64,000 nt of DNA from an uncultured virus (IMG/VR IMGVR_UViG_3300002231_000542) (IMGVR_UViG_3300002231_000542:1-64000), one strand, 5' to 3'; positions 1 to 64,000 are shown, counted from the stretch's first letter. The notes: generated by a model not told the origin, from the letters alone. A program made the numbers and translations.

Positions 1-1969
1 CCTCTACCTTACAGAGGACACTATTACCCTTCTGCGTAGACGAAAACCCTAGCCCACTGAGTTGGTTATCTGATCTTGTTGTCTTCAATTTAGACCCTAG
101 TACTTCAAACACCTTCCTATACTCACGTAAATCTTCATTTAGGAACTCATTAAAGAATCCTCTAGCTGGTCCATTATTAGTACACCCTTCCAGCATGAAG
201 AAGTAGTGCTTATTACCTGTTTCCTCACCATCCCAGTGATTTGGTGAATTCATAACTACTGATACCTTCTGGAAATTATTAGTATTTAATCCCCACACTT
301 CTTTGGAAGCTGAAGTAGACGGTAGCGACTTTAAGAACTTTAAACCATCTATCTTAGAGAAGTCAAACGTAGCGACAGCTACGCTCTTATTGTTCGCTAC
401 AGCTTTCTCGTAGTGGAAGTTGTGAATAACTCCGTCATACTCAATTTCTACCTCAAACCCAACATCAGTAGTCTCTCGCTTGTTATAATTCTTGACAAAT
501 ACCTCATAAGTACCTTCAAGCATATCTGCCTTATTTGTCCATACTATATTCTCTACTGGTGTACGTGAATTTCTAGCACCCGCATTCATATCAACATCTA
601 ACTGACCTGTCGTCCAGCTACCCTTATTATTGAAGTAAATATGAGCTCCACCCGCAGGTTCGTACACGTGGATGTCTAGATCATCATAATTATACCATGC
701 TAAAGAAATCCTAAGGACACCCTCTACTTTACCTCCGGCGCTCTTTACCCTTTCCTTAATAGAATCAGTCACTTCTCCTTTATACGCCCATGAGAAGTTA
801 TTCTTCCATTTCAGTATGTTGGGAGCATCTGGGTATTCAGGAGCAACTAAGCTCACCATATGATTACTATGTCTGTTCTCTAGTAGCACCTCTAGCGACT
901 CAGCTTTAGGTAAAATATCACTGATAAAAGTATTAATATCAACTTCATCTACTTTATCAAGCTTCTTGATGTCCACCTGAACCTCTGCCTTCATCTCATC
1001 AAAGACATTCATAGCCTTTTTAGCAGTCCTGTTAGCATGAAGAATGTTGTTAATAGTAATATCCTCTAATACAGCATACCGTCTCTGTAGAGAATCAGCT
1101 ATACCCAACTCTTCCACCTTCTCCTCAGCTTTAGCAATCATACCTTTAGTTATGAGAGCTGTTGGTCTCTTATAGTTAGTAGGAGCTACTTTAGATTCAA
1201 ACATCTTAACAGCGTCATCTAACTCCACCTCACTAGAGATGTCTACAAGAAGAGTACCGATTACTGTATTCCTGATTCCTGGAGTAGTTGAGTTCTTCCA
1301 ACAGAAATTATTCCTCTCCTCATCAGTTTCCAGAGTATCATACTCTATCTTAGCTTTTATAAAGCCTTCAACAAAACTTTTATGCTCAGCTCCTCTGTAA
1401 AGAGAGTTTTGCTCGATCAGCTCTACAACAGTATCAGCGGCTTCAAGAGATATTTCCTCTAGACCTCTCTTCAGCACATCCTTGTTACTACTACGTCGTG
1501 ATAATATACCCCCTATGTCTGCACCTCTTCTAGTAAACTCTGAAGGTAGCTCAAAATAAAAATGACTGTACGTCACTACATCGTCACCCTTACTTAATGC
1601 ATGACTAACGTCTGTACCTAGCTTCTTCTCCGTATGTAAGAAGATACTACTAATAGGTTGAGACTTTACTAGGTCAGCCATAGTATCAACAACTTCTTGA
1701 TAGAAGTTGTCTACTTCTATATCCCAGATAGAAACTAATTTGTTATTAACAATAGAAACCACATTACCACATGATCTAATGAACTGTTTACAGCAACTAC
1801 AATCATGCTCAGTGTTCTCTTTGTAAATTGGATTAGTTCCTTCAGGGAAGCTTTTAAGATATATATCCCACATATCATCCTTGCTTACTCCTGTTCTGTA
1901 TAAGCCTGACTTAGACATTACACTAAACTGCTTACTAATTGCTTCTTTGAGTACAATAAATTCACTCAT
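1..1969 (-). CDS. Large phage protein (>650 aa, runs off the left edge) with an N-terminal HDCSCC motif and a YfaP/DUF2135-like segment
   Basis: Not in the ORF track because it has no stop in the window. Manual translation from ATG 1969 (RBS GGAGGAG): MSEFIVLKEAISKQF...EHDCSCCKQFIR...LRISLAWYNYDDLDIHVYEP...LDVDMNAG...PVENIVW, open to base 1. Confidence 0.8.
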   Translation of the reverse strand, partial: MSEFIVLKEAISKQFSVMSKSGLYRTGVSKDDMWDIYLKSFPEGTNPIYKENTEHDCSCCKQFIRSCGNVVSIVNNKLVSIWDIEVDNFYQEVVDTMADLVKSQPISSIFLHTEKKLGTDVSHALSKGDDVVTYSHFYFELPSEFTRRGADIGGILSRRSSNKDVLKRGLEEISLEAADTVVELIEQNSLYRGAEHKSFVEGFIKAKIEYDTLETDEERNNFCWKNSTTPGIRNTVIGTLLVDISSEVELDDAVKMFESKVAPTNYKRPTALITKGMIAKAEEKVEELGIADSLQRRYAVLEDITINNILHANRTAKKAMNVFDEMKAEVQVDIKKLDKVDEVDINTFISDILPKAESLEVLLENRHSNHMVSLVAPEYPDAPNILKWKNNFSWAYKGEVTDSIKERVKSAGGKVEGVLRISLAWYNYDDLDIHVYEPAGGAHIYFNNKGSWTTGQLDVDMNAGARNSRTPVENIVWTNKADMLEGTYEVFVKNYNKRETTDVGFEVEIEYDGVIHNFHYEKAVANNKSVAVATFDFSKIDGLKFLKSLPSTSASKEVWGLNTNNFQKVSVVMNSPNHWDGEETGNKHYFFMLEGCTNNGPARGFFNEFLNEDLREYRKVFEVLGSKLKTTRSDNQLSGLGFSSTQKGNSVLCKVE

Positions 1970-2169
1970 AACTACTCCTCCTCTATTATTTACTATTACA
2001 TTATTACTAAATTTAGTACCTCAGACCGTCGAAAATGGCTTTTCAGCCATTTTTATTACATAAGGCATACTGTACTATACCTTATACAATAAAAATGGTT
2101 AAAATGGTGTTTCTAGTAATTCTGCCTCTGACGGGATCATAGTCCACGCGCTTAAAACAACTCACCATA

Positions 2170-2770
2170 TCATTTACCCTCTTTCTTCAAAGTAAATCTG
2201 CCTGTTATAGAGTTGAACATACCAGTAGCTTCTACAGTGACATCTTCTACTACTACGTCACCATATAACTTAGAAGTTACCTTTAATTATAGAAGTACCT
2301 TTAATTACTACGTTTCCGAAGGCTTTAGCTTTATCACACATAACACCCTCGTCCTGTAGAGTTGCACTGCCTCCTATAACGGTATTATCAGTCATCATAC
2401 CTCTACCAGTCACTAAAGAATCTCCTTTAGCTTTAGCATTCTTCTCTAATAGACCTGATTCTTCTATTAGAGCATTCCCGCAAGCTTTGGCGTTGTCCTT
2501 TAGGACTCCACCGAGCACGTTCTTATCAGTACTTCCCCACACAGTAGCGTTACCAGATACTCTGGAGTTATCCATAACTACTCCTCCAGGATATATCCAA
2601 CAATTACCCTTCTGTGAGAGGTTGTGCTCCCCAGAGACACAGCCTCCATCATCGCCTGTACATACATCTGCAAACGACTTGAGAGCTACTATCCTAAGTA
2701 CTACCTTACCTTCATGTTTAAAGCTTTGTCTAGTAACTTTATATTTTAACTCAGCTTTTTTTCTGAACAT
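2170..2770 (-). CDS. Phage hexapeptide-repeat (left-handed beta-helix-like) protein; one apparent frameshift near 2272
   Basis: RIVALKSFADVCTGDDGG...NLSQKGNCWI followed by xxNAxV/xxxAxA hexapeptides. Removing one T at GNF* extends the frame to ...TLKKEGK* at 2170. Confidence 0.65.
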
Positions 2771-2800
2771 AAGTTATTCTCCTTTAATTAGATGATTCAC

Positions 2801-3571
2801 TTAGACCACGTTACCCTCTTCATCATATNGGTATTCCGCACACTCTATNNAATCCTNCACTTCTTCATAGCTAGTGAGGTNGTTATACTCCTGTTCTAGT
2901 ANATCAGCTAGAAAATCCTCAGCCTCTTCAACAAATGAAATAAACTGAGTCTCTATGTCATCTACAGTCAACGTACTTAGGTGTTCATCCCCTCTCTTTA
3001 TTATAAATTTAGGAATACAACTACGCCCATAACTGTCCGTAGCAGTTTCCTCAAACTCAGTCGAGTCTAAAAAACCTCCTTGATTAGTAATATATAATGA
3101 ATTACTAATCTGTTCATAAACTTCATCTGGGAGTTTGTAAACATCTAAGTGCGTATTGACCCTCAGGTAGTCAAAGAATATATCTTGATTCTCCAATAGG
3201 GCTCCTGTAAACCCAACACTCCATGGACTACTTTCGTATTCTATCTCATCATATATTATACCATATCTATCAGAGATGACTTCATGGAAGTAATCTCTTT
3301 CGTTTCCCCAGTCGTAGTCTACATTGATATAAATATTCTCTTCAACTACCCTCTTCTGAACATCCTCGCGTAGTTCCCTAAACAAGAACGTAGGTACAGG
3401 AATTGGAGGCAGCTCAAAGAGCGTACCTTGTTGATGTTCATTATCTATCTCTGGTTCTGTCTCTTCAACTTCTTCAGTATCTATGTACTCCATAAAATTT
3501 GCTCCTTTAGCTTTAGCATTCTTCTCAGAAATAATTAACTCTTCTAAAGCCTCAACGTGCTCCTTTCTCAA
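2801..3571 (-). CDS. Acidic hypothetical protein with C-terminal EY.YLTS.E.V...YDEEG motif
   Basis: 256-aa ORF; this C-terminal motif recurs in phage/ICE proteins. Function unknown. Confidence 0.6.
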   Translation of the reverse strand: MRKEHVEALEELIISEKNAKAKGANFMEYIDTEEVEETEPEIDNEHQQGTLFELPPIPVPTFLFRELREDVQKRVVEENIYINVDYDWGNERDYFHEVISDRYGIIYDEIEYESSPWSVGFTGALLENQDIFFDYLRVNTHLDVYKLPDEVYEQISNSLYITNQGGFLDSTEFEETATDSYGRSCIPKFIIKRGDEHLSTLTVDDIETQFISFVEEAEDFLADXLEQEYNXLTSYEEVXDXIECAEYXYDEEGNVV

Positions 3572-3932
3572 TTAATATACTGTCAGCTTCTATTAGCCTA
3601 ACGAGTAACTTGAGACTAGCTCCTTTAGCTAGCTCTACCTTCTCTTTGATCTTAACGATCTCGAGTTTATGAGTTAGGTCTATAAGACCTAACTCTAGGT
3701 CTTTATAGACTTTATCCTCAGCTATGGCTGCCTCAATAGCCTTTATTGTTGGGGCTTTACTATTAGCTTCCTGAAGCTCTAAGAACTTCACGGTGTACAA
3801 CTCAGCTTTCTTCTGGTCAGCAACGAAGTTTGCTGACGCTAAATTATATATTGCCGCTGCTGTGTCATTCAATGCCACAGCAAGGTTATCTGGGTGCTCT
3901 TCGATATCTTTTAATAGTTCTTCTCTAGTCAT
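3552..3932 (-). CDS. Helical protein, possible UvsY-like paralog
   Basis: 126 aa, RBS AGGAGAG. KAPTIKAIEAAI resembles RPTVKEIESET in 24692..25180. Confidence 0.5.
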   Translation of the reverse strand: MTREELLKDIEEHPDNLAVALNDTAAAIYNLASANFVADQKKAELYTVKFLELQEANSKAPTIKAIEAAIAEDKVYKDLELGLIDLTHKLEIVKIKEKVELAKGASLKLLVRLIEADSILIEKGAR

Positions 3933-3946
3933 GATTACTCTCCTTT

Positions 3947-4852
3947 TTAGTTAGTACTTCGTTTAATATTGATAATTTGCACGTCTGAGTATTTCTTAAC
4001 TCTCACGTTATTATGAACTGAGACAATATCATCTAAATTTATCTCAGCAGATATGATAACTCCTTCTCGTCTTTTTAAAGACGAAACTGCGTACCAGTAA
4101 CTACCAAAGTGGAAGCCCTCTCCACAATTAACAGACTGGTCTCTAAGTACGTCCAAGCTACCAGACGAACCCACAGAATACATATGTTTCCCTGTATAAA
4201 AATCTGTTAGGTCTTTTCTAACTGCTTTATAGAATACTCCTTTATTATTATTATTTAGAACAACACCAGTTTGCAGAAGAATATTTAGTGCTGTAAATGC
4301 GTCTTTTCCGAACGCATCAAAATTATGACCTATTTCAGAATTAGAACCTACCTTAGAATTAGAACCTACCTTAAAATTAGAACCTATTTTAGAATTATAA
4401 CCTATTTCAGAATTATAACCTATTTTAGAATTATGACCTATTTTAGAATTATNACCTATTTTAGAATTATGACCTATTTTAGAATCATAGCCTATTTCAG
4501 AATTATGACCTATTTTAGAATTAGAACCTATTTCAGAATTAGAACCTATTTCAGAATCATGACCTATTTCAGAATTATAACCTATTTCAGAATTATGACC
4601 TATTTCAGAATTATAACCTATTCTAGAATCAGAACCTATTTCAGAATTATAACCTATTCTAGAATCAGAACCTATTTCAGAATTAGAACCTATTTTAGAA
4701 TTAGAACCTATTTCAGAATTAGAACCTAGTGTAATACTTCTTTTACTAAGTTCAGGTAACAACTCTTCTTGTGATCCTTCAAACAACTTCCAGTCTTGCG
4801 TCGAATTGCACCAAAGTTTAATTTTCAATATTTTCAATATTTTCTTAGCCAT
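3947..4852 (-). CDS. Hexapeptide-repeat (LbH-like) protein with a C-terminal phage domain (YKAVRKD...CGEGFH)
   Basis: About 22 tandem (S/Y/H)(N/D)S(E/K/R)IG units. RBS AGGAGAGG before ATG 4852. Confidence 0.75.
   Translation of the reverse strand: MAKKILKILKIKLWCNSTQDWKLFEGSQEELLPELSKRSITLGSNSEIGSNSKIGSNSEIGSDSRIGYNSEIGSDSRIGYNSEIGHNSEIGYNSEIGHDSEIGSNSEIGSNSKIGHNSEIGYDSKIGHNSKIGXNSKIGHNSKIGYNSEIGYNSKIGSNFKVGSNSKVGSNSEIGHNFDAFGKDAFTALNILLQTGVVLNNNNKGVFYKAVRKDLTDFYTGKHMYSVGSSGSLDVLRDQSVNCGEGFHFGSYWYAVSSLKRREGVIISAEINLDDIVSVHNNVRVKKYSDVQIINIKRSTN
4322..4728. repeat. 18-bp coding tandem repeat, ~22 copies
   Basis: Unit GAACCTATTTCAGAATTA with variants, head-to-tail with no spacers. Confidence 0.95.
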
Positions 4853-4912
4853 TATTCCTCTCCTTGTAAGTAACATTCACGCTCTAAACAATCAGCGTGT
4901 CTGAGACAGTTA

Positions 4913-5128
4913 TCATACGAGCACACTGTAGCGCGTAGTGACTTCTTTACATACTCTTTTATCATAAGAACAGACCAAACTATTATCAATGAGTCTACTC
5001 TTCGTTAAACGACTAGCTATGTAGAGAGGTGGTGTTGTTTCTATCCTCCCAACTCTATAGGCTTTTCGCCTATTCTTAGTAGTCATCCCCCACTCTACCA
5101 CCACTTTTATTTCTTTCTGCTCAATCAT
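4913..5128 (-). CDS. Hypothetical protein
   Basis: 71-aa ORF in line with neighbours. Confidence 0.4.
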   Translation of the reverse strand: MIEQKEIKVVVEWGMTTKNRRKAYRVGRIETTPPLYIASRLTKSRLIDNSLVCSYDKRVCKEVTTRYSVLV

Positions 5129-5133
5129 TTCTT

Positions 5134-5886
5134 TTATTTCTCCTGTTCTCTATGTAGTTTTGAATCACCTTCTTCTTGCCTCACTCTTTCTATATACTCA
5201 TATGTTCCTGGAAACTGGCAGGGGCATTCGCCCTCATCAGCTTCCATATGAATTCCACACACTTCACAAATCGCATCCTCGTAAGCCTCTTCTTGTTCTT
5301 CATCAGTACGAGTAATGCAGTTTATAAAAGTGCTATGCATCTCATCTAACATGTTAGATAAGATGATTAGATCACATAGAGAGAGCTGCTCTAAGTCTTC
5401 AGTGTAATCCTGTATCCTCATGAAGATACTACCTGTTAGAGCAGTTACGTTGAACTTATGCGTATCAGCCGCACCTCTGAGGGTGATGTTTTTATGGACT
5501 TTATTGTAATAAAAACCTCTGATGTAGTAACTCTCACTCTCATCAGTTTCCCTGAATTCTCGCTCAATTTCCTCTATTACAACATGACAATAGTCTACTA
5601 AAGTAGAATGCCATACTGACTGTAGGGTCTCTAAAGACATTGGTTCAGCTACCCCGAAGTATCTCTTGATCTCAGGGTGTTGCTGAGTCCAGTCAGAATG
5701 TCTAATATCGGTAAGATGCCATCCTTTTCTTTTCCTAGTGAATGTGAAGTCTACTTTAGCAAACTTACTCTCACTATCTTCGTAGGGTAACTGTACTATT
5801 ACATGTCCTGACTTATTCTTGTTTATACCATCTAAACAAGCCACTGTGTTCAAATCAAAATTTATCTTTTCATTGACACCATTCAT
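5134..5886 (-). CDS. Hypothetical protein with C-terminal CxxC...CxC
   Basis: 250 aa, RBS AAGGAGA, directly behind a promoter repeat. Confidence 0.65.
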   Translation of the reverse strand: MNGVNEKINFDLNTVACLDGINKNKSGHVIVQLPYEDSESKFAKVDFTFTRKRKGWHLTDIRHSDWTQQHPEIKRYFGVAEPMSLETLQSVWHSTLVDYCHVVIEEIEREFRETDESESYYIRGFYYNKVHKNITLRGAADTHKFNVTALTGSIFMRIQDYTEDLEQLSLCDLIILSNMLDEMHSTFINCITRTDEEQEEAYEDAICEVCGIHMEADEGECPCQFPGTYEYIERVRQEEGDSKLHREQEK

Positions 5887-5973
5887 GATGTCTCCTTTTT
5901 AATAAAGTTATTAAATACTTAACTAATATAAACACTTTAGCATAATTAAAAATAAATAGCAAGCTTTATTTTA
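5881..5973 (-). repeat. 93-bp direct repeat copy 1 (promoter TTGCTA-17-TAAAGT + RBS + ATG)
   Basis: Matches 12616..12708 with one mismatch. Confidence 0.9.
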
Positions 5974-6136
5974 AATACTGCTATTTATTTTATTAAATTA
6001 CATTACAGGCACGTAAAGGGGTCATTTATGGCTTTAAATTTATAGGTATAGCGTAGTATAGGTTTAACTAAAAAAGTGAAAATTTTAGCTATTACCATTG
6101 CCATAATAATATATTGAGGTACTTCCCTCACATATA

Positions 6137-6168
6137 AAAACAGGGCTCTATTTATAGAGCCCTGTTTT
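6137..6168. terminator. Intrinsic terminator-like hairpin closing the Ubl operon
   Basis: AAAACAGGGCTCTA-TTTA-TAGAGCCCTGTTTT perfect stem with A/T tails on both sides. Confidence 0.7.
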
Positions 6169-6301
6169 GAGTAGCTGTATGTTACTGGAACGTAGAAAGT
6201 CAGTAGGAGACACACCTCCTACTGCTTGATAGTACTACCCTGCATATTATATAATAGAGGGCGTGCGAACATATAGAACACCCCTCTCAAAACAGTTAAT
6301 C

Positions 6302-6655
6302 CTAGCAATCACCACTCAGCGCTGCTATTACATCATTAAGGAAACAGACGATTCCCGCTTTCTCGTTAATACCCTCACCCCAATCTATGAGGTTTCTCAC
6401 TCTCTTAAGAGATGCGATACTAACTTGATGATCTGTTGCAACAGTGTCATTATCTCTTGCCCCATCTTCACAGGTGCACTCTGTTTCAGCATCCCATACA
6501 TCCTCTACTTCTTCTACTGCTTCTTCCACTGCTTCTTCCACAACTTCTATAACACGTCTTTTGAGCCTGCTAACAATACCCTCAACTTCAACTCGTATTG
6601 CACCTTCGATCTCATCATTGAGATTCACTTCCTGCTCTGTCGTAAATACTGGCAT
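6302..6655 (-). CDS. Acidic hypothetical protein, last gene behind the Ubl operon
   Basis: 117 aa, RBS AAGGAGGAG, VEEA repeats. Confidence 0.65.
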   Translation of the reverse strand: MPVFTTEQEVNLNDEIEGAIRVEVEGIVSRLKRRVIEVVEEAVEEAVEEVEDVWDAETECTCEDGARDNDTVATDHQVSIASLKRVRNLIDWGEGINEKAGIVCFLNDVIAALSGDC

Positions 6656-6698
6656 TTTACTCCTCCTTTAGGTTATTACTTCGTTAGTAAAATTACTT

Positions 6699-8186
6699 CT
6701 AAGCTTGTAATACTATGTAGTTGTTCTCATCTAATACGAACTGATCGTTTGGATCAGCATCTAATGCAGGGTCATTAATCCCCACTAGACTCTCAGATGG
6801 AATTTCCTCTATTACTTCTTGGGGCAGGTATGGTATAGTTAACCCGTCGTATGGGTACTCTCTCCGTGGCTCGCCCTCAAGTCTAAACTCACTCAATAAA
6901 CCGCCTAACTGGTCTCCTGGAGTTGCGTTCTCTAAGAATTGGACAATTATATTAGCTAACGAGACGTAGTCTCGTTGCGCCATTACGTCCGTAAACAAGT
7001 CCGCATTCTGACCGTAACAAGGGTCTCCCCCAGACCACACATGAGGTGCTTGCTGTCCTGTTAGTCTGTCAGTCATGTTATAAAACTTGTTACCTTCAGG
7101 AAAATCACTATCATCTACTGTTATGTAGAAGCGTCCAATGTTGTACACTTCGTCATCACCAATGTAACTACATTTTATGTCATTGGTGAAGAAACCCAGT
7201 TTCCCCTTGTTATCTATGATAACCTTTCTGATCTGGGGTAATCTATTGATGGTTGCAAAGTCTTTTTTATACTTCTCACCATTTACGTCTCTATCTAATC
7301 TCTGTATAATATGCTGAGCCTCTAGATACTTTCGCTTCTCTTTTGTAAGAGCTAACTCCAGCTCTTTACATCTCTGTTCAGATAAAGATGCCTCAGCCGT
7401 GTACCGCTCTAACAACTTATTCGAGTTACCTAAACATTTATCTATAAAAAGTTGCTCACAATCAACTTCTTGTTCTTCAAATTTATCCTCTAACACAGCA
7501 TTAAGTATCATCTCAAACACTTTGTTAGATTGTTCTAATGTAAACACATCAGAGTTGAATACATTAAACAAAATGTATAGGTGGTTCCCTTCAATGAGTT
7601 CTGCTAGTACTACTCCACTCTGAGGGTCTTTAAAGACCCTGCCATACTGTGTAGGACTGATTGTCAGCAGGTTAGTCTTGATACCTGCTATTTCTTTAGG
7701 TTGTCTATCATACTCTGGTAAGGGTATAGCAACATCACAGTTCCTGATGTAGAACATACCCGCGTTTCGTCCCAACTGCCCAGATTCTTTCCTGGTACCT
7801 TCATTTAAAATAACATTCTTACACAACTTCTGCGTAAAAGCATGAAGTGTGTTTAGAAGAACATTCTTTTGATGAAATGCAGAAAATATCTTACCGTCAC
7901 TAGTGTCCCAATGGGGCACATAGCATTTATATTTGAACTCTTGCTCTTCTGCAACCTCTTCGACTACTTCTCTAAGCTCTACATGTATCACGCCTGCCTG
8001 AGTAGAGCCCTCTACTTCAACAATATTTACAGCTTTAGAATCTATAGCACTCAAAAGTGACTCTTTACTGACTAGTCCTCTACAGGCCCCATTGCTGGTA
8101 AACCTCTGTAGTATAGCAAGTACTTCAGGAGCATTATCTAACTTCCCAAAGTCACTATGTCCTACTGAATACACAACAGACATCAC
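6699..8186 (-). CDS. Coiled-coil protein with a C-terminal prokaryotic E2-like (ubiquitin-conjugating) domain
   Basis: Central heptad region (SEQRCKELELALTKEKRKYLEAQ), then QAPHVWSGGDPCYGQ...DYVSLANIIVQFLE. This matches the E2 (H)PH/N-x(5-7)-C-L/Y-G signature plus following helices. Adjacent to Ubl, E1 and JAB genes. Confidence 0.65.
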   Translation of the reverse strand: MMSVVYSVGHSDFGKLDNAPEVLAILQRFTSNGACRGLVSKESLLSAIDSKAVNIVEVEGSTQAGVIHVELREVVEEVAEEQEFKYKCYVPHWDTSDGKIFSAFHQKNVLLNTLHAFTQKLCKNVILNEGTRKESGQLGRNAGMFYIRNCDVAIPLPEYDRQPKEIAGIKTNLLTISPTQYGRVFKDPQSGVVLAELIEGNHLYILFNVFNSDVFTLEQSNKVFEMILNAVLEDKFEEQEVDCEQLFIDKCLGNSNKLLERYTAEASLSEQRCKELELALTKEKRKYLEAQHIIQRLDRDVNGEKYKKDFATINRLPQIRKVIIDNKGKLGFFTNDIKCSYIGDDEVYNIGRFYITVDDSDFPEGNKFYNMTDRLTGQQAPHVWSGGDPCYGQNADLFTDVMAQRDYVSLANIIVQFLENATPGDQLGGLLSEFRLEGEPRREYPYDGLTIPYLPQEVIEEIPSESLVGINDPALDADPNDQFVLDENNYIVLQA

Positions 8187-8213
8187 ATTTCTCCTTTTAA
8201 TATGTTTTATTAT

Positions 8214-8255
8214 AGTCAGGAGGGTTACTAATCGTGGGATTTAGCCCTCCTGACT
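8214..8255. terminator. GC-rich hairpin between the Ubl and E2-like genes
   Basis: AGTCAGGAGGG...CCCTCCTGACT, an 11-bp perfect inverted repeat. Confidence 0.55.
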
Positions 8256-8265
8256 CACCTACGTA

Positions 8266-8505
8266 TTACTGCCCAGAGTCGCTTGGCTTTAGGCACATGA
8301 TCTGCTCACCAGAGTTAACTCTACTACTGATAGGAACTGTGCGTCCATCAATAGTTATGTTGAACTGACTCCAGTCAACCTTGGTATCCATAAAGTTATT
8401 GTCTACCTGATCTAGCGCGTCCTGAACTGTTGCTCCAGCTAATAGGCTCACTCTATGAGTGAAAGCTCCAGGCTTCAGCACCTCTACTATTATATTGCTA
8501 CTCAT
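8266..8505 (-). CDS. Ubiquitin-like (beta-grasp) protein
   Basis: 79 aa with beta-grasp pattern: IIVEVL / RVSL / ATVQDAL helix / ITIDG / SRVNSGEQIMCL. C-terminus is ...DSGQ. RBS AGGAGG. Confidence 0.8.
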   Translation of the reverse strand: MSSNIIVEVLKPGAFTHRVSLLAGATVQDALDQVDNNFMDTKVDWSQFNITIDGRTVPISSRVNSGEQIMCLKPSDSGQ

Positions 8506-8550
8506 AATTACTACCTCCTATTTTGATTAATTAATCGTTAATAAAATATC

Positions 8551-9261
8551 CTAATATTTATACGTCCAAATATTAGGAGAACCTAGATCATAGATTAGTA
8601 TATCTTCTGGAAGAATATCCCACTCCCCTTCCATCTTATAATACATAACCCATTTCATGAAAAAATTGATCATCCAAAACTTAGCAAAGGTGGCTGTGTT
8701 ACTTATCATCACCTTACTACTGCACAGAGCCATCTCTGTAGCTGACTCTGCTTCCTCGTCGGAATAAGTGGCTGTATCCTTCCAACTCGCCACCGCACGA
8801 GGATTACATGGGTTAATAGAGTAAACTCTACCTTCCATAGTAGATAACCTCTGCTCTATTACTAACTTGACTTTTATGTTGTTAGTACAAGCATCTACGA
8901 CAGCGTGTCTTGATGACATACTGTCTGTACATATGAATACAATGCCTGAAAACTTAGTATTCTCATCTACTTCGCAGTCATGAGGTATAGCCTTCATCTC
9001 AGCTTGCCTCTCTACTTCTAGTACTAACGCCTCTACCTTCTTCATTCCTACGTGCTCCCGGCAGTATTCTTGGTTATCAAGATTGTGTCCTTCGACTCTA
9101 TCCATATCATATAGATGTATAGTCTCAACACCCATCTTCGCCACCTCCAGTGCTACTTTTGAACCCACAGCACCACATCCGACGACATGAACATGTAGTC
9201 CTTCTTTGTTGAATTCGTTCATGCTAATGAACTTATACTGCCTAGCGTGACTTAATGCCAT
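8551..9261 (-). CDS. E1-like ThiF-family adenylyltransferase
   Basis: VVGCGAVGS nucleotide-binding loop, YDMDRVEGHNLDNQ, VGMKKVEAL, ICTDS..SR. Candidate thioester Cys in EMALCSSK; no Zn CxxC pairs. Confidence 0.9.
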   Translation of the reverse strand: MALSHARQYKFISMNEFNKEGLHVHVVGCGAVGSKVALEVAKMGVETIHLYDMDRVEGHNLDNQEYCREHVGMKKVEALVLEVERQAEMKAIPHDCEVDENTKFSGIVFICTDSMSSRHAVVDACTNNIKVKLVIEQRLSTMEGRVYSINPCNPRAVASWKDTATYSDEEAESATEMALCSSKVMISNTATFAKFWMINFFMKWVMYYKMEGEWDILPEDILIYDLGSPNIWTYKY

Positions 9262-9291
9262 TTGAACACCCCTTTTACTCTTTTTTATTTA

Positions 9292-10243
9292 CTACGTAAG
9301 CCATTTTGTGTCACCTATTTCATCCTCAATGATGTTAAACCCTTTATATATATCTTCTAACTCAGTTAAGGGCAACAGTTCTAACTCTTGCTTACTGTAA
9401 AGATTAAACTCACTCTCTAGAATTAAAGTTATTAGACTAGAGCATAGTTCCTGATAATGAACCACATTTAAGTCTAACTGATCACCTGTTTTAGCAGGTA
9501 GTCTGACTACCTTTCCCATGAGTAACTTCTCTTTTAAATTATAAAGCTCTTCAGGTTCCTTCTGAGCTAGATCAATAGTAGTGAACTTACCCGGAGCTAT
9601 CTTATATATTTCCGTGATAAGTTCATCTTTCCATTCTAACATATAATCTTTATGAGTACTGCCGACCGTAATAGGTCTCTCACGAATACACTCTTTGAGT
9701 TCCTTCTCCCAAAAAGCTCTTCGTTCTTCATCGAATTGGACTGTAAGTCCAATGTCTAAGTAAACAATCCCCTTCTTATAATCAAAGAAATCTATGTTGA
9801 AATCCTCTCTCTTATTAACTATCAACCTAACATAGTAAGGAACACAGCCATCATTCCTCTCTTTGAAATCATCCTCATCAACACTTGATGGGGCTGTAGA
9901 CATATTTACATGAGAATGCCCATGAGCCCTGGTTGTGTTGGTAATTTTAGCAGCTTTCTCCTTACCAAACCGATTTTCTATTCTCTTCTGGTACTCTGCA
10001 TGAAACTCCTCTGATATATGAACAGATGCCATTGAGACGTATTGTGGAGGGAGCATCACATTAGTGATAACATACACGTTATCCTCCTGAGCTTCTACTG
10101 TCATGTAGAAACCAACTTCAGTCATCCTGCATATGAGTTATTAATACAATATCATCATATGCAGCTTTAGTTATCTCCACCGAAGGAAAATCCTCTTTCT
10201 TTGGTGGCTTCAAATATCTAAACTTACTTTTACTTTTAACCAT
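9292..10243 (-). CDS. JAB/JAMM (Mov34) metallopeptidase; apparent +1 error near 10125
   Basis: TEVGFY (catalytic Glu) and HGHSHVNMSTAPSSVD (= HxH-x7-S-x2-D). The likely true start is ATG 10243 (RBS AAGGAGAG), which joins the 277-aa ORF if one G is removed from CAGGATG. Confidence 0.85.
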
Positions 10244-10275
10244 GTTTACTCTCCTTTTTAATAAATCGTAAAAAC

Positions 10276-10304
10276 ATACTAACATAAATAAAAATTAAAG
10301 TCAA
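10276..10304 (-). promoter_or_regulatory. Sigma70-type promoter of the JAB-E1-Ubl-E2 operon
   Basis: TTGACT-17 bp-TAGTAT with extended -10 TG. Confidence 0.75.
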
Positions 10305-10307
10305 GTG

Positions 10308-11633
10308 TTATTTTAAATATGCTAAAGTATTTTTACGTACCTCTTCTAATGTAATGTCTGCGAGCAGCTCACCATTCTCAAACACTGGGTATAAATCTTC
10401 AGTAAACCTACCTGATTTAGAACGTTTACTTTCATCACCTATTGGACTCTTGAATACAGCTCTAGCTTCACCATCAATAGTTACCTCAGAGCACTTGTAT
10501 GCAAATGCATGAATATCTCTATCTAATCTCTGTAAAAGAGAGCCACCCATACCGAATGCGATATTATCGGCTGAGTACCCATCACTCTCTAACACGAAGA
10601 GAATCTTCTTGATGCTGTCAAAATCAACACCATCACCTTGAAGCACTCTGACATTGTTAAGTACTCTATACCCTTTNTCATTAATCTCATGCCCAAAGGC
10701 GTCGTCTAAGTCTNTTACGCATTCCTTGACAGTGATCGTAGGATCACCAGAATCAGGTCTCACGACCAGCATTCCTTTGAAATCTACCACATCGTCATAT
10801 AGCTCGTCACCCCAGATATTCTGACATGCATTCTCAATATCATAACTATCAGATACACACGCCACAAGTGGTGAGTCTTTATATTGAACTAACATGTTCT
10901 TAAAAGCTTTAGCCTCATTCTCTCGACCCCATGAAGTAATCGTAGAATGCTCTGACGCCGGAATTGAAAAGCTTGCCATATCTTCATGGTAATACTTTTT
11001 AGCGTAGACATTGGCTACCATGGTATCAGAACCTTTGAAGTTCACTAGGTGAGCCATACTACCAATCCCAGCAGACTCAGTGCTTGAGACACCTCTGAAC
11101 CCAAAGCAATGAAGCTTGAGCTCTATATCTTTAGGAGTACCAGTTTTACGAAGGTACTCCATTATTACCTTTCTAATCATTCTAGACTGGGTAGCTACAG
11201 TACATGGATACCATACCTGAACTAGTAGTGTCTCTAGGTAGTTAGTTAACCAGAAACACTCAGGGTCTGTGTTCTCCACTGTAATTAGAGGCTTAGAAGG
11301 AGTATGCACTGAACCTTCCTTTACTGCGCATATCTTGATAGGTAGTTTCCCACCGTGTTCTTTTAAGATATATCTCCAACCTTCCTCGTAGAACATACCT
11401 TTACCCATGTGAGCATCTATAAGCAGCTTGGCTTCCTTAATTTTATCTTCAGTGACTACTACACCTTCTAGATACCGCTTGATCAGATATTGTAGTCCGA
11501 AGAATGTGATATCAACCATTCTTCTAGCTCTTGCCTCGAAATAACTATAGACTGTTTCACATTTTTCTGGATACAGCCTATAATGAGATGTCTTATAACT
11601 ATCTGACATCAGTAAGATATTACCTGTTCCCAT
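10308..11633 (-). CDS. nadV: Nicotinamide phosphoribosyltransferase (NAMPT)
   Basis: DSYKTSHY, TNYLETLLVQVWYP, FGFRGVSS, SIPASEHS, VSDSYD, VRPDSGDP, LQGDG, FGMGG. Confidence 0.95.
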   Translation of the reverse strand: MGTGNILLMSDSYKTSHYRLYPEKCETVYSYFEARARRMVDITFFGLQYLIKRYLEGVVVTEDKIKEAKLLIDAHMGKGMFYEEGWRYILKEHGGKLPIKICAVKEGSVHTPSKPLITVENTDPECFWLTNYLETLLVQVWYPCTVATQSRMIRKVIMEYLRKTGTPKDIELKLHCFGFRGVSSTESAGIGSMAHLVNFKGSDTMVANVYAKKYYHEDMASFSIPASEHSTITSWGRENEAKAFKNMLVQYKDSPLVACVSDSYDIENACQNIWGDELYDDVVDFKGMLVVRPDSGDPTITVKECVXDLDDAFGHEINXKGYRVLNNVRVLQGDGVDFDSIKKILFVLESDGYSADNIAFGMGGSLLQRLDRDIHAFAYKCSEVTIDGEARAVFKSPIGDESKRSKSGRFTEDLYPVFENGELLADITLEEVRKNTLAYLK

Positions 11634-11706
11634 TATTTATTCTCCTTTTGTTTTCTTTTTCTTCATCTTTTTCTTTGCTAAAAATATTTACTTCTAAATT
11701 CTTAAA

Positions 11707-12621
11707 TTATTTCCTTAACCCCCTCCTTACTTTTATTTTCCATATATCTACTATCATAGGTCTGTGTGATTCCATCACACATCCTATTCTATTCCATATA
11801 TCATCTAAATCATACCATTGAACATCATCCAGATCATCATTAGATTCTACTCTACCAAACTGGTACCATCCATAAAACAGAGATGTCACCAATTGATCCT
11901 CGCATCCTCTATATCTCCAGTCATCGCACTTGTAGGACGAGACGTAGTTGAGTCCGTCTACCTCTACATTAGCTTCTTCCATAACCTCTCTTCTACATAG
12001 AGCCTCCACTGTTTCGTAAACATCATGGATGCCCCCTATAAGTCTAAGTTCTCCATCACCGAACTTAGTTCCTAGAAGTACCTGAATTCTGCCCTCATGT
12101 TCTCTAAGAACAGCTACGTCAACAGCATGATACATTACTGGGTACCTATTCTGAGTAGAGTAAATAACCCCTTTCCGGAATAGGTCTGAGTTGATAACTT
12201 CCTGTCCCACTTTCGATCTCATATTAGTAGCAGAAATGTCTGGATGTGCATTAATTTCTAATGTACACGTTCCATGCTTACCATTATATGACTCTAATGA
12301 GTTATCCCTTCCACCATAAATTACAGCAGGTTTACCAGGGTAAACTCTCTGTAATTGCTCATCAATGTCATTTGACCAGTCACTATCACACTTGTAATCC
12401 GGTAAAGGAGTAATCATAGCGTGGGGGTATAGACTACTTAGTAGTCTATACCTAGTTTCATAATCAAGGGGGTGCCTTCTAGTTCCTTTAGTACTAGAAA
12501 CACATACTAATATAACAATTCTCTCATGGAGCTTACTTACTTCATTAATTAATAGCTTATGTCCATATGATAGGCAATGACTTTGAAACCTTCCTATAAT
12601 AACACCTACTGAATCATTCAT
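11707..12621 (-). CDS. nadM: Bifunctional NMN adenylyltransferase / Nudix (ADP-ribose) hydrolase
   Basis: IGRFQ...GH, ISATNMR, Nudix box GG...REVMEEANV, DWRYR. Confidence 0.9.
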   Translation of the reverse strand: MNDSVGVIIGRFQSHCLSYGHKLLINEVSKLHERIVILVCVSSTKGTRRHPLDYETRYRLLSSLYPHAMITPLPDYKCDSDWSNDIDEQLQRVYPGKPAVIYGGRDNSLESYNGKHGTCTLEINAHPDISATNMRSKVGQEVINSDLFRKGVIYSTQNRYPVMYHAVDVAVLREHEGRIQVLLGTKFGDGELRLIGGIHDVYETVEALCRREVMEEANVEVDGLNYVSSYKCDDWRYRGCEDQLVTSLFYGWYQFGRVESNDDLDDVQWYDLDDIWNRIGCVMESHRPMIVDIWKIKVRRGLRK

Positions 12622-12708
12622 GGTGTCTCCTTTTTAATAAAGTTATTAAATACTTAACTAATATAAACACTTTAGCATAATTAAAAATAAATAGCAAGCT
12701 TTATTTTA
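12616..12708 (-). repeat. 93-bp direct repeat copy 2 (promoter + RBS for nadM-nadV)
   Basis: Matches 5881..5973. Confidence 0.9.
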
Positions 12709-12714
12709 TTTTAT

Positions 12715-14440
12715 TTAATCTAACTCATTAATAAACTCTTCCTCTGTATATATCTTAATCCCCTTCTTCTTAGCTTTACCTATCTTACCTGATGTCTTAC
12801 TATTAGTAATAAAGTAATTAGCTTTAGTAAGACTAACCTGCTCTAGCTGGTAATGCTCACAGAATTCTTTCTTATTACCAAACTGTAAAGAACCGCTGAT
12901 ACACACTTTGATCCTACTAACCTCTTCAATCTCATCTACAATATATGACTTAAAGTATTCATACTGTTTCTGAATGTAATCTTTATTCAAGTCTAACGAC
13001 TTCTCTACATTAACGGGGAGTGTTATAGAGACTTTATCATTCTTATGAGCTTCTACTTTCTTACTACTACGCCTACCCAAACTAGGTAGATTCAACACCC
13101 AGAGGAACTCCCAATAACTCAATCCCATATTTTTTAATTTTTTTTCTAACTTTTCCAAAAATTCATTTACCAATTTTATATAATGAGAATTGTCCTCTGA
13201 CACTTTAGAAATCTCAAGTACATCCTCTAGTCGCGGACACTCCTCTGTGAGAAACCGCCTAATATATGACTCACCAAAACCTTTTACGTCACCTATGATT
13301 TCTTTTAGTCTCTGTATCTGCTCTACTCTCTTAGGTAGGCAGTCAGGATTAGGGCACACTTTATCTACTGTATTAATTGTAGAGTGTTCAACTTCAGTAC
13401 CACACTCTGGACAGACTTCCAGTGGTATATCTATAGAGTTACTATTATCTATAAGCGTAATCATCTTAGGGATCACCTCACCCGCTCTAGCTATCTCTAT
13501 CGTAGTACCTTTACCTAGCTTGTTCGCTACTACATTATTCCAGTTATGTAGAGTACACTTACCTATGTCAGCACCAGCTAGATATACAGGGGAAAACACT
13601 GCTACTGGAGTTATAGCACCACCAGCTCCCGCTTGCCAGATAATGTCCTCTATTACGACCTCGGCGGTCTCACCTAGGAACTTATAAGCAAACTCCTCAT
13701 TGTTAGCATCAGTAAGTACTACACCGTCTATAGCAGCAGTGCAATCCTCTTTAGCTGTCTCAAATACCTCCAGTAGTTTCTCTGGAGTAGGGTTCTGTAG
13801 TCTATAATAAGTAGGTACCTCAAATCCCGCCCCCTTTATCTTACGGAGCATTAGCTCCTTATGGAGAGTAGCTTCTTCACCTACAACTACAGTATAACCT
13901 ACAAACTTAATAGTCTTAATATCTTCATTTATGTCTTTCCTATTAAGTATACCTGCAGCTACATTCCTATTAGTAGTCTTATCTTTGGAGACTATTTCAC
14001 CTCGAACAGCCCATAGAGGCACGTCACTTTTGAACATAGCTATTCTATGAAAATTAATTTCTTCGATAAGTACTAACTTGTCAGTTACATCTCTGCCTGT
14101 TTTGCCATCACCTCTAGTGAGAGCTTTCCATAGTTCACCATACTTGAAATATAGTACCACAGAAGAACCATCTAGTTTAGGTGTGACGGTGTACTCTTTC
14201 TGAGGCACTTCATCAGGATGATTTATCTTACTTAGTGACCCGATAGGTTGTTCGGCTAAATGTTTGAAATCAGCTAGTGCATCTATAGCTCCCCAACCAG
14301 TTGAGGAGAGTATCCAATGGTTGGGGTCTTTAGACCGTAGATCATCTATCAATGCGTCAAACTGAGCATCAGTTATGATAGGCGTACCAACGTAGTATGC
14401 TGTAGCCGCTTTTAATTATTTGTTCTGTTGTACTAGTCAT
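12715..14440 (-). CDS. ligA: NAD-dependent DNA ligase; apparent frameshift near 14412
   Basis: KLDG, TRGDG, VRGEI, IDGVV, AYKF, TLHN, GEVIP, CPECG..CPNPDC and a BRCT-like tail. N-terminal YYVGTPIITDAQFD continues upstream to ATG 14440. Confidence 0.92.
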
Positions 14441-14492
14441 TAATCTTCTCCTATTTTAATTAATATAGTTTAATACTAAAAACTAATAACGT

Positions 14493-14521
14493 ATACTAGC
14501 ATTTTTATTTTATTTTGTCAA
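14493..14521 (-). promoter_or_regulatory. Sigma70-type promoter upstream of the ligase
   Basis: TTGACA-17-TAGTAT with extended TG. Confidence 0.75.
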
Positions 14522-14704
14522 TGTTTATTTTTAATTATTTTATTTTATTTTGAGTTTTTTAAAACATGCTCTCAGAAGGCTNAGGATGCCCAGAAATGGG
14601 CGCGAGATGTTAGGTATACCTAGGTATACCTTTTATGCTAAAAATTTACAGATGGCACAACCTAGTAAGCCAAAAATGTACTTACGAGGCTTATAATTTT
14701 ATAT

Positions 14705-15868
14705 TTACGACACATCTGCGTCAGAAAACCAAGTTATCCCTTTTTCAGGTTCAACTATTAAAATTTTCTGGGTAGCAGAACTTATAGTAAGTAATCTTCC
14801 AAGTCCATATTCACCTGCTCCCTTCATCGAACCGCAGACTACAATATGTCCCCCTATTTTTTCTTTAGTTAGAGCTGTATGAAAATGTCCAAGTACTAAA
14901 TAATGGATATGTTTTTGTTGATGGAATGAAATAGTCTCAGTTAAGGAAGAATCGGATTTCTTAATAGAACCTTGTTTGATTTCGGTTCCATGATATATCA
15001 TGAAGTTTCTACCACAGATTTCTTTTTGTGCGAACGCACATCTAGGTAAATCAAATGAAATGTTCTCAAAGTTAGCACACATTAACTTAGCCATGAACAT
15101 AGCTAGATAATCAAAACCAGAGTAAGCGTCTTTGTACTGACGTTGAGAATCAGCTCTTCCGTGATTACCCGCGACTCCTGTGAACTCTATAGTCTCAAAG
15201 TGAGGGGATAGTTTGCATAGTAATTCAGACAGGTACTCAGCCACTATGATACTCTGCTCGGTGACATTAACTCCTGACGCTAATAGTTCCTTATGCATCA
15301 TAGGTGAGTTAGAGATCAGGTCTCCTAACCCGAACACATGTAACTTCTTAAATACACCTTTAGTCTTGATAGTTTCTAGTACTATGTTGTATAGGTTATT
15401 CATTCGCTCTTCAAATATCTCTATACAGTAAGCATTAATGTTCAACATTGCTTCTCTCTTAACCAACTCGCCACCATGAAAATCAGATAGACACACTATG
15501 AGCTCTTCTTGAGTGTTGGCTGAAGGGACTTCTACTAAATAATCTTGAGGAATTTTCCTAGCTGTGATGATGTCACTAAGCGTACCTTCTAGTTTAGTCT
15601 GAAATACTGAAGTCTTAATACCCTGTGTGTATAATTTCTTGAAGTGTGCTACTTCTTCTTTTAGACCTTGTATGAGTACTTGATCGGCATACGATCTTTC
15701 GACAGTTTCTTGTTGTAGCTTAAGTCTTTTCCTGTACCTAGAAATCTCTTTAGTAACTGAAGCTCTTTCTATCCCAAGATGTTCAGCTATCTCAAGTCTA
15801 GTTGACCCTGTCGCTAATAAATTGTATATCTCTAGTTGTCGTGGTGTTAAAATCTTTTCTACATTCAT
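14705..15868 (-). CDS. LuxR-like HTH + calcineurin-like metallophosphoesterase
   Basis: LTPRQLEIYNLLATG..RLEIAEHLGI; SDFH, GDLI, GNHG, YHG, GHFH. Confidence 0.8.
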   Translation of the reverse strand: MNVEKILTPRQLEIYNLLATGSTRLEIAEHLGIERASVTKEISRYRKRLKLQQETVERSYADQVLIQGLKEEVAHFKKLYTQGIKTSVFQTKLEGTLSDIITARKIPQDYLVEVPSANTQEELIVCLSDFHGGELVKREAMLNINAYCIEIFEERMNNLYNIVLETIKTKGVFKKLHVFGLGDLISNSPMMHKELLASGVNVTEQSIIVAEYLSELLCKLSPHFETIEFTGVAGNHGRADSQRQYKDAYSGFDYLAMFMAKLMCANFENISFDLPRCAFAQKEICGRNFMIYHGTEIKQGSIKKSDSSLTETISFHQQKHIHYLVLGHFHTALTKEKIGGHIVVCGSMKGAGEYGLGRLLTISSATQKILIVEPEKGITWFSDADVS

Positions 15869-16022
15869 TTAGTCTCCTTAACTTGTTTCGCAGGTAACTC
15901 ATCCCAATTATCTTTAACGATCTGTTGTGTCCCAGGTTCTAATGGTTCGCAATCCTTCACAAAATCTGTAATTAGATCATATAATTTCTTATTTAACTCT
16001 TTTTCTCTTTCTTCATCTGTCA

Positions 16023-17848
16023 TTACAGTACCTCAAACTGACTTCCTTTATCTGTCAGTTTTACGTTAATTACATTATCAAAAGTCACCATAAGTAGGTA
16101 AAATCTCTATGGTCTATTACTATTACTTGTTTATCCCTACTGTGCGCCCTAGTATCTAGTATATTAACAAACTCTTCTATACCATCATCCTTCATCCAAG
16201 TAGTAGTCTCATCCCATATCTCTAACGGACAGGGGTCTGTTAAATTAGAATTNATCATATCTATCAACCCCATTGATGTAGCTATCCTAATCTTTTGAGA
16301 CTGACCCCCACTATAACATAAGAAGTTAACCTGTTCCGCATTATGCGGTGAGGTTATCAAAGTATTAAATCCTTTTTTAACTTTACCTTTCTTAGTTTCA
16401 CTATCAATGGAGAAAGTTATTTCCCACCCTTCAAGACCTAAAAGTTCTAGGTTATTGTTGACATGAAATTCAAACTCTTTAAATACTTCACCTGCTACGA
16501 ATAATCTTACATCTTTAAAACCTTTTATCCAGTACTTATGCAGTTCTAACTCGTACTCTATGTCTTCAAGTTCTTCTTTATTCTCTTTTATTACCTTCTG
16601 TAAGTTTACCTTATCTTTCCTAGCTTTGACTAACTCCGCTTTATAAGGGTTAATTTGGTTTTCTAACTTATATATTTCATCAGTGTATCTGTTGCACCAC
16701 TCTTCCAGAGCATCAATATCAGCTTTACTTTGAGGGGCTTTAAAATCTGTAGCACTATTAAGTTTATTCCGTTCAGTATAAGCTTCATTGAGTTTAGACT
16801 TGTGTGCATCAATAGACTCTTGAATGTCTCGTAGGCTGTCTACTAATGTTAGAGCTTTCAATTTAATTTCTTTTAGGTCAGTCTTTAACTTTCTACGTTT
16901 ATCACGTAAAAATTTATTATCAACGAACCCACCACATGTAGGGCACTCATCAGTAACATCGTACTCTTCTATGAGTTTTATGATTTGCTTTTCCTTCTGT
17001 TGTACAACTAAACTCTCTGTGTATATAGGAGCTCTAGTTGTCTTACACTTAGCAATATTAGACTCTAATGTCTCTATCAACTTAGCATTCTTAGGTACAG
17101 CCTTACTTTTTACCTTACTAACTTTATCATCATGAAGTAACGCTGTATGATACTGTTTTTTTAATTTTTTAATTTTTAATTTTGTATTATCTAATTTAAG
17201 AATTGCCTGTTCTATGTCGAGCTTACGTCTCTCTTCATAGTCTTTGATCCGGTTCTGAATCATCTTAAAGCTTATCATATCTAAAGAGAGTTGATAACCG
17301 GATAGTTTTCCCTCTAAATATGATTTAGTGTGGGTATGTTTATCCACCAGGTCTTTAGCTCTACTAGACGCTTCTTCCCATTTAGATAAATCTAACATAG
17401 AAGAAAGTATCTGCATCTTTTCAGAAGCTCTTAAGTCTATGAACTTATCTTCCATTTGACATATATGTACAGCTTGGTGGTAGGTGGCGAAGTTGTATCC
17501 AGTAAAGTCATCTAACTCTTCTTGGGTAACTACTTCTGCTNTATCATTATAAGATAGTATCAGTTTGTTTGGTGATTGTGTTCTAGTAATATAACCGCAC
17601 TTATCATCTTTAACAAAGTGTTCAGTAACCCTACACTGTCCTTCATTGTCCCAGTTGACTACACTAGTAGCTGTAAGTTTTCTTGAGGTTTTACCACTAC
17701 GCACCCACGACAAGGCTTCGGGTATAGTAGACTTACCGGCACCGTTGTCACCTACAATGAGCACGAACTTACCTAATTCCTCAAAATTAATAACTTGTTT
17801 CTTTTTAACTGCTTTGAAATTTTCTATTTCTAGGCTAACTGTTCTCAA
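16023..17848 (-). CDS. sbcC: SbcC/Rad50/gp46-like ATPase; homopolymer errors near the 3' end
   Basis: Walker A GDNGAGKST, Zn-hook CPTCG, signature YSGGQ, IWDE, IDH. Confidence 0.9.
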
Positions 17849-18883
17849 TTAAACTCCATCTATTATTTCTTTACCAACTTCAATTAAGTCACCCTCAAGT
17901 TCTCTGTGCTCGCAGTACTTCTCAAGGACTTGCTCAGGTGTGTCTATTTTAAGTTCTACTTTAGGTCTTACATCCCCGCTGGTACTACTCACAGTAGAGT
18001 TTATCTTGTATTTAATTATACCTCTAGTCTCTAACTCCTTTATTAATAAAGTTTTATAAAATGAATATTCACTAATCTCATGATCAGTGAAGACTAGATT
18101 AACCTTAACCATATCTCCTCTAGCTACATCTACTTTATCCAACTCCTTAAATACTTCGGGATCACCTTCAAAAGTGATATTCCATTTTCGGACATTATTT
18201 AATAGTATCTCTTCCCATGTGTTATCCGTTATTGAGAGCATCCTCCCTTGGTACTCATCACCATACTTATGTGCTGTAGGTGCGCCTATGTAGACAACGT
18301 TACCTATCTGCTGTGGTACATGTATATCACCACAAAATACAGTATCGAACTGCTTTACAAAATCTTTCAGAGTCGGCTCTGCTTCTATTACTGAGCTTCC
18401 TCCATAGACAGGAGTATCCACTACTGTCTGGTGCATAAAACATACATTAATAGATGTGGTGTTTAACGTCTCTATACTGTGTAAGTTCTTATCATCACGA
18501 TTAAAATCTATGTGAGGGATGTAAGCTATGTTATTAATAACAGTCACTGAACAGATGTACCTAATATTTGGGTGGAGTTTCAAGAAGCGAAAGAAAGGGA
18601 AATCTGAATCTAAGTAGTCGTGATTTCCTTTTAATATATGAATCTCCAACCAAGGACAAATCTCTAATAGCTTCTCTAACTCATCACATATACGATTAAC
18701 TAATTTAGAAGTGTGCCTATCCTTCTTATCACATAGATCGCCACATAGCACTAGCGTCTTAACATGGTTTATAGTAACGTAATCAGTAATACTTTTAAAT
18801 ATAGACCACTTATACTCATCTTCCTTCTTATCTGTTAAGTGTAAGTCTGTCGTTACTAAATAGCCTGTATCTAATTCTTCCAT
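17849..18883 (-). CDS. sbcD: SbcD/Mre11/gp47-like nuclease
   Basis: TDLH, CGD, GNHD, MHQ, GDIH; abuts sbcC. Confidence 0.9.
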   Translation of the reverse strand: MEELDTGYLVTTDLHLTDKKEDEYKWSIFKSITDYVTINHVKTLVLCGDLCDKKDRHTSKLVNRICDELEKLLEICPWLEIHILKGNHDYLDSDFPFFRFLKLHPNIRYICSVTVINNIAYIPHIDFNRDDKNLHSIETLNTTSINVCFMHQTVVDTPVYGGSSVIEAEPTLKDFVKQFDTVFCGDIHVPQQIGNVVYIGAPTAHKYGDEYQGRMLSITDNTWEEILLNNVRKWNITFEGDPEVFKELDKVDVARGDMVKVNLVFTDHEISEYSFYKTLLIKELETRGIIKYKINSTVSSTSGDVRPKVELKIDTPEQVLEKYCEHRELEGDLIEVGKEIIDGV

Positions 18884-18921
18884 TATATTTCCTCTAATGT
18901 TGTATTAGTCTGCATTAGTTA

Positions 18922-19227
18922 CTACTTCTTATGTACAAAATGAAATATGTAGTAAACATACTCTACAGTACTCTTTTTTAGATTAACAGTATACGCAATC
19001 AACTCGTACTGTTCATAATTTTGAACTGTCTCTTTAAATATCTCTTCTGGTGTTAAACCATCTCTTAGGTATCGAACCTTATAGGACAATACTTCTACTA
19101 CTTTCTTAGTCTCTTTACAGGTATGCTTTAATTCTGTTTTAGGTGCTTCTTTAGTAACACTAGCTTTACACTTACATCCCACTAACACAAGTGCTGCTAT
19201 TACTACGACCATTAGTATTTTCTTCAT
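18922..19227 (-). CDS. Putative lipoprotein
   Basis: MKK + hydrophobic stretch + LVGC lipobox. Confidence 0.6.
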   Translation of the reverse strand: MKKILMVVVIAALVLVGCKCKASVTKEAPKTELKHTCKETKKVVEVLSYKVRYLRDGLTPEEIFKETVQNYEQYELIAYTVNLKKSTVEYVYYIFHFVHKK

Positions 19228-19518
19228 TTATTTCTCCTTTCTCTTAAATAGTTCACAACAATTAAGACTTTCAAAATCTCCATCTACATTTTTACATATA
19301 TAATTATAAAAACAATCTATACAGTGATACTCGTTAACACCACACTCTTTAACTTGATCAAATAGAAGCATTGTACCACCTTCTTCCCAATCACCAGTAT
19401 TTAGATAGGTACAACCACCTGTCATTTGAGGTGGTTGCTCTTTATTGTAATACCAATAAGGGCATACTTTATCATCGTAGCAATAAACTCCGTATGGTAT
19501 CTTACCCTCTAAAGACAA
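19228..19518 (-). CDS. Cys-rich small phage protein
   Basis: IPYGVYCY...CPYW...LLFDQVKECG. Confidence 0.6.
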   Translation of the reverse strand: MSLEGKIPYGVYCYDDKVCPYWYYNKEQPPQMTGGCTYLNTGDWEEGGTMLLFDQVKECGVNEYHCIDCFYNYICKNVDGDFESLNCCELFKRKEK

Positions 19519-19986
19519 TTATTTCTCCTTTTCATAAATGTCATAGTCAGGTAATCTATCAACTGAACTTGTTGGTAGCATCGGTGCTGACTGTGGATTA
19601 TCTTTCTGTAAATCAAATTCTTTAATTAAATTATTCATAGCAATGTCATAGGCATCAAATGCCTTTACACTACTACGATATATCTTACAATCTATAGGGA
19701 CAGACATTCCAGGCTTGTAAACTGTGCTAGAAGCTATAACAACAAACTGATTGTTATGAGCTTTTATCCTATACAAAGCTACCTTCCAGTGTGATAATAT
19801 ATCCTGATACCTAGGGCGTATCATAGGTAAGAAGGGTTCCTTCTTACCATTCTTTACTATCTCTCTATTGATAGCCTTTCTTCTATCACTCTCTTCTTTA
19901 AGTAGAGCCGTTTCATGACGCTTTAGATGTAAATCCTTAAATCCTTGAACTTCGATTACTTCATCAATATACCTTCGCCTCGTCAT
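19519..19986 (-). CDS. Hypothetical protein
   Basis: 155 aa, RBS AAGGAGAG. Confidence 0.6.
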   Translation of the reverse strand: MTRRRYIDEVIEVQGFKDLHLKRHETALLKEESDRRKAINREIVKNGKKEPFLPMIRPRYQDILSHWKVALYRIKAHNNQFVVIASSTVYKPGMSVPIDCKIYRSSVKAFDAYDIAMNNLIKEFDLQKDNPQSAPMLPTSSVDRLPDYDIYEKEK

Positions 19987-20185
19987 GTAAACTCTCCTTT
20001 ATAATTAGTTATCCTCTATAGCTGTTAATAAGTCAGCAATCGCCTCTTCATACTCTTGTACAGCCCGAGGATCACTTGGGTGTTGCTCAATATACTCCTG
20101 TTTAATTCTAAGCATGTGTACATCTGCTTTTAAAGCCAATATAAAAGCTTCGTCTTGATAATTACGATCAGTCATTTAGTTCTCC

Positions 20186-20455
20186 TTATGGGTAAAATAC
20201 GATGCATTCTACACCGCCATCTTCTACTGTCAATACATCTTCTTCTGTGTACCTATGTCTTTTTAATTCTTCAGTTAATTCTTTCTCATAGATAACTTCA
20301 ATGTAGTACCCATCATTTTTATTGTAAGTACGGTTTATAGAAATACCCTGTTCAGTCAATCTATGGTACGCATTCCCTTCTGAATCCTTTGACAGCACTA
20401 CTTCTGCGTCTTGAGACACATCTTTTAAAATATCTAATAACTCAATAACCTTCAT
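20186..20455 (-). CDS. Small phage protein (MKV.EL...L...DSEGN family)
   Basis: 89 aa, RBS GAGGAG. Confidence 0.6.
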   Translation of the reverse strand: MKVIELLDILKDVSQDAEVVLSKDSEGNAYHRLTEQGISINRTYNKNDGYYIEVIYEKELTEELKRHRYTEEDVLTVEDGGVECIVFYP

Positions 20456-20485
20456 ATAAAACTCCTCTCTTTGTACTAATAACTA

Positions 20486-21007
20486 CTATTTATAATTATT
20501 AAGAAATGCTCTTGGATGAACGTTCTTAATAAACTCATCTAACACACAAAGTACTAGATTATACTGTGGAAATGCGCCTATCTTCTCTACATCAAAAAGA
20601 AAAGCCCCACTATAAAATAAACCTATTAAAGTAGGTTTATTATTCTCTCTAACTAGTACAACTGGTTTCTTATTCAACTGATACCCTAACTTAACTGTTG
20701 TTGTCCAAAAATCGTATATAGAACCTTCTTTAGGAGTTCCTGTAAATAAAGAGAATAACTTAATATTCTTATAAGATTTACATTCAAACACAAACTTATC
20801 TATGTAGGGGTATCCTCTCTCCTCTACAGCCGATATATCGCCAGCACCTACTCCTGAACCTAGTTTATTCTGTTTTACAGTAGCCCTACCGCCGCTCATA
20901 GCACTTCTCCAGAAGATACTATCTGAGTCACCACCAGTAACCCACAATGATAACTTCTTACACATTAACCTCTCAAACGAACTTCCTTTCTGCTTGCTAT
21001 TCGCCAT
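20486..21007 (-). CDS. Holliday junction resolvase (Hjc-like PD-(D/E)xK)
   Basis: SKQKGSSFER, RSAMSGG, GDI, FECK. Confidence 0.8.
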   Translation of the reverse strand: MANSKQKGSSFERLMCKKLSLWVTGGDSDSIFWRSAMSGGRATVKQNKLGSGVGAGDISAVEERGYPYIDKFVFECKSYKNIKLFSLFTGTPKEGSIYDFWTTTVKLGYQLNKKPVVLVRENNKPTLIGLFYSGAFLFDVEKIGAFPQYNLVLCVLDEFIKNVHPRAFLNNYK

Positions 21008-21023
21008 GAATCTCCTCTATAGT

Positions 21024-21100
21024 TGAAAGCGTAGGCTTCTAACTTGAACGTGCGAACGGAAGAATCAAAGTCTCCTGTCTTACCACTTAACTACTACGCT
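21024..21100 (-). tRNA. tRNA-Gln(UUG)-like with degenerate T arm
   Basis: Acceptor AGCGTAG/CTACGCT, D loop AAGTGGTAAG, anticodon arm GGAGA-ctTTGat-TCTTC. The T arm is irregular and there is no clear CCA. Confidence 0.55.
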
Positions 21101-21105
21101 TTAAA

Positions 21106-21178
21106 ATGGTCAGGTTGCTGAAATCGACATCAGCACCTCCCGGAACCATATCCAGGCATACTCTTTATACGAAACCTG
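21106..21178 (-). tRNA. Degenerate tRNA-Pro(UGG)-like
   Basis: CAGGTT/AACCTG acceptor + ACCA, CCTGG/CCGGG stem with an 8-nt loop containing TGG, and a GCTGA/TCAGC T-like arm. Confidence 0.45.
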
Positions 21179-21182
21179 TTAA

Positions 21183-21307
21183 TTTGAAATGCATAGCTTG
21201 ATAGGAATTGAACCTATACTGGTTTACTAAAGCTCGGTTCTAGTAAACCATTCAACCAATGACGGTTTACACAATGACCACTCTGACACTAAGCCGTGCA
21301 TTTCAAA
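21183..21307 (-). ncRNA. Class-II tRNA-derived RNA with extended acceptor stem and elongated anticodon arm
   Basis: D arm TCAGAGTGGTCATTG, T arm ATAGGTTCAATTCCTAT, terminal stem TTTGAAATGCA/TGCATTTCAAA. Confidence 0.55.
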
Positions 21308-21481
21308 ACTGTTAACGTCCCATAAATTCAGCTAAGAACCCTGTTGTGTATTCACAACTTTCTTCTTAGCCGGTTGTTGTTTACAGAAATTAGCCATTAC
21401 CTTTAGGCTCTCAGCTATACTTTCTAAATTATCGTTCATATTCTTTACAGCTTTATGTTCTGCTAACGTCATCAGCTCTCC

Positions 21482-22486
21482 TTAATACTTAGAATAACTA
21501 CACCCAATAGCTTGCTTAACTTCTTCCCATTTTTCAATAGTCATATCTTTAATTTGTTGTATGCCTTCGACATCCTTTCGTTCACGTAAATCATCTGCAA
21601 ACGCTAACACTCTCGGTGTTTTTAAGTACTTATACTTCTTCAACCACTTAATATTACTAGTTATATCATCTACACCATGCTCAGGTATAACGTCTATATT
21701 GAATTTAGCATAAGCCATTCCCACTTTATTCTTAGTTATCTCTACTTGAACTTCATTCCCAACTTTATGCTTTTGTCCTCTATATGTTCTACTGATAGCC
21801 TTAATAAAATTCAACCAAATAACTTGACTAGAGTAGAACTGTAAAGCTTTTCCTCCGTTACGTGTCTGTGTCTTACCAAATATAACATCCAACTTCTGAC
21901 GTATCTGGGATACAATTAAAAAATGAGTGCCACTCTCTGCTAGTGGGCGTAGAACTTTCCGAAGGTACTCGCCTATTAGCTTAGCTCTTTGAGCCTGAAT
22001 ATAACCACCAACTGCTTTCTTATCCTCTTTTTGAGCTTCTGTAGCTTGTAATGCATCTAAACTATCTATAATTGATAATTGAGGTACCTTTACATCCTTT
22101 GTTATCTCGTGCATTTTATCAAAAAGAGCTTCTACTGTATTTATACCTTCTACAAAATCTATCTTATCTACAGGTACCTTTAGCCGCCTAGCATATTCAA
22201 AATCATAAGCTGCTTCTGCTTCTTTATAATAACAATTACCATCTTCGTACTCTTTGAAAAAATTAATAGAAGCTTCCCCAGCCAGTAATGTCTTTCCCGT
22301 AGAACTGTCCCCAACTAAATTAGTTACTCTCCCTAACGGGTAGCCTCCTCCAAGAGCGCAGTCCATTAGAGTAACTCCAGTACTAATATATCTTAGCGGT
22401 TCTTCTTTTCTATTAAATAAATCTTCAACTTCTTCTACTTCTTCTACTTCTTCCAGTTCATCCTTATTTGCTTTCTTTCTTGCCAT
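21482..22486 (-). CDS. recA: RecA/UvsX recombinase
   Basis: STG..MDCALGGGYP.GR, GDSSTGKT, IIDS, SQIR, GGKALQFYSS, KNKV. Confidence 0.92.
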   Translation of the reverse strand: MARKKANKDELEEVEEVEEVEDLFNRKEEPLRYISTGVTLMDCALGGGYPLGRVTNLVGDSSTGKTLLAGEASINFFKEYEDGNCYYKEAEAAYDFEYARRLKVPVDKIDFVEGINTVEALFDKMHEITKDVKVPQLSIIDSLDALQATEAQKEDKKAVGGYIQAQRAKLIGEYLRKVLRPLAESGTHFLIVSQIRQKLDVIFGKTQTRNGGKALQFYSSQVIWLNFIKAISRTYRGQKHKVGNEVQVEITKNKVGMAYAKFNIDVIPEHGVDDITSNIKWLKKYKYLKTPRVLAFADDLRERKDVEGIQQIKDMTIEKWEEVKQAIGCSYSKY

Positions 22487-22579
22487 TCGGTATCCTTATA
22501 TTTTAATGTAATTTGACATAACCCTTTAATTTAATTCGCTTACTTTATTTTTCAGTCTACCTCTAGGTTACGCAAATAT

Positions 22580-22623
22580 AAAGTTGGTGGCGGTTGTCTA
22601 ATGTGAGGTCAGCCACCAACTTT
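22580..22623. terminator. Hairpin downstream of the SSB gene
   Basis: AAAGTTGGTGGC...GCCACCAACTTT. Confidence 0.55.
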
Positions 22624-22639
22624 ATAAATATTAAACTAA

Positions 22640-23593
22640 CTAAGCACGCTTCCTTTTCCTGAGTTTAGCTACTTTAGCTTCATCAGCTGTAGCTTCTTTC
22701 TCTGGAACTGGTACACCGCACTCCTCATGCAGAAGTTCTAATTGCTCTTCCGGTGTTAAACCTTCTATATTTAGACCGAACTCATCTACTAGAATCTCTT
22801 CTACCTCGTCTGGGCTAAATGATGCTATATCCTCTGCATCATATATACCTACATTACTCTCTACTTCAGCAGTTGCTATCTCTGTAGCAACGGCTGTAGA
22901 TGTGGCTGACCTGCCATGGAAGAGTTTAGCAACTTCTTCGTAAGTTCTATTAATTAAGAACTCATCAATAGGGTTATTCTTTAACCACTCCACATCTACA
23001 GCAGAGAGAGGCATTGGAGTTGGATCCATTTGGTAGGCATCATACTTTGTGTTAAGGTTTTTGCCTGTTCTAGTGAATCCTAGTACGCATCCTTCCTCAT
23101 CATCATCAAAATAGATGAGTTTTCCTGATAGTGTTTTGGCAACTCCATTAATAGACCTATCAACTGAGCCTGGCATATTCCAAATCAGAATATCTTCAGA
23201 CATGTGTCCTTTCTCTACTAACTTTACATAACAGAGGTATCTCTTACTAGGTCTTAGTGACTTAGCGTACTCCGCATCACCATCAGCTCTTGCCTTTGCC
23301 GCTTCTTCACAAACTGGGCAGGCTTCCCCATACGTACTCTGATTACAGAGTACTCTTGCCTCGTTCGCACCTACTTGAAAATGTACGTACAATTCAATAC
23401 CAAAACTATCACCGTAAGCATCAAAGTCGAATAGTGCTGGTGCAATCCTTAGTGTGTTCTGCCCTTCTTGGGGAATAAACTCCTTGAGAGGGCTCTTAAA
23501 AAAGGTTTCCCTTTCTTTATAACTGCTCTGGTTCTGCTGTTTCTCCACCATCTCCTTGGTTCTCTTCCTGAATGCTCTGTCCTTTACTGCCAT
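22640..23593 (-). CDS. Single-stranded DNA-binding protein (gp32-like)
   Basis: G.NTLRI.P, YVH, C...GEACPVCE, RTGK..TKY, acidic C-terminal region; sits next to recA. Confidence 0.8.
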   Translation of the reverse strand: MAVKDRAFRKRTKEMVEKQQNQSSYKERETFFKSPLKEFIPQEGQNTLRIAPALFDFDAYGDSFGIELYVHFQVGANEARVLCNQSTYGEACPVCEEAAKARADGDAEYAKSLRPSKRYLCYVKLVEKGHMSEDILIWNMPGSVDRSINGVAKTLSGKLIYFDDDEEGCVLGFTRTGKNLNTKYDAYQMDPTPMPLSAVDVEWLKNNPIDEFLINRTYEEVAKLFHGRSATSTAVATEIATAEVESNVGIYDAEDIASFSPDEVEEILVDEFGLNIEGLTPEEQLELLHEECGVPVPEKEATADEAKVAKLRKRKRA

Positions 23594-24193
23594 GTATGAT
23601 TTTCTCCTTGAGATTATCTATGTAATCTTGACCTAATGTATTAAGTGATTCTTTCAAATTTCCAACTCTTTGAAAATATTCAAATTTCGACTCATACTTA
23701 ATCTTATACGTAATCTCTTTTACTTTTACATCGTAGTTAATCTTTATATTAAAGTATGTTTTTAGTAGATACGCTACTACTACTTTAATAAATATTAAAC
23801 TCGCTATGGTTATAATAACATATAACCCAGTGTAGTTTAACGCCTCTGCCGAGCCTTTTAAATATTCGTACATGATAGTTCTCCTTTTTTACTTAATTTA
23901 TTTTATTTTGTACTGCTTAATACTGCACTTTCTACTTATTAACTAAAGTAAAATAACTTATCATACCTTTCTTTATAATCTTGTAATATATTCATAGTTT
24001 ACTCTTCTTTTCCCATTGTTTCTAAAAATTTAGTAAGACATACGTAGCATTCCCGTGGTACTCCTATATGGTCACATACTGCGCATTGTTTCTTGAACTT
24101 GTAATTACCTGGATTTAATACCAATAATCTTAACTTATTATTCTCGTCTCTAAGCATTGTCTTTACTCCCATGGTAATCTCCTGTTTAATAGA

Positions 24194-24286
24194 AGAAGTA
24201 CTTTAGCGGGGGAGGAAGTCGAATCCTCTACCTTCAGAATTTGAACCTGATGAGCTACCGTTGCTCAACCCCGCTAAAGTACTTCT
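24194..24286 (-). tRNA. Met/initiator-like tRNA body with CAA anticodon inside an 18-bp inverted repeat; no CCA
   Basis: AGCGGGG-TTGAGCAACGGTAGCTC-A-TCAGG-ttCAAat-TCTGA-AGGTA-GAGGATTCGACTTCCTC-CCCCGCT. Confidence 0.6.
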
Positions 24287-24294
24287 GTTATGCT

Positions 24295-24370
24295 TGGCTC
24301 TGACGACACGGCTCGAACGTGTACTCTTCGGATTAACAATCCACTGCTTTACCAATTAAGCTACGTCAGA
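24295..24370 (-). tRNA. trnN: tRNA-Asn(GUU)
   Basis: TCTGACG/CGTCAGA + GCCA; loop ttGTTaa; T arm ACACGTTCGAGCCGTGT. Confidence 0.85.
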
Positions 24371-24375
24371 ATATT

Positions 24376-24450
24376 TGGTTCACTGAGATAGATTTTAANT
24401 ATCGACCTCTCGATTATCAGTCAAGTGCTCTGTCGCTGAGCTACTAGTGA
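24376..24450 (-). tRNA. trnI: tRNA-Ile(GAU) with atypical T loop
   Basis: D arm GCTCAG..GAGC, CTTGA-ctGATaa-TCGAG, ACCA end; the T loop reads TTAAAAT. Confidence 0.7.
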
Positions 24451-24469
24451 ACATGTTATTTTATAACTG

Positions 24470-24544
24470 TAACCGATGAAGTGACTTGAACCCTCAACAT
24501 TCTGCTTACAAGGTAGGCATTCTAGTCAGTTAAACTACATCAGC
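24470..24544 (-). tRNA. tRNA-Thr(UGU)-like, degenerate, no CCA
   Basis: GCTGATG/CATCGGT, loop ctTGTaa, GGTTCAAG; stem mismatches. Confidence 0.6.
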
Positions 24545-24553
24545 ATTTTAATT

Positions 24554-24630
24554 TGGTCTTAGCGAGAGGATTTGAACCTCTGACCCCCTGCTCCCAAGGC
24601 AGGTGCGCTACCAGACTGCGCTACGCTAAG
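24554..24630 (-). tRNA. trnP: tRNA-Pro(UGG)
   Basis: Canonical cloverleaf: CTTAGCG/CGCTAAG-ACCA, CCTGC-ctTGGga-GCAGG, AGAGGTTCAAATCCTCT. Confidence 0.92.
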
Positions 24631-24691
24631 CTAATTCTATTACGTATGTGATGCTAACCACGCTACAAGGTACAGGCACCACAAATACCTA

Positions 24692-25180
24692 TTAAACCAC
24701 TGACGCTCGCTTCTCCCTTCTACTGTCTCTTAAGCGTTTTTCTACTACAGTAGAAGCCTTCTCTTCAGCACTCTTACACGTTACTTCTGAATAATAATTA
24801 TGAATAAACAAATCACCTAATATCTTCAACATAGAAGTTCTTGTTATATAAGCATCTACTAACACCTTCAGCTGATCGGCCTCAGCTTTATATGCTAGGT
24901 AATCTTCCTGAGCTTTCATAACTTTAGCGTCAGTGGTGGTTTCACTCTCTATCTCTTTCACAGTAGGTCTCTGAGTCCCAGCTTCTGCTAGAATTCGTCG
25001 CACAGTTTGTGCTTTAACTTCTTCTATCTTAACTTTAGCAGTATCTCTCTTTGCTACTACTTCAGCATATCTACTACCAACTATCAGAGAGAGTTGCCCG
25101 TTGTTTCTACATGCTTCATCTAACTTGTACTCATCTATTACTATATTGTCTCGTAATTCTTCAATTGTTGTATCTATCAT
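24692..25180 (-). CDS. UvsY-like recombination mediator
   Basis: IDEYKLDE N-terminus, all-helical, 162 aa, near recA/SSB. Confidence 0.65.
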   Translation of the reverse strand: MIDTTIEELRDNIVIDEYKLDEACRNNGQLSLIVGSRYAEVVAKRDTAKVKIEEVKAQTVRRILAEAGTQRPTVKEIESETTTDAKVMKAQEDYLAYKAEADQLKVLVDAYITRTSMLKILGDLFIHNYYSEVTCKSAEEKASTVVEKRLRDSRREKRASVV

Positions 25181-25271
25181 TTTTATATCCCTTTCTAATA
25201 TCTATATTAAACTAGCTACAACGGAAGCAAAGGGGAGGGAAACTCCATTGTAACTAGCTTAATAGCTTAAC

Positions 25272-25325
25272 TACTTAATAAAACCATACTAACATATTTA
25301 ATTTTAAAAGTCAATATAATTTTTA
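25272..25325 (-). promoter_or_regulatory. 54-bp repeated promoter (TTGACT-17-TAGTAT), copy 1
   Basis: Identical to 34291..34344. Confidence 0.8.
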
Positions 25326-25329
25326 ATTT

Positions 25330-26256
25330 TTAATTACAAATTCTTGAAACAGCTAAAGTCAGTTCAGCTTTTGCTGTAGCTGGGCTAAACTCTAATATAA
25401 AGGATTCCATTAACTCGGAGAACCTCTGTGCTATTTCCTTTTTCTTAGCCTTAAGTAAACATCCATTTAGGTAGTTTACTATATGGATTCTAGCTACCTC
25501 AGCATCAGAGTTACTCATCTTCTTAATAATCTTAGCACATGTTCCAAAATGTCTACTTCCTACTAACTCTCTGCATACCTCATAAACTGTACCGTTCTCT
25601 TCTGGTACACTTAACATCTCTCGTATTTCTGTTATATCTTCACACTCAAAGCACTTCTCTAATGAAGTTAATGCATTACGAGGAGAACCATCAGCTACCT
25701 GTGCTATCAGACTAAGCTCCGCTTTAGTCCTCTTAGCACCCTCGCCCTCACAGGCTCGCTCTAATATCTTAATAATATCAGATGTTTCTAACTTCTTAAA
25801 CTCATAACTTATACATCTATTCTTAACAGTAGGAATAATCTTTTCAGGATTAGTCGTACATAGAGCAAAGTATAAATGCTTTGGTGGCTCTTCCAACACC
25901 TTTAGTAGAGCGTTCTGAGCTGCTACAGTTACTAAATGAGCCTCATCAATAATAACAAACTTCTTATCACATCCCTTAATTATAGACTTATGTCTACTAG
26001 CATGTATGAGTTCTCGCATAGCATCTATACCAGTAAGAAGAGCTGAGTCTGTTTCTGTTCTACCATACCTATTAACACCCAACATATTCGCTATTATTCT
26101 AGCTATAGTAGTCTTACCTGAGCCAGTTTCCCCTACTAACAGAAATGCATGAGGTACTTTTTCGCACTCAAATGCTCCCTGAATACTGTTCTTTATTAAA
26201 TTATGACCAAGTACCTCATCTAAAGTACTTGGTCTATAGACTTTATCAATCCCCAT
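25330..26256 (-). CDS. dnaX: Clamp loader, DNA pol III gamma/tau-like AAA+ ATPase
   Basis: YRP..LDEVLG, GETGSGKTT, IIDEAH, NALLKVLEEPP, NRC, GSPRNA. Confidence 0.92.
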   Translation of the reverse strand: MGIDKVYRPSTLDEVLGHNLIKNSIQGAFECEKVPHAFLLVGETGSGKTTIARIIANMLGVNRYGRTETDSALLTGIDAMRELIHASRHKSIIKGCDKKFVIIDEAHLVTVAAQNALLKVLEEPPKHLYFALCTTNPEKIIPTVKNRCISYEFKKLETSDIIKILERACEGEGAKRTKAELSLIAQVADGSPRNALTSLEKCFECEDITEIREMLSVPEENGTVYEVCRELVGSRHFGTCAKIIKKMSNSDAEVARIHIVNYLNGCLLKAKKKEIAQRFSELMESFILEFSPATAKAELTLAVSRICN

Positions 26257-26267
26257 TTACCCTCCTT

Positions 26268-26600
26268 TTACTTGATAATAGTTAAAGCATTGCTCGCAGC
26301 TACAAACTGCGAGCAAGCCTTCTGACATGGTTTCGTCATTATAAAGTTTTTCTTCTTACATTTCTTTATATGAGGTCTCCCAAATACAATATTCTTCTGT
26401 ATATAGTGACACGCACCACACATTCTCATCCTCACACTCCACATGCTCGACTTAAGTAACTCATGTGATACTGTTGCTCCAATCTCACTGAACTCTGCTA
26501 GTTCGTCTTGTGTGATTGTACCTGTATTCATCTGTGAATACAGCTCTGCGTACCTCTTGACTTTTCTGTTCAACTCTCTTCTTTCATCTAATTCTGACAT
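26268..26600 (-). CDS. Hypothetical Cys-containing protein
   Basis: 110 aa, RBS AGGAGG. Confidence 0.55.
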   Translation of the reverse strand: MSELDERRELNRKVKRYAELYSQMNTGTITQDELAEFSEIGATVSHELLKSSMWSVRMRMCGACHYIQKNIVFGRPHIKKCKKKNFIMTKPCQKACSQFVAASNALTIIK

Positions 26601-26616
26601 TTACTACCTCCTTTAT

Positions 26617-29075
26617 TTATATTACTTCTAATTCGTACCAGTTCCTACCGATACAAATTTCTATATCTAATTTCACACCATTCATCAATGGTAATTGTCT
26701 TAACATCTCTTCTTCTATTATATCTAATGATTCCTCTAAATGTTCATCTGGTATATAGAACGAGAGATCATCATGAATATTTAATACTGGATGTAGATAA
26801 GGTTTTACCTTGTTTTCTAGCTAACTGAGCCAACCTGACCCATACCCATAACTACTATATCACTCGCTCCACCCTGTATAGGTGAGTTAATAATCTGATT
26901 ATGAGCAATAGGAGCTCTTCGTCGTCTACCTGTTAATGACTCTACGTACCCATGAGTTCTATACAATATACTCACTTTCTTCTGCCACGCTAAAACTTTA
27001 GGAAACTCAGCCCAGAATAAGTCACATAGGTACTTTGACTCATTTATAGTAATACCTAATAACTGCGATACCTTGTAATGACTACAACCATAGAATAGAG
27101 GAAATACTAATGAATTCTTAATTCCTTTTCTAAATTTCTTTAAAGCATCATCAGTTAAATCTTCAAACTTTTCTACTCCAGCCGCATAAGGGTAAAGCTG
27201 AGCTGTCTTTATAGCCCATTCCATATGAATATCAGATTCTACAATCTTGTACTCACCTGTAACCATAGCTATTACTCTAGCCTCTAACTGTCCATAATCA
27301 CAAGCTACAAACCAGTGTCCTTTTGGAGCTGTGATCATCTTTCTAACATGCTTGTTAGCTCTACTAGGGAAGTTCTGTATGTTAGGTTTATCAGAACTAA
27401 ACCTACCGGTAGCAGTAAACATTGAGTTAAAATTAGGATGTAAGTATCCTTCGTACATATGTGTAGCTACTGGTTCTATATAAGTAGACCTTAGCTTATC
27501 ATGTTTCCTGAATTTAGGCAACAACTTCGCTAATGGATTACCACGTTTAGCGTACTGTCTTAGAATCTCATCATCAAATTTCCATGAACTATCCTTAGTA
27601 GTACCTAAACATTCTTCTTTGTAGTAATCTCTAAATATCTTAGTTAGAGCCGCTGTACTTCCATACTTAAACTTATTCCTATTAGCAGCTTTATACGCTA
27701 TAACTTCTGGTATAGCTTCTATCTGTTCTACTAACGGATTGATTTTACTCATTATGTCTTCGTAAAGTCTAGCTTGTTCTTCTTGGTCTACTAAAACTCC
27801 CCTAGACTCTGTAACTGCTAAGGTCTTTGAGACCTCTACATGATGGTCTATCAGTTCTATTAACTTATCATTATCTTTAATATCATCTATTATATCTAAT
27901 TGCTTTTTATATAACAAATACGTATACTTAGTATCCCTTGCATTATATAATAAAAGTTTCTTAATAGGTTGAGCTTCTAAATTTTTAATATCTATATCAG
28001 ATAACTCTTTCAATTTGAAACCAAGTCGTTCCTGGCATAAAGCATCAAGACCTAATAACGATACTTCTTTACAAGCTCTCTCATCTATAATGTAGGCTTG
28101 AGTCATAGTATCCATCCAATCTGTATCTAGGATACTCTCACCATAATACTTCATTAACCATGACATCTCAAATTTAACATTATGTGCTATCTTTAAAACA
28201 TCTTTACGATTGAAAAACTCCTCAAGCGTGTTATGTACTTGCTTTGCTAATAGCTTATTTTGGCTTATATGGTCTACGAGGATGCCCATATGGGCATCTT
28301 CTCGACTAAACGCAATACTTAGTATACGCGCGTTTTTTTCAAAGGCATATAAGCCTGTCGTCTCTATATCTATAGCTACAGGTTCATCCGACGATAGAAA
28401 CTCTTGTAGTTCTTCTATCGTCGGATTCAGATTAAAATTATCATCAGTTGGAACAACTACCTCTGGAACTTCAGAGAGTGTTTCATGAATAAAATTTAAA
28501 TCTCGAACCGTGATAGCATCTAGATCAGTATAGTCTCTTTTTTGTTCTTCATGCTGATCTAGTATCTCTGTCATAGAATGAATAGGTATAAACCAAAACG
28601 TATGGTCTTTAATCTTACATGGAAACTTTCTACCTCGTTGCCACATTATAAGATTTCTACCTATCATCCAATCTAGGGGTGCTTTCCCTAAACCAACTAC
28701 TATTTTTGGTTTAGATAAATAAATATCATTTTCTACATTAGTCCTACAGCAGTCAACTACATTCTTATCAGGCACTATCTGTTTAAAAGTAGTAGAACAA
28801 AGTTCTATATTACCGACTCTAATTGCAACATCTTTTAATGAAGTGCCTCGTTTTAGTTTATCTAGTAAATTACCTTCAATTCCAAACTGACCTCCTAAGA
28901 TGTATACTTCAGGACTCTTACTACCCCTTGGAAGGGTAAGACAACTTAATTCCGCATTACGTTCCTTTACACGTCTATACCGACAAACCTTACAGCCAAA
29001 CTTCTTAGCTACCTTAGCTTGTCGTACTTTCTTAGTTGACTTCTTAGGTCTTTTTTTATAATTTAGAAATGCCAT
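26617..29075 (-). CDS. polA: Family A DNA polymerase with N-terminal UDG-like domain and 3'-5' exonuclease; two apparent +1 errors near 26800-26840
   Basis: DIETTG, AHNVKFE, DTM, YNARD, TATGRFSS, DYGQLEAR, R...K...F..FYG, NSPIQG. Motif C (NIHDD) lies in the corrected frame, which ends at 26617. Confidence 0.92.
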
Positions 29076-31299
29076 TACTCTCCAAGTACTGTAAACCTTC
29101 CTCTAATGTAGAGAATAAACCTTCTAACTGAGCTTCAAATAACACTTTAAGAATCTTACCAAATTCAGTAGAAGGTGACATACCTAAGTCTATTAAGTGT
29201 CTACCTAACACTATAGGTTTAATCTCATCTTCTACCTCTTTAGCTTTAAGTAAGATTTCATCTATATATGTTAAATCATTTATGATTTTCCTACCCATTT
29301 TATCAGCTCTGTGGACAACCATCAAATCTTCAATATCTAAAATAACAGCTAACTTTCTAAGAGCTTTCTTATAAATACTATCCATAAGGTCATACGGTCT
29401 CATATGAGCCTTCAATAAAGTAATGACTTCTTGTTTTACATTACTAGGGACAGTTAGTCTATCTAAAAAAGACTCTGCCTTACGTGTATACTGTGCGTGA
29501 CCTTTAAATGATACGTGGTCATCACCTACTGGAGTACCCCCTATAACTGCTTTCCCAGTATCATGTAAAAGTACAGCTAACATCCTAGTTAAAGTTTTAT
29601 CTTCCTTCTTCACACTATCCAAAGCTAACATAGTGTGTTCAAACACATCACCTTCCCTATGGTACCTAGTACCCTGCTTAATACTTCTCAAAACATTAAG
29701 TTCTGGAAATATTACTTCTAAGGCACCTATCTCTTCTAACCATCTAAAACCTCTTGATGGTTCTTCACCAAAAAGAATCTTCTCTATCTCTACAGTAATT
29801 CTTTCCTTTGGTAAGTGCTTTAGTGTATGAACAAATGACTTACATAACTTCGTAGTTTCATCAGCTACTGTCATCTTAAACCTAGAAGCAAACTGAGCTG
29901 CTCTTAAAATCCTTAATGGGTCTTCTACAAAGGTAGTGTCTTTTGTATGCCTAATAACCTTCTGCTTCATATCTGTATTTATAGCATCAAAATGATCTAT
30001 CAATATATTTTCTAATGGATCGTACATTAGCGTATTCATAGTAAAGTCTCTACGAGAACACGCTTTTAATGTAGTTAGTCTACTATCAGTAACTACTATA
30101 AAATCATTATGCTTTTCACCAGTTTTTACTTCAGTTCTAGGAAGAGATATATCAAACTCACCTAACTTTAGAACTCCGAAGTGCTTACCACATTCCTTAA
30201 TAGTTCCTAACTGTTTGAGAATAATACGTAGTTTGTCAAATGCGATACCAAATACTTCAATATCAATATCTTTATGAGTGTCGTCCAGTTCTAGGTACAA
30301 GTCTCTTACGTAACCACCTACAACGTAAGCAGTACCACCATACTCTTTGACGAATCTACATATTTTTAAAAGTTGACGTTTGCATTTTTTAATCTTCTCC
30401 GCACTAGCTATAATATTCTCTAAACACTCTCTTATAACTACTGTTTCATTTTTAACAATAGCTTGTTCTAATGAACCGTAGTGTGCTTCTAGTACATCAT
30501 ATAAAAGCTGTTTTATTTTATCTTCACCTGGTCTGTGTGGTAGTGTAGACGCACTATATGCAGACTCTAAATCTTTCTCTTTAACTGTAAAGTACTCTTG
30601 AATCTTTTCTAAACTCCACTCACCTCTACGAATACTTTTCAATTGCTCTCTATTACGTTCTAAGTCTAAGTCGTGTTCAGTCAGTATTTGCTCAACTTCA
30701 TCTAGTAATCTTACTATATGGTACGCGTACTTTACGTCATAGCCATACTTATCAATAGACTCTTGACGTTCAGGATTCTCACGTACTTGCTTTGAACACT
30801 TATGTAATTGACTAAACGCATATCCTTTAAACTTGTGCCACGCACCTTTATGTAAGAAGATATGCCTATTTTCTCTAACTAATTCACCTACTTCTGTAGA
30901 GAATAGAACACATCTCCTAGGTACAAATAAGCTATCAATCATATTAGGATTGTTATCTGCAACTAACCTGAAGTACTTTACTATATTGTAAATACTTAGG
31001 TCATACTCTTTATCAGTTGATATATCCTTTATGTGATGCTTTTGATACTGATCAAACCTACTCATATCCTTATCAAAACCTTGAATCTTACCAGCTAGAT
31101 GTGGAAATAATGTATGTTTAGGCGGAATACACCAACCCATGACATCAATATCTGAAGTCTCGCCTGAACATCCATAAGCAACAGAACCTGTCTGTACTTC
31201 AAACTGGACACTCTCCCTAATGAACTTAGGTGGAGTTATCAATTGTTTTTTAACTAAAGCACTTGTTATTGATGACATCTTATCTATCCTTTTATCCAT
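29056..31299 (-). CDS. cca: RlaP-like (pol-beta fold) nucleotidyltransferase joined to a CCA-adding enzyme with HD domain (may really be two genes)
   Basis: N-half: GSVAYG...SDID, NNPNMID, YDVKYAYH. C-half: VGGYVRD, DIDIE, RRDFTMN, EDPLRILRA, H.EGDVFEH, LLHD. Confidence 0.85.
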   Translation of the reverse strand: MDKRIDKMSSITSALVKKQLITPPKFIRESVQFEVQTGSVAYGCSGETSDIDVMGWCIPPKHTLFPHLAGKIQGFDKDMSRFDQYQKHHIKDISTDKEYDLSIYNIVKYFRLVADNNPNMIDSLFVPRRCVLFSTEVGELVRENRHIFLHKGAWHKFKGYAFSQLHKCSKQVRENPERQESIDKYGYDVKYAYHIVRLLDEVEQILTEHDLDLERNREQLKSIRRGEWSLEKIQEYFTVKEKDLESAYSASTLPHRPGEDKIKQLLYDVLEAHYGSLEQAIVKNETVVIRECLENIIASAEKIKKCKRQLLKICRFVKEYGGTAYVVGGYVRDLYLELDDTHKDIDIEVFGIAFDKLRIILKQLGTIKECGKHFGVLKLGEFDISLPRTEVKTGEKHNDFIVVTDSRLTTLKACSRRDFTMNTLMYDPLENILIDHFDAINTDMKQKVIRHTKDTTFVEDPLRILRAAQFASRFKMTVADETTKLCKSFVHTLKHLPKERITVEIEKILFGEEPSRGFRWLEEIGALEVIFPELNVLRSIKQGTRYHREGDVFEHTMLALDSVKKEDKTLTRMLAVLLHDTGKAVIGGTPVGDDHVSFKGHAQYTRKAESFLDRLTVPSNVKQEVITLLKAHMRPYDLMDSIYKKALRKLAVILDIEDLMVVHRADKMGRKIINDLTYIDEILLKAKEVEDEIKPIVLGRHLIDLGMSPSTEFGKILKVLFEAQLEGLFSTLEEGLQYLESNGISKL

Positions 31300-31883
31300 T
31301 CAATTTGAGGCGCACCTTTATAGTTCTTATCCCAAACGTACCAAGCATACCCAACTGAACCATCTACTTCACGTTGTTCTTGTTCTACAAAGAAGTTCAA
31401 TCGTTTTGAAAATACGTACACACATTTAAATGGAAACTCTGTATCCTTCCACATCGGGTACTTTTTCTTACCTTCTAAAAACGATAGTTTAGATAAGAAG
31501 GCAATCTTCCTTGTAGCCGTTGACTTAGCTTTTTCTATGAAATCCCTCATATAAATATATGGAGGATTAGTTATAATATTATCTACTTCAAAATCAGTGT
31601 CTGTGTGTAGAAAATCTAAATCTCCTTCACCATAACAGTTCTCTCTAATATCACTAGAATAACATTCATTATAATTCTCTATTACTCTACTCATTACTCC
31701 TTGCCCTGAAGCAGGTTCCCATACATCACCTTCAAATGATTCTCTCTCAAACAAGGATTCTACTGCATGTGCTGGCGATGAGAAGAAGTCTCTCACAGCC
31801 ACATTCTTACCATATGCTAGTACTTCACCTGTATGTTTTGGTTTCTTAAATTTAAAAAATGACATATATTTACTCCACCGCAC
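31284..31883 (-). CDS. Small N6-adenine DNA methyltransferase
   Basis: WEPASGQG, DFL, IITNPPY, YAWYVW. Confidence 0.85.
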   Translation of the reverse strand: MRWSKYMSFFKFKKPKHTGEVLAYGKNVAVRDFFSSPAHAVESLFERESFEGDVWEPASGQGVMSRVIENYNECYSSDIRENCYGEGDLDFLHTDTDFEVDNIITNPPYIYMRDFIEKAKSTATRKIAFLSKLSFLEGKKKYPMWKDTEFPFKCVYVFSKRLNFFVEQEQREVDGSVGYAWYVWDKNYKGAPQIEWIKG

Positions 31884-32992
31884 TTATTAGATGTTTAAAG
31901 CCGCCAGCCTCACCATAAAATAAGTACTCCTCGCCTCTCTTAACAATAGAAAACTTCTCAACTATCTTTAAGGCTCTTTTAAGTAGTAGACAGCTCATCA
32001 TAAACTCACCTTCAGGAAAATCATCAACTTCAATATAATCCTCAACAACCCCAACTACTTCTGGAATAGCCATATCATCTTCTAACATACCGTACCCTTG
32101 AGATACAGTATTAAACGTAATCTTATCATCAGCTATCTTTAGAGTAATATCTTTAACTCCATCATGTGCCTTGATTAAGAAAGAACGATTTTACAATTTC
32201 CTTAAATAAGTCAGATACATCACACAGATTCTCTGTTGTATTTGCATCTATAGTTTCTTGGAAATCAATAGGGTTATCTGGGTCTTCATCTTCTCTAAAA
32301 TCAGTTATTGAAGTCTTCAATGAACCTATATCTCCATAATGAACTTCAACTGAGTACTCATTAGAGTCAATACATTTTAGAATAGTTAAGTTAATATCTT
32401 CCTTTTTAAAGACATTGAACCAGTTAATAACCATCTCACAGAATAACTTAGGCATTAAAAACTCACCATTCTCACAGTTTATTTCTCTACTATCAACAAA
32501 TGAGCTAATGCTCGTTGAGTTAGTAGAGAATAGTCTTAACATACCATCTGTTATATCTAATATGACACCTGATTCTACAATATGAGAATAACTATCTGTA
32601 ACTGAGTTTAAACAACCAGATAGACCCTTTACAAACTCTCCAGTAAGTTCTATTGTAGAGACTATTTCTTCCTCTTCAAACTCATGAGGAAAATCATCAG
32701 GTGACATAGTAGATAACTGTAACTTAGACGACCTTCCAGCTTTTACCTTCAATACTGAAGATACCAGCTCTAGGTCTATCTCTGGAGTATTATAACTCTT
32801 CATAAGTGATAAAAGCATAGCACCATCTACACAGAAGTTACTACCTACATCTACATTAACCCTAGCTGCTTGAACTCCATTGTACGCCAGTGCTTCCCCA
32901 TCTTTAATACAGAAATTCTTTAGAATTTCTGGTACTTCTGAAGTTGACTTCTTTATTAAGTCTAACTTATTAATTATTTGATTTCTATCCAA
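31870..32992 (-). CDS. dnaN: Sliding clamp (DNA pol III beta-like), split by a +1 error near 32190
   Basis: ORFs 32162..32992 and 31870..32088 join into ~373 aa on removing one A. Clamp-like pattern EILKNFCI..AYNG...DDFP; dnaX is nearby. Confidence 0.7.
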
Positions 32993-33016
32993 ACTTACTC
33001 TCCTATTTTTAGATAA

Positions 33017-33122
33017 TTCATGCGGTGATGGAGGTAGTTTAATTACTACCTATACCGCTAAGCCTTTATGTGTTTTCCGCCATATGCGCTCTAATTTTTG
33101 AGCTATCCCATCACCGCATGAA
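33017..33122 (-). ncRNA. tRNA-like RNA with a 15-bp extended terminal stem
   Basis: TTCATGCGGTGATGG/CCATCACCGCATGAA; D arm TAGCTCAAAAATTAGAGC; T-position hairpin GGTAG..CTACC. Confidence 0.5.
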
Positions 33123-33137
33123 ACTGTTACTCTAAAT

Positions 33138-33239
33138 TGGTGGTAGGTGGAGATGTGATCATCACATCTCCGTCGGCTACTTCTAGTTCAGCTTTATCCC
33201 TCGTCGGGAGCATTCCGTCGTCTTCACCTTAGACCTACC
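33138..33239 (-). ncRNA. CCA-terminated tRNA/tmRNA-TLD-like RNA
   Basis: GGTAGGT/ACCTACC-ACCA acceptor; GGAGATGTGA/TCACATCTCC hairpin at the T position; no D stem. Confidence 0.5.
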
Positions 33240-33244
33240 ATAAA

Positions 33245-33646
33245 CTATTTCTTATGTATCTCATCTAACATTATGTGGTTGTAAGTTCTAAGTACAGAAC
33301 TTACTAACTGAATAGTAGCTACTTGTCCGCCGCATCCCATTTCCAGTAAAATCTGCCTTACACTATAAGTATCCAAATAAGGATTATCAAGCTGTACCTT
33401 TATGATACTGCCTATAGCGGTTTGATATTCATATTTCTTATACTTCTCAGGAACTGAAGATTTACCTTCAGCTACATCCTTATCAAATTGTTCTTTGACA
33501 TCTACTAACGTTGTAGATAGATGGTCTTTCTCAGTCACTCGGTTATGTGAATTACCTACACGAGTACTTTCTAAATTATCAAATATATCTAAATCTCCGC
33601 TAGGAAACTCATATTCTTCTTCATCACTATCAAATATATCGTCCAT
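33245..33646 (-). CDS. Hypothetical protein with acidic N-terminus
   Basis: 133 aa, RBS AGGAG. Confidence 0.6.
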   Translation of the reverse strand: MDDIFDSDEEEYEFPSGDLDIFDNLESTRVGNSHNRVTEKDHLSTTLVDVKEQFDKDVAEGKSSVPEKYKKYEYQTAIGSIIKVQLDNPYLDTYSVRQILLEMGCGGQVATIQLVSSVLRTYNHIMLDEIHKK

Positions 33647-33872
33647 GTAAACTCCTATAACTTAATAAAAACTATAAACAATAGGATTACTAATACTATG
33701 CACTCTGTCTACATTAATACCTCCTAATCAAAAATAAAATCCCATCAAGTGATTCTTCCACCTGTACCCATATCTAATACCAACAAGCCACCAGCCTTGA
33801 TCTAACATCGTGGCTACCTTCTCTGGGTCTATTATCCAAATAAATACTGAACTATTATTATCTGGATTCACT

Positions 33873-34136
33873 TTAGATGTCATTAATATCGACATGTTTT
33901 AATATATCCTGTATTGAAAATTCTGGAATCAATGCCACTAACTTCATTACTGTTTTGTAGCCTACATTATCATCTACCAATCTCGATATTGTTGGTTTAC
34001 TTAGAACGTCTTTAGCTATTAATTCAGCTTCATTCCAGTCCACCTCTGCCAATTTCTCTAATAGTAGTAGTCCAAAGCCTACTATAAACTTCTCTTTAGC
34101 TTTCTGGATACTACCTCCACCACCATTCTTCGCCAT
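33873..34136 (-). CDS. Small possible HTH regulator
   Basis: AELIAKDVLSKPTISRLV resembles an Xre/Cro HTH; RBS GAGGAG. Confidence 0.45.
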   Translation of the reverse strand: MAKNGGGGSIQKAKEKFIVGFGLLLLEKLAEVDWNEAELIAKDVLSKPTISRLVDDNVGYKTVMKLVALIPEFSIQDILKHVDINDI

Positions 34137-34290
34137 TATTTACTCCTCAGTTTTATTTCTAAAGTAAGTACGTATAATCATCAAGTACTTACCAAGCTTT
34201 TATATCACATAAATAGAAGTTACTAAAACATGTTCCTTTAAATTTATTTATAATTTCCATAACTTACCACCTTTAAATAAAAATACTGTT

Positions 34291-34344
34291 TACTTAATAA
34301 AACCATACTAACATATTTAATTTTAAAAGTCAATATAATTTTTA
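34291..34344 (-). promoter_or_regulatory. 54-bp repeated promoter, copy 2 (overlaps the primase 3' end)
   Basis: Identical to 25272..25325. Confidence 0.8.
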
Positions 34345-35309
34345 TTTAATTTTAAAATATTTATTTTATTTAGTTCGGCTGGATCATTAAACCCTTTAGG
34401 AAGTTCTTGAATCTCGATAGGAAGCCCTAGTAGATCAGTATAAATCTCTAACGCTTGTAATTGAGCATCTCTGTCAAGAAGTATAACTAACTTCTTAAAT
34501 TTAACACTCAATCGTTGAAGTAACATAGTCTGTGACTCTGTCACTGTTTTTGTGAAGATACATGTAGCTCTACTTCCCTTTGGTAAGTAGTACTCCATTT
34601 TTAGACAATCAAATATTCCCTCTGTTATATAGAGAACATCCCCACCAGTCTCAAAGAGTTCATCAAAATTATACAGTGTATGTTTTACGTGTCGTATTGA
34701 CTCATCTTTACTCAAATCTATATATGGAATAGCTTGATTATTCTTTATAGTTCTAGTCTGCCATGTAACTAATTCACCAGCGTAGTACATAGGGAAGATT
34801 AGTCTGTTTGGGTATCGTCCTAAAATACAAGCTTGTATTTTACGTTCATCTAAAAACTTTATTAACTTAGTACTACCTATAAAGCCCCTATTTACAAAAT
34901 AATTTAAGAAAGGTAGTGTAGCACCTGCCTTGACTATTTTACGTGCATTTTCAGGCATCCTCAGCTTTGTAATAGCCTTATTTACTGTAGTGGTCTCAGT
35001 AAGAACAGCACTAATTTGGTTAAGCAGCTCATCTATCTCTGGAACTATGTCACTATTCTTTAAGAGTTCTTCAGCTTCAAAACTACTAACACCTAAGAGA
35101 TGTTTCACTAACTTAGCAAACTTTCCACCTCTGTGAGTTGAATCTCTCCAACAGCCCCACTGTCCAGTCTCAGGGTCTATCCCCATATGTTCAGAATGAT
35201 CATCAAAGCATAGAGGGCATTTCACATTTATGTTATCACTTTTTACATTACCACCTTCTGTTATGTAAAAAATGTTATGATTAGTTAAAAATTCCTCTAT
35301 GTTAACCAT
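34323..35309 (-). CDS. dnaG: DNA primase (Zn finger + TOPRIM)
   Basis: CPLC..H..CWR, RLIFP, ITEGIFD, LDRDA, NDPAE. Confidence 0.88.
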   Translation of the reverse strand: MVNIEEFLTNHNIFYITEGGNVKSDNINVKCPLCFDDHSEHMGIDPETGQWGCWRDSTHRGGKFAKLVKHLLGVSSFEAEELLKNSDIVPEIDELLNQISAVLTETTTVNKAITKLRMPENARKIVKAGATLPFLNYFVNRGFIGSTKLIKFLDERKIQACILGRYPNRLIFPMYYAGELVTWQTRTIKNNQAIPYIDLSKDESIRHVKHTLYNFDELFETGGDVLYITEGIFDCLKMEYYLPKGSRATCIFTKTVTESQTMLLQRLSVKFKKLVILLDRDAQLQALEIYTDLLGLPIEIQELPKGFNDPAELNKINILKLNKNYIDF

Positions 35310-35312
35310 AAT

Positions 35313-35570
35313 CTATACTCCACCTGGATCACAATCGTCATGGTCAGCCCACTGATCTACTCCAGTTTCTTCAAACCTTCTGTTAGCTTCTAAATTAGTG
35401 AGGTCTTTTCCAGGCCATCCTCGTCCTTTTAAAACAAAGGAAGTTTTACTGATTAACCTCTCAACTTCCCCCGCACAGGTCGGGCAGACCTTCAGCGGTT
35501 CTGCTGTAATCTTCTGGAACTCTTCAAATTCCAGACCGCATTCAATACAGCCATATTCATACATTGGCAT
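35313..35570 (-). CDS. FmdB-family zinc-ribbon protein
   Basis: [14 protein letters not shown]...CPTC...RLIS..FVLKG.GW. Confidence 0.88.
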
Positions 35571-35573
35571 TAC

Positions 35574-35843
35574 TTAATACTCCTTTAATGAAGCTACATA
35601 AGTATGTAGCTTCCTATTTACATGATCAATTACTTCTGCATCATCATTCCAAGTATTCCCTATACCGATTATCTGACTAGCTATTTTTTGATGTCTAGTT
35701 CTTTGTTGGTACTCAAACAAAATCTGGTGGGCTACTTCATCATGCGTGAAATTCTTTATATTTACATCATAATGCTCTTTAGCCGCGGCTAAAACAGCGT
35801 CAGTAAACTGTTCTACAAAATCGTCATAATCTTTAAATTGCAT
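35574..35843 (-). CDS. Hypothetical protein
   Basis: 89-aa ORF in the operon. Confidence 0.55.
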   Translation of the reverse strand: MQFKDYDDFVEQFTDAVLAAAKEHYDVNIKNFTHDEVAHQILFEYQQRTRHQKIASQIIGIGNTWNDDAEVIDHVNRKLHTYVASLKEY

Positions 35844-36417
35844 TATCTATATACTCCAATTTTTTATAAATAGTATCGCCGCCACACCTGATACTCTTCT
35901 CTTTCGCACAATTAACTGCTATTTTCAATAAATTACGTGGCTCTACTGAACGCGTACCATAAATATGAAGATGCGCATACATAGCTCCAAATGCGAACTC
36001 AGAACCTGAACCCACAGCGGCGTATTTATCATACATGAGAGTAGCTGTGCATGTACAGTCTATATTATAGAGATTTCCTCTGTACCCCACAAGTAACTCT
36101 GAGTACCCTCTAATCTTATCACCATTTTCATCAAATATACCATTATTATCTTTCAAACATTTTTCAAGGTGTTCCATAAAAATAGAATTTATAAAATCTA
36201 AATCAGTACCTTCTGCAGAATCAGGTTGTCCTGGAGGTACGAAGTTATTCTTTAAAATTAAAAATGTTTTAAATGCACCTGTGGCACCTATTAAAAAATT
36301 ATTCTTTTTAAAAATTTTATCAACTCCCATAGTACTTATANCACCATTCGTTACTTGGCTATCCGCCGCCATATGAATAGTCTTATCTTTATCTACAAAA
36401 CCAGCTACTACTGTCAT
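35833..36417 (-). CDS. Ntn-hydrolase threonine peptidase (HslV / proteasome-beta-like)
   Basis: M-T-VVAG (Thr1 nucleophile), MAADSQ, DKIF, IGATG, AVGSGS..AFGA, CGG. Confidence 0.8.
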   Translation of the reverse strand: MTVVAGFVDKDKTIHMAADSQVTNGXISTMGVDKIFKKNNFLIGATGAFKTFLILKNNFVPPGQPDSAEGTDLDFINSIFMEHLEKCLKDNNGIFDENGDKIRGYSELLVGYRGNLYNIDCTCTATLMYDKYAAVGSGSEFAFGAMYAHLHIYGTRSVEPRNLLKIAVNCAKEKSIRCGGDTIYKKLEYIDNAI

Positions 36418-36535
36418 ACTCTCTCCTCACTGTTCCTTTTTAATTTCCATTGAAAGAACTCTACCCAACAACCATTTTCTATCTTCGCAAGTGTGAATCT
36501 TTATCAGGCTTAACTTTAATGTATTTGTACTTTTT

Positions 36536-38991
36536 TCATATTGAACACTTACCACCTTTACCACAATTCATACAAGAGTAACAACCGCCATGCTTAACTA
36601 GTATTTCACCACAATACTCACATTTTCAGTTGTTCACCAACACTTTCCAAAATTAACCTACTGTACTTCTTTAATACATTACCTAGAGCGTTACAGTACT
36701 TATTCTCTTCACTAGGTAGTTTCTGTAAAGTCTGAATGAGGTAATCAATAGGTGCACCATGTCTTAAGTTACTAGATATTAATCTAGTAATCATCTCAAC
36801 TTCATTAGATATATCAGCTACGATATTATCTATTAAAACTTCACCATCTTTAATTACTGAATACTTACGTTTGCTGTTCTTCTTAATCACAGCAGTACCA
36901 GGAAGCTTAACATCAGTATCTACGATAAACATCTCATAAGGTTTATCTTCCATAAGTCCTACTAATACTTTATGTTTGAACGTATTGAACACTTCACACG
37001 GTAGCGTCTTAGGACGCTTAGGTGCGTGTGCTAATTTTACCTCAGTAGGTCTATGTGTATCTACTTCAGAGATTACCACTTCTTTCTCTTTTGGTGTCTT
37101 AGGAAACTCAAATATGAGTATACCTTCCCTACAACCATCTCTATAGATTGACATAGCTTTTAATTTCTGCTCATAAGCTTTTATGTATAACTTCTCAATA
37201 TCATCAACTAAGTAATCTTTAGGTAAGTTAAATAGTCACTGATATAGCGGCATCAACATACTTCTGTACTCTACTCATCATATCTACTTTCTTAAAAGGG
37301 TCTATCTCATATGCTGTTCTTAACTGTTCTGGTTTGATATATAGATCAATTATACTAATCAATTCTTTACCAACCTTACCATTATTATCTAGAACCGAAC
37401 CTGGAAACTCTGATATAATCCTTTTATGTTCTATCTCCACTGCCACATTTGCAGAACCATAAATATCTATGTGGTCGTCAATAGCTTCCAATACCAGTTT
37501 CTTTACTGTCTCAGGAATTCTAAAGTAGTAGTCATAATAGTTACCTTTAGATAACGCTCTAGTTTTTTGCCAGTAATAACGACCTATTAAAGGTTCTATT
37601 CCTGTACTTAATATATCATCACTAAAGGTTAACGATAGTGAACCTGTAGGTGCCACTGATAATAAAGAGCTATTCCTTAAACCCGTACTTCTATACTCAT
37701 CTCTTAATTCAGGGAACTCATCGAAGAATCTAGTTAGAAACTTAGTTTCCATTTCCTCATGATTACTTATTTTCTGCCAAGCAGGGCAAGCTCCTCTTTC
37801 TTTAGCTAAGTCTAAAGAAGCTGTAAATGCCCAGTAGAATAATACTCTAAAGAAGTACTCTATAGCGTCTACACCTTCATCTGAATCATACCCGAACCCT
37901 TGTTTGTATACCCATGCATGAAGATTAGTAACCCCAATCCCTACTTGACGTAAATCTTCTACTGACTTATACTGTGCCATTAATGGCGACTTATGCGTAT
38001 TATTAAGCTCATATTGTGCTACGTTATCTAAAAATCGTATTAATGAGTATGCTGTCTCTTTTATATAATCATTGAAATCTTCATCATCAATAGCTGGAAC
38101 CTTTCCTACATTGATAGATGAAAGTAGACACACACCATTCTTTGGTAATGGAGCTTCTGAACAAGCATTTGTAGCTACGATAGGGTACCCCATAGCTTCT
38201 AATATACTATACTGTTTCATTAAGTCAATGAACTGTACTCCTGGCTCTGCTGTTGCATGAGAATGCTCTGCAATCATTCTCATTAACTTCCTAGCTTTAA
38301 TAGTTTTTTCTATCAAATCTCCATCTTCAATTTGAAAACTCATAGTCCAGTCAGTATCATCTGTTACTGCTTCCATGAAATCATCAGTAATCTGTACTGA
38401 GATATTAGCGTTATTAATTACATTTATATCATCTTTACAAGAAATAAACTCCTCAATATCAGGATGAGTTACTTTTAAAGAAAATAAAATAGCTGGTATC
38501 CTTCCTCTCTGACCAACAGTCTTACCTAAATTATCATAAAGTTTCATCCAGTTTATAGCTCCTTCTGAAACTTCAGCCGCATTATTAATAAAGCTACCTT
38601 TAGGTCTGGTATTAGAAAAATCTACACCTACACCTTGTCTATAAGCTGCTATCTTACCACAGTTGTAAAATACTTCAAAGATAGATTCTAGACTATCTTC
38701 TTCAATAATATCAGCTGTGCAGTTGAAGTTACTGATATGTTTTTCTGGGTTATTAGTAGATGCTGTAATAGAACCACCTGGTCTCCATTTATCATCTAAT
38801 AATTCTTGAGTCCATCGCTCTGTCCAGTAGTCTCTTTCTTTCTCATCATTATATAATGAGTTACTTATTTCACTGGCGATACGATTAAAACACTCATCTA
38901 CACTTTCACCACTCTTAGCATACTTAGCTTTAAAAATATCTACTTTTACTTCATCATTGTTAAAAAATTCTTCAGGTGTTATTTTACTCAA
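36536..38991 (-). CDS. nrdJ: Class II (B12-dependent) ribonucleotide reductase; +1 errors near 37230 and 36622
   Basis: PGGSI, FNC, GVGVDFS..RPKG, NANISV, EPG, TNACSE, R.VGIGV, RNS...VAPTGS, GIEP, AISVT, IYRDG; the corrected C-terminus has a Cys ribbon. No nrdB in the window. Confidence 0.88.
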
Positions 38992-39739
38992 ATTTCCTAT
39001 TCTCCTTTATATAATAACCATAGTAATCTCCCCTATCATACATCTTCAATCTATTTTCATCTAACCCAAGCTCATAAGCTGAATTAACCTTTTGTATTCT
39101 ACTATAAAAATCTAGTATCTGTGTCCCTAAGATTCTTTTCAGCTCTTGTATAGACCTAGTTACTACATAATTCATACCAAGACTATACCAATTATAATTG
39201 GCGTCAGCGTAGTTGTCTTCCTCTCCAGTTACGTAATTTTTTCCGTCCATTTCGTACCTATACGATTTTTTAAATTTGTTGGTGTGAAAACAGTCTATCT
39301 GCACATCTCTGCAAGATACAAATATATCTTTAACTGTACCTACACAAACATCTACCTCAGGTAGGAAACAAGACCTATACCAATACAAAGTATCTCCCTT
39401 TTCGTAGGGTTTATCTGTACTATGTAGTTTATTGTGCAGTCCATCAGTAGTATCAAACACCCATTCACCCTTTTCTAGAATCTTAATAGTCTCTAGGCAT
39501 TCAGCTTTAAGTTGCTCTTTACACTCTGCTATAGTTTTCTTAGATAAATTTTGAAGATTTGGGTATACCAACGATTGATTAACACTAGTAGTATCGCCCA
39601 AAGGTAGAATGCTTACATAGTCTAATTTTACGGAATATTCTAAATTATAGTCAGCATCATATCTAGCATCTAATAAAGGAGATATTGAAGATACTTTAAA
39701 TCCTTTAATTTCCCAACCAGTCCTAGCACTCCCAACCAC
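38984..39739 (-). CDS. Hypothetical protein (start probably slightly further upstream)
   Basis: 251-aa ORF; the frame continues upstream as KYKIGDVVYR. Confidence 0.55.
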   Translation of the reverse strand: MVGSARTGWEIKGFKVSSISPLLDARYDADYNLEYSVKLDYVSILPLGDTTSVNQSLVYPNLQNLSKKTIAECKEQLKAECLETIKILEKGEWVFDTTDGLHNKLHSTDKPYEKGDTLYWYRSCFLPEVDVCVGTVKDIFVSCRDVQIDCFHTNKFKKSYRYEMDGKNYVTGEEDNYADANYNWYSLGMNYVVTRSIQELKRILGTQILDFYSRIQKVNSAYELGLDENRLKMYDRGDYYGYYIKENRKFE

Positions 39740-39967
39740 CCTGTAAACAACATCACCTATTTTATACTTCGTTATTTTATCCAGCTGACCATCCTCCTTT
39801 AGTGTATTGTAATTGATTTGTCTGGATATAAATATCTATAAGTAAAAACTTCTTTACCATCAACAATCTCTATACCAGTTATTTGAACTATGTCCCCGTT
39901 TCCATCTTCTAGATATGTTCCAATCAGATCTTCTGATATTTCTACTTCATCACTCAAAGTTAGTCTC

Positions 39968-41066
39968 CTATTGCGCGATTTGATATGTTGTCCCTTTAGT
40001 GTTAAAATCTATTGTATATAAAGCTCCTACAGAGCCTTTTACAAAGGCTCCTAAGTTTACTTGCTTCTTCGATACTCTTCTAACTAGATTGTGAGTATGT
40101 CCAGAAATTAAATATGGATTATGTAACCCTAGTAGTTTACTATACTTATTTAATCTATTTTTATCTACATAAGTATCATCTCGTTTAGCTGACTTCTTAC
40201 TAGCCTTTTTAATCTGCTTTATTATGTACTTAACAATTTGCTTTTTCAAGATATATGTAAACCAATTTGTTTCTACTCTTTTGCTGATATAATTGAGGGC
40301 TCTCTTAACAACTGGCATGTATACTTTAACTCTGTTGGAGTTGAAAGCTTCTTGAAATTCTCTAATTAGTTTAGTAGCATCTCCTGAATCGTGGAGCGCA
40401 GTAGATGTGGCTGACAACATGATGTGCATAAACTCATAAAATTTCTCAATGTTGAAGTTTTCTTCGTAACCTAATATCTCCTTTAAAGCCCAAGCTGACT
40501 CACCCCATTCATATAATTCATGACTATGTATGGCTAGGTAATACTCATCTATAACTAAGTGAGTACAAACTATCCACGGAACTGAGGGGGTATACTGGTC
40601 GCTCAAGAACTTAATATTATAGTTAGGGTTATCAGTACCATCTACAGTAATAACACCTTTATCTATTCTACATAATATAGCGTGTCTAGTGTCTCTAGGC
40701 GGTGTATTCTTGATACCTAAATCTTGACGTACCATCTCATTAATAGTAGCGTCATGATTACCAGTAACATAAATAATCTGCTTAACAGAAGTTTCTTTTT
40801 CTAATCGCTCAAAGAAATTCTTAGCTGTACCGTAAGCTTTAACGTAGTTACCTACACTAAAATCAAAATATATCACCGAGTAAGACTAAAATCTCTATAT
40901 TACTTTCCTTAATCAGATCTATTAAGATAGATTCTAACGAAGGTTTTATAGTGAACGTAGTCCTATCTAGGAAATCAGTTTTTCGTTCACCCATATACTG
41001 GAGAGTACTATCAGCACTCCAGTGCATATCAGATATAAATCCTACTTTGTTATACACTTTAATCAA
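39968..41066 (-). CDS. Calcineurin-like metallophosphoesterase, split near 40865
   Basis: SDMH and LGDIF in the 67-aa ORF; GNHD, IHSH and SGHTH in the 302-aa ORF. Confidence 0.78.
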
Positions 41067-41289
41067 TTAGACTATCCTTATACTCATTTTTTTCTAACTC
41101 TCTTATCTCAAACTCACCAACCGTAAATGCTAAGGCATCCTCGGTAGTGGTCATTAAACAATCTGTAATAGTGAATCTGTACCCTAATTGGTCTTGTGCT
41201 AGGACATTTATAGGAAGTCCACCACTACCAAGAGCCATTATCTTCACATTAGTTAGGTGTACATTACTTTCTTCAAATTTAATCATCAC
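41059..41289 (-). CDS. Hypothetical protein
   Basis: 76-aa ORF in the operon. Confidence 0.5.
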   Translation of the reverse strand: MMIKFEESNVHLTNVKIMALGSGGLPINVLAQDQLGYRFTITDCLMTTTEDALAFTVGEFEIRELEKNEYKDSLID

Positions 41290-41490
41290 TTCTCCATCTA
41301 GGTACTATATCCTCGCATCTCTTAAGTAATTTGCACTTTCCACAATGACTTAAGTACTTATTTCTTGTATGTCCTCGCTTTTTCTCTAGTAGAAACACTA
41401 TTTTTTAATTATAACTTTTAGAAATGCGTTCGGAACACTACTTGCAAGTCTTACTACATACTCGATAAACTCCAAAGTACTAACAATCAC

Positions 41491-42480
41491 TTACTCTCCA
41501 TTAAACCTACGGATGAATCTATCTTTAGCTGCATTATCATTTGAAGTATACCTAATATATTCTTCAAAAGTATGGTATTTAAAGTTGGATGGGTAATTAC
41601 CCCAACTTTTTATTTTACTATAAAAAGAATGTCCCAACAAATTCTCATTTAACATTAAATAAGGTAAAACCTTATTCTCTCTACACCACTCTAGCCTAGG
41701 CTTTACTTCAGTAATAAAGTCCATGTCTTTACTACAATAAATATAAACTTTCAAATGCCAGTCTTTAGGTATGTATTTCTTTACTACTGCTATCTTCTCA
41801 GTTACTATCCTTTGTAATTTAATATCGTCAAAAGCGAATAGATATTCTGATGGGTAATACCTTAACTTAGATAGTGCTTCTGCATTTTCATCAGTAATCA
41901 ATCGTAAGTCTAGTCCTTCATTAAAAGAACATCTAATCTTTGCGTCCGTTAAGTATCTAAAAACATTCATATGTTTATCGTAAGCTAAGATATTGTTGTC
42001 TAAAAATCTTATCTTTTTATGACCTTCCACAATCATCTGACCTACTAAATCTTCTACTGGTCTATACTCATGCAACATTCCTTCTTTTATGGGTACGAAA
42101 CAAAACTTGCACTTACGAATACATCCCCTAGTTATAAATCCAATCGATGTATCTATTTCATCATCCTCATACAGAGAGTAATCAGGTTGACACCTCTCTA
42201 CTTCAGGTGCAAGTTTTGCTAGTAGGTCATACCCTGTTCCACCGTAAACTATGTCCTTACATCCCTTAACTCGAAGATTACTCTTGTTCTTAGCAAAGAT
42301 ACAAGATACAAATACTTTTGAGTATCCTTTAGCCCAATAAGTATTTGTAATCTTCTTTGAGTTAAATTTGATTCCCAACTTATATAAATCTACCTGATAA
42401 CCAGCTTCCTTATAAAACTTAGAAAGTTTCATAAGTGCATAGTTAGGTATTGTTGAGTCAACATCTATTAATAAAATCTT
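41491..42480 (-). CDS. Radical SAM protein (start approximate)
   Basis: TRGCIRKCKFC (CxxxCxxC), GGTG, LDNN, GLDLRL; the upstream in-frame sequence reads ILLIDVDSTIPNYALMKLS. Confidence 0.85.
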   Translation of the reverse strand, partial: KILLIDVDSTIPNYALMKLSKFYKEAGYQVDLYKLGIKFNSKKITNTYWAKGYSKVFVSCIFAKNKSNLRVKGCKDIVYGGTGYDLLAKLAPEVERCQPDYSLYEDDEIDTSIGFITRGCIRKCKFCFVPIKEGMLHEYRPVEDLVGQMIVEGHKKIRFLDNNILAYDKHMNVFRYLTDAKIRCSFNEGLDLRLITDENAEALSKLRYYPSEYLFAFDDIKLQRIVTEKIAVVKKYIPKDWHLKVYIYCSKDMDFITEVKPRLEWCRENKVLPYLMLNENLLGHSFYSKIKSWGNYPSNFKYHTFEEYIRYTSNDNAAKDRFIRRFNGE

Positions 42481-42716
42481 TTCTATCTTACTAAATCCTC
42501 GGCTATATCTCTAAAATTTTCAAACGCCATTAACAAATGGTCTGCTTCTCTATCTGATAAACTACATGTGTTGATAGCTTCCTCCAAATTCAATTCAGTC
42601 TCTACTAACCCTGACCAGAGGATACTCTGTATACATGAACACTGAGAGTTACCTACATCTTCACCGCAAAAATCACATTGCATTACTTCAAAACTCCTTA
42701 ACTACCTTATTTTGTT

Positions 42717-42790
42717 ATACTAACATAACTATTAAAATTTGTCAATAGCCATTTTTAAATTTTTTTTTAATTTTAAAAATGGCTATTGAC
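42717..42790 (-). promoter_or_regulatory. Promoter TTGACA-17-TAGTAT whose -35 box lies in a long inverted repeat
   Basis: GTCAATAGCCATTTTTAAA...TTTAAAAATGGCTATTGAC. Confidence 0.7.
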
Positions 42791-42952
42791 TCACATCTTC
42801 AGTAATCTAGCAAGGATGAACTGAAGACGATCCTACTACTTTAGGCTTCATGTACTTTTTCATAATATTTACCTCCTTTTATTTACCTTATTCATCTCGT
42901 ATTTCAACTCTAATATTTGTAATACTAACTATACCAAACTTCAAGACCCATG

Positions 42953-44490
42953 TCAACTATTTTCTTTTCGTAATCCTTCGATTATAGATTTAAAAGCCTC
43001 CTTGCCGTCTTTTAAAATCTCTAAAACTCTCTCATCTATTGTGTTACGTGCTATAAGGTCGTAAAAGTACACTCTTTTACTTTGTCCGCTTCTATGGCAT
43101 CTTTTCTCAGCCTGTTTACGGTTGAGAGAACTGACAGTACTTTCATAAAAAATGACATAATTAGCGCACTGTAAATTTAGGGATGTACTTCCAGATTGTG
43201 TATTGACTACAAATACCTTAGCTTTCTTATCAGTAGTAAATTTCTTTACTACTGTAGTCTTGTTTTTTGTCTTACCATAAAGTCTATAATGCTTTATTTT
43301 GGCATCTTTTAGTGCATCGCATATAATGTCACCAGTATCAGTATATTCGTTAAAAACTACCACCTTTGAGCCATCTGGAGTCTCGTTTATAAGCTCAAGC
43401 ATAGCATCTATTTTAGGGTTATCAGGAAATCTGTTTATGTAAACATCTTCATCTTTAGCTTTTAAGCTTCATGAATCCAGCAGTTATCTGTCTCATTTTA
43501 ACTAAAGATATTCTTTACTTCTGAGTATTCCTTGCCAAGTGACTCTATAAAAAGTGTATTCGTCTTATTATACATCTGTTCTGCTAGAGGCGATAACTCT
43601 ACATGAACATCTGTGTAAACCTTATCTGGTAAATCATCTAACTCATCCTCGGTGTACCTTATTGAACGGTGTTTTATGCGCTCATTTATGAGCTTTTTAC
43701 TCTTCTCTGCTACAACGTACTCATACCCACCAAAGTAGTTCTTTTTCTTTTTAAAGTATCCTTCTCTGTAAATACCAAGTGTTTCTCCTAACGTATCACC
43801 TCTATCAATCAAGTAAAACTGTGACCACAAATCTATAGGATTTTTGTTCATCGGTGTTCCAGTGAGACCATACCTGAACTTAGCGTCTCTAGTAAGAGCT
43901 TTCAAAACCTTAAAAGTGAGTGTATTCGCATTCTTACATACATGTATCTCATCTAAAATGAAGCAGTTGAATCTGTTAGCTAAGCTAGCGACTTCTCTAG
44001 GGTCTACAACTTTCTTTCCTCGCTTACCTTTTGTAGAGCATAGAGAAACTACTCCGGCATAGTTAATCACATAAACATCTGAATTCGTAGAGAATAGAGT
44101 GTTTATCCTATCTTTCCTAGTACCAATAAGAGGTTCACAAGTCATATCTGAGTGTGTTCTAACTTGGTCGGTAAATGAAGCTATAGCGACCAAGTTAGGG
44201 ACTAAGATCAAGGTTTTCTTTATCTCAGTCCTTTGAGTCCTTATAAGGTCAGTAGCTATTTTTGATTTACCAGCTCCCATATCTAGTAGGAATAGGAAAT
44301 TTCTGTTAATAACCCCAAGTAGGGTAGATACTAGCTGGCAGTGATATGGGTCTGTCTTAGGAGTGTACAATCCGTCAGAATGGTACTCCAGTTCTTCTCT
44401 TAATGTTTTTGGGGAGGTTTTCTTCAACCAATCCCAGTTGTCTGTTTTCTGCTCTAAGTAGTTTTTTATACCAGTTTTTGATAATGCCAT
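42953..44490 (-). CDS. SNF2-family helicase, split near 43465-43500
   Basis: DMGAGKS, INY, LDEIH, LTGTP, DLWSQ; helicase-C part SLNLQ, QAEKRCHRSGQ. Confidence 0.88.
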
Positions 44491-44496
44491 AACGCT

Positions 44497-45119
44497 ATAC
44501 TACCATATTGGTTTTAAAAGTCAATAGTCACTTTTAATTTTTTACAAAAAATACTATAAAAATTTTAAAAAGAAATCTTGTTATGATTCCTCGTGCTTGT
44601 ACACCCCCCTTAGGGGGGGTTATACTACACACTCGTCATCTTATCTATTAGCAAAGAAAAAGAAAAAAGAAAAAAGAAAACAAAAAAGAAAAAGTTTTCA
44701 AAAGTCTAACCTTCTTACCCCAATAGCATAGCTTTGCCGAGCGTCCCCTGTAGGGGGAGCAGGCGCTCGGCAATCAGCTTAGCTACAGGTAGGTAGGTAA
44801 AACAAAAAATGAAAATGAAAAACATGAAATAACCTTCTTACGAAAAAGGTCGCTCGACCAAAATCTGAGAAGTAACAGAAATCCTGCCCGATTTTAAAAT
44901 AAATGAAAATAAAACAAACATGCCCTGAGGCTTACGAGGATGCCCGTATGGGCACGATCGTCCTCACCCATGCCAACGTACCTTTTTTGATTTAACATTA
45001 AAATTTGCCGTACTGACGTGCCTGTAATGGCATGTTAATTTTGTCGGCGCAAACAAAAACGCCCAAACTACATATTTTTATAATTTGGGCGTTATTTTTA
45101 CTAATTATGTACTTAGATT
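44497..45119. other. ~620-bp non-coding region, candidate replication origin or regulatory hub
   Basis: No ORF. Contains a promoter at 44497-44524, a purine run of (A)nG units and several GC-rich inverted repeats; it lies between two helicase genes. Confidence 0.4.
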
Positions 45120-46493
45120 TTATTTGAGAAAATCATTTAAATAACTCTCATTAAATCGAGTGCTTTGTAAACAGAATTGACCGGTCGCATAATTTTGTGT
45201 AATTAAGATTTTCCAACCAGCTGTCTCATCTCTATTTTTCTTTACCTGAATTCTAGCTAACCCGAGTTCCTGTTCTCTCTCAGTCATATTCAAAGTAGCG
45301 AATATATCGGAGTCTTTATAAATATCTTTAGTCTCAGCAGAATCCTTCTCACGTAACCACTTTACATTTTCTAAATCACCATTAACCTGAGAAACAACTA
45401 CCATGGCGGCATCATATTCAGCTCCTATTCCTCGGAGTTGTTTATATGTTTGCGAAAGTGAGATACGTGTGTCTCTGGTGTCTAATTTCATAATTCCTGG
45501 ATAATCAATCATAATAATCTCAGGAACGAAATTCTCAAAGTTACGTAGATTCTCTAGGTACGCTCTCAATTGTGTAACTGTTAAATAAGATGTAGGGAAG
45601 CCCTTCACAACTAAATGATTACCTTTAAGTTTCTCTAAGTTCTTTTTGAGTTTTCGTTGAGCTCCTGCAGAATCAAAGCTGAAATCTGGGGTAACTTCTA
45701 CCTGTTCAAAACCTACGTAACCACCCCCATCTTCAAAAATTTGAGTTTTAACTAACTTCTCACCTTTATGTTTGTTGACAGCAAAGAAGGCTTGCATATA
45801 CCTACCAGTTACCTGCTTCTCTGACATCTCTAAAGAAACATGAAGAACATTTTTATGTAGTAACTGTGCATGTTTCCCTATTTGTGTTAAGAACCAAGAC
45901 TTACCTGTACCACTTCTAGCTAGTAGTGAGAATAACTTACCTTTAGCTGGACAAGCTCTAACTTCATCTAAAGCTTTTATACCAGTTGGAATGAGTTCTA
46001 CTGGTTCAGTAAAATAGGATAACATTTTATCAATATCACCTATACGGGTTCCTTCATCAAATAAAGTTAATGTAGAACTATCTGTACCACGTAAAGCTAG
46101 TTCTGCCTCTTCAACTTTATCTTCCTTAACAAATTCAACCGCGTCATAAGCAGCTTTAATAATCTGCTTCTTCTTAATAAAATTGTTAAGCTTAGATAAT
46201 ACATAAGCCCTATTAACTTCTGTCTTATTTTGGTGTAAATCATAGATAACTTCTTTATAAAGAGCTACATGATTTTTATCTTCATTATTGAGATGATGAT
46301 CTATTATATCAGCTAGATGCTCACCTACTGGTTCTTTGTATTCCACAAAATAATCAAATGAAGCTTTCAGTATCTCTCGATAATGAGACATACTGAAAAG
46401 ATTGGTATCTAAGTTAGCTATTAGTAACGGGACGGCTTTCTTATCGTATACAGCTAATGTCAAGATATTTTGTTGTAATGGTAAATCTATCAA
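45120..46493 (-). CDS. dnaB: Replicative DnaB-like helicase
   Basis: IPTGIKALD, ARSGTGKS, SLEMS, IDYP, VSQ, KKNR. Confidence 0.88.
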   Translation of the reverse strand: MIDLPLQQNILTLAVYDKKAVPLLIANLDTNLFSMSHYREILKASFDYFVEYKEPVGEHLADIIDHHLNNEDKNHVALYKEVIYDLHQNKTEVNRAYVLSKLNNFIKKKQIIKAAYDAVEFVKEDKVEEAELALRGTDSSTLTLFDEGTRIGDIDKMLSYFTEPVELIPTGIKALDEVRACPAKGKLFSLLARSGTGKSWFLTQIGKHAQLLHKNVLHVSLEMSEKQVTGRYMQAFFAVNKHKGEKLVKTQIFEDGGGYVGFEQVEVTPDFSFDSAGAQRKLKKNLEKLKGNHLVVKGFPTSYLTVTQLRAYLENLRNFENFVPEIIMIDYPGIMKLDTRDTRISLSQTYKQLRGIGAEYDAAMVVVSQVNGDLENVKWLREKDSAETKDIYKDSDIFATLNMTEREQELGLARIQVKKNRDETAGWKILITQNYATGQFCLQSTRFNESYLNDFLK

Positions 46494-46504
46494 ATTATAT
46501 CCTC

Positions 46505-46999
46505 CTATGGATTCAAACTACGTTGGTCAAATATACTACCAGTCAAGCCTGCTTTCATATATCCAGGAAAGGACTTCTCTAATACCGCTGGGAATTGGTC
46601 ATATATCCCCAATAAGACATTCAATGTCATAGGGAGTGGACTATTCTCTATATGCTTTATAAGTAACTCAGCATACAATTTATATATTTGCGTTTGTGTT
46701 CGTGTGTTAACTATATGTATTTTTTCTAAATATTTATCTAAGAAGTTACTGACTTCAGTAAGCTTCTTCCCGTACTTCTTCCGTACTAAATGAAAAGGTA
46801 TGAAATCTTGACCCAGATGTGTGGATAAAGTAGCAGTTAAAGTTTCATAAAATAGTTTAGAACTATCAGCAACTATGCTGATTTCTTCAGTAAGAAGGAA
46901 CTCTACACTAGCTGTAAGTTTCTTTAATTCTTTTTGATTTAACTTATGTAGGTTATTGACTACAATCTCATAGGGCGTTTTACGCTTAAATTTTTTCAT
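46505..46999 (-). CDS. Hypothetical protein upstream of dnaB
   Basis: Likely start ATG 46999 (MKKFKRK), immediately after promoter TTGACT-17-TACTTT. Confidence 0.6.
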   Translation of the reverse strand: MKKFKRKTPYEIVVNNLHKLNQKELKKLTASVEFLLTEEISIVADSSKLFYETLTATLSTHLGQDFIPFHLVRKKYGKKLTEVSNFLDKYLEKIHIVNTRTQTQIYKLYAELLIKHIENSPLPMTLNVLLGIYDQFPAVLEKSFPGYMKAGLTGSIFDQRSLNP

Positions 47000-47156
47000 G
47001 GTAGCAAAGTAACATACAAAAAAATGCAAGTCAATAGTCACTTTTATTTTTTTTAATTTTAACAGGGCAAAGTAGGAGGAAAGAAATACTGACTGAATAG
47101 ATTCCATCAGTGAGAACATCGGTGGATGTTTGGAAGTACTTCGCCCTGTAACTGTA

Positions 47157-48212
47157 TTAGGAAGTTATGAGGGTAGCTAAATCTACATTTGTGGCTGCTG
47201 GTACTGTTACTTCGTGATTGAAACCAAGAAGTTCATTATAAATATTTATAACAGAACCTTGAACAGCGTCAAAGTAATAGCTATCTGGAGTAGTAGCTGT
47301 ATCTAGCGTGAATACATCTTCAGTATTAGTTATATAGTGAGTATCACCAAGTAGATTTATCTCACCCGCTGTACCAACTTCTATAACTAGACTGGCTACA
47401 TCTGTATTATCCAAGTTAATAGGGTAACACCTAACTCTACATAAATCTGGAGAGGCGGGTGATGACACTGTGTCAGCGGTTCCAGTTACGTTTTTAGTTC
47501 CAGTAGCTGAAACTGTTATAGCTGTATTAGCAAACGTATACCCAGCCTTAGAAGCTCTTACCGTGTATGAACCAGCATCTAAACTGTAGACTCCTGTATT
47601 ACCTGAAGCATCTGTAGCTGTAGTTAAGTAGTAAGGTGTATCATCATTAGCTGCGTTATGTATAGAAACAGTTACTGCTTGCACGTTTACAGAGGCTGCT
47701 TTAACGTTTATAGTTATATTATACAGACCTGAACCTCCAGCCGCAGGTTCCCAAGAACCAGAACCGTGTACCGTATTATCCTCAGTAGCTGTAGCTATTA
47801 CATCTGTTCTAGCTTGAATAGCATCAACTACTGTATCTATAGTTGTAAGCGTTGCTGGTATCGTAGTTCCAGTATCTACTAGAACTGAATCTACATTAGT
47901 ATCTATAGTATCTATTTTAGTCTCAACATCAGTAAGTTCAGTTGTTACTACTTCATAGATTTCAGTAACTACGTAAACTATAGAATCAATAGTGGCTCTA
48001 TAAACTACTTTATAGATACCATTACCAGTTCCACCAGCTATGGTGTACGTACCATACCAGTATAGTCCGCTTCCTGATGTCATAGGAGCTGCTACCACAG
48101 TAATAGTTCCATCAACATCCTGAATTTCAAATGTAGGTGTGCCTGTTGGAGTTAGATTTAATTCTAACTGCAAAGGGACTTTATCACCTATTTTATATTT
48201 TGTAGCACCCAT
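47157..48212 (-). CDS. Virion protein with Ig-like/carboxypeptidase-regulatory-like domains
   Basis: Thr-rich beta sequence; TDASG...LDAGSYTVRASKAGYTF. Confidence 0.65.
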   Translation of the reverse strand: MGATKYKIGDKVPLQLELNLTPTGTPTFEIQDVDGTITVVAAPMTSGSGLYWYGTYTIAGGTGNGIYKVVYRATIDSIVYVVTEIYEVVTTELTDVETKIDTIDTNVDSVLVDTGTTIPATLTTIDTVVDAIQARTDVIATATEDNTVHGSGSWEPAAGGSGLYNITINVKAASVNVQAVTVSIHNAANDDTPYYLTTATDASGNTGVYSLDAGSYTVRASKAGYTFANTAITVSATGTKNVTGTADTVSSPASPDLCRVRCYPINLDNTDVASLVIEVGTAGEINLLGDTHYITNTEDVFTLDTATTPDSYYFDAVQGSVINIYNELLGFNHEVTVPAATNVDLATLITS

Positions 48213-48380
48213 TATTCTTCTCCTTTATCTGGTACTTTTAGTTCTAAATTTTGTAAGTATTGAAAAGGAAGTGTATCCTCATCTTCAACAACTGATATAT
48301 TATCTAAAGACATAAAANTAAAAATCCCCAGCTTGTAGAAATACTCCTACATATGCACCTATGTACGCCATAATATACTC

Positions 48381-49670
48381 CTACGATATGGTTACGAAGC
48401 TTGATTCTCCGCCACCGCCTGCACCTGCTTCTTGTATAAGTGCACCTTGAGGTTGGAATGTCTCCATGCCACCCTGAAACGTGCCTATAGGTAATCCGTT
48501 ATTGCCCAAAGTATTAGTGAAATCACCACCCGCCGCATCGGTATATCCAGGGTCATTAGCGGTTGCGTGGTCTCCCTTGGTTGCGTTTGATGTGTCTGCG
48601 GTGTTACTATACCAATTATTATAATTTATAAAATTAGTTTCCCAATCTGTGTTTGCAGACAACCCTGTCCCGTTTGAGCTTATCTCATTGTTGATAACTT
48701 CACAATCAGTATGAGCCGCTAACTTAATTCCAGTTGTATTATTATATACAATGTTGCCTTTGATGAAAGGATAATCTGAATTAGTACAATCTATACCCGT
48801 TGTATTGGTGTCGATAATATTATTAGTTATACAGTTATTACCTGTAGAATAGTTAAATGAGATGCCTGTTGTATTATCATGTATATAACATGAATCTACC
48901 TGCCCCCACGCCGTGAAAATTCCTACTGTTGCACCTGAAACCTCGCAGTCTATGAACCGAACTTTTGAAAAGATACCATATAACCCGTAAGTAGTACCGC
49001 TCGAACCCGTAGCCTTAATATTCTCAAATATCCCTGCTGTATCAGCCCTTGACACGTAAGACCCACTGATTGTGGTTAGTCTTAGGTTCTTTAGATGCCA
49101 GTAATTGTCAAACAAAAAGTTCCACGAACCGATAGCTATGAGCGGTCTATTATCGTCACGTGGATTATCACCTCTAGTGGTGTTATAGCCTATTATCTTA
49201 TTCATATTAGTTGAGGTTCCGTCTTTGCTTACATTGACCCAGTTAGTAAGAGTATATGTTCCTTTCTTAATCCACAGCTTAGACCCTGCTGTGAACAACT
49301 CAAGCATAGCGTCTGTTGGTAGTGCGACTGCCCCGCCAACTTTACCAGAGCCACCAGTTTTTGATGACCCCGCTGACCTGTCAATCGTTATGTTATTAGT
49401 GTCTGTATAGGCTGTTATCTCATACCACGATGCCGTAAAACCACCCGTCGATTCGATCCTTATACCGTTACCTACCATCGCAGAAGTAAAGCCGCCTGTT
49501 AACGAACTTATCCCTGTGCCAGCTACATCACTAGCTAAATCAGTTAGCGATAGTTGCGCTGTATCCTGTTGCGAATAGTCGGTTGTNCCTGCATCTGATT
49601 TATAAAAACCACCATTAGTATTATCGCCTGCCGTTCTACACTCCCATACAGAAGTAGCTGATAATGCCAT
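48381..49670 (-). CDS. Right-handed beta-helix (pectin-lyase-like) tailspike-type protein
   Basis: WIKKGTY followed by repeated NNII..NTTGI units and a DPGY.D...GDF end. Confidence 0.72.
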   Translation of the reverse strand: MALSATSVWECRTAGDNTNGGFYKSDAXTTDYSQQDTAQLSLTDLASDVAGTGISSLTGGFTSAMVGNGIRIESTGGFTASWYEITAYTDTNNITIDRSAGSSKTGGSGKVGGAVALPTDAMLELFTAGSKLWIKKGTYTLTNWVNVSKDGTSTNMNKIIGYNTTRGDNPRDDNRPLIAIGSWNFLFDNYWHLKNLRLTTISGSYVSRADTAGIFENIKATGSSGTTYGLYGIFSKVRFIDCEVSGATVGIFTAWGQVDSCYIHDNTTGISFNYSTGNNCITNNIIDTNTTGIDCTNSDYPFIKGNIVYNNTTGIKLAAHTDCEVINNEISSNGTGLSANTDWETNFINYNNWYSNTADTSNATKGDHATANDPGYTDAAGGDFTNTLGNNGLPIGTFQGGMETFQPQGALIQEAGAGGGGESSFVTIS

Positions 49671-49671
49671 T

Positions 49672-50109
49672 TTACACCTCGTTCTTTATTACGTTTATTC
49701 TATCATACTTATCTTTAGCTGCTAGCTTTTCTATAGTGATAGTTCTAGTCTCTGCTAATTCACTTTTAGGTATGTCAGCAGGATTAGTGCTAATACCATT
49801 CTTGATAAACTCCGCTTGATTTACAGGGTATCGAGGTTTATTATTCTTATCTACAACCCAACACTCTTTGTCTTTTTGCTGTTGTATCCTTCTTACTGTT
49901 GAGTTTATACCCTTCACTGAACCGATTGTACAGTTCTTCGGTATCATACAATTATCAAGATTACATCTCAAGAATGTAATAGCTAAATTAGTAGGAAATA
50001 CCACCGTATCAGGTTTTACTTGTGCAAAGCACGATCCTTCTATTACATCGTCAAAAGTATCATTTACTAGTGACCTCGTTGAATAATCCTCAAAACTTGT
50101 TATTTGCAT
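49672..50109 (-). CDS. Hypothetical tail-associated protein
   Basis: 145 aa, between the fibre and spike genes. Confidence 0.55.
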   Translation of the reverse strand: MQITSFEDYSTRSLVNDTFDDVIEGSCFAQVKPDTVVFPTNLAITFLRCNLDNCMIPKNCTIGSVKGINSTVRRIQQQKDKECWVVDKNNKPRYPVNQAEFIKNGISTNPADIPKSELAETRTITIEKLAAKDKYDRINVIKNEV

Positions 50110-50110
50110 T

Positions 50111-52381
50111 CTACACTCCTGTCTTACTAATAAATATCTCGCACGCGATAAATGTCGCGTTGTCGTTGCTGTCTACATTAAACCTGATTATATCACCAAC
50201 AGCCACAGAGGTAGTCCACCCCGTCAATGTCGAGTCCTCTGACTTTAATGCAGTTGTTAAAGTAGGTTTTGCGCTTGCCGTTATCGTATCAGCGACCGTT
50301 GGCATACCATTTGCATATGTATCCTTCCAAACATCTATAATAGTAGACGTTGATACATCTGACAGCATCCTCACCTTAGTGATCGTGCCAGCGTAAGGCA
50401 TCGATCCGTAGGCTTTTGCGCCCGTAGCTATTGCCGAACCACCGCCGTCTATGAATAAGACGATAGAGCCCTTTGTCGCACCCGTAACAGCCGCATCTGC
50501 CACATAAGTGATAGTGTCACCTGATATAGATGTAGTTATAAGGTTGCCACCAGTGTGGGTGAGTGTATCGGCAGTACTATCAGCAGTCGTTGACCCTGAA
50601 TCAGCGGTGTGTGTCTGGAACACGTTCTGGTTCGTGCCAGACCCTCCCCCAGAACCATGTAAAGGTCTTGCGTCAACAAAATAAGCTTTCGAGCCAAACG
50701 CCATAGCGTTTCCTCGAAAAATGAATTTACCTATCAACACTACCGCGCCTTGATGGTATGGTGGGTAAGTTATCGCCTCATCTAGAGCATCTTCTTCGGA
50801 TGCGTGTTCTGTCTGAGGATATACGTAATCTGCTCTATCTGAATCGCCACCCTCCCAGAACACTGGAGCCATATACCATTTGGTATTGTTTACGGCTGTT
50901 TTTGCCGTTCCGTTATCCCAGAAACCGAAGTCAACTCCATTAGAAGCCTCCTCTGTCCATACCCCAGCNGCATGGTAATANCTNTCNATTAGNGAAGANG
51001 CATGACNTNCACCTGCTGAGTAAAACACNGCNTCTAANGTNTCNCTTTCGTGTGCATGGATATAATANACACCNGTNGCTATAGTGAAGTCATTTGCGTT
51101 AGTTGCGTCAGCATCAATAGCTATCTCCATACCTGAAGCTACTATCTCAGAATGCAAATCGTCTATGTTTTTGTGGTTCGTCGCCCCTATGTTTCTGAGT
51201 AGTGGGTCTTCAGATATTCGTATTATACTACCGCCCTCGGTGTATATAATAGCTCGCTGTGCATACTCGCCTGTAGGCGGTGTCGTCGAAATTATAAATG
51301 TTGTACCACCGGCGACCGTAGCATACATATAATTAGTTGCGTTATCGGCAAGGGTATATGGAGAGCCTGTTGTTGTCATATCAAGAATAGTACCGTTGAC
51401 ATAAGCTTCATTTCCTGCTACCCATGATACGATAAGACCACCTGCATCTGTTATAGTGGTCTCGTCGAGGTACCCATTTGTCGTTATATCGTCGAGAAAA
51501 GCATGTAGCGTTTCGGCTGAGCTATGCACCGTCATACCGGTGTCAAGCATTCCAGTAAAATTCGTACCTGTAAAGGTCGGAGTACTTCCACTTGTCACAT
51601 CCTGATCGATATAGGTATGATCGGCTCCTGTCGATGTACGGTGTGTTGTGTTACTCGCTACATCCACATGGTCACTACCATCACCACCTGTGTGAGCTGT
51701 ATTAGCTATAACATCAGTATTAGCTGATACTTCTGCGTCGAAGTCGGTTGGGGAGTAATAGCTACCGTCATGTATTAAAAAGTCGTTTGCGCCTGCTCCC
51801 CCCGCTACATCGTGTAGCTCATAGCTCTCGAAACCATCTTGAGCCCTGACGTTTATGACACCGTTGTTTGCGTGCGCGTAATCTACACGACCAACGAAAA
51901 CACTATGATCTGGCGTAGATGGAGCTGAATTAGTCAGCCCGCCTGCAACTGAGGAAGACAAATACAACGCCTCTCCGTCAGAGAATGACGAAGTATCTTG
52001 CTTATAGATAGCCCCTGTTGCTTTTATATACCCCCAAGCATTGTTGCCGATGTCCTCGACCACGATGCCCCATGTCCCATGGCTGGTAGCCTCTGAGTCT
52101 GCTTTTGCAAGCGCTATGGTTGGGAGCTGTCCTGACGCTCCATCCTGATAAATAACGCTACCTTTGAGGATAGTTGCACCTGAAACATTCTTGACGAACT
52201 CTCCCCCAATCAGGTGCCAACGAGCATCAGCCACTGTATCATCTGTGCAGATGTATACTTGCGTATGCGTTATATCTATCCACATAGAACCAACTGTATA
52301 TCCACTACTAGAATCATCAGCTTTTAGAGGTGCTGTTGTAGCTATATAATTATTTTTAATTGTTGCCGTAATCTTAGCCAT
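50111..52381 (-). CDS. Tail fibre-like protein
   Basis: DDSSSGYTVGSMWID...DARW N-terminal module, ALAKADSEAT..G..YLS module, C-terminal IDGGGSAI.TG...DVWK...WTTSVA.GD module. Confidence 0.72.
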   Translation of the reverse strand: MAKITATIKNNYIATTAPLKADDSSSGYTVGSMWIDITHTQVYICTDDTVADARWHLIGGEFVKNVSGATILKGSVIYQDGASGQLPTIALAKADSEATSHGTWGIVVEDIGNNAWGYIKATGAIYKQDTSSFSDGEALYLSSSVAGGLTNSAPSTPDHSVFVGRVDYAHANNGVINVRAQDGFESYELHDVAGGAGANDFLIHDGSYYSPTDFDAEVSANTDVIANTAHTGGDGSDHVDVASNTTHRTSTGADHTYIDQDVTSGSTPTFTGTNFTGMLDTGMTVHSSAETLHAFLDDITTNGYLDETTITDAGGLIVSWVAGNEAYVNGTILDMTTTGSPYTLADNATNYMYATVAGGTTFIISTTPPTGEYAQRAIIYTEGGSIIRISEDPLLRNIGATNHKNIDDLHSEIVASGMEIAIDADATNANDFTIXXGXYYIHAHEXXXLXXVFYSAGXXHXSXLXXXYYHXAGVWTEEASNGVDFGFWDNGTAKTAVNNTKWYMAPVFWEGGDSDRADYVYPQTEHASEEDALDEAITYPPYHQGAVVLIGKFIFRGNAMAFGSKAYFVDARPLHGSGGGSGTNQNVFQTHTADSGSTTADSTADTLTHTGGNLITTSISGDTITYVADAAVTGATKGSIVLFIDGGGSAIATGAKAYGSMPYAGTITKVRMLSDVSTSTIIDVWKDTYANGMPTVADTITASAKPTLTTALKSEDSTLTGWTTSVAVGDIIRFNVDSNDNATFIACEIFISKTGV

Positions 52382-52464
52382 CTAATCTCCTAACCTATAC
52401 ATTAGTATAGGTACGCAGGTTTAAACCCATTTCTGGGCATCCTCGTTACTATAGTATACCATAT

Positions 52465-52938
52465 TTAAGGTACTTTTGCCACTATTTTCTTTCTGTTAAA
52501 CATTGGCAACCCTACATGTATGAACTCAGGATTGTTATCTTCGTTTCTGTAAAGGATTATCTCACCTAATTCGTATCTCATCTCTTCTTTAAGAAATTTG
52601 TAAATTCTGAATAACTCTACTCTAAACAGTTTAGCTACTGTGAAATCACAAGCTCTTCCCGTTAAATGATTAGAGTTTTTCGTACCGCCTACTTTCTCAT
52701 TTAAAAACTCATCCCTATAACCACTTGTTATAAATAAAGGAATCTTAAACTTATTCCTAAGTGGTTGCATGATAAAATGACATAACGTGTAGATGTTAAA
52801 CTGAAATTGGTCTACAGTATTGTATAGTTTCTCTACATAATCAGGGTAGCTGCTTGATACTATAAATTCTTTAAATTTAAAATTTTCTGTTAATTGTACT
52901 TCTTTATTCCAACTCATCTTATTCTCCTTTAAGTCCAA
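52465..52938 (-). CDS. Endolysin, peptidase M15A family
   Basis: LTENFKFKEF, MQPLR, ITSGYR...N..VGG..NS.H..GRACD, FIHV. Confidence 0.88.
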   Translation of the reverse strand: MDLKENKMSWNKEVQLTENFKFKEFIVSSSYPDYVEKLYNTVDQFQFNIYTLCHFIMQPLRNKFKIPLFITSGYRDEFLNEKVGGTKNSNHLTGRACDFTVAKLFRVELFRIYKFLKEEMRYELGEIILYRNEDNNPEFIHVGLPMFNRKKIVAKVP

Positions 52939-53260
52939 AGTAAGAAGCGAGTGCAGTTGCTACTGCTGTTAAGAAGTAGCCTATACTCTTCCAAGGAATC
53001 TTATCTTTCTCAGCCTTTTTAAGCACTTTAGCCGCATCTATCTTCCTAGTTGTCTCAACACTGTCCTGTAGGTTTTTGATACTATTCTTAATATCGTTCA
53101 ATGTTAGTTCAATATCAATATGTTTATCTTCTAGCAATCGCTGTTTATCAAATAGAGCTTTAATATTCTTTTCAATAGTCTCTAACGTCACTTGAACGCC
53201 TCCCATAAATTTAGCTAACTCTATGCCGTGTGCGGCACATTTGTCTTCTATTGGTGTCAT
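52919..53260 (-). CDS. Coiled-coil protein with C-terminal TM helix, putative holin/lysis protein
   Basis: Heptads then IGYFLTAVATALASYFGL; overlaps the endolysin. Confidence 0.5.
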   Translation of the reverse strand: MTPIEDKCAAHGIELAKFMGGVQVTLETIEKNIKALFDKQRLLEDKHIDIELTLNDIKNSIKNLQDSVETTRKIDAAKVLKKAEKDKIPWKSIGYFLTAVATALASYFGLKGE

Positions 53261-53271
53261 AGTACTCTCCC

Positions 53272-53769
53272 TTAAGTTATTGTTATAGACCAGTCAATCT
53301 GAATAGTACCGTCAGTTGTTTTAGTTAATGCTGGGCTAAAATTTTTATAAGCAAAAACATCATTAAAATCATTATATAAAACAGCTTCACTTACTGTCAG
53401 TGCATCGAAAGTACTATCCCAGACACAAGTATAAGTAATCTTAGGTTGACTAGGAGTAGTATAATCCCATACTAAAGTAGCAGCTATTTCCGTAGTAGTA
53501 GGAGCAGCTGTTATTGGTGTCTGTAATCCAGTATTATCCGCAGTCCCTGTACCTAATTGCATATTATCTAATACTGATGAACTATCCATACCAATACTAC
53601 CACCATCATCATCTCCAGATAATGTCATTAGCATCATAACTCTTCCATTATATGTTGTTGTAGGGTCTCCATTAGTTAATGTATTCTTCTCTGTAAATTG
53701 TCTAGTGATGTTACCATTACCATCTGTTATTGTGACTGTTACACAGTCAATTATTTCTGCTTTAGCCAT
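53272..53769 (-). CDS. Tail/baseplate-associated protein
   Basis: N..TNG, MQLGTG, VSEAVL...FAY...LTKT...IDWSIT pattern typical of tail-fibre anchoring domains. Confidence 0.6.
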   Translation of the reverse strand: MAKAEIIDCVTVTITDGNGNITRQFTEKNTLTNGDPTTTYNGRVMMLMTLSGDDDGGSIGMDSSSVLDNMQLGTGTADNTGLQTPITAAPTTTEIAATLVWDYTTPSQPKITYTCVWDSTFDALTVSEAVLYNDFNDVFAYKNFSPALTKTTDGTIQIDWSITIT

Positions 53770-53790
53770 TCTAATCTCCTATTTGTTTAG

Positions 53791-56643
53791 TTACCAGCTC
53801 CATGAAGCGTGTGTTGGTGTTCCATTATCGTAATATGTTCTGTAGGATAGCTCACCTTCATTCATTGAACCGTCCGTTATATCTGTGTTTATACCATGAT
53901 CCCATCTAGTAACTTCCCAAGGAGCCCAGCCAGTAGGGAAGTTGTGCGTCGCGTCTTCTTCTACAAGTACTAAATCTGCGTAGCCATAACCACAACCAGG
54001 AAATGGATCAACGTTCTGTATCTTAATTTGAGAATAAGTGAATATAGCAGAGTTAGAAAAGTCTCCCCATGCATATACTTCACCAGAAGAACCAGAATCA
54101 GGCATAACTAAAACTTGGCTCATTTCAGAACTATGAAGTAGGCAATCGCTTGCTCTGTGTGCTATTAGTTGGATGTACTGAGCGTCACTTGCCGTATCGC
54201 CCATAGGATATGTACTCGTATTATAAGCACCTATTTCGTGACACTGTGTGGTTGAAGTGGCGAAACAATGTGCCCCTCCAGAGTTTAAATTACCGTAGTT
54301 AGTGTATAGACTAGCGTAGATAGCGAGTTGCACTGAACGACGTTTACCTTCAATATAGTCAGGGGATGTAATCCTGAGTCTTTTCTGCCATGATATTTTC
54401 ACTTTACCATCGTAGTAGACTACTGGAGTAGTTCCTTCAGAGGATGATGAATAGTCATATACATGTGCTTTAACTTGAGGATTATAAATGTAGCGTCTAT
54501 CATCATCTAACCAATCAACTAAGTCCTCTCTTAAATATGAATTAGTACCAGAATGGTATTTTTGAGAATAGTAGTTAGCATGGTTTGCGTACTCACCATT
54601 AACAGTTCTAGGATTATCACCAAGATAGAACATAGTAGTATTAAAATCATTTAACCAATAATCTTTTTCATCATAAACTAATTCTGACCACACTTCTGAT
54701 ACTGTATCATAAATTCTAGCGTATACTTTTATATACGCCCAACTACTATTATCAAAATCAGCAGTTTGACTATTATCAATACTATACTGTTTACCTATTT
54801 CATCACCAGTTACAGTATCTTTCCAAGCATTTATGAAATATGTATTAGTAGTTGTTCCAGCAGCTATACTTTTGTTAGCATCCCACCAAGCTACTCCAGA
54901 TACATCGGTACCATCATCAACAAATAAGTGTAATTCACAAGAATGACTGTTAGGATTGTCAAATCGTATATCCATTGCAGCCCCATTATACGTAAATGTA
55001 GGGAAATCAGCCACAGCCGCATCTACAGCTAACGTAGCTGCATCTACATAAGAAATTGTATTTATTCCAGAACTAAACAATCCTCCTAAAAACATATCAA
55101 TATTAATATTCATAGCAACTTCAGTTAAATCCTCCTGTGCTTTTACTGACTCAGCTATAATTTCTGAAGTAGAGTCTACTGTAGCATCTGTACTAGTTAC
55201 TAATTCTGATATAACTTGATAATGATTATAAGGACTATCAGGGTAGGCTCCTATATCCCAACCAGGAGTAGAAGCTTTATCTACATAGTACGAACTAATA
55301 TCTAAGAAGCAGTTACTCTTATCTCTGATTTGAGGGTCTTCCGTAAGAGATACTAAGTTAGTTGTATTGTATGTACCAGAGGTATGCTCTTTCAAAGTGA
55401 AATCATAGAATGCGCAGTAGTCATCATTAACTGTTTTACCAGAACCAGTTAATAAACAAGTACTTAGATCATAGAAAGCACAATTATTAGCGTAAGTCAG
55501 TGTAGCAGTCGTGTAAAGACCGTAGCTATTATTGCTATATCCAATAAATGAACAGTGATTAAAAGTTATATTAGTTCCAAGATTAACAAAACAAGCTCTA
55601 CTAGCTGATGTATCTGATAAAAATACACATCTATTAACTACTAGGTTATTAGTAGTTTTAAAGTAGCCATATGAACCAGTTGCATCTAAATTCTGGTCAA
55701 AGAAAATATCTTGAACTACACAATTGTCACCTTCCAATGCTCCGGTACTAGTCGCGTGTGTTGTATACATAAAAGTATCTTGAGTAGAGTTACCCCTTAT
55801 GGTAACGCTATTAGTAGTAATCGTAGTACCCATTAAATAAGTACCTGCTTCAAAATTAAGAATTCCACTAGCTTTTGTGTTTATAACTCCAGCGGCTTTA
55901 TTCCAAGTTTTCCAAGGATTCCCTACTGAACCATCACCCGTGGTATCATTACCACTTACTGAATCAATCCAGTATTCATCTGAAGCCTGCATTATATTTA
56001 ATTGGTCTTGTATCTCTTCCCATATAGATGTTAATCTAAAGTCTACAGCAGAGGCTACGTTAGCAGTTACTACACTAGCGTCTACATTATCATAAAGTTC
56101 TGTAATAGTAGAAATAGCCCATGTAGGAGTAGGAATTGGAGAACCTAGATAGGTAGCCATATCTTCTATAGCACTTCTCATATCTAATAGGTACGAGGTG
56201 TACATTCTGCTCTCACCAACAGGTAACGCTACAGAAGTCCCCTTAGTCCAATTATAATTAGCACTAGCATCCCAATTGGCACTATAGGAATGCATTCCTA
56301 TTTCTGAACCTACATTATCTATATCAACTCTCAAACCTAATATGAACGCATCATCTAATACGGTTATAGTACTTTCATTAGCACCTAGGTATATAACATA
56401 TTCTACATCACTAGTAGAAGTACTACCAGCAGATGTAGATAATGTTAATGTCGTAGTCGTATGACTACTGACAGTATATACTCCAGGTAGTTACTCCTCG
56501 CCCCGGCACTANAAACGTACAGATACATTATCTATAACACTACTAAAATCAGCAGTACTATGAGTTATAACTAATCCACTACTTGATAATGAAGCTGTTT
56601 TACCTTTAGCCCATCTAGGGACTATAGTTGGATATACTGGCAT
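53791..56643 (-). CDS. Large virion protein with a beta-helix (DUF1565-like) domain; 5' part disrupted near 56500
   Basis: YWIDSVSGNDTTGDGS..NPWKT..KA, AGTY, DIGAY. The upstream reading MPVYPTIVPRWAKG starts at 56643. Confidence 0.65.
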
Positions 56644-56646
56644 CTA

Positions 56647-59600
56647 TTATGTATCCTTTATAAATCCTAATTTAATTCCATGGAAAATACCATACCCAGA
56701 GGCATGTTCTTCAATAGCCCAGTCAGCTGAAGTAGCATTAACATGTTTAGTATGTGTTGTTGACATTCTTGTTGATGTAGTTCCTATATCCAAAGTTTCA
56801 TTAGCGTCAGGTACTAAATTATCATGAATAGTAATAGTACCTAAAGCACTCACTTCAAATAATAAAGTATTTACTCCAGAGGGGTCATACACAAATGACA
56901 AAGAGCCATCAGCACTATCAACTAATAGTCTATATTCTTTAGTACTATATGTAGCACTGATTCTATCAGTATTAGCAGAAGTAAGCTCTGTCCAAGTAGG
57001 TGTACCCGCATCATAGTTATTAGTAGCTTCTATTTTAGGGGTACCTTCAGTAAACCTGATAGCTCCTCTTCTACCATTAGTAGAACCACCATTAAATATT
57101 AAATCAACTACAGTTTCATCAGTATCATTTTGATTAATAGTGAAAGTAGCACTATCCACACCTGATATAGCTGATATAGAAAGTAATGTGTGACTAATAC
57201 CACCATCTAAAGATTGATACCAACCAGCACCTCTAGCAAGTGGTGGGTCTGGGTCAGTGGCTTCATAGGTAATTGTAGCAACGCCATCAGTCAATTCTTT
57301 TTTTGCAGTAGGTATGTCAGTAGCTTCATGAGTATCCACTAAAGTTTTGTTATCATCAGCTTTTTTAGTAACTGGTGTATTAACTACCATAAAGGGTACT
57401 CTAGGACTTTCAATACCATACTCGTTAGTTACTCGTATAATAGTTCCAGTTACATCATAGTGAACTTCTTTTTTAAATATAGTCCATGTCATTTCATAAA
57501 CTTTATCTTTAGTTAGTCCAAAACCATTAGTAGTAACTACTTCAAAATGCCCGAATGTTCCAGAGTCAGAAGATGATGCTACCTGTGTTCCATCTATAGG
57601 ATTAAATTCTTCAACAGGATAAGTTGCATGTGAACCATCTATAGTTTCTTGAACACCACCCGAGGCGGGTGTTCTGGTGGCTGTATTATATCCAACTACT
57701 TTCCCTGGATCATATATTGTTAATATAACATCATTAATTCCACCATAAGATTTCAGAGTATACCCTTCTTCCCAAAAATTACCAGTAACCCTAATATCAT
57801 CTGTATACTGAGCTACGGTAGTTGTAGTTTCATCAGGTGTAGTAGCATTATCTCGAACTTCTACAGCCATTGCGGAAGGTTTTCTAACAGTCCCTTTTAT
57901 ATAAATATGTTGTGTAGTAGATTCACCAAAAGTGTTAGTTACTGTAACTTCAGCGGGGATTATTTTACCATCATCAGGAATCGCTAATCCAGTAGCCTCC
58001 CAGTAATGCTCTGTCGCTGTATGAACTTCATCTACAGTATGTAGAGCTACTTGATTGTAATATAAATACACACCATCAGATTCAGAAGGAACAGTTCCTT
58101 GTATCTTAACTTCCTCTGGTTTCGCCACAGTAAACTTTAAATCAAACGTAGTAGCTCCACCACTATGGTCAACGTTTATACTAACTGGAGCTCCGTCATT
58201 AGTATAGTCACTAGAAAGAACACTTACATCTACTTGAGGTACTTCATTCTTGTACATGAGCTCTTGCTCAAACGTACCCACGTTACCAGCACTATCTTTA
58301 GCGACGTATTTAATTTTAAATATGTCCCCTTCTGTAAGTATAGCACTAAAATCAAAATAACCAGAAGATAAGTTATACTCCCAGTAGTCCTCACTCTCAG
58401 AGTCTACGGCTGTCTGTAGAGCACCAGCTCCAATAGATACATAGGCTCCCCAGAGCCCTGTAGTCTGATTTAATATAGCATACCAGAAGTCAATACTATC
58501 TACATAAGTCTCATTATCTCTAGCATTACAACCTAAATAGACTGGATTATCAGTTTTAGTGTAAACTACCTCATGCGCTGTTGGTTTAGCCTGTAATGGC
58601 ATTACCGTTGGTGGTGAGTTATCTACTGTAGACTCAGAGGTGTTTTTACTTCTATCGATTATACGTTTATAATTGATATTAGGTCGTCTATCACCTATTC
58701 TCATAGTTATATCAAAACCACTACTGTCTAGTGAGTAGGTTACAGATAATAATGGCATCTGTGCAAATGTGCCAGAACCATCTTTAGTAAGTTTAACATA
58801 ACCATCTAATTTATTAAAGAATGGTGGAGCCATCCCGTAAGTTACTTTCTTTAATCTAATGGTATAACCATCTAAAGGTTCAAGTAGCTTCAGACAGATA
58901 CCATCCCACCATTCATCAACTTGAGATAACTTAATATTGTCATCATTAATTGATATTATACGTTGTTTATGTGCTGTCTGGGAAGCTGTCTCTTCTGTAG
59001 AGTACTGCGTAGAAGGATAAACAACATGATTAACTATTAATTTATTTTTGATACCTAGTAAATCACTATCCACAGCTACTAGTCCATCAGGAGCTAGATC
59101 ATCACTATATGAAACGAAGTCAGTCTTAGTAGAGTAGTCACCTACATCATAAGTATCTAATATAGAAGTACTTCTCTGATTAGTGTACATAGCTTTAGCG
59201 TTATCTACACCAAATACGAACTCTTCCGCAACTGATAAATCTACATTACCATTAGCTAAGTCAATACATTCCATAATAGTTGATTCTACACCATCATATT
59301 CATACGATACATCTACCGCAAATGACGGTAAAGTATTATTACCAGCACTATAAGTGATATTGGCGCTAGAAGTAATAGCGACATTATTAGGTTGGTACTT
59401 ACCACTAAAAACACCTCCACTAAATACATCTGTATATACATCTTGAATAGTAGTAGTGACTGCGGTGTCAGCACCATCAGTAGAACTCTCCATTAGGTTA
59501 TATTCTAAGCCAGCTATCCTAGATAACTCACCTTCACAAGATACGTGAACTCTATCCACATAGAACTGCTCATCAGAGTAGTCATTTTGTATATCAGTGA

Positions 59601-59849
59601 TAAAACCCCACCATACTATAGTAGAAATCAAACTGAAATCTGAACTATGTCAGATTCAGTTGCTGTAACTGTAGACGCAGTTTTATATAACGTAAAAGAA
59701 GCACTGTCATAGTTCTTCTTATCTATTTGAGAAAATGTTAAACCTCTAACTACCATTTCTTCATCAGCTAAATTAGCGCCTAATGTCTCTGTATATGTTT
59801 CTTGCACTGTTGTGTAAGAACTATCATATATTTTAATTTCTACAATCAT
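56647..59849 (-). CDS. Tail tip/hub protein; ORFs 59628..59849 and 56647..59631 are probably one gene
   Basis: Directly follows the tape measure gene. VQISV/DSTIVWWGFI join on homopolymer correction; Ig-like repeats are present. Confidence 0.65.
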
Positions 59850-62741
59850 TATGATATTGTACCTCCTCCATCTCCACCTGTAAATTTAGTCTTAGCTCCT
59901 GAATTTGAAGAGGCTGCTTTTAGTACTTCTTGTATTTGCTTTAACAAGTGATTCTGGTCAATAGATACTTTTACATTACTTAGCTGCTTCTCTATCATCT
60001 GTTTATACTCTTTCCAGACACCTTCTTGCTCTTTAATACGTTGCTTAACGTCAGTTACAGCTATTTTAGAGTCTTTAACTAAATTTAAATTACTTGCATA
60101 CTCTCGTATTAAAGCCATACCGGTTCTTATACTCTCGTTTACTTCATCAGAAGCTTCACCAAGACCCTCATACTTTTTTTTCTCATCATCTAAGACAGCT
60201 ACAGCTCCTGCAATATCTTGAGCAGTTAATGCACCTCCCGCACGTTGTTTACGTGATAAATTATCCAAAGCGGTGTCTATATTAGCTATAGAATTATCTA
60301 TAATTTCTTCTTTATCAGCCCAGTTGGTTTCCTCATCAGCCAGAAGAGCCCTGTTAGCAGCAATATCAGCCTCTCTGAAACGCTTAGTCAAGTCTCTGGC
60401 TGTTTGAAGATTTTGCTCTTCTAAAGCCAACTCATCTTGTAGTTGTTGCTTTTTAATAGCGTTTTTTTCTTTAGCAAAATCCTCATCTAACTTCAGTATA
60501 TCCTGTAAATAGGTTCTAGTTTGTGCTAACCTATCCTCATGAGCTTTATTTAAGTCTTTAGTGTGCTTTTCTTCTTCTTTTAGCTCATTTAATTTCCACT
60601 TGTTCTGACTTTTGGAGTTGGAAGCTTGCGCTTGTTGCTCAACCTTTATAGCTTTCAACTTTTCAGCTAACTTAGCTCGTTGAGCCTGTGCTTCTTTTTT
60701 AGTAAGCTTGGTGTCTTCAGCTAATTTTTTATTAGAAGCTTTCCTAGCTTCCTCAAGAGCCTCTTCATTTGCCTTTGCGTCAGCATCAGCAAGTTTCTTA
60801 GCGTTTAATTTAGCATTAGCTTCGAGAAGATCAGCAGCTTCCTGCTTCAGTTTAAGTCTAATATTAGTTTCCCGTTCTAATCTCTGGTCATACTTCTTAG
60901 CTTCTTCTATAAAGATTTTTGCTTTTATAGCTTCTGTTTTCTTTAAAGCTTCTGCTTCTGTTATATTACCCTGCTCAGTAAGAATTCTTATTTTATTAAT
61001 ATTTTCTTTATGAGACCTAAGACGCTCATTATAAAGTTTGCGGAAGACCCCTGTGATGTCATTAACTTGTCCCTCGTACTCACTTTTTATATCACGCAGT
61101 GCTTTATTAACAATAGTTTTAGAATCATTAAAGTATTTTTCTAGTTTATCTTTTTCAGACATCGTTAATTCATTATATTTTTTAGTAGTTTCTTCAAAAC
61201 GGTCTTGCAATAATTGAAACAGTTTCGTGTTACCACCATCTGAAACGGAAATTTGGTCTTGTATTACACGTTTCAAATCACCCAGTAATTGTTGGTTATA
61301 ATCTTTCGCAGCTTGTAAATGTTTCTGATTATTAAGATAATCAACAGTTTTTTTATCTTGATGATACTTGTCAATTAATCCAATTAGTGCATGAGAAGAA
61401 ATTAACTGACTCTTATCAAGTTCGGCGTTATGCTCCACTTGCTGTTTAAATAATTTATCAAGATATTCAGCTTGGGCTTGAATAGCTTTAGCTTTGTTAA
61501 GTTTGCTAAAACTATTTGATTTATCAGCTTGAGCACGCACAGCTTTACCCCACCGTCTTAACCAAGCAATGCCTTCTTTTATTGATCTTTGTTGTGCCAG
61601 ATTTTGGTCTTCAAAGTAGGTAGTCCCCGCATCTGCGGCTTTACCAAAGTACTCTACTATTCCTGTAACCTGCTTTTTTATAAACGGCAAAAGCTCACTC
61701 TTTTTTAGATACGAGGCGGCGCTAGCAAAAGCTTCTATAAATGATGTAAACTCATCTACATAACCTTTGTATGCAGCCTTCCCATCAATAACAGAGTTAG
61801 TCCATTTAAGTAGAGTATCTGTAATATCAGACAGTAATTTATTAAATTTAAGATTATTAGTAAAAAGACCTCCCACAGCTTTAGAAAACTCACGTAAAGA
61901 AGCTGCAACATTTTTAGAACTTTTTTCATATCCTTGGAAAGCAGCTTGGGCCTGCCCACCAAATTCTACATCTAATTCTCGTAAGACTTCATTAAAACCA
62001 TCAGTGGCTATTTTAGCTTTGTTAAAACTAACACCAACTCTAGTGAGTGTACTTTCAATACCAACGAATGCCTTACCTACCTGAACAGCTGTACCTCTGA
62101 GGTGACGAGACCCCATAGCAGTAGCTAAGTCCAGAACTGCTACTGTAGATTTTTTGAGGGTATCCTGATTCATTCTACCAAAAGTCTGAAGTATTGTCAT
62201 AACTTCAGTAATCTCTTCAACTGTTCTTCCAGTTTGGAATTGAAGTAATAACGCAAATTTCTTATTCTCGTCAAAAGCTTGTTTAGTAAAAGTTCCTGAA
62301 GATTTCATAGATTGTTCTAGTTTACGGAACTCCTTCTTTGCCTTACTAGCTCCATCAATAAGACCCTTAAACCACTTAATACCTTTTATAACAGCATAGT
62401 ATCCGACAATACCTTTTAAAGTTCTTGTAATATCTTTGATAGACTTAACAGCTGAATTAGAGCCTTTCTTTATAGCGTTACTAGCTCCACTACTACCTTT
62501 CTTAGCATTATTTATAGAATTCTGAGCAGAACTTTTAGTTTCTTCATCTATCCCATTCATAGCTTTCTTAGCATCTGAATAGACATCTTTAAAAGTCTTG
62601 CCTGAAGCGTTAGTCATAGCTTTAAATATTCCAACTGAAGTTACCCCTTAGTTGCTTTATTTCTTCTAAGACAGCTGTCATCGTAGCTTTTACTTTATTT
62701 TTAGCACGAATCAAAATTTCGACGGATTGTCGTTTAGACAT
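59849..62741 (-). CDS. Tape measure protein (true start probably 62741; +1 error near 62640)
   Basis: Long Ala/Lys/Glu helical protein; VLDLATAMG...AVQVGKA...LTRVG...EFGGQAQA; upstream MSKRQSVEILIRAKN. Confidence 0.85.
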
Positions 62742-62823
62742 GTTTTAAAACCCTCAGAATGGCTTTTCAGCCATTTTTATAGTAAAACCTATACTTAGGT
62801 ATAGGGTAGGTGTTTTAGATAGT

Positions 62824-62850
62824 AAAAAGGGGCATTCTCAGCCCCTTTTT
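62824..62850. terminator. Intrinsic terminator after the tail tube gene
   Basis: AAAAAGGGGC-ATTCTCA-GCCCCTTTTT. Confidence 0.7.
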
Positions 62851-62859
62851 AGCATTCTA

Positions 62860-63846
62860 TTACAGTGTAGCATCACCGTTTATGTTGGTGATTGTTATCT
62901 GGTCGGATTGATCATCTTTACCTAAGATAAAGGTGTACTTTTCAACCCTGTCTGAAGTCTCAATTCCAGGCTCCAGGGTAACTAACTTACACTCCTTCAC
63001 AGCTATAGTGGTTGTGTAGTATGTGGAGCCTGTGACTAGTACGTCAGATGTGAGTGTAAGAATAACTGATTGCTCAGTACTATTATCAAATGCTGACTTA
63101 ATAGCAGCTCTAGTAGCTTGAGATACTTCTACAGTAAAGTCACCTTGGATAGGTGTAACATCACCTGGAACAAACTTAGTAGGTGTGTTCTGAGAGATGT
63201 CACCATACTTAGCAGCAGTTCCTCTATTACCTGTGATAGAGAATGTAGACACGGGTACTGTGACCTCTGAGGCAAGTACTCCGATTTGGAATCCAATTTG
63301 GAAGTTATCAAACATCTTAGATGTAGCAATAGGTGCGAATGTTTCACCTGAAGCAGCCTCAGTGTAGTCCTTTGCCATCCAATCGTAATTCATAGTGATA
63401 ATTCCAGGAGCTTCTACTGTCAATGTAAATGAAGTGATAACTACTGAATTGAATGTAAACCATTTACCATCACTACCAACTTCTAAAGTCAAACCTTCTT
63501 CAAAGATGTCAACTTTATCAGCAGAAGTAGATGTAAGCTTATGCAAATGAGTATTTGCACCGACAACTGGTGTGTCTGCTGTAAAAGTATAATCACCAAA
63601 GAAGTGTTTCAATAGAATATCATGTTGTGAAGCAGAAAATTCTGTTTCTAATGTACCTGAGATATGGTAAAAGCCTTTACGACTTTCATTCTCGGAAGTG
63701 TTAGGATTTACCTGTGCTGATTTAATTGGTGTATCCTCGAATTGGTATGAACCGCCAGTAACACTAATCGAAAGTGTTGGAGTAACTGGAGTCCCCCATG
63801 CTGTTTGTGCTCCTAGTAAAGCACCATCTTGAATCTTAAAACTCAT
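62860..63846 (-). CDS. Major tail (tube) protein
   Basis: Q.AWGTPVTP N-terminus, SGTLETE...LLKHFFG, LTLEVG; lies upstream of the tape measure gene. Confidence 0.8.
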   Translation of the reverse strand: MSFKIQDGALLGAQTAWGTPVTPTLSISVTGGSYQFEDTPIKSAQVNPNTSENESRKGFYHISGTLETEFSASQHDILLKHFFGDYTFTADTPVVGANTHLHKLTSTSADKVDIFEEGLTLEVGSDGKWFTFNSVVITSFTLTVEAPGIITMNYDWMAKDYTEAASGETFAPIATSKMFDNFQIGFQIGVLASEVTVPVSTFSITGNRGTAAKYGDISQNTPTKFVPGDVTPIQGDFTVEVSQATRAAIKSAFDNSTEQSVILTLTSDVLVTGSTYYTTTIAVKECKLVTLEPGIETSDRVEKYTFILGKDDQSDQITITNINGDATL

Positions 63847-63870
63847 TATTATTCTCCTCTATTTAAAAAT

Positions 63871-64000
63871 TATTAAACATTTCCGTTATAGTTATAGAAA
63901 AATCTATACATAGCGTTACGTTGTCTAGTTCCACCTATATTAAATGCACCAACATCACTATCAGTTAATATATATCTTTCACCAACTAGAGATAATGTTG
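63871..64000 (-). CDS. 3' end of an upstream (tail completion?) gene, partial
   Basis: Open reading toward a stop just before the tail-tube RBS; position only. Confidence 0.3.

Follow-up and report, generated by a model that had tools for sequence, protein, structure and literature searches.

A candidate ubiquitin-like conjugation cassette carried by large phages and CPR bacteria

An uncultured virus (IMG/VR IMGVR_UViG_3300002231_000542) carries, on the minus strand at positions 6302–10304, linked genes for a JAB peptidase, an E1 enzyme, a ubiquitin-like protein (Ubl) and an E2-like protein. The initial annotation read these genes as a phage-encoded ubiquitin-like conjugation system; that reading is supported, and the genes of the operon placed in this interval are confirmed. 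Positions are those of the window, i.e., the whole stretch of 64,000 nucleotides that was analyzed. The four proteins are one conserved cassette, members of which are numerous in phages and also occur in CPR bacteria. It probably operates as a genuine E1-to-E2 thioester relay by which the Ubl is conjugated to proteins, the JAB serving both to process the Ubl and to deconjugate it. The evidence comprises the folds or families of the four proteins, the conservation of their catalytic residues, the linkage of their genes, and the lack of sulfur-transfer genes in the record.

The window is phage DNA, as evidenced by a replication module, tRNAs and tail genes. The operon genes are co-oriented, as described initially, and run on the minus strand from a promoter-like site through the JAB, E1, Ubl and 494-aa E2-like genes to an acidic ORF, with strong Shine-Dalgarno sites before all five. 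The sigma-70-like site (10276..10304, minus strand) starts 4 nt past the NAMPT stop codon and consists of TTGACT, a 17-nt spacer and TAGTAT, with a TG preceding the -10 hexamer. It matches 9 of the 12 positions of a sigma-70-like consensus, and its assignment as a promoter is plausible, not proven; promoter-like sites are no more frequent in the region than in shuffles (14 found vs. 24.4 expected). The acidic ORF (6302..6655, minus strand; 117 aa) has a strong RBS and may be the fifth gene of the operon. It had no family match in searches of Pfam, NCBIfam, PHROG and PADLOC, and no relative among the cassette loci compared. While the ORF itself is present as annotated, the terminator said to follow it is a weak candidate: two hairpins 3′ of the ORF (6198..6287, minus strand), at about 6256–6287 and 6198–6227, that lack a clean U-run and fold with a z-score of -1.39. 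A terminator scan flagged none at this location. Between the Ubl and E2-like genes lies a stem-loop (8214..8255, minus strand; -23.3 kcal/mol, z -3.30) that none of 200 shuffles equals in folding. It may serve for attenuation or processing and would thereby set the Ubl:E2 ratio.

Cassettes of this kind occur at 48 viral loci of IMG/VR, representing 37 distinct E1 sequences, and at 13 MAG loci, mostly from CPR bacteria. The JAB gene adjoins that of the E1 in 47 of the 48 viral loci. With profile HMMs built for this work, all four genes were detected in 24 viral loci, and E1, JAB and Ubl in 20 more. BLAST clustering also revealed 20 loci, which may differ from the latter 20, in which a divergent E2-like protein is encoded immediately upstream of the JAB; six members of this cluster match the E2-like profile (hhalign probability 95%, E 3.9e-8). 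Among the MAG loci, seven of 13 possess E2-like, JAB and E1 genes in a row, and four have an E2-like gene with neither JAB nor E1 nearby. Gene order is JAB-E1-Ubl-E2 in the window and E2-JAB-E1-Ubl in most relatives, and some cassettes come with E2-like paralogues in tandem or with E2-like proteins of giant size.

Phage cassettes are mostly located among genes of replication and nucleotide metabolism. In a neighborhood scan of 24 loci, based on PHROG matching of ORFs of at least 130 aa, a DNA/RNA-metabolism PHROG was found among the neighbors in 18 loci and a tail gene in one. In CPR bacteria, the cassette stands among housekeeping genes. No description of it was found in the literature searched, and the E2-like, JAB and Ubl proteins have no above-threshold match in Pfam, NCBIfam, PHROG or PADLOC. 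By these searches, the cassette families appear to lie outside the models of Pfam, PHROGs and PADLOC.

The E1 (8551..9261, minus strand; 236 aa) is a minimal enzyme of the ThiF/MoeB type, and its Pfam ThiF (PF00899) score of 79.7 bits (E 2.5e-22) exceeds the cut-off of 28.1. At E ≤ 1e-5, the E1 profile hits 63 solved chains, including E1s, MccB, ThiF, MoeB, Cap2 and BubCD. The protein possesses a GxGxxG motif, D52, D54, D113, R138 and a candidate catalytic cysteine, Cys180, which we take to be the equivalent of the MoeB/ThiF active-site Cys. G28, G30, G33, D52, D54, D113, R138 and C180 show no substitution in any of 12 homologues or in any of 48 viral homologues, in line with the earlier call of an E1/ThiF enzyme with a candidate thioester Cys.

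The Ubl (8266..8505, minus strand; 79 aa) ends in ...DSGQ, with Gly in the penultimate position. That it adopts a beta-grasp fold, as originally proposed, is supported by its Atlas model (pLDDT 0.75), which aligns at TM 0.79–0.81 with clusters that are 100% ThiS or Ub-RnfH. Against a profile of cassette-linked Ubls, it scores 26.7 bits (E 1.9e-9, for a database of seven proteins), and weak matches to RnfH and SAMP2 were also obtained. Multi-domain relatives match Pfam ThiS at 40.3 bits (cut-off 22.5). In many of the relatives listed, one or two residues follow a Gly at the C-terminus (KGN, KGA, KGNx), and others end in ...SN, ...ADSAF or ...NNA. In the window protein, the penultimate Gly would be exposed only after processing.

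Several of these features would also suit a sulfur carrier. Here, the Ubl would be a ThiS/MoaD-type protein, matured by the JAB and adenylated by the E1, that as a thiocarboxylate provides sulfur for a phage-directed modification of tRNA, DNA or a cofactor, and the 494-aa protein would be a scaffold or sulfur acceptor. In size and layout the E1 is nearest to ThiF and MoeB, and its best NCBIfam matches are ThiF models, at scores far under their cut-offs. Likewise, the structural clusters nearest to the Ubl are ThiS, MoaD and RnfH, and the phage has tRNAs together with tRNA-modifying or tRNA-repair enzymes. Trios of JAB, E1 and ThiS/MoaD are found in sulfur assimilation, according to the available part of Iyer 2006 (PMC1779556). 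A sulfur relay, however, needs none of what the linked fourth gene supplies, namely a UBC-like fold with an invariant Cys and a near-invariant His, and tandem paralogues and giant versions of that protein fit target diversification. Moreover, the E1 has no rhodanese domain, and the initial claim that sulfur-transfer genes are absent agrees with the 78-kb record, in which neither a cysteine desulfurase nor a rhodanese was found; the record is 62% complete, so that such genes could lie elsewhere. A role in sulfur transfer is thus considered unlikely.

The E2-like protein (6699..8183, minus strand; 494 aa) likely starts at ATG 8183; initiation at GTG 8186 would give 495 aa. It is comprised of a variable, beta-rich N-terminal region, a long helix (243–298) and a UBC-like domain at about 300–445, the N-terminal region and helix together spanning roughly 300 residues. 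An alignment-based AF2 model has a pLDDT of 79 that exceeds 90 over most of 300–440. All of the Foldseek PDB matches listed are E2 or UEV structures (best E 1.3e-2, probability up to 0.96), and residues 300–445 match E2s over the whole UBC domain, as anticipated for the C-terminus of this protein, with the qualification that the non-catalytic RWD fold scores equally. The proposed E2-like motif, PHVx5PCYG (PHVWSGGDPCYG), is real and found across the family. Its H382 and C390 are eight residues apart and directly precede a helix (392–403). In 107 E2-like sequences C390 is invariant and H382 near-invariant, and the viral loci retain C390 in 30 of 31 cases and H382 in 28 of 31. The Asn of the canonical HPN motif is replaced by Val or Ile in the family, and by Val in the window. 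Pfam UQ_con and Prok-E2 gave no match to the window protein at E ≤ 0.1 or to 35 homologues at E ≤ 1e-3, and UQ_con had no match in the record at E ≤ 10.

In a second alternative, the UBC-like domain is a non-catalytic RWD/UEV adaptor that just binds the Ubl or the E1. Conjugation would then proceed directly from the E1, in the manner of sampylation or urmylation, or else the Ubl would be a non-covalent chaperone such as the tail-assembly Ubl of lambda. For an adaptor, though, it is hard to explain an invariant Cys with a near-invariant His eight residues upstream in more than 100 sequences that have diverged to 20–25% identity, and the frequent residence of the cassette in replication modules (18 of 24 loci, with the single tail gene noted above) likewise argues against tail assembly. 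Such an adaptor or chaperone role is, accordingly, quite improbable, and a catalytic E2-like protein is preferred.

The JAB/JAMM (MPN+) peptidase gene (9292..10243, minus strand; about 316 aa if read through) is split in the record into a 41-codon ORF (10118..10243) and a 277-codon ORF (9292..10125). The former starts at ATG 10243 behind an AAAGGAG RBS, in a frame different from that of 9292..10125, and encodes the first ~40 residues of the JAB domain, a segment that homologues carry inside a single ORF. The occurrence of this segment upstream in another frame points to a +1 break at about 10121, and reading GACT as D brings back the homologous spacing. An independent contig from public run X1 (depth 3.47) has one base fewer at 10121 and, as a result, an intact JAB gene from ATG 10243. 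A single surplus base at 10121 thus disrupts the gene in this record. Should the frameshift be genuine, and not an artifact of sequencing, the protease may be missing from this copy.

The JAMM motif that had been reported (E...HxHx7Sx2D) is encoded in the frameshifted gene, with E3, H70-S-H72, x7, S80, xx and D83 in ORF 9292..10125, and all 39 homologues aligned, as well as 47 of 47 viral loci, keep its E/H/H/S/D residues unchanged. Pfam Prok-JAB (PF14464) scores the protein below cut-off (15.5 to 17.6 bits vs. 25), just one of the 39 homologues reaches this model at E ≤ 0.01, and the read-through JAB gave no match at E ≤ 1e-4. In the Atlas, the clusters closest to it are viral, and 13–22% of their members carry Prok-JAB. 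It is very doubtful that the cassette in the window is a non-functional remnant decaying as a passenger, as might be read from the frameshift at 10121 and from an E2-like C-terminus in which three near-invariant residues of the family are replaced (N422 to T, W434 to F, P435 to R), given the independent low-depth contig in which one ORF is restored, the intactness of the other ORFs, their strong RBSs, the retention of all catalytic residues, and ambiguous bases elsewhere in the record that suggest draft quality.

Comparison with known systems places the cassette near, but outside, several of them. In type II CBASS, Cap2 is an E2-E1 fusion, Cap3 is a JAB, and it is the C-terminus of the CD-NTase that is conjugated. 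The cassette resembles this system in its JAB partner, its proposed thioester chemistry and its E1, the Rossmann part of which matches solved Cap2 as well as PADLOC E1-E2 models (at 1e-13); indeed, the best 25 of 34 PADLOC models against the E1 are all E1-E2 (Cap2). In contrast to CBASS, the E1 and E2 of the cassette are unfused, there is no CD-NTase or effector, and a dedicated beta-grasp Ubl is present. The PRTRC systems (TIGR03734-03742), found on the mobile DNA of plasmids and integrative elements, also combine a ThiF-related E1 with proteins resembling JAB, E2 and Ubl. However, the PRTRC_ThiF score of 33.7 bits falls short of the 144.75 that the model requires, the remaining PRTRC models give no match, and there is no ParB.

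The closest parallel in proposed working is Bil, which consists of BilA (Ubl), BilB (E2), BilC (JAB) and BilD (E1) and corresponds to operon class 6d in the available part of Iyer 2006 (PMC1779556). As reported in the accessible portions of three papers, Bil conjugates its Ubl to the central tail fiber of phage (10.1101/2023.09.04.556158; PMC11601603; PMC11601596). Bil types I and II, like the cassette, have Ubl, E2, JAB and E1 as four separate proteins, retain Cys in both E1 and E2, and have a JAB able, or in the cassette predicted, to process and deconjugate. Differences are evident in setting and structure. For instance, Bil resides in bacterial defense islands and the cassette in phages and CPR bacteria, and the cassette E2 has the N-terminal region of ~300 residues with its long helix. 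Class 6d E2s, as far as the same part of Iyer 2006 (PMC1779556) describes them, have a His after the Cys and none before it, whereas the cassette E2 keeps the upstream His. Type I Bil Ubls mostly have two beta-grasp domains, per the available text of PMC11601603, in contrast to the single domain of the cassette Ubl. PADLOC gave no match for the JAB, Ubl or E2-like protein, and the release used may hold no Bil models.

Bub (6E/DUF6527) similarly uses a set of E1, E2, Ubl and peptidase for protein conjugation, and the E1 profile also hits the solved BubCD. According to the accessible portion of PMC11601596, Bub works through oxyesters (Tyr on the E1, Ser on the E2), with no catalytic Cys and with DUF6527 as a serine protease. 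In the cassette, by contrast, both cysteines are conserved, and Pfam revealed no DUF6527 match among the operon proteins. A phage-borne Ubl/JAB pair is already known in TAPI (Ubl) and TAPK (JAB-NlpC) of lambda and T1, the single pair of this kind that the available part of Iyer 2006 (PMC1779556) names. Unlike the cassette, that pair comes without an E1 or E2 and belongs to the tail module, and its Ubl is fused to a C-terminal domain.

The chemical steps of the pathway, what the N-terminal region does and what is targeted are all inferred, as follows. The JAB would cut off the residue after the penultimate Gly of the 79-aa Ubl (...Ser-Gly/Gln). The minimal ThiF-type E1 would then adenylate this Gly with ATP and load the Ubl onto Cys180 as a thioester, from which it would be handed to Cys390 in the UBC-like domain of the 494-aa protein. 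The variable N-terminal region and long helix of the latter would pick the target, acting as a built-in E3, and the Ubl would land on a target lysine, a mark the JAB could also undo. Since the cassette lies in the replication/nucleotide-metabolism module in most phages, it would be expected to act on host or phage proteins in early to mid infection, rather than in virion assembly. The targets suggested initially, namely host defense factors and competing phage proteins, would be candidates.

To our knowledge, Ubl conjugation in prokaryotes has so far been demonstrated only for anti-phage systems of bacteria, namely Bil, Bub and type II CBASS, and for SAMP-type systems of archaea. Eukaryotic viruses exploit ubiquitin through covalent protein tagging. 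If the present reading is true, phages would use covalent protein tagging as well, with a complete E1/E2/Ubl/JAB kit in dozens of distinct large-phage contigs beside replication genes. The kit is compact, having four genes, an E1 of 236 aa and a tag of 79 aa, and its occurrence among the housekeeping genes of CPR bacteria provides a second, cellular context. More tentatively, large phages may widely encode a ubiquitination-like cascade built around an E2/E3 hybrid with a fast-evolving recognition arm. Such a cascade might tag host proteins (e.g., those of defense or DNA repair), or the phage's own replication or recombination proteins, during early to mid infection, as a mirror image of Bil, and in CPR bacteria it might serve as a chromosomal modification system.

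The cassette is carried by a large tailed phage. Its record is linear and 78,469 bp long, with a CheckV completeness estimate of 62%, and the window represents its first 64 kb. PHROG matches in the window include DNA polymerase, clamp and clamp loader, primase, two helicases, ribonucleotide reductase (RNR), NAD-dependent ligase, SbcCD, UvsX, SSB, tRNA nucleotidyltransferase, and tail and baseplate proteins. A conserved protein at 2..1969 is 54% identical to proteins of Klebsiella/Proteus myoviruses (phages of ~145 kb), to which the window phage is only distantly related. Three tRNA genes cluster at 24203-24630, a few kb from the gene for a 747-aa protein (29056-31299, minus strand) in which two nucleotidyltransferase regions are joined, the C-terminal one being a tRNA (CCA-adding type) nucleotidyltransferase. 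The ORF at 3947..4876 (minus strand) encodes a hexapeptide-repeat, left-handed beta-helix protein with GSNSEIG-type repeats (Pfam Hexapep, 1.8e-28), and its C-terminal part matches a piece of a RIIB-like PHROG. Ambiguous bases, seen as X in translations and cited at 3947-4876 and 10308-11633 (minus strand), point to draft quality of the record.

Nearly all window genes, the operon included, lie on the minus strand. Immediately upstream is an NAD+ module (10308-14352) of NAMPT (10308..11633), a fused NMNAT/Nudix protein (11707..12621), and an NAD-dependent DNA ligase (12715..14352). The operon itself consists of the JAB gene (from ATG 10243, split in the record), E1 (8551..9261), Ubl (8266..8505), and the E2-like gene (6699..8183, from its ATG), followed by an acidic 117-aa ORF (6302..6655) that may be its fifth gene; all five ORFs have a strong Shine-Dalgarno sequence. 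The initial annotation had assigned this operon its own promoter and a terminator. The sigma-70-like candidate, TTGACT-17-TAGTAT with TG before the -10, is present at 10304..10276 (minus strand), downstream of NAMPT, but promoter-like sites in the region are fewer than expected (14 versus 24.4 in shuffles), so its role is at most plausible. Likewise, two hairpins do occur 3' of the acidic ORF, but they lack a proper U-tract (z -1.39) and were not flagged in a terminator scan. Between the Ubl and E2-like genes, a stem-loop at 8214-8255 (minus strand; -23.3 kcal/mol, z -3.3, 0 of 200 shuffles as stable) combines a perfect 10-bp GC-rich base with further pairing inside the fold and precedes a TATAAT. 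By attenuating read-through or by stabilising the transcript upstream of it, this structure could yield more Ubl than E2.

The cassette probably encodes a thioester relay that conjugates the Ubl to a target. JAB would first process the Ubl, which would then pass to Cys180 of E1, from there to Cys390 of the E2-like protein, and finally to the target. The proposed E1/ThiF identity is borne out by a Pfam ThiF match (2.5e-22). The GxGxxG motif, D52, D54, D113, R138, and C180, the candidate thioester cysteine, are invariant and retained in 48 of 48 viral homologues. A profile of E1 and its relatives matches solved MccB, NEDD8 and ubiquitin E1s, ThiF, MoeB, Cap2, and BubCD; the enzyme is a minimal form of 236 aa without rhodanese or UFD domains.

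The JAMM motif read in the JAB is likewise family-wide, its E, HxH, S, and D residues being invariant in 39 of 39 homologues. Matches to Pfam Prok-JAB are sub-threshold (15.5 and 17.6 bits; cut-off 25), and only one of the 39 homologues reaches E≤0.01 with that model. The closest ESM-Atlas clusters are viral (score 0.94), with Prok-JAB in 13-22% of their members. The family profile found nothing meaningful among PDB sequences (top match gasdermin-D, E 0.069).

For the 79-aa Ubl, the expected beta-grasp fold is supported by its Atlas model, which overlays ThiS and Ub-RnfH clusters (TM 0.79-0.81); weak RnfH and SAMP2 matches were also obtained. A jackhmmer search seeded with this Ubl matched nothing among the loci. 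The family profile, from a search seeded with the Ubl of L005 (a viral locus), covers the small genes after E1 in related loci and matches the window Ubl at 26.7 bits (E 1.9e-9 in a 7-protein database). In many relatives, one or two residues follow a Gly at the C-terminus (KGN, KGA, KGNx); one subgroup has a C-terminus without Gly, and the window Ubl ends in Ser-Gly-Gln. Multi-domain relatives match Pfam ThiS above threshold. Some cassettes (L011 9237-9851, L021 5740-6408, L028 5710-6798, and L023 8404-9141) have Ubls in which at least two beta-grasp domains are present or sequence continues beyond ...KGN. They resemble a polyubiquitin-like precursor, for which cleavage by JAB would be necessary.

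A ThiF-type enzyme next to a ThiS-like protein could instead belong to a sulfur-carrier pathway. This is unlikely, since neither rhodanese nor cysteine desulfurase was found in the 78,469-bp record (62% complete), in agreement with the first reading of the region, and the other three genes show tight linkage to one for a Cys-bearing UBC-like protein.

The E2-like protein itself is matched by no library model. A word-indexed protein search with the 495-aa form (start GTG 8186) returned only itself, an initial viral-contig scan with this single query gave no match, and tblastn found no phage match for it and none in phages or plasmids for its relative P0012. Exhaustive HMMER searching recovered 579 relatives at E≤1e-3 (82 at E≤1e-10), with conservation spanning residues 160-440. 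In an alignment of 107 sequences, G351, N370, and C390 are invariant and P381, H382, G387, and G392 near-invariant, so that the E2-like motif of the initial annotation holds across the family (consensus APHVxxxGxxCLGN); the window copy deviates from consensus at N422, W434, and P435. The alignment-based AF2 model has a pLDDT of 79, exceeding 90 over most of 300-440, versus only 34 for single-sequence AF2. When this model was compared with the PDB by Foldseek, the check proposed earlier, all matches listed were E2 or UEV entries (best E 1.3e-2); the family profile against PDB sequences gave coiled-coil noise only. A non-catalytic adaptor role of the UBC-like domain fits the tie with the non-catalytic RWD fold, which scores the same, and misfits the invariant Cys and near-invariant His, which makes it rather improbable. 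Within the thioester relay, the variable N-terminal regions, the tandem paralogues of L005, and giant forms (1149-1264 aa) hint that target choice could be a further role of the E2-like protein.

The four genes had been described as contiguous, and a JAMM gene is indeed present, but it is broken in the record by one extra base at 10121. The catalytic Glu stands at the start of the 277-codon ORF (M-T-E-V-G...). Eight JAB homologues of related loci have an additional N-terminal segment that aligns with the C-terminal half of an upstream 41-codon ORF, and HxH lies at residue 83-184 in 36 distinct motif-bearing homologues versus residue 70 in the window ORF. Reading four letters as one codon where the frames meet (GACT=D) fuses both ORFs and restores the spacing of the homologues. 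An independent contig from a microbial mat metagenome (run X1) covers 9915-10400 and differs solely in having one base fewer at 10121, at a depth of only 3.47 and in a run that may be the record's own source sample. On these grounds the gene is treated as one JAB of ~316 aa. A sequencing error is the most likely cause of the break, a real inactivating mutation a less probable one; that the cassette is a decaying copy, for which this frameshift is the sole support, is very unlikely. A programmed +1 frameshift at GAC-TGA was rejected, as there is no slippery re-pairing and the X1 contig is simply without the base.

The gene-neighbourhood survey called for at the outset showed that the cassette recurs. 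Scanning IMG/VR with the E1 alignment gave 48 viral loci, among which 37 E1 sequences are distinct; many of the loci are on 100-220 kb contigs. JAB adjoins E1 in 47 of the 48. By HMMs, all four genes are present in 24, E1, JAB, and Ubl in 20, E2-like, JAB, and E1 in two, E1 and JAB in one, and E1 only in one. The usual order is (Ubl-)E2-JAB-E1(-Ubl), compared with JAB-E1-Ubl-E2 in the window. A BLAST cluster from 20 loci contains a 477-580-aa protein directly upstream of JAB with the motif PH[IL]...C[LW]G, and six of these proteins align with the E2-like profile (hhalign probability 95%, E 3.9e-8); its loci may coincide with the 20 lacking a match of the aligned E2-like type.

In phages, 111 neighbouring ORFs of at least 130 aa were scanned, covering 24 of the 48 loci. 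One or more neighbours match a DNA/RNA-metabolism PHROG (SbcC/D, helicases, DnaB, SSB, dUTPase, RNR, ligase, reverse transcriptase) in 18 of these 24 loci, and a tail gene occurs in one. At L031, an NMNAT/Nudix and NAMPT pair adjoins the cassette, as in the window. In one subgroup of the viral contigs, 367-433-aa proteins that form an 18-locus BLAST cluster are encoded 0.3 to 2.4 kb downstream of E1, and the four scanned are all RVT_1 reverse transcriptases (L038 5942-7090, L049 5975-7261, L051 7993-9285, L053 5922-7100); none was found near the window cassette. On the 206-kb contig of L005, the region immediately 5' of the two tandem E2-like genes (687-4985) encodes a Thg1-like tRNA-His guanylyltransferase, an Apyc1-like metallo-beta-lactamase (anti-Pycsar family, 3.8e-24), and an RlaP RNA-repair nucleotidyltransferase.

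No phage matched the operon in a megablast search. Distant E1 relatives do occur in GenBank phages, namely Xanthomonas jumbo phages, Flavobacterium FpV4-like phages, and Bacteroides phages, and an E2-like gene of the aligned type was absent from both loci examined. In PhiXhv-12 and FpV4, the E1 relatives are annotated 'thiamine biosynthesis protein' and sit beside unannotated genes; gp51 of FpV4 matches Prok-JAB weakly (E 0.0076), and a 70-aa ORF follows E1 in PhiXhv-12. These loci possibly represent additional cassettes, more diverged than the others, in phages that can be cultivated.

Scanning species-representative genomes with a sub-alignment gave 13 bacterial loci, all in MAGs. Nine carry CPR labels (Saccharibacteria, Paceibacterota, Parcubacteria, Doudnabacteria) and the other four Flavobacteriaceae, unclassified bacterium, Thermoanaerobaculia, and Obscuribacterales. 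E2-like, JAB, and E1 genes are consecutive in seven, two of the three are present in two, and E2-like stands alone in four. In CPR, the cassette is flanked by housekeeping genes (RNase Y, trigger factor, SerRS, pol III gamma/tau, LepA, MurJ, Fpg, endonuclease V). A TrmB-type regulator, upstream on the opposite strand at three CPR loci (L009 960-1754, L011 4217-5014, L013 4061-4843), may specifically control the bacterial form of the cassette.

Among known systems, Bil is alike in having Ubl, E2, JAB, and E1 as separate proteins. However, class 6d E2s, as characterized in PMC1779556, lack the classical His ahead of Cys, which the window E2 retains; the window Ubl is a single beta-grasp domain; and the best 25 of 34 PADLOC models matching E1 are all E1-E2, with none matching the other three proteins. 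For these reasons the cassette was not filed as a Bil member. It differs from CBASS in having neither an E1-E2 fusion nor a CD-NTase, and from Bub, as portrayed in PMC11601596, in having cysteines and no DUF6527, and it scores far under the PRTRC model cut-offs. A literature search covering few subscription journals found no account of phages encoding an E1/E2/JAB/Ubl cassette. The cassette is real and complete, and it is part of a large undescribed family.
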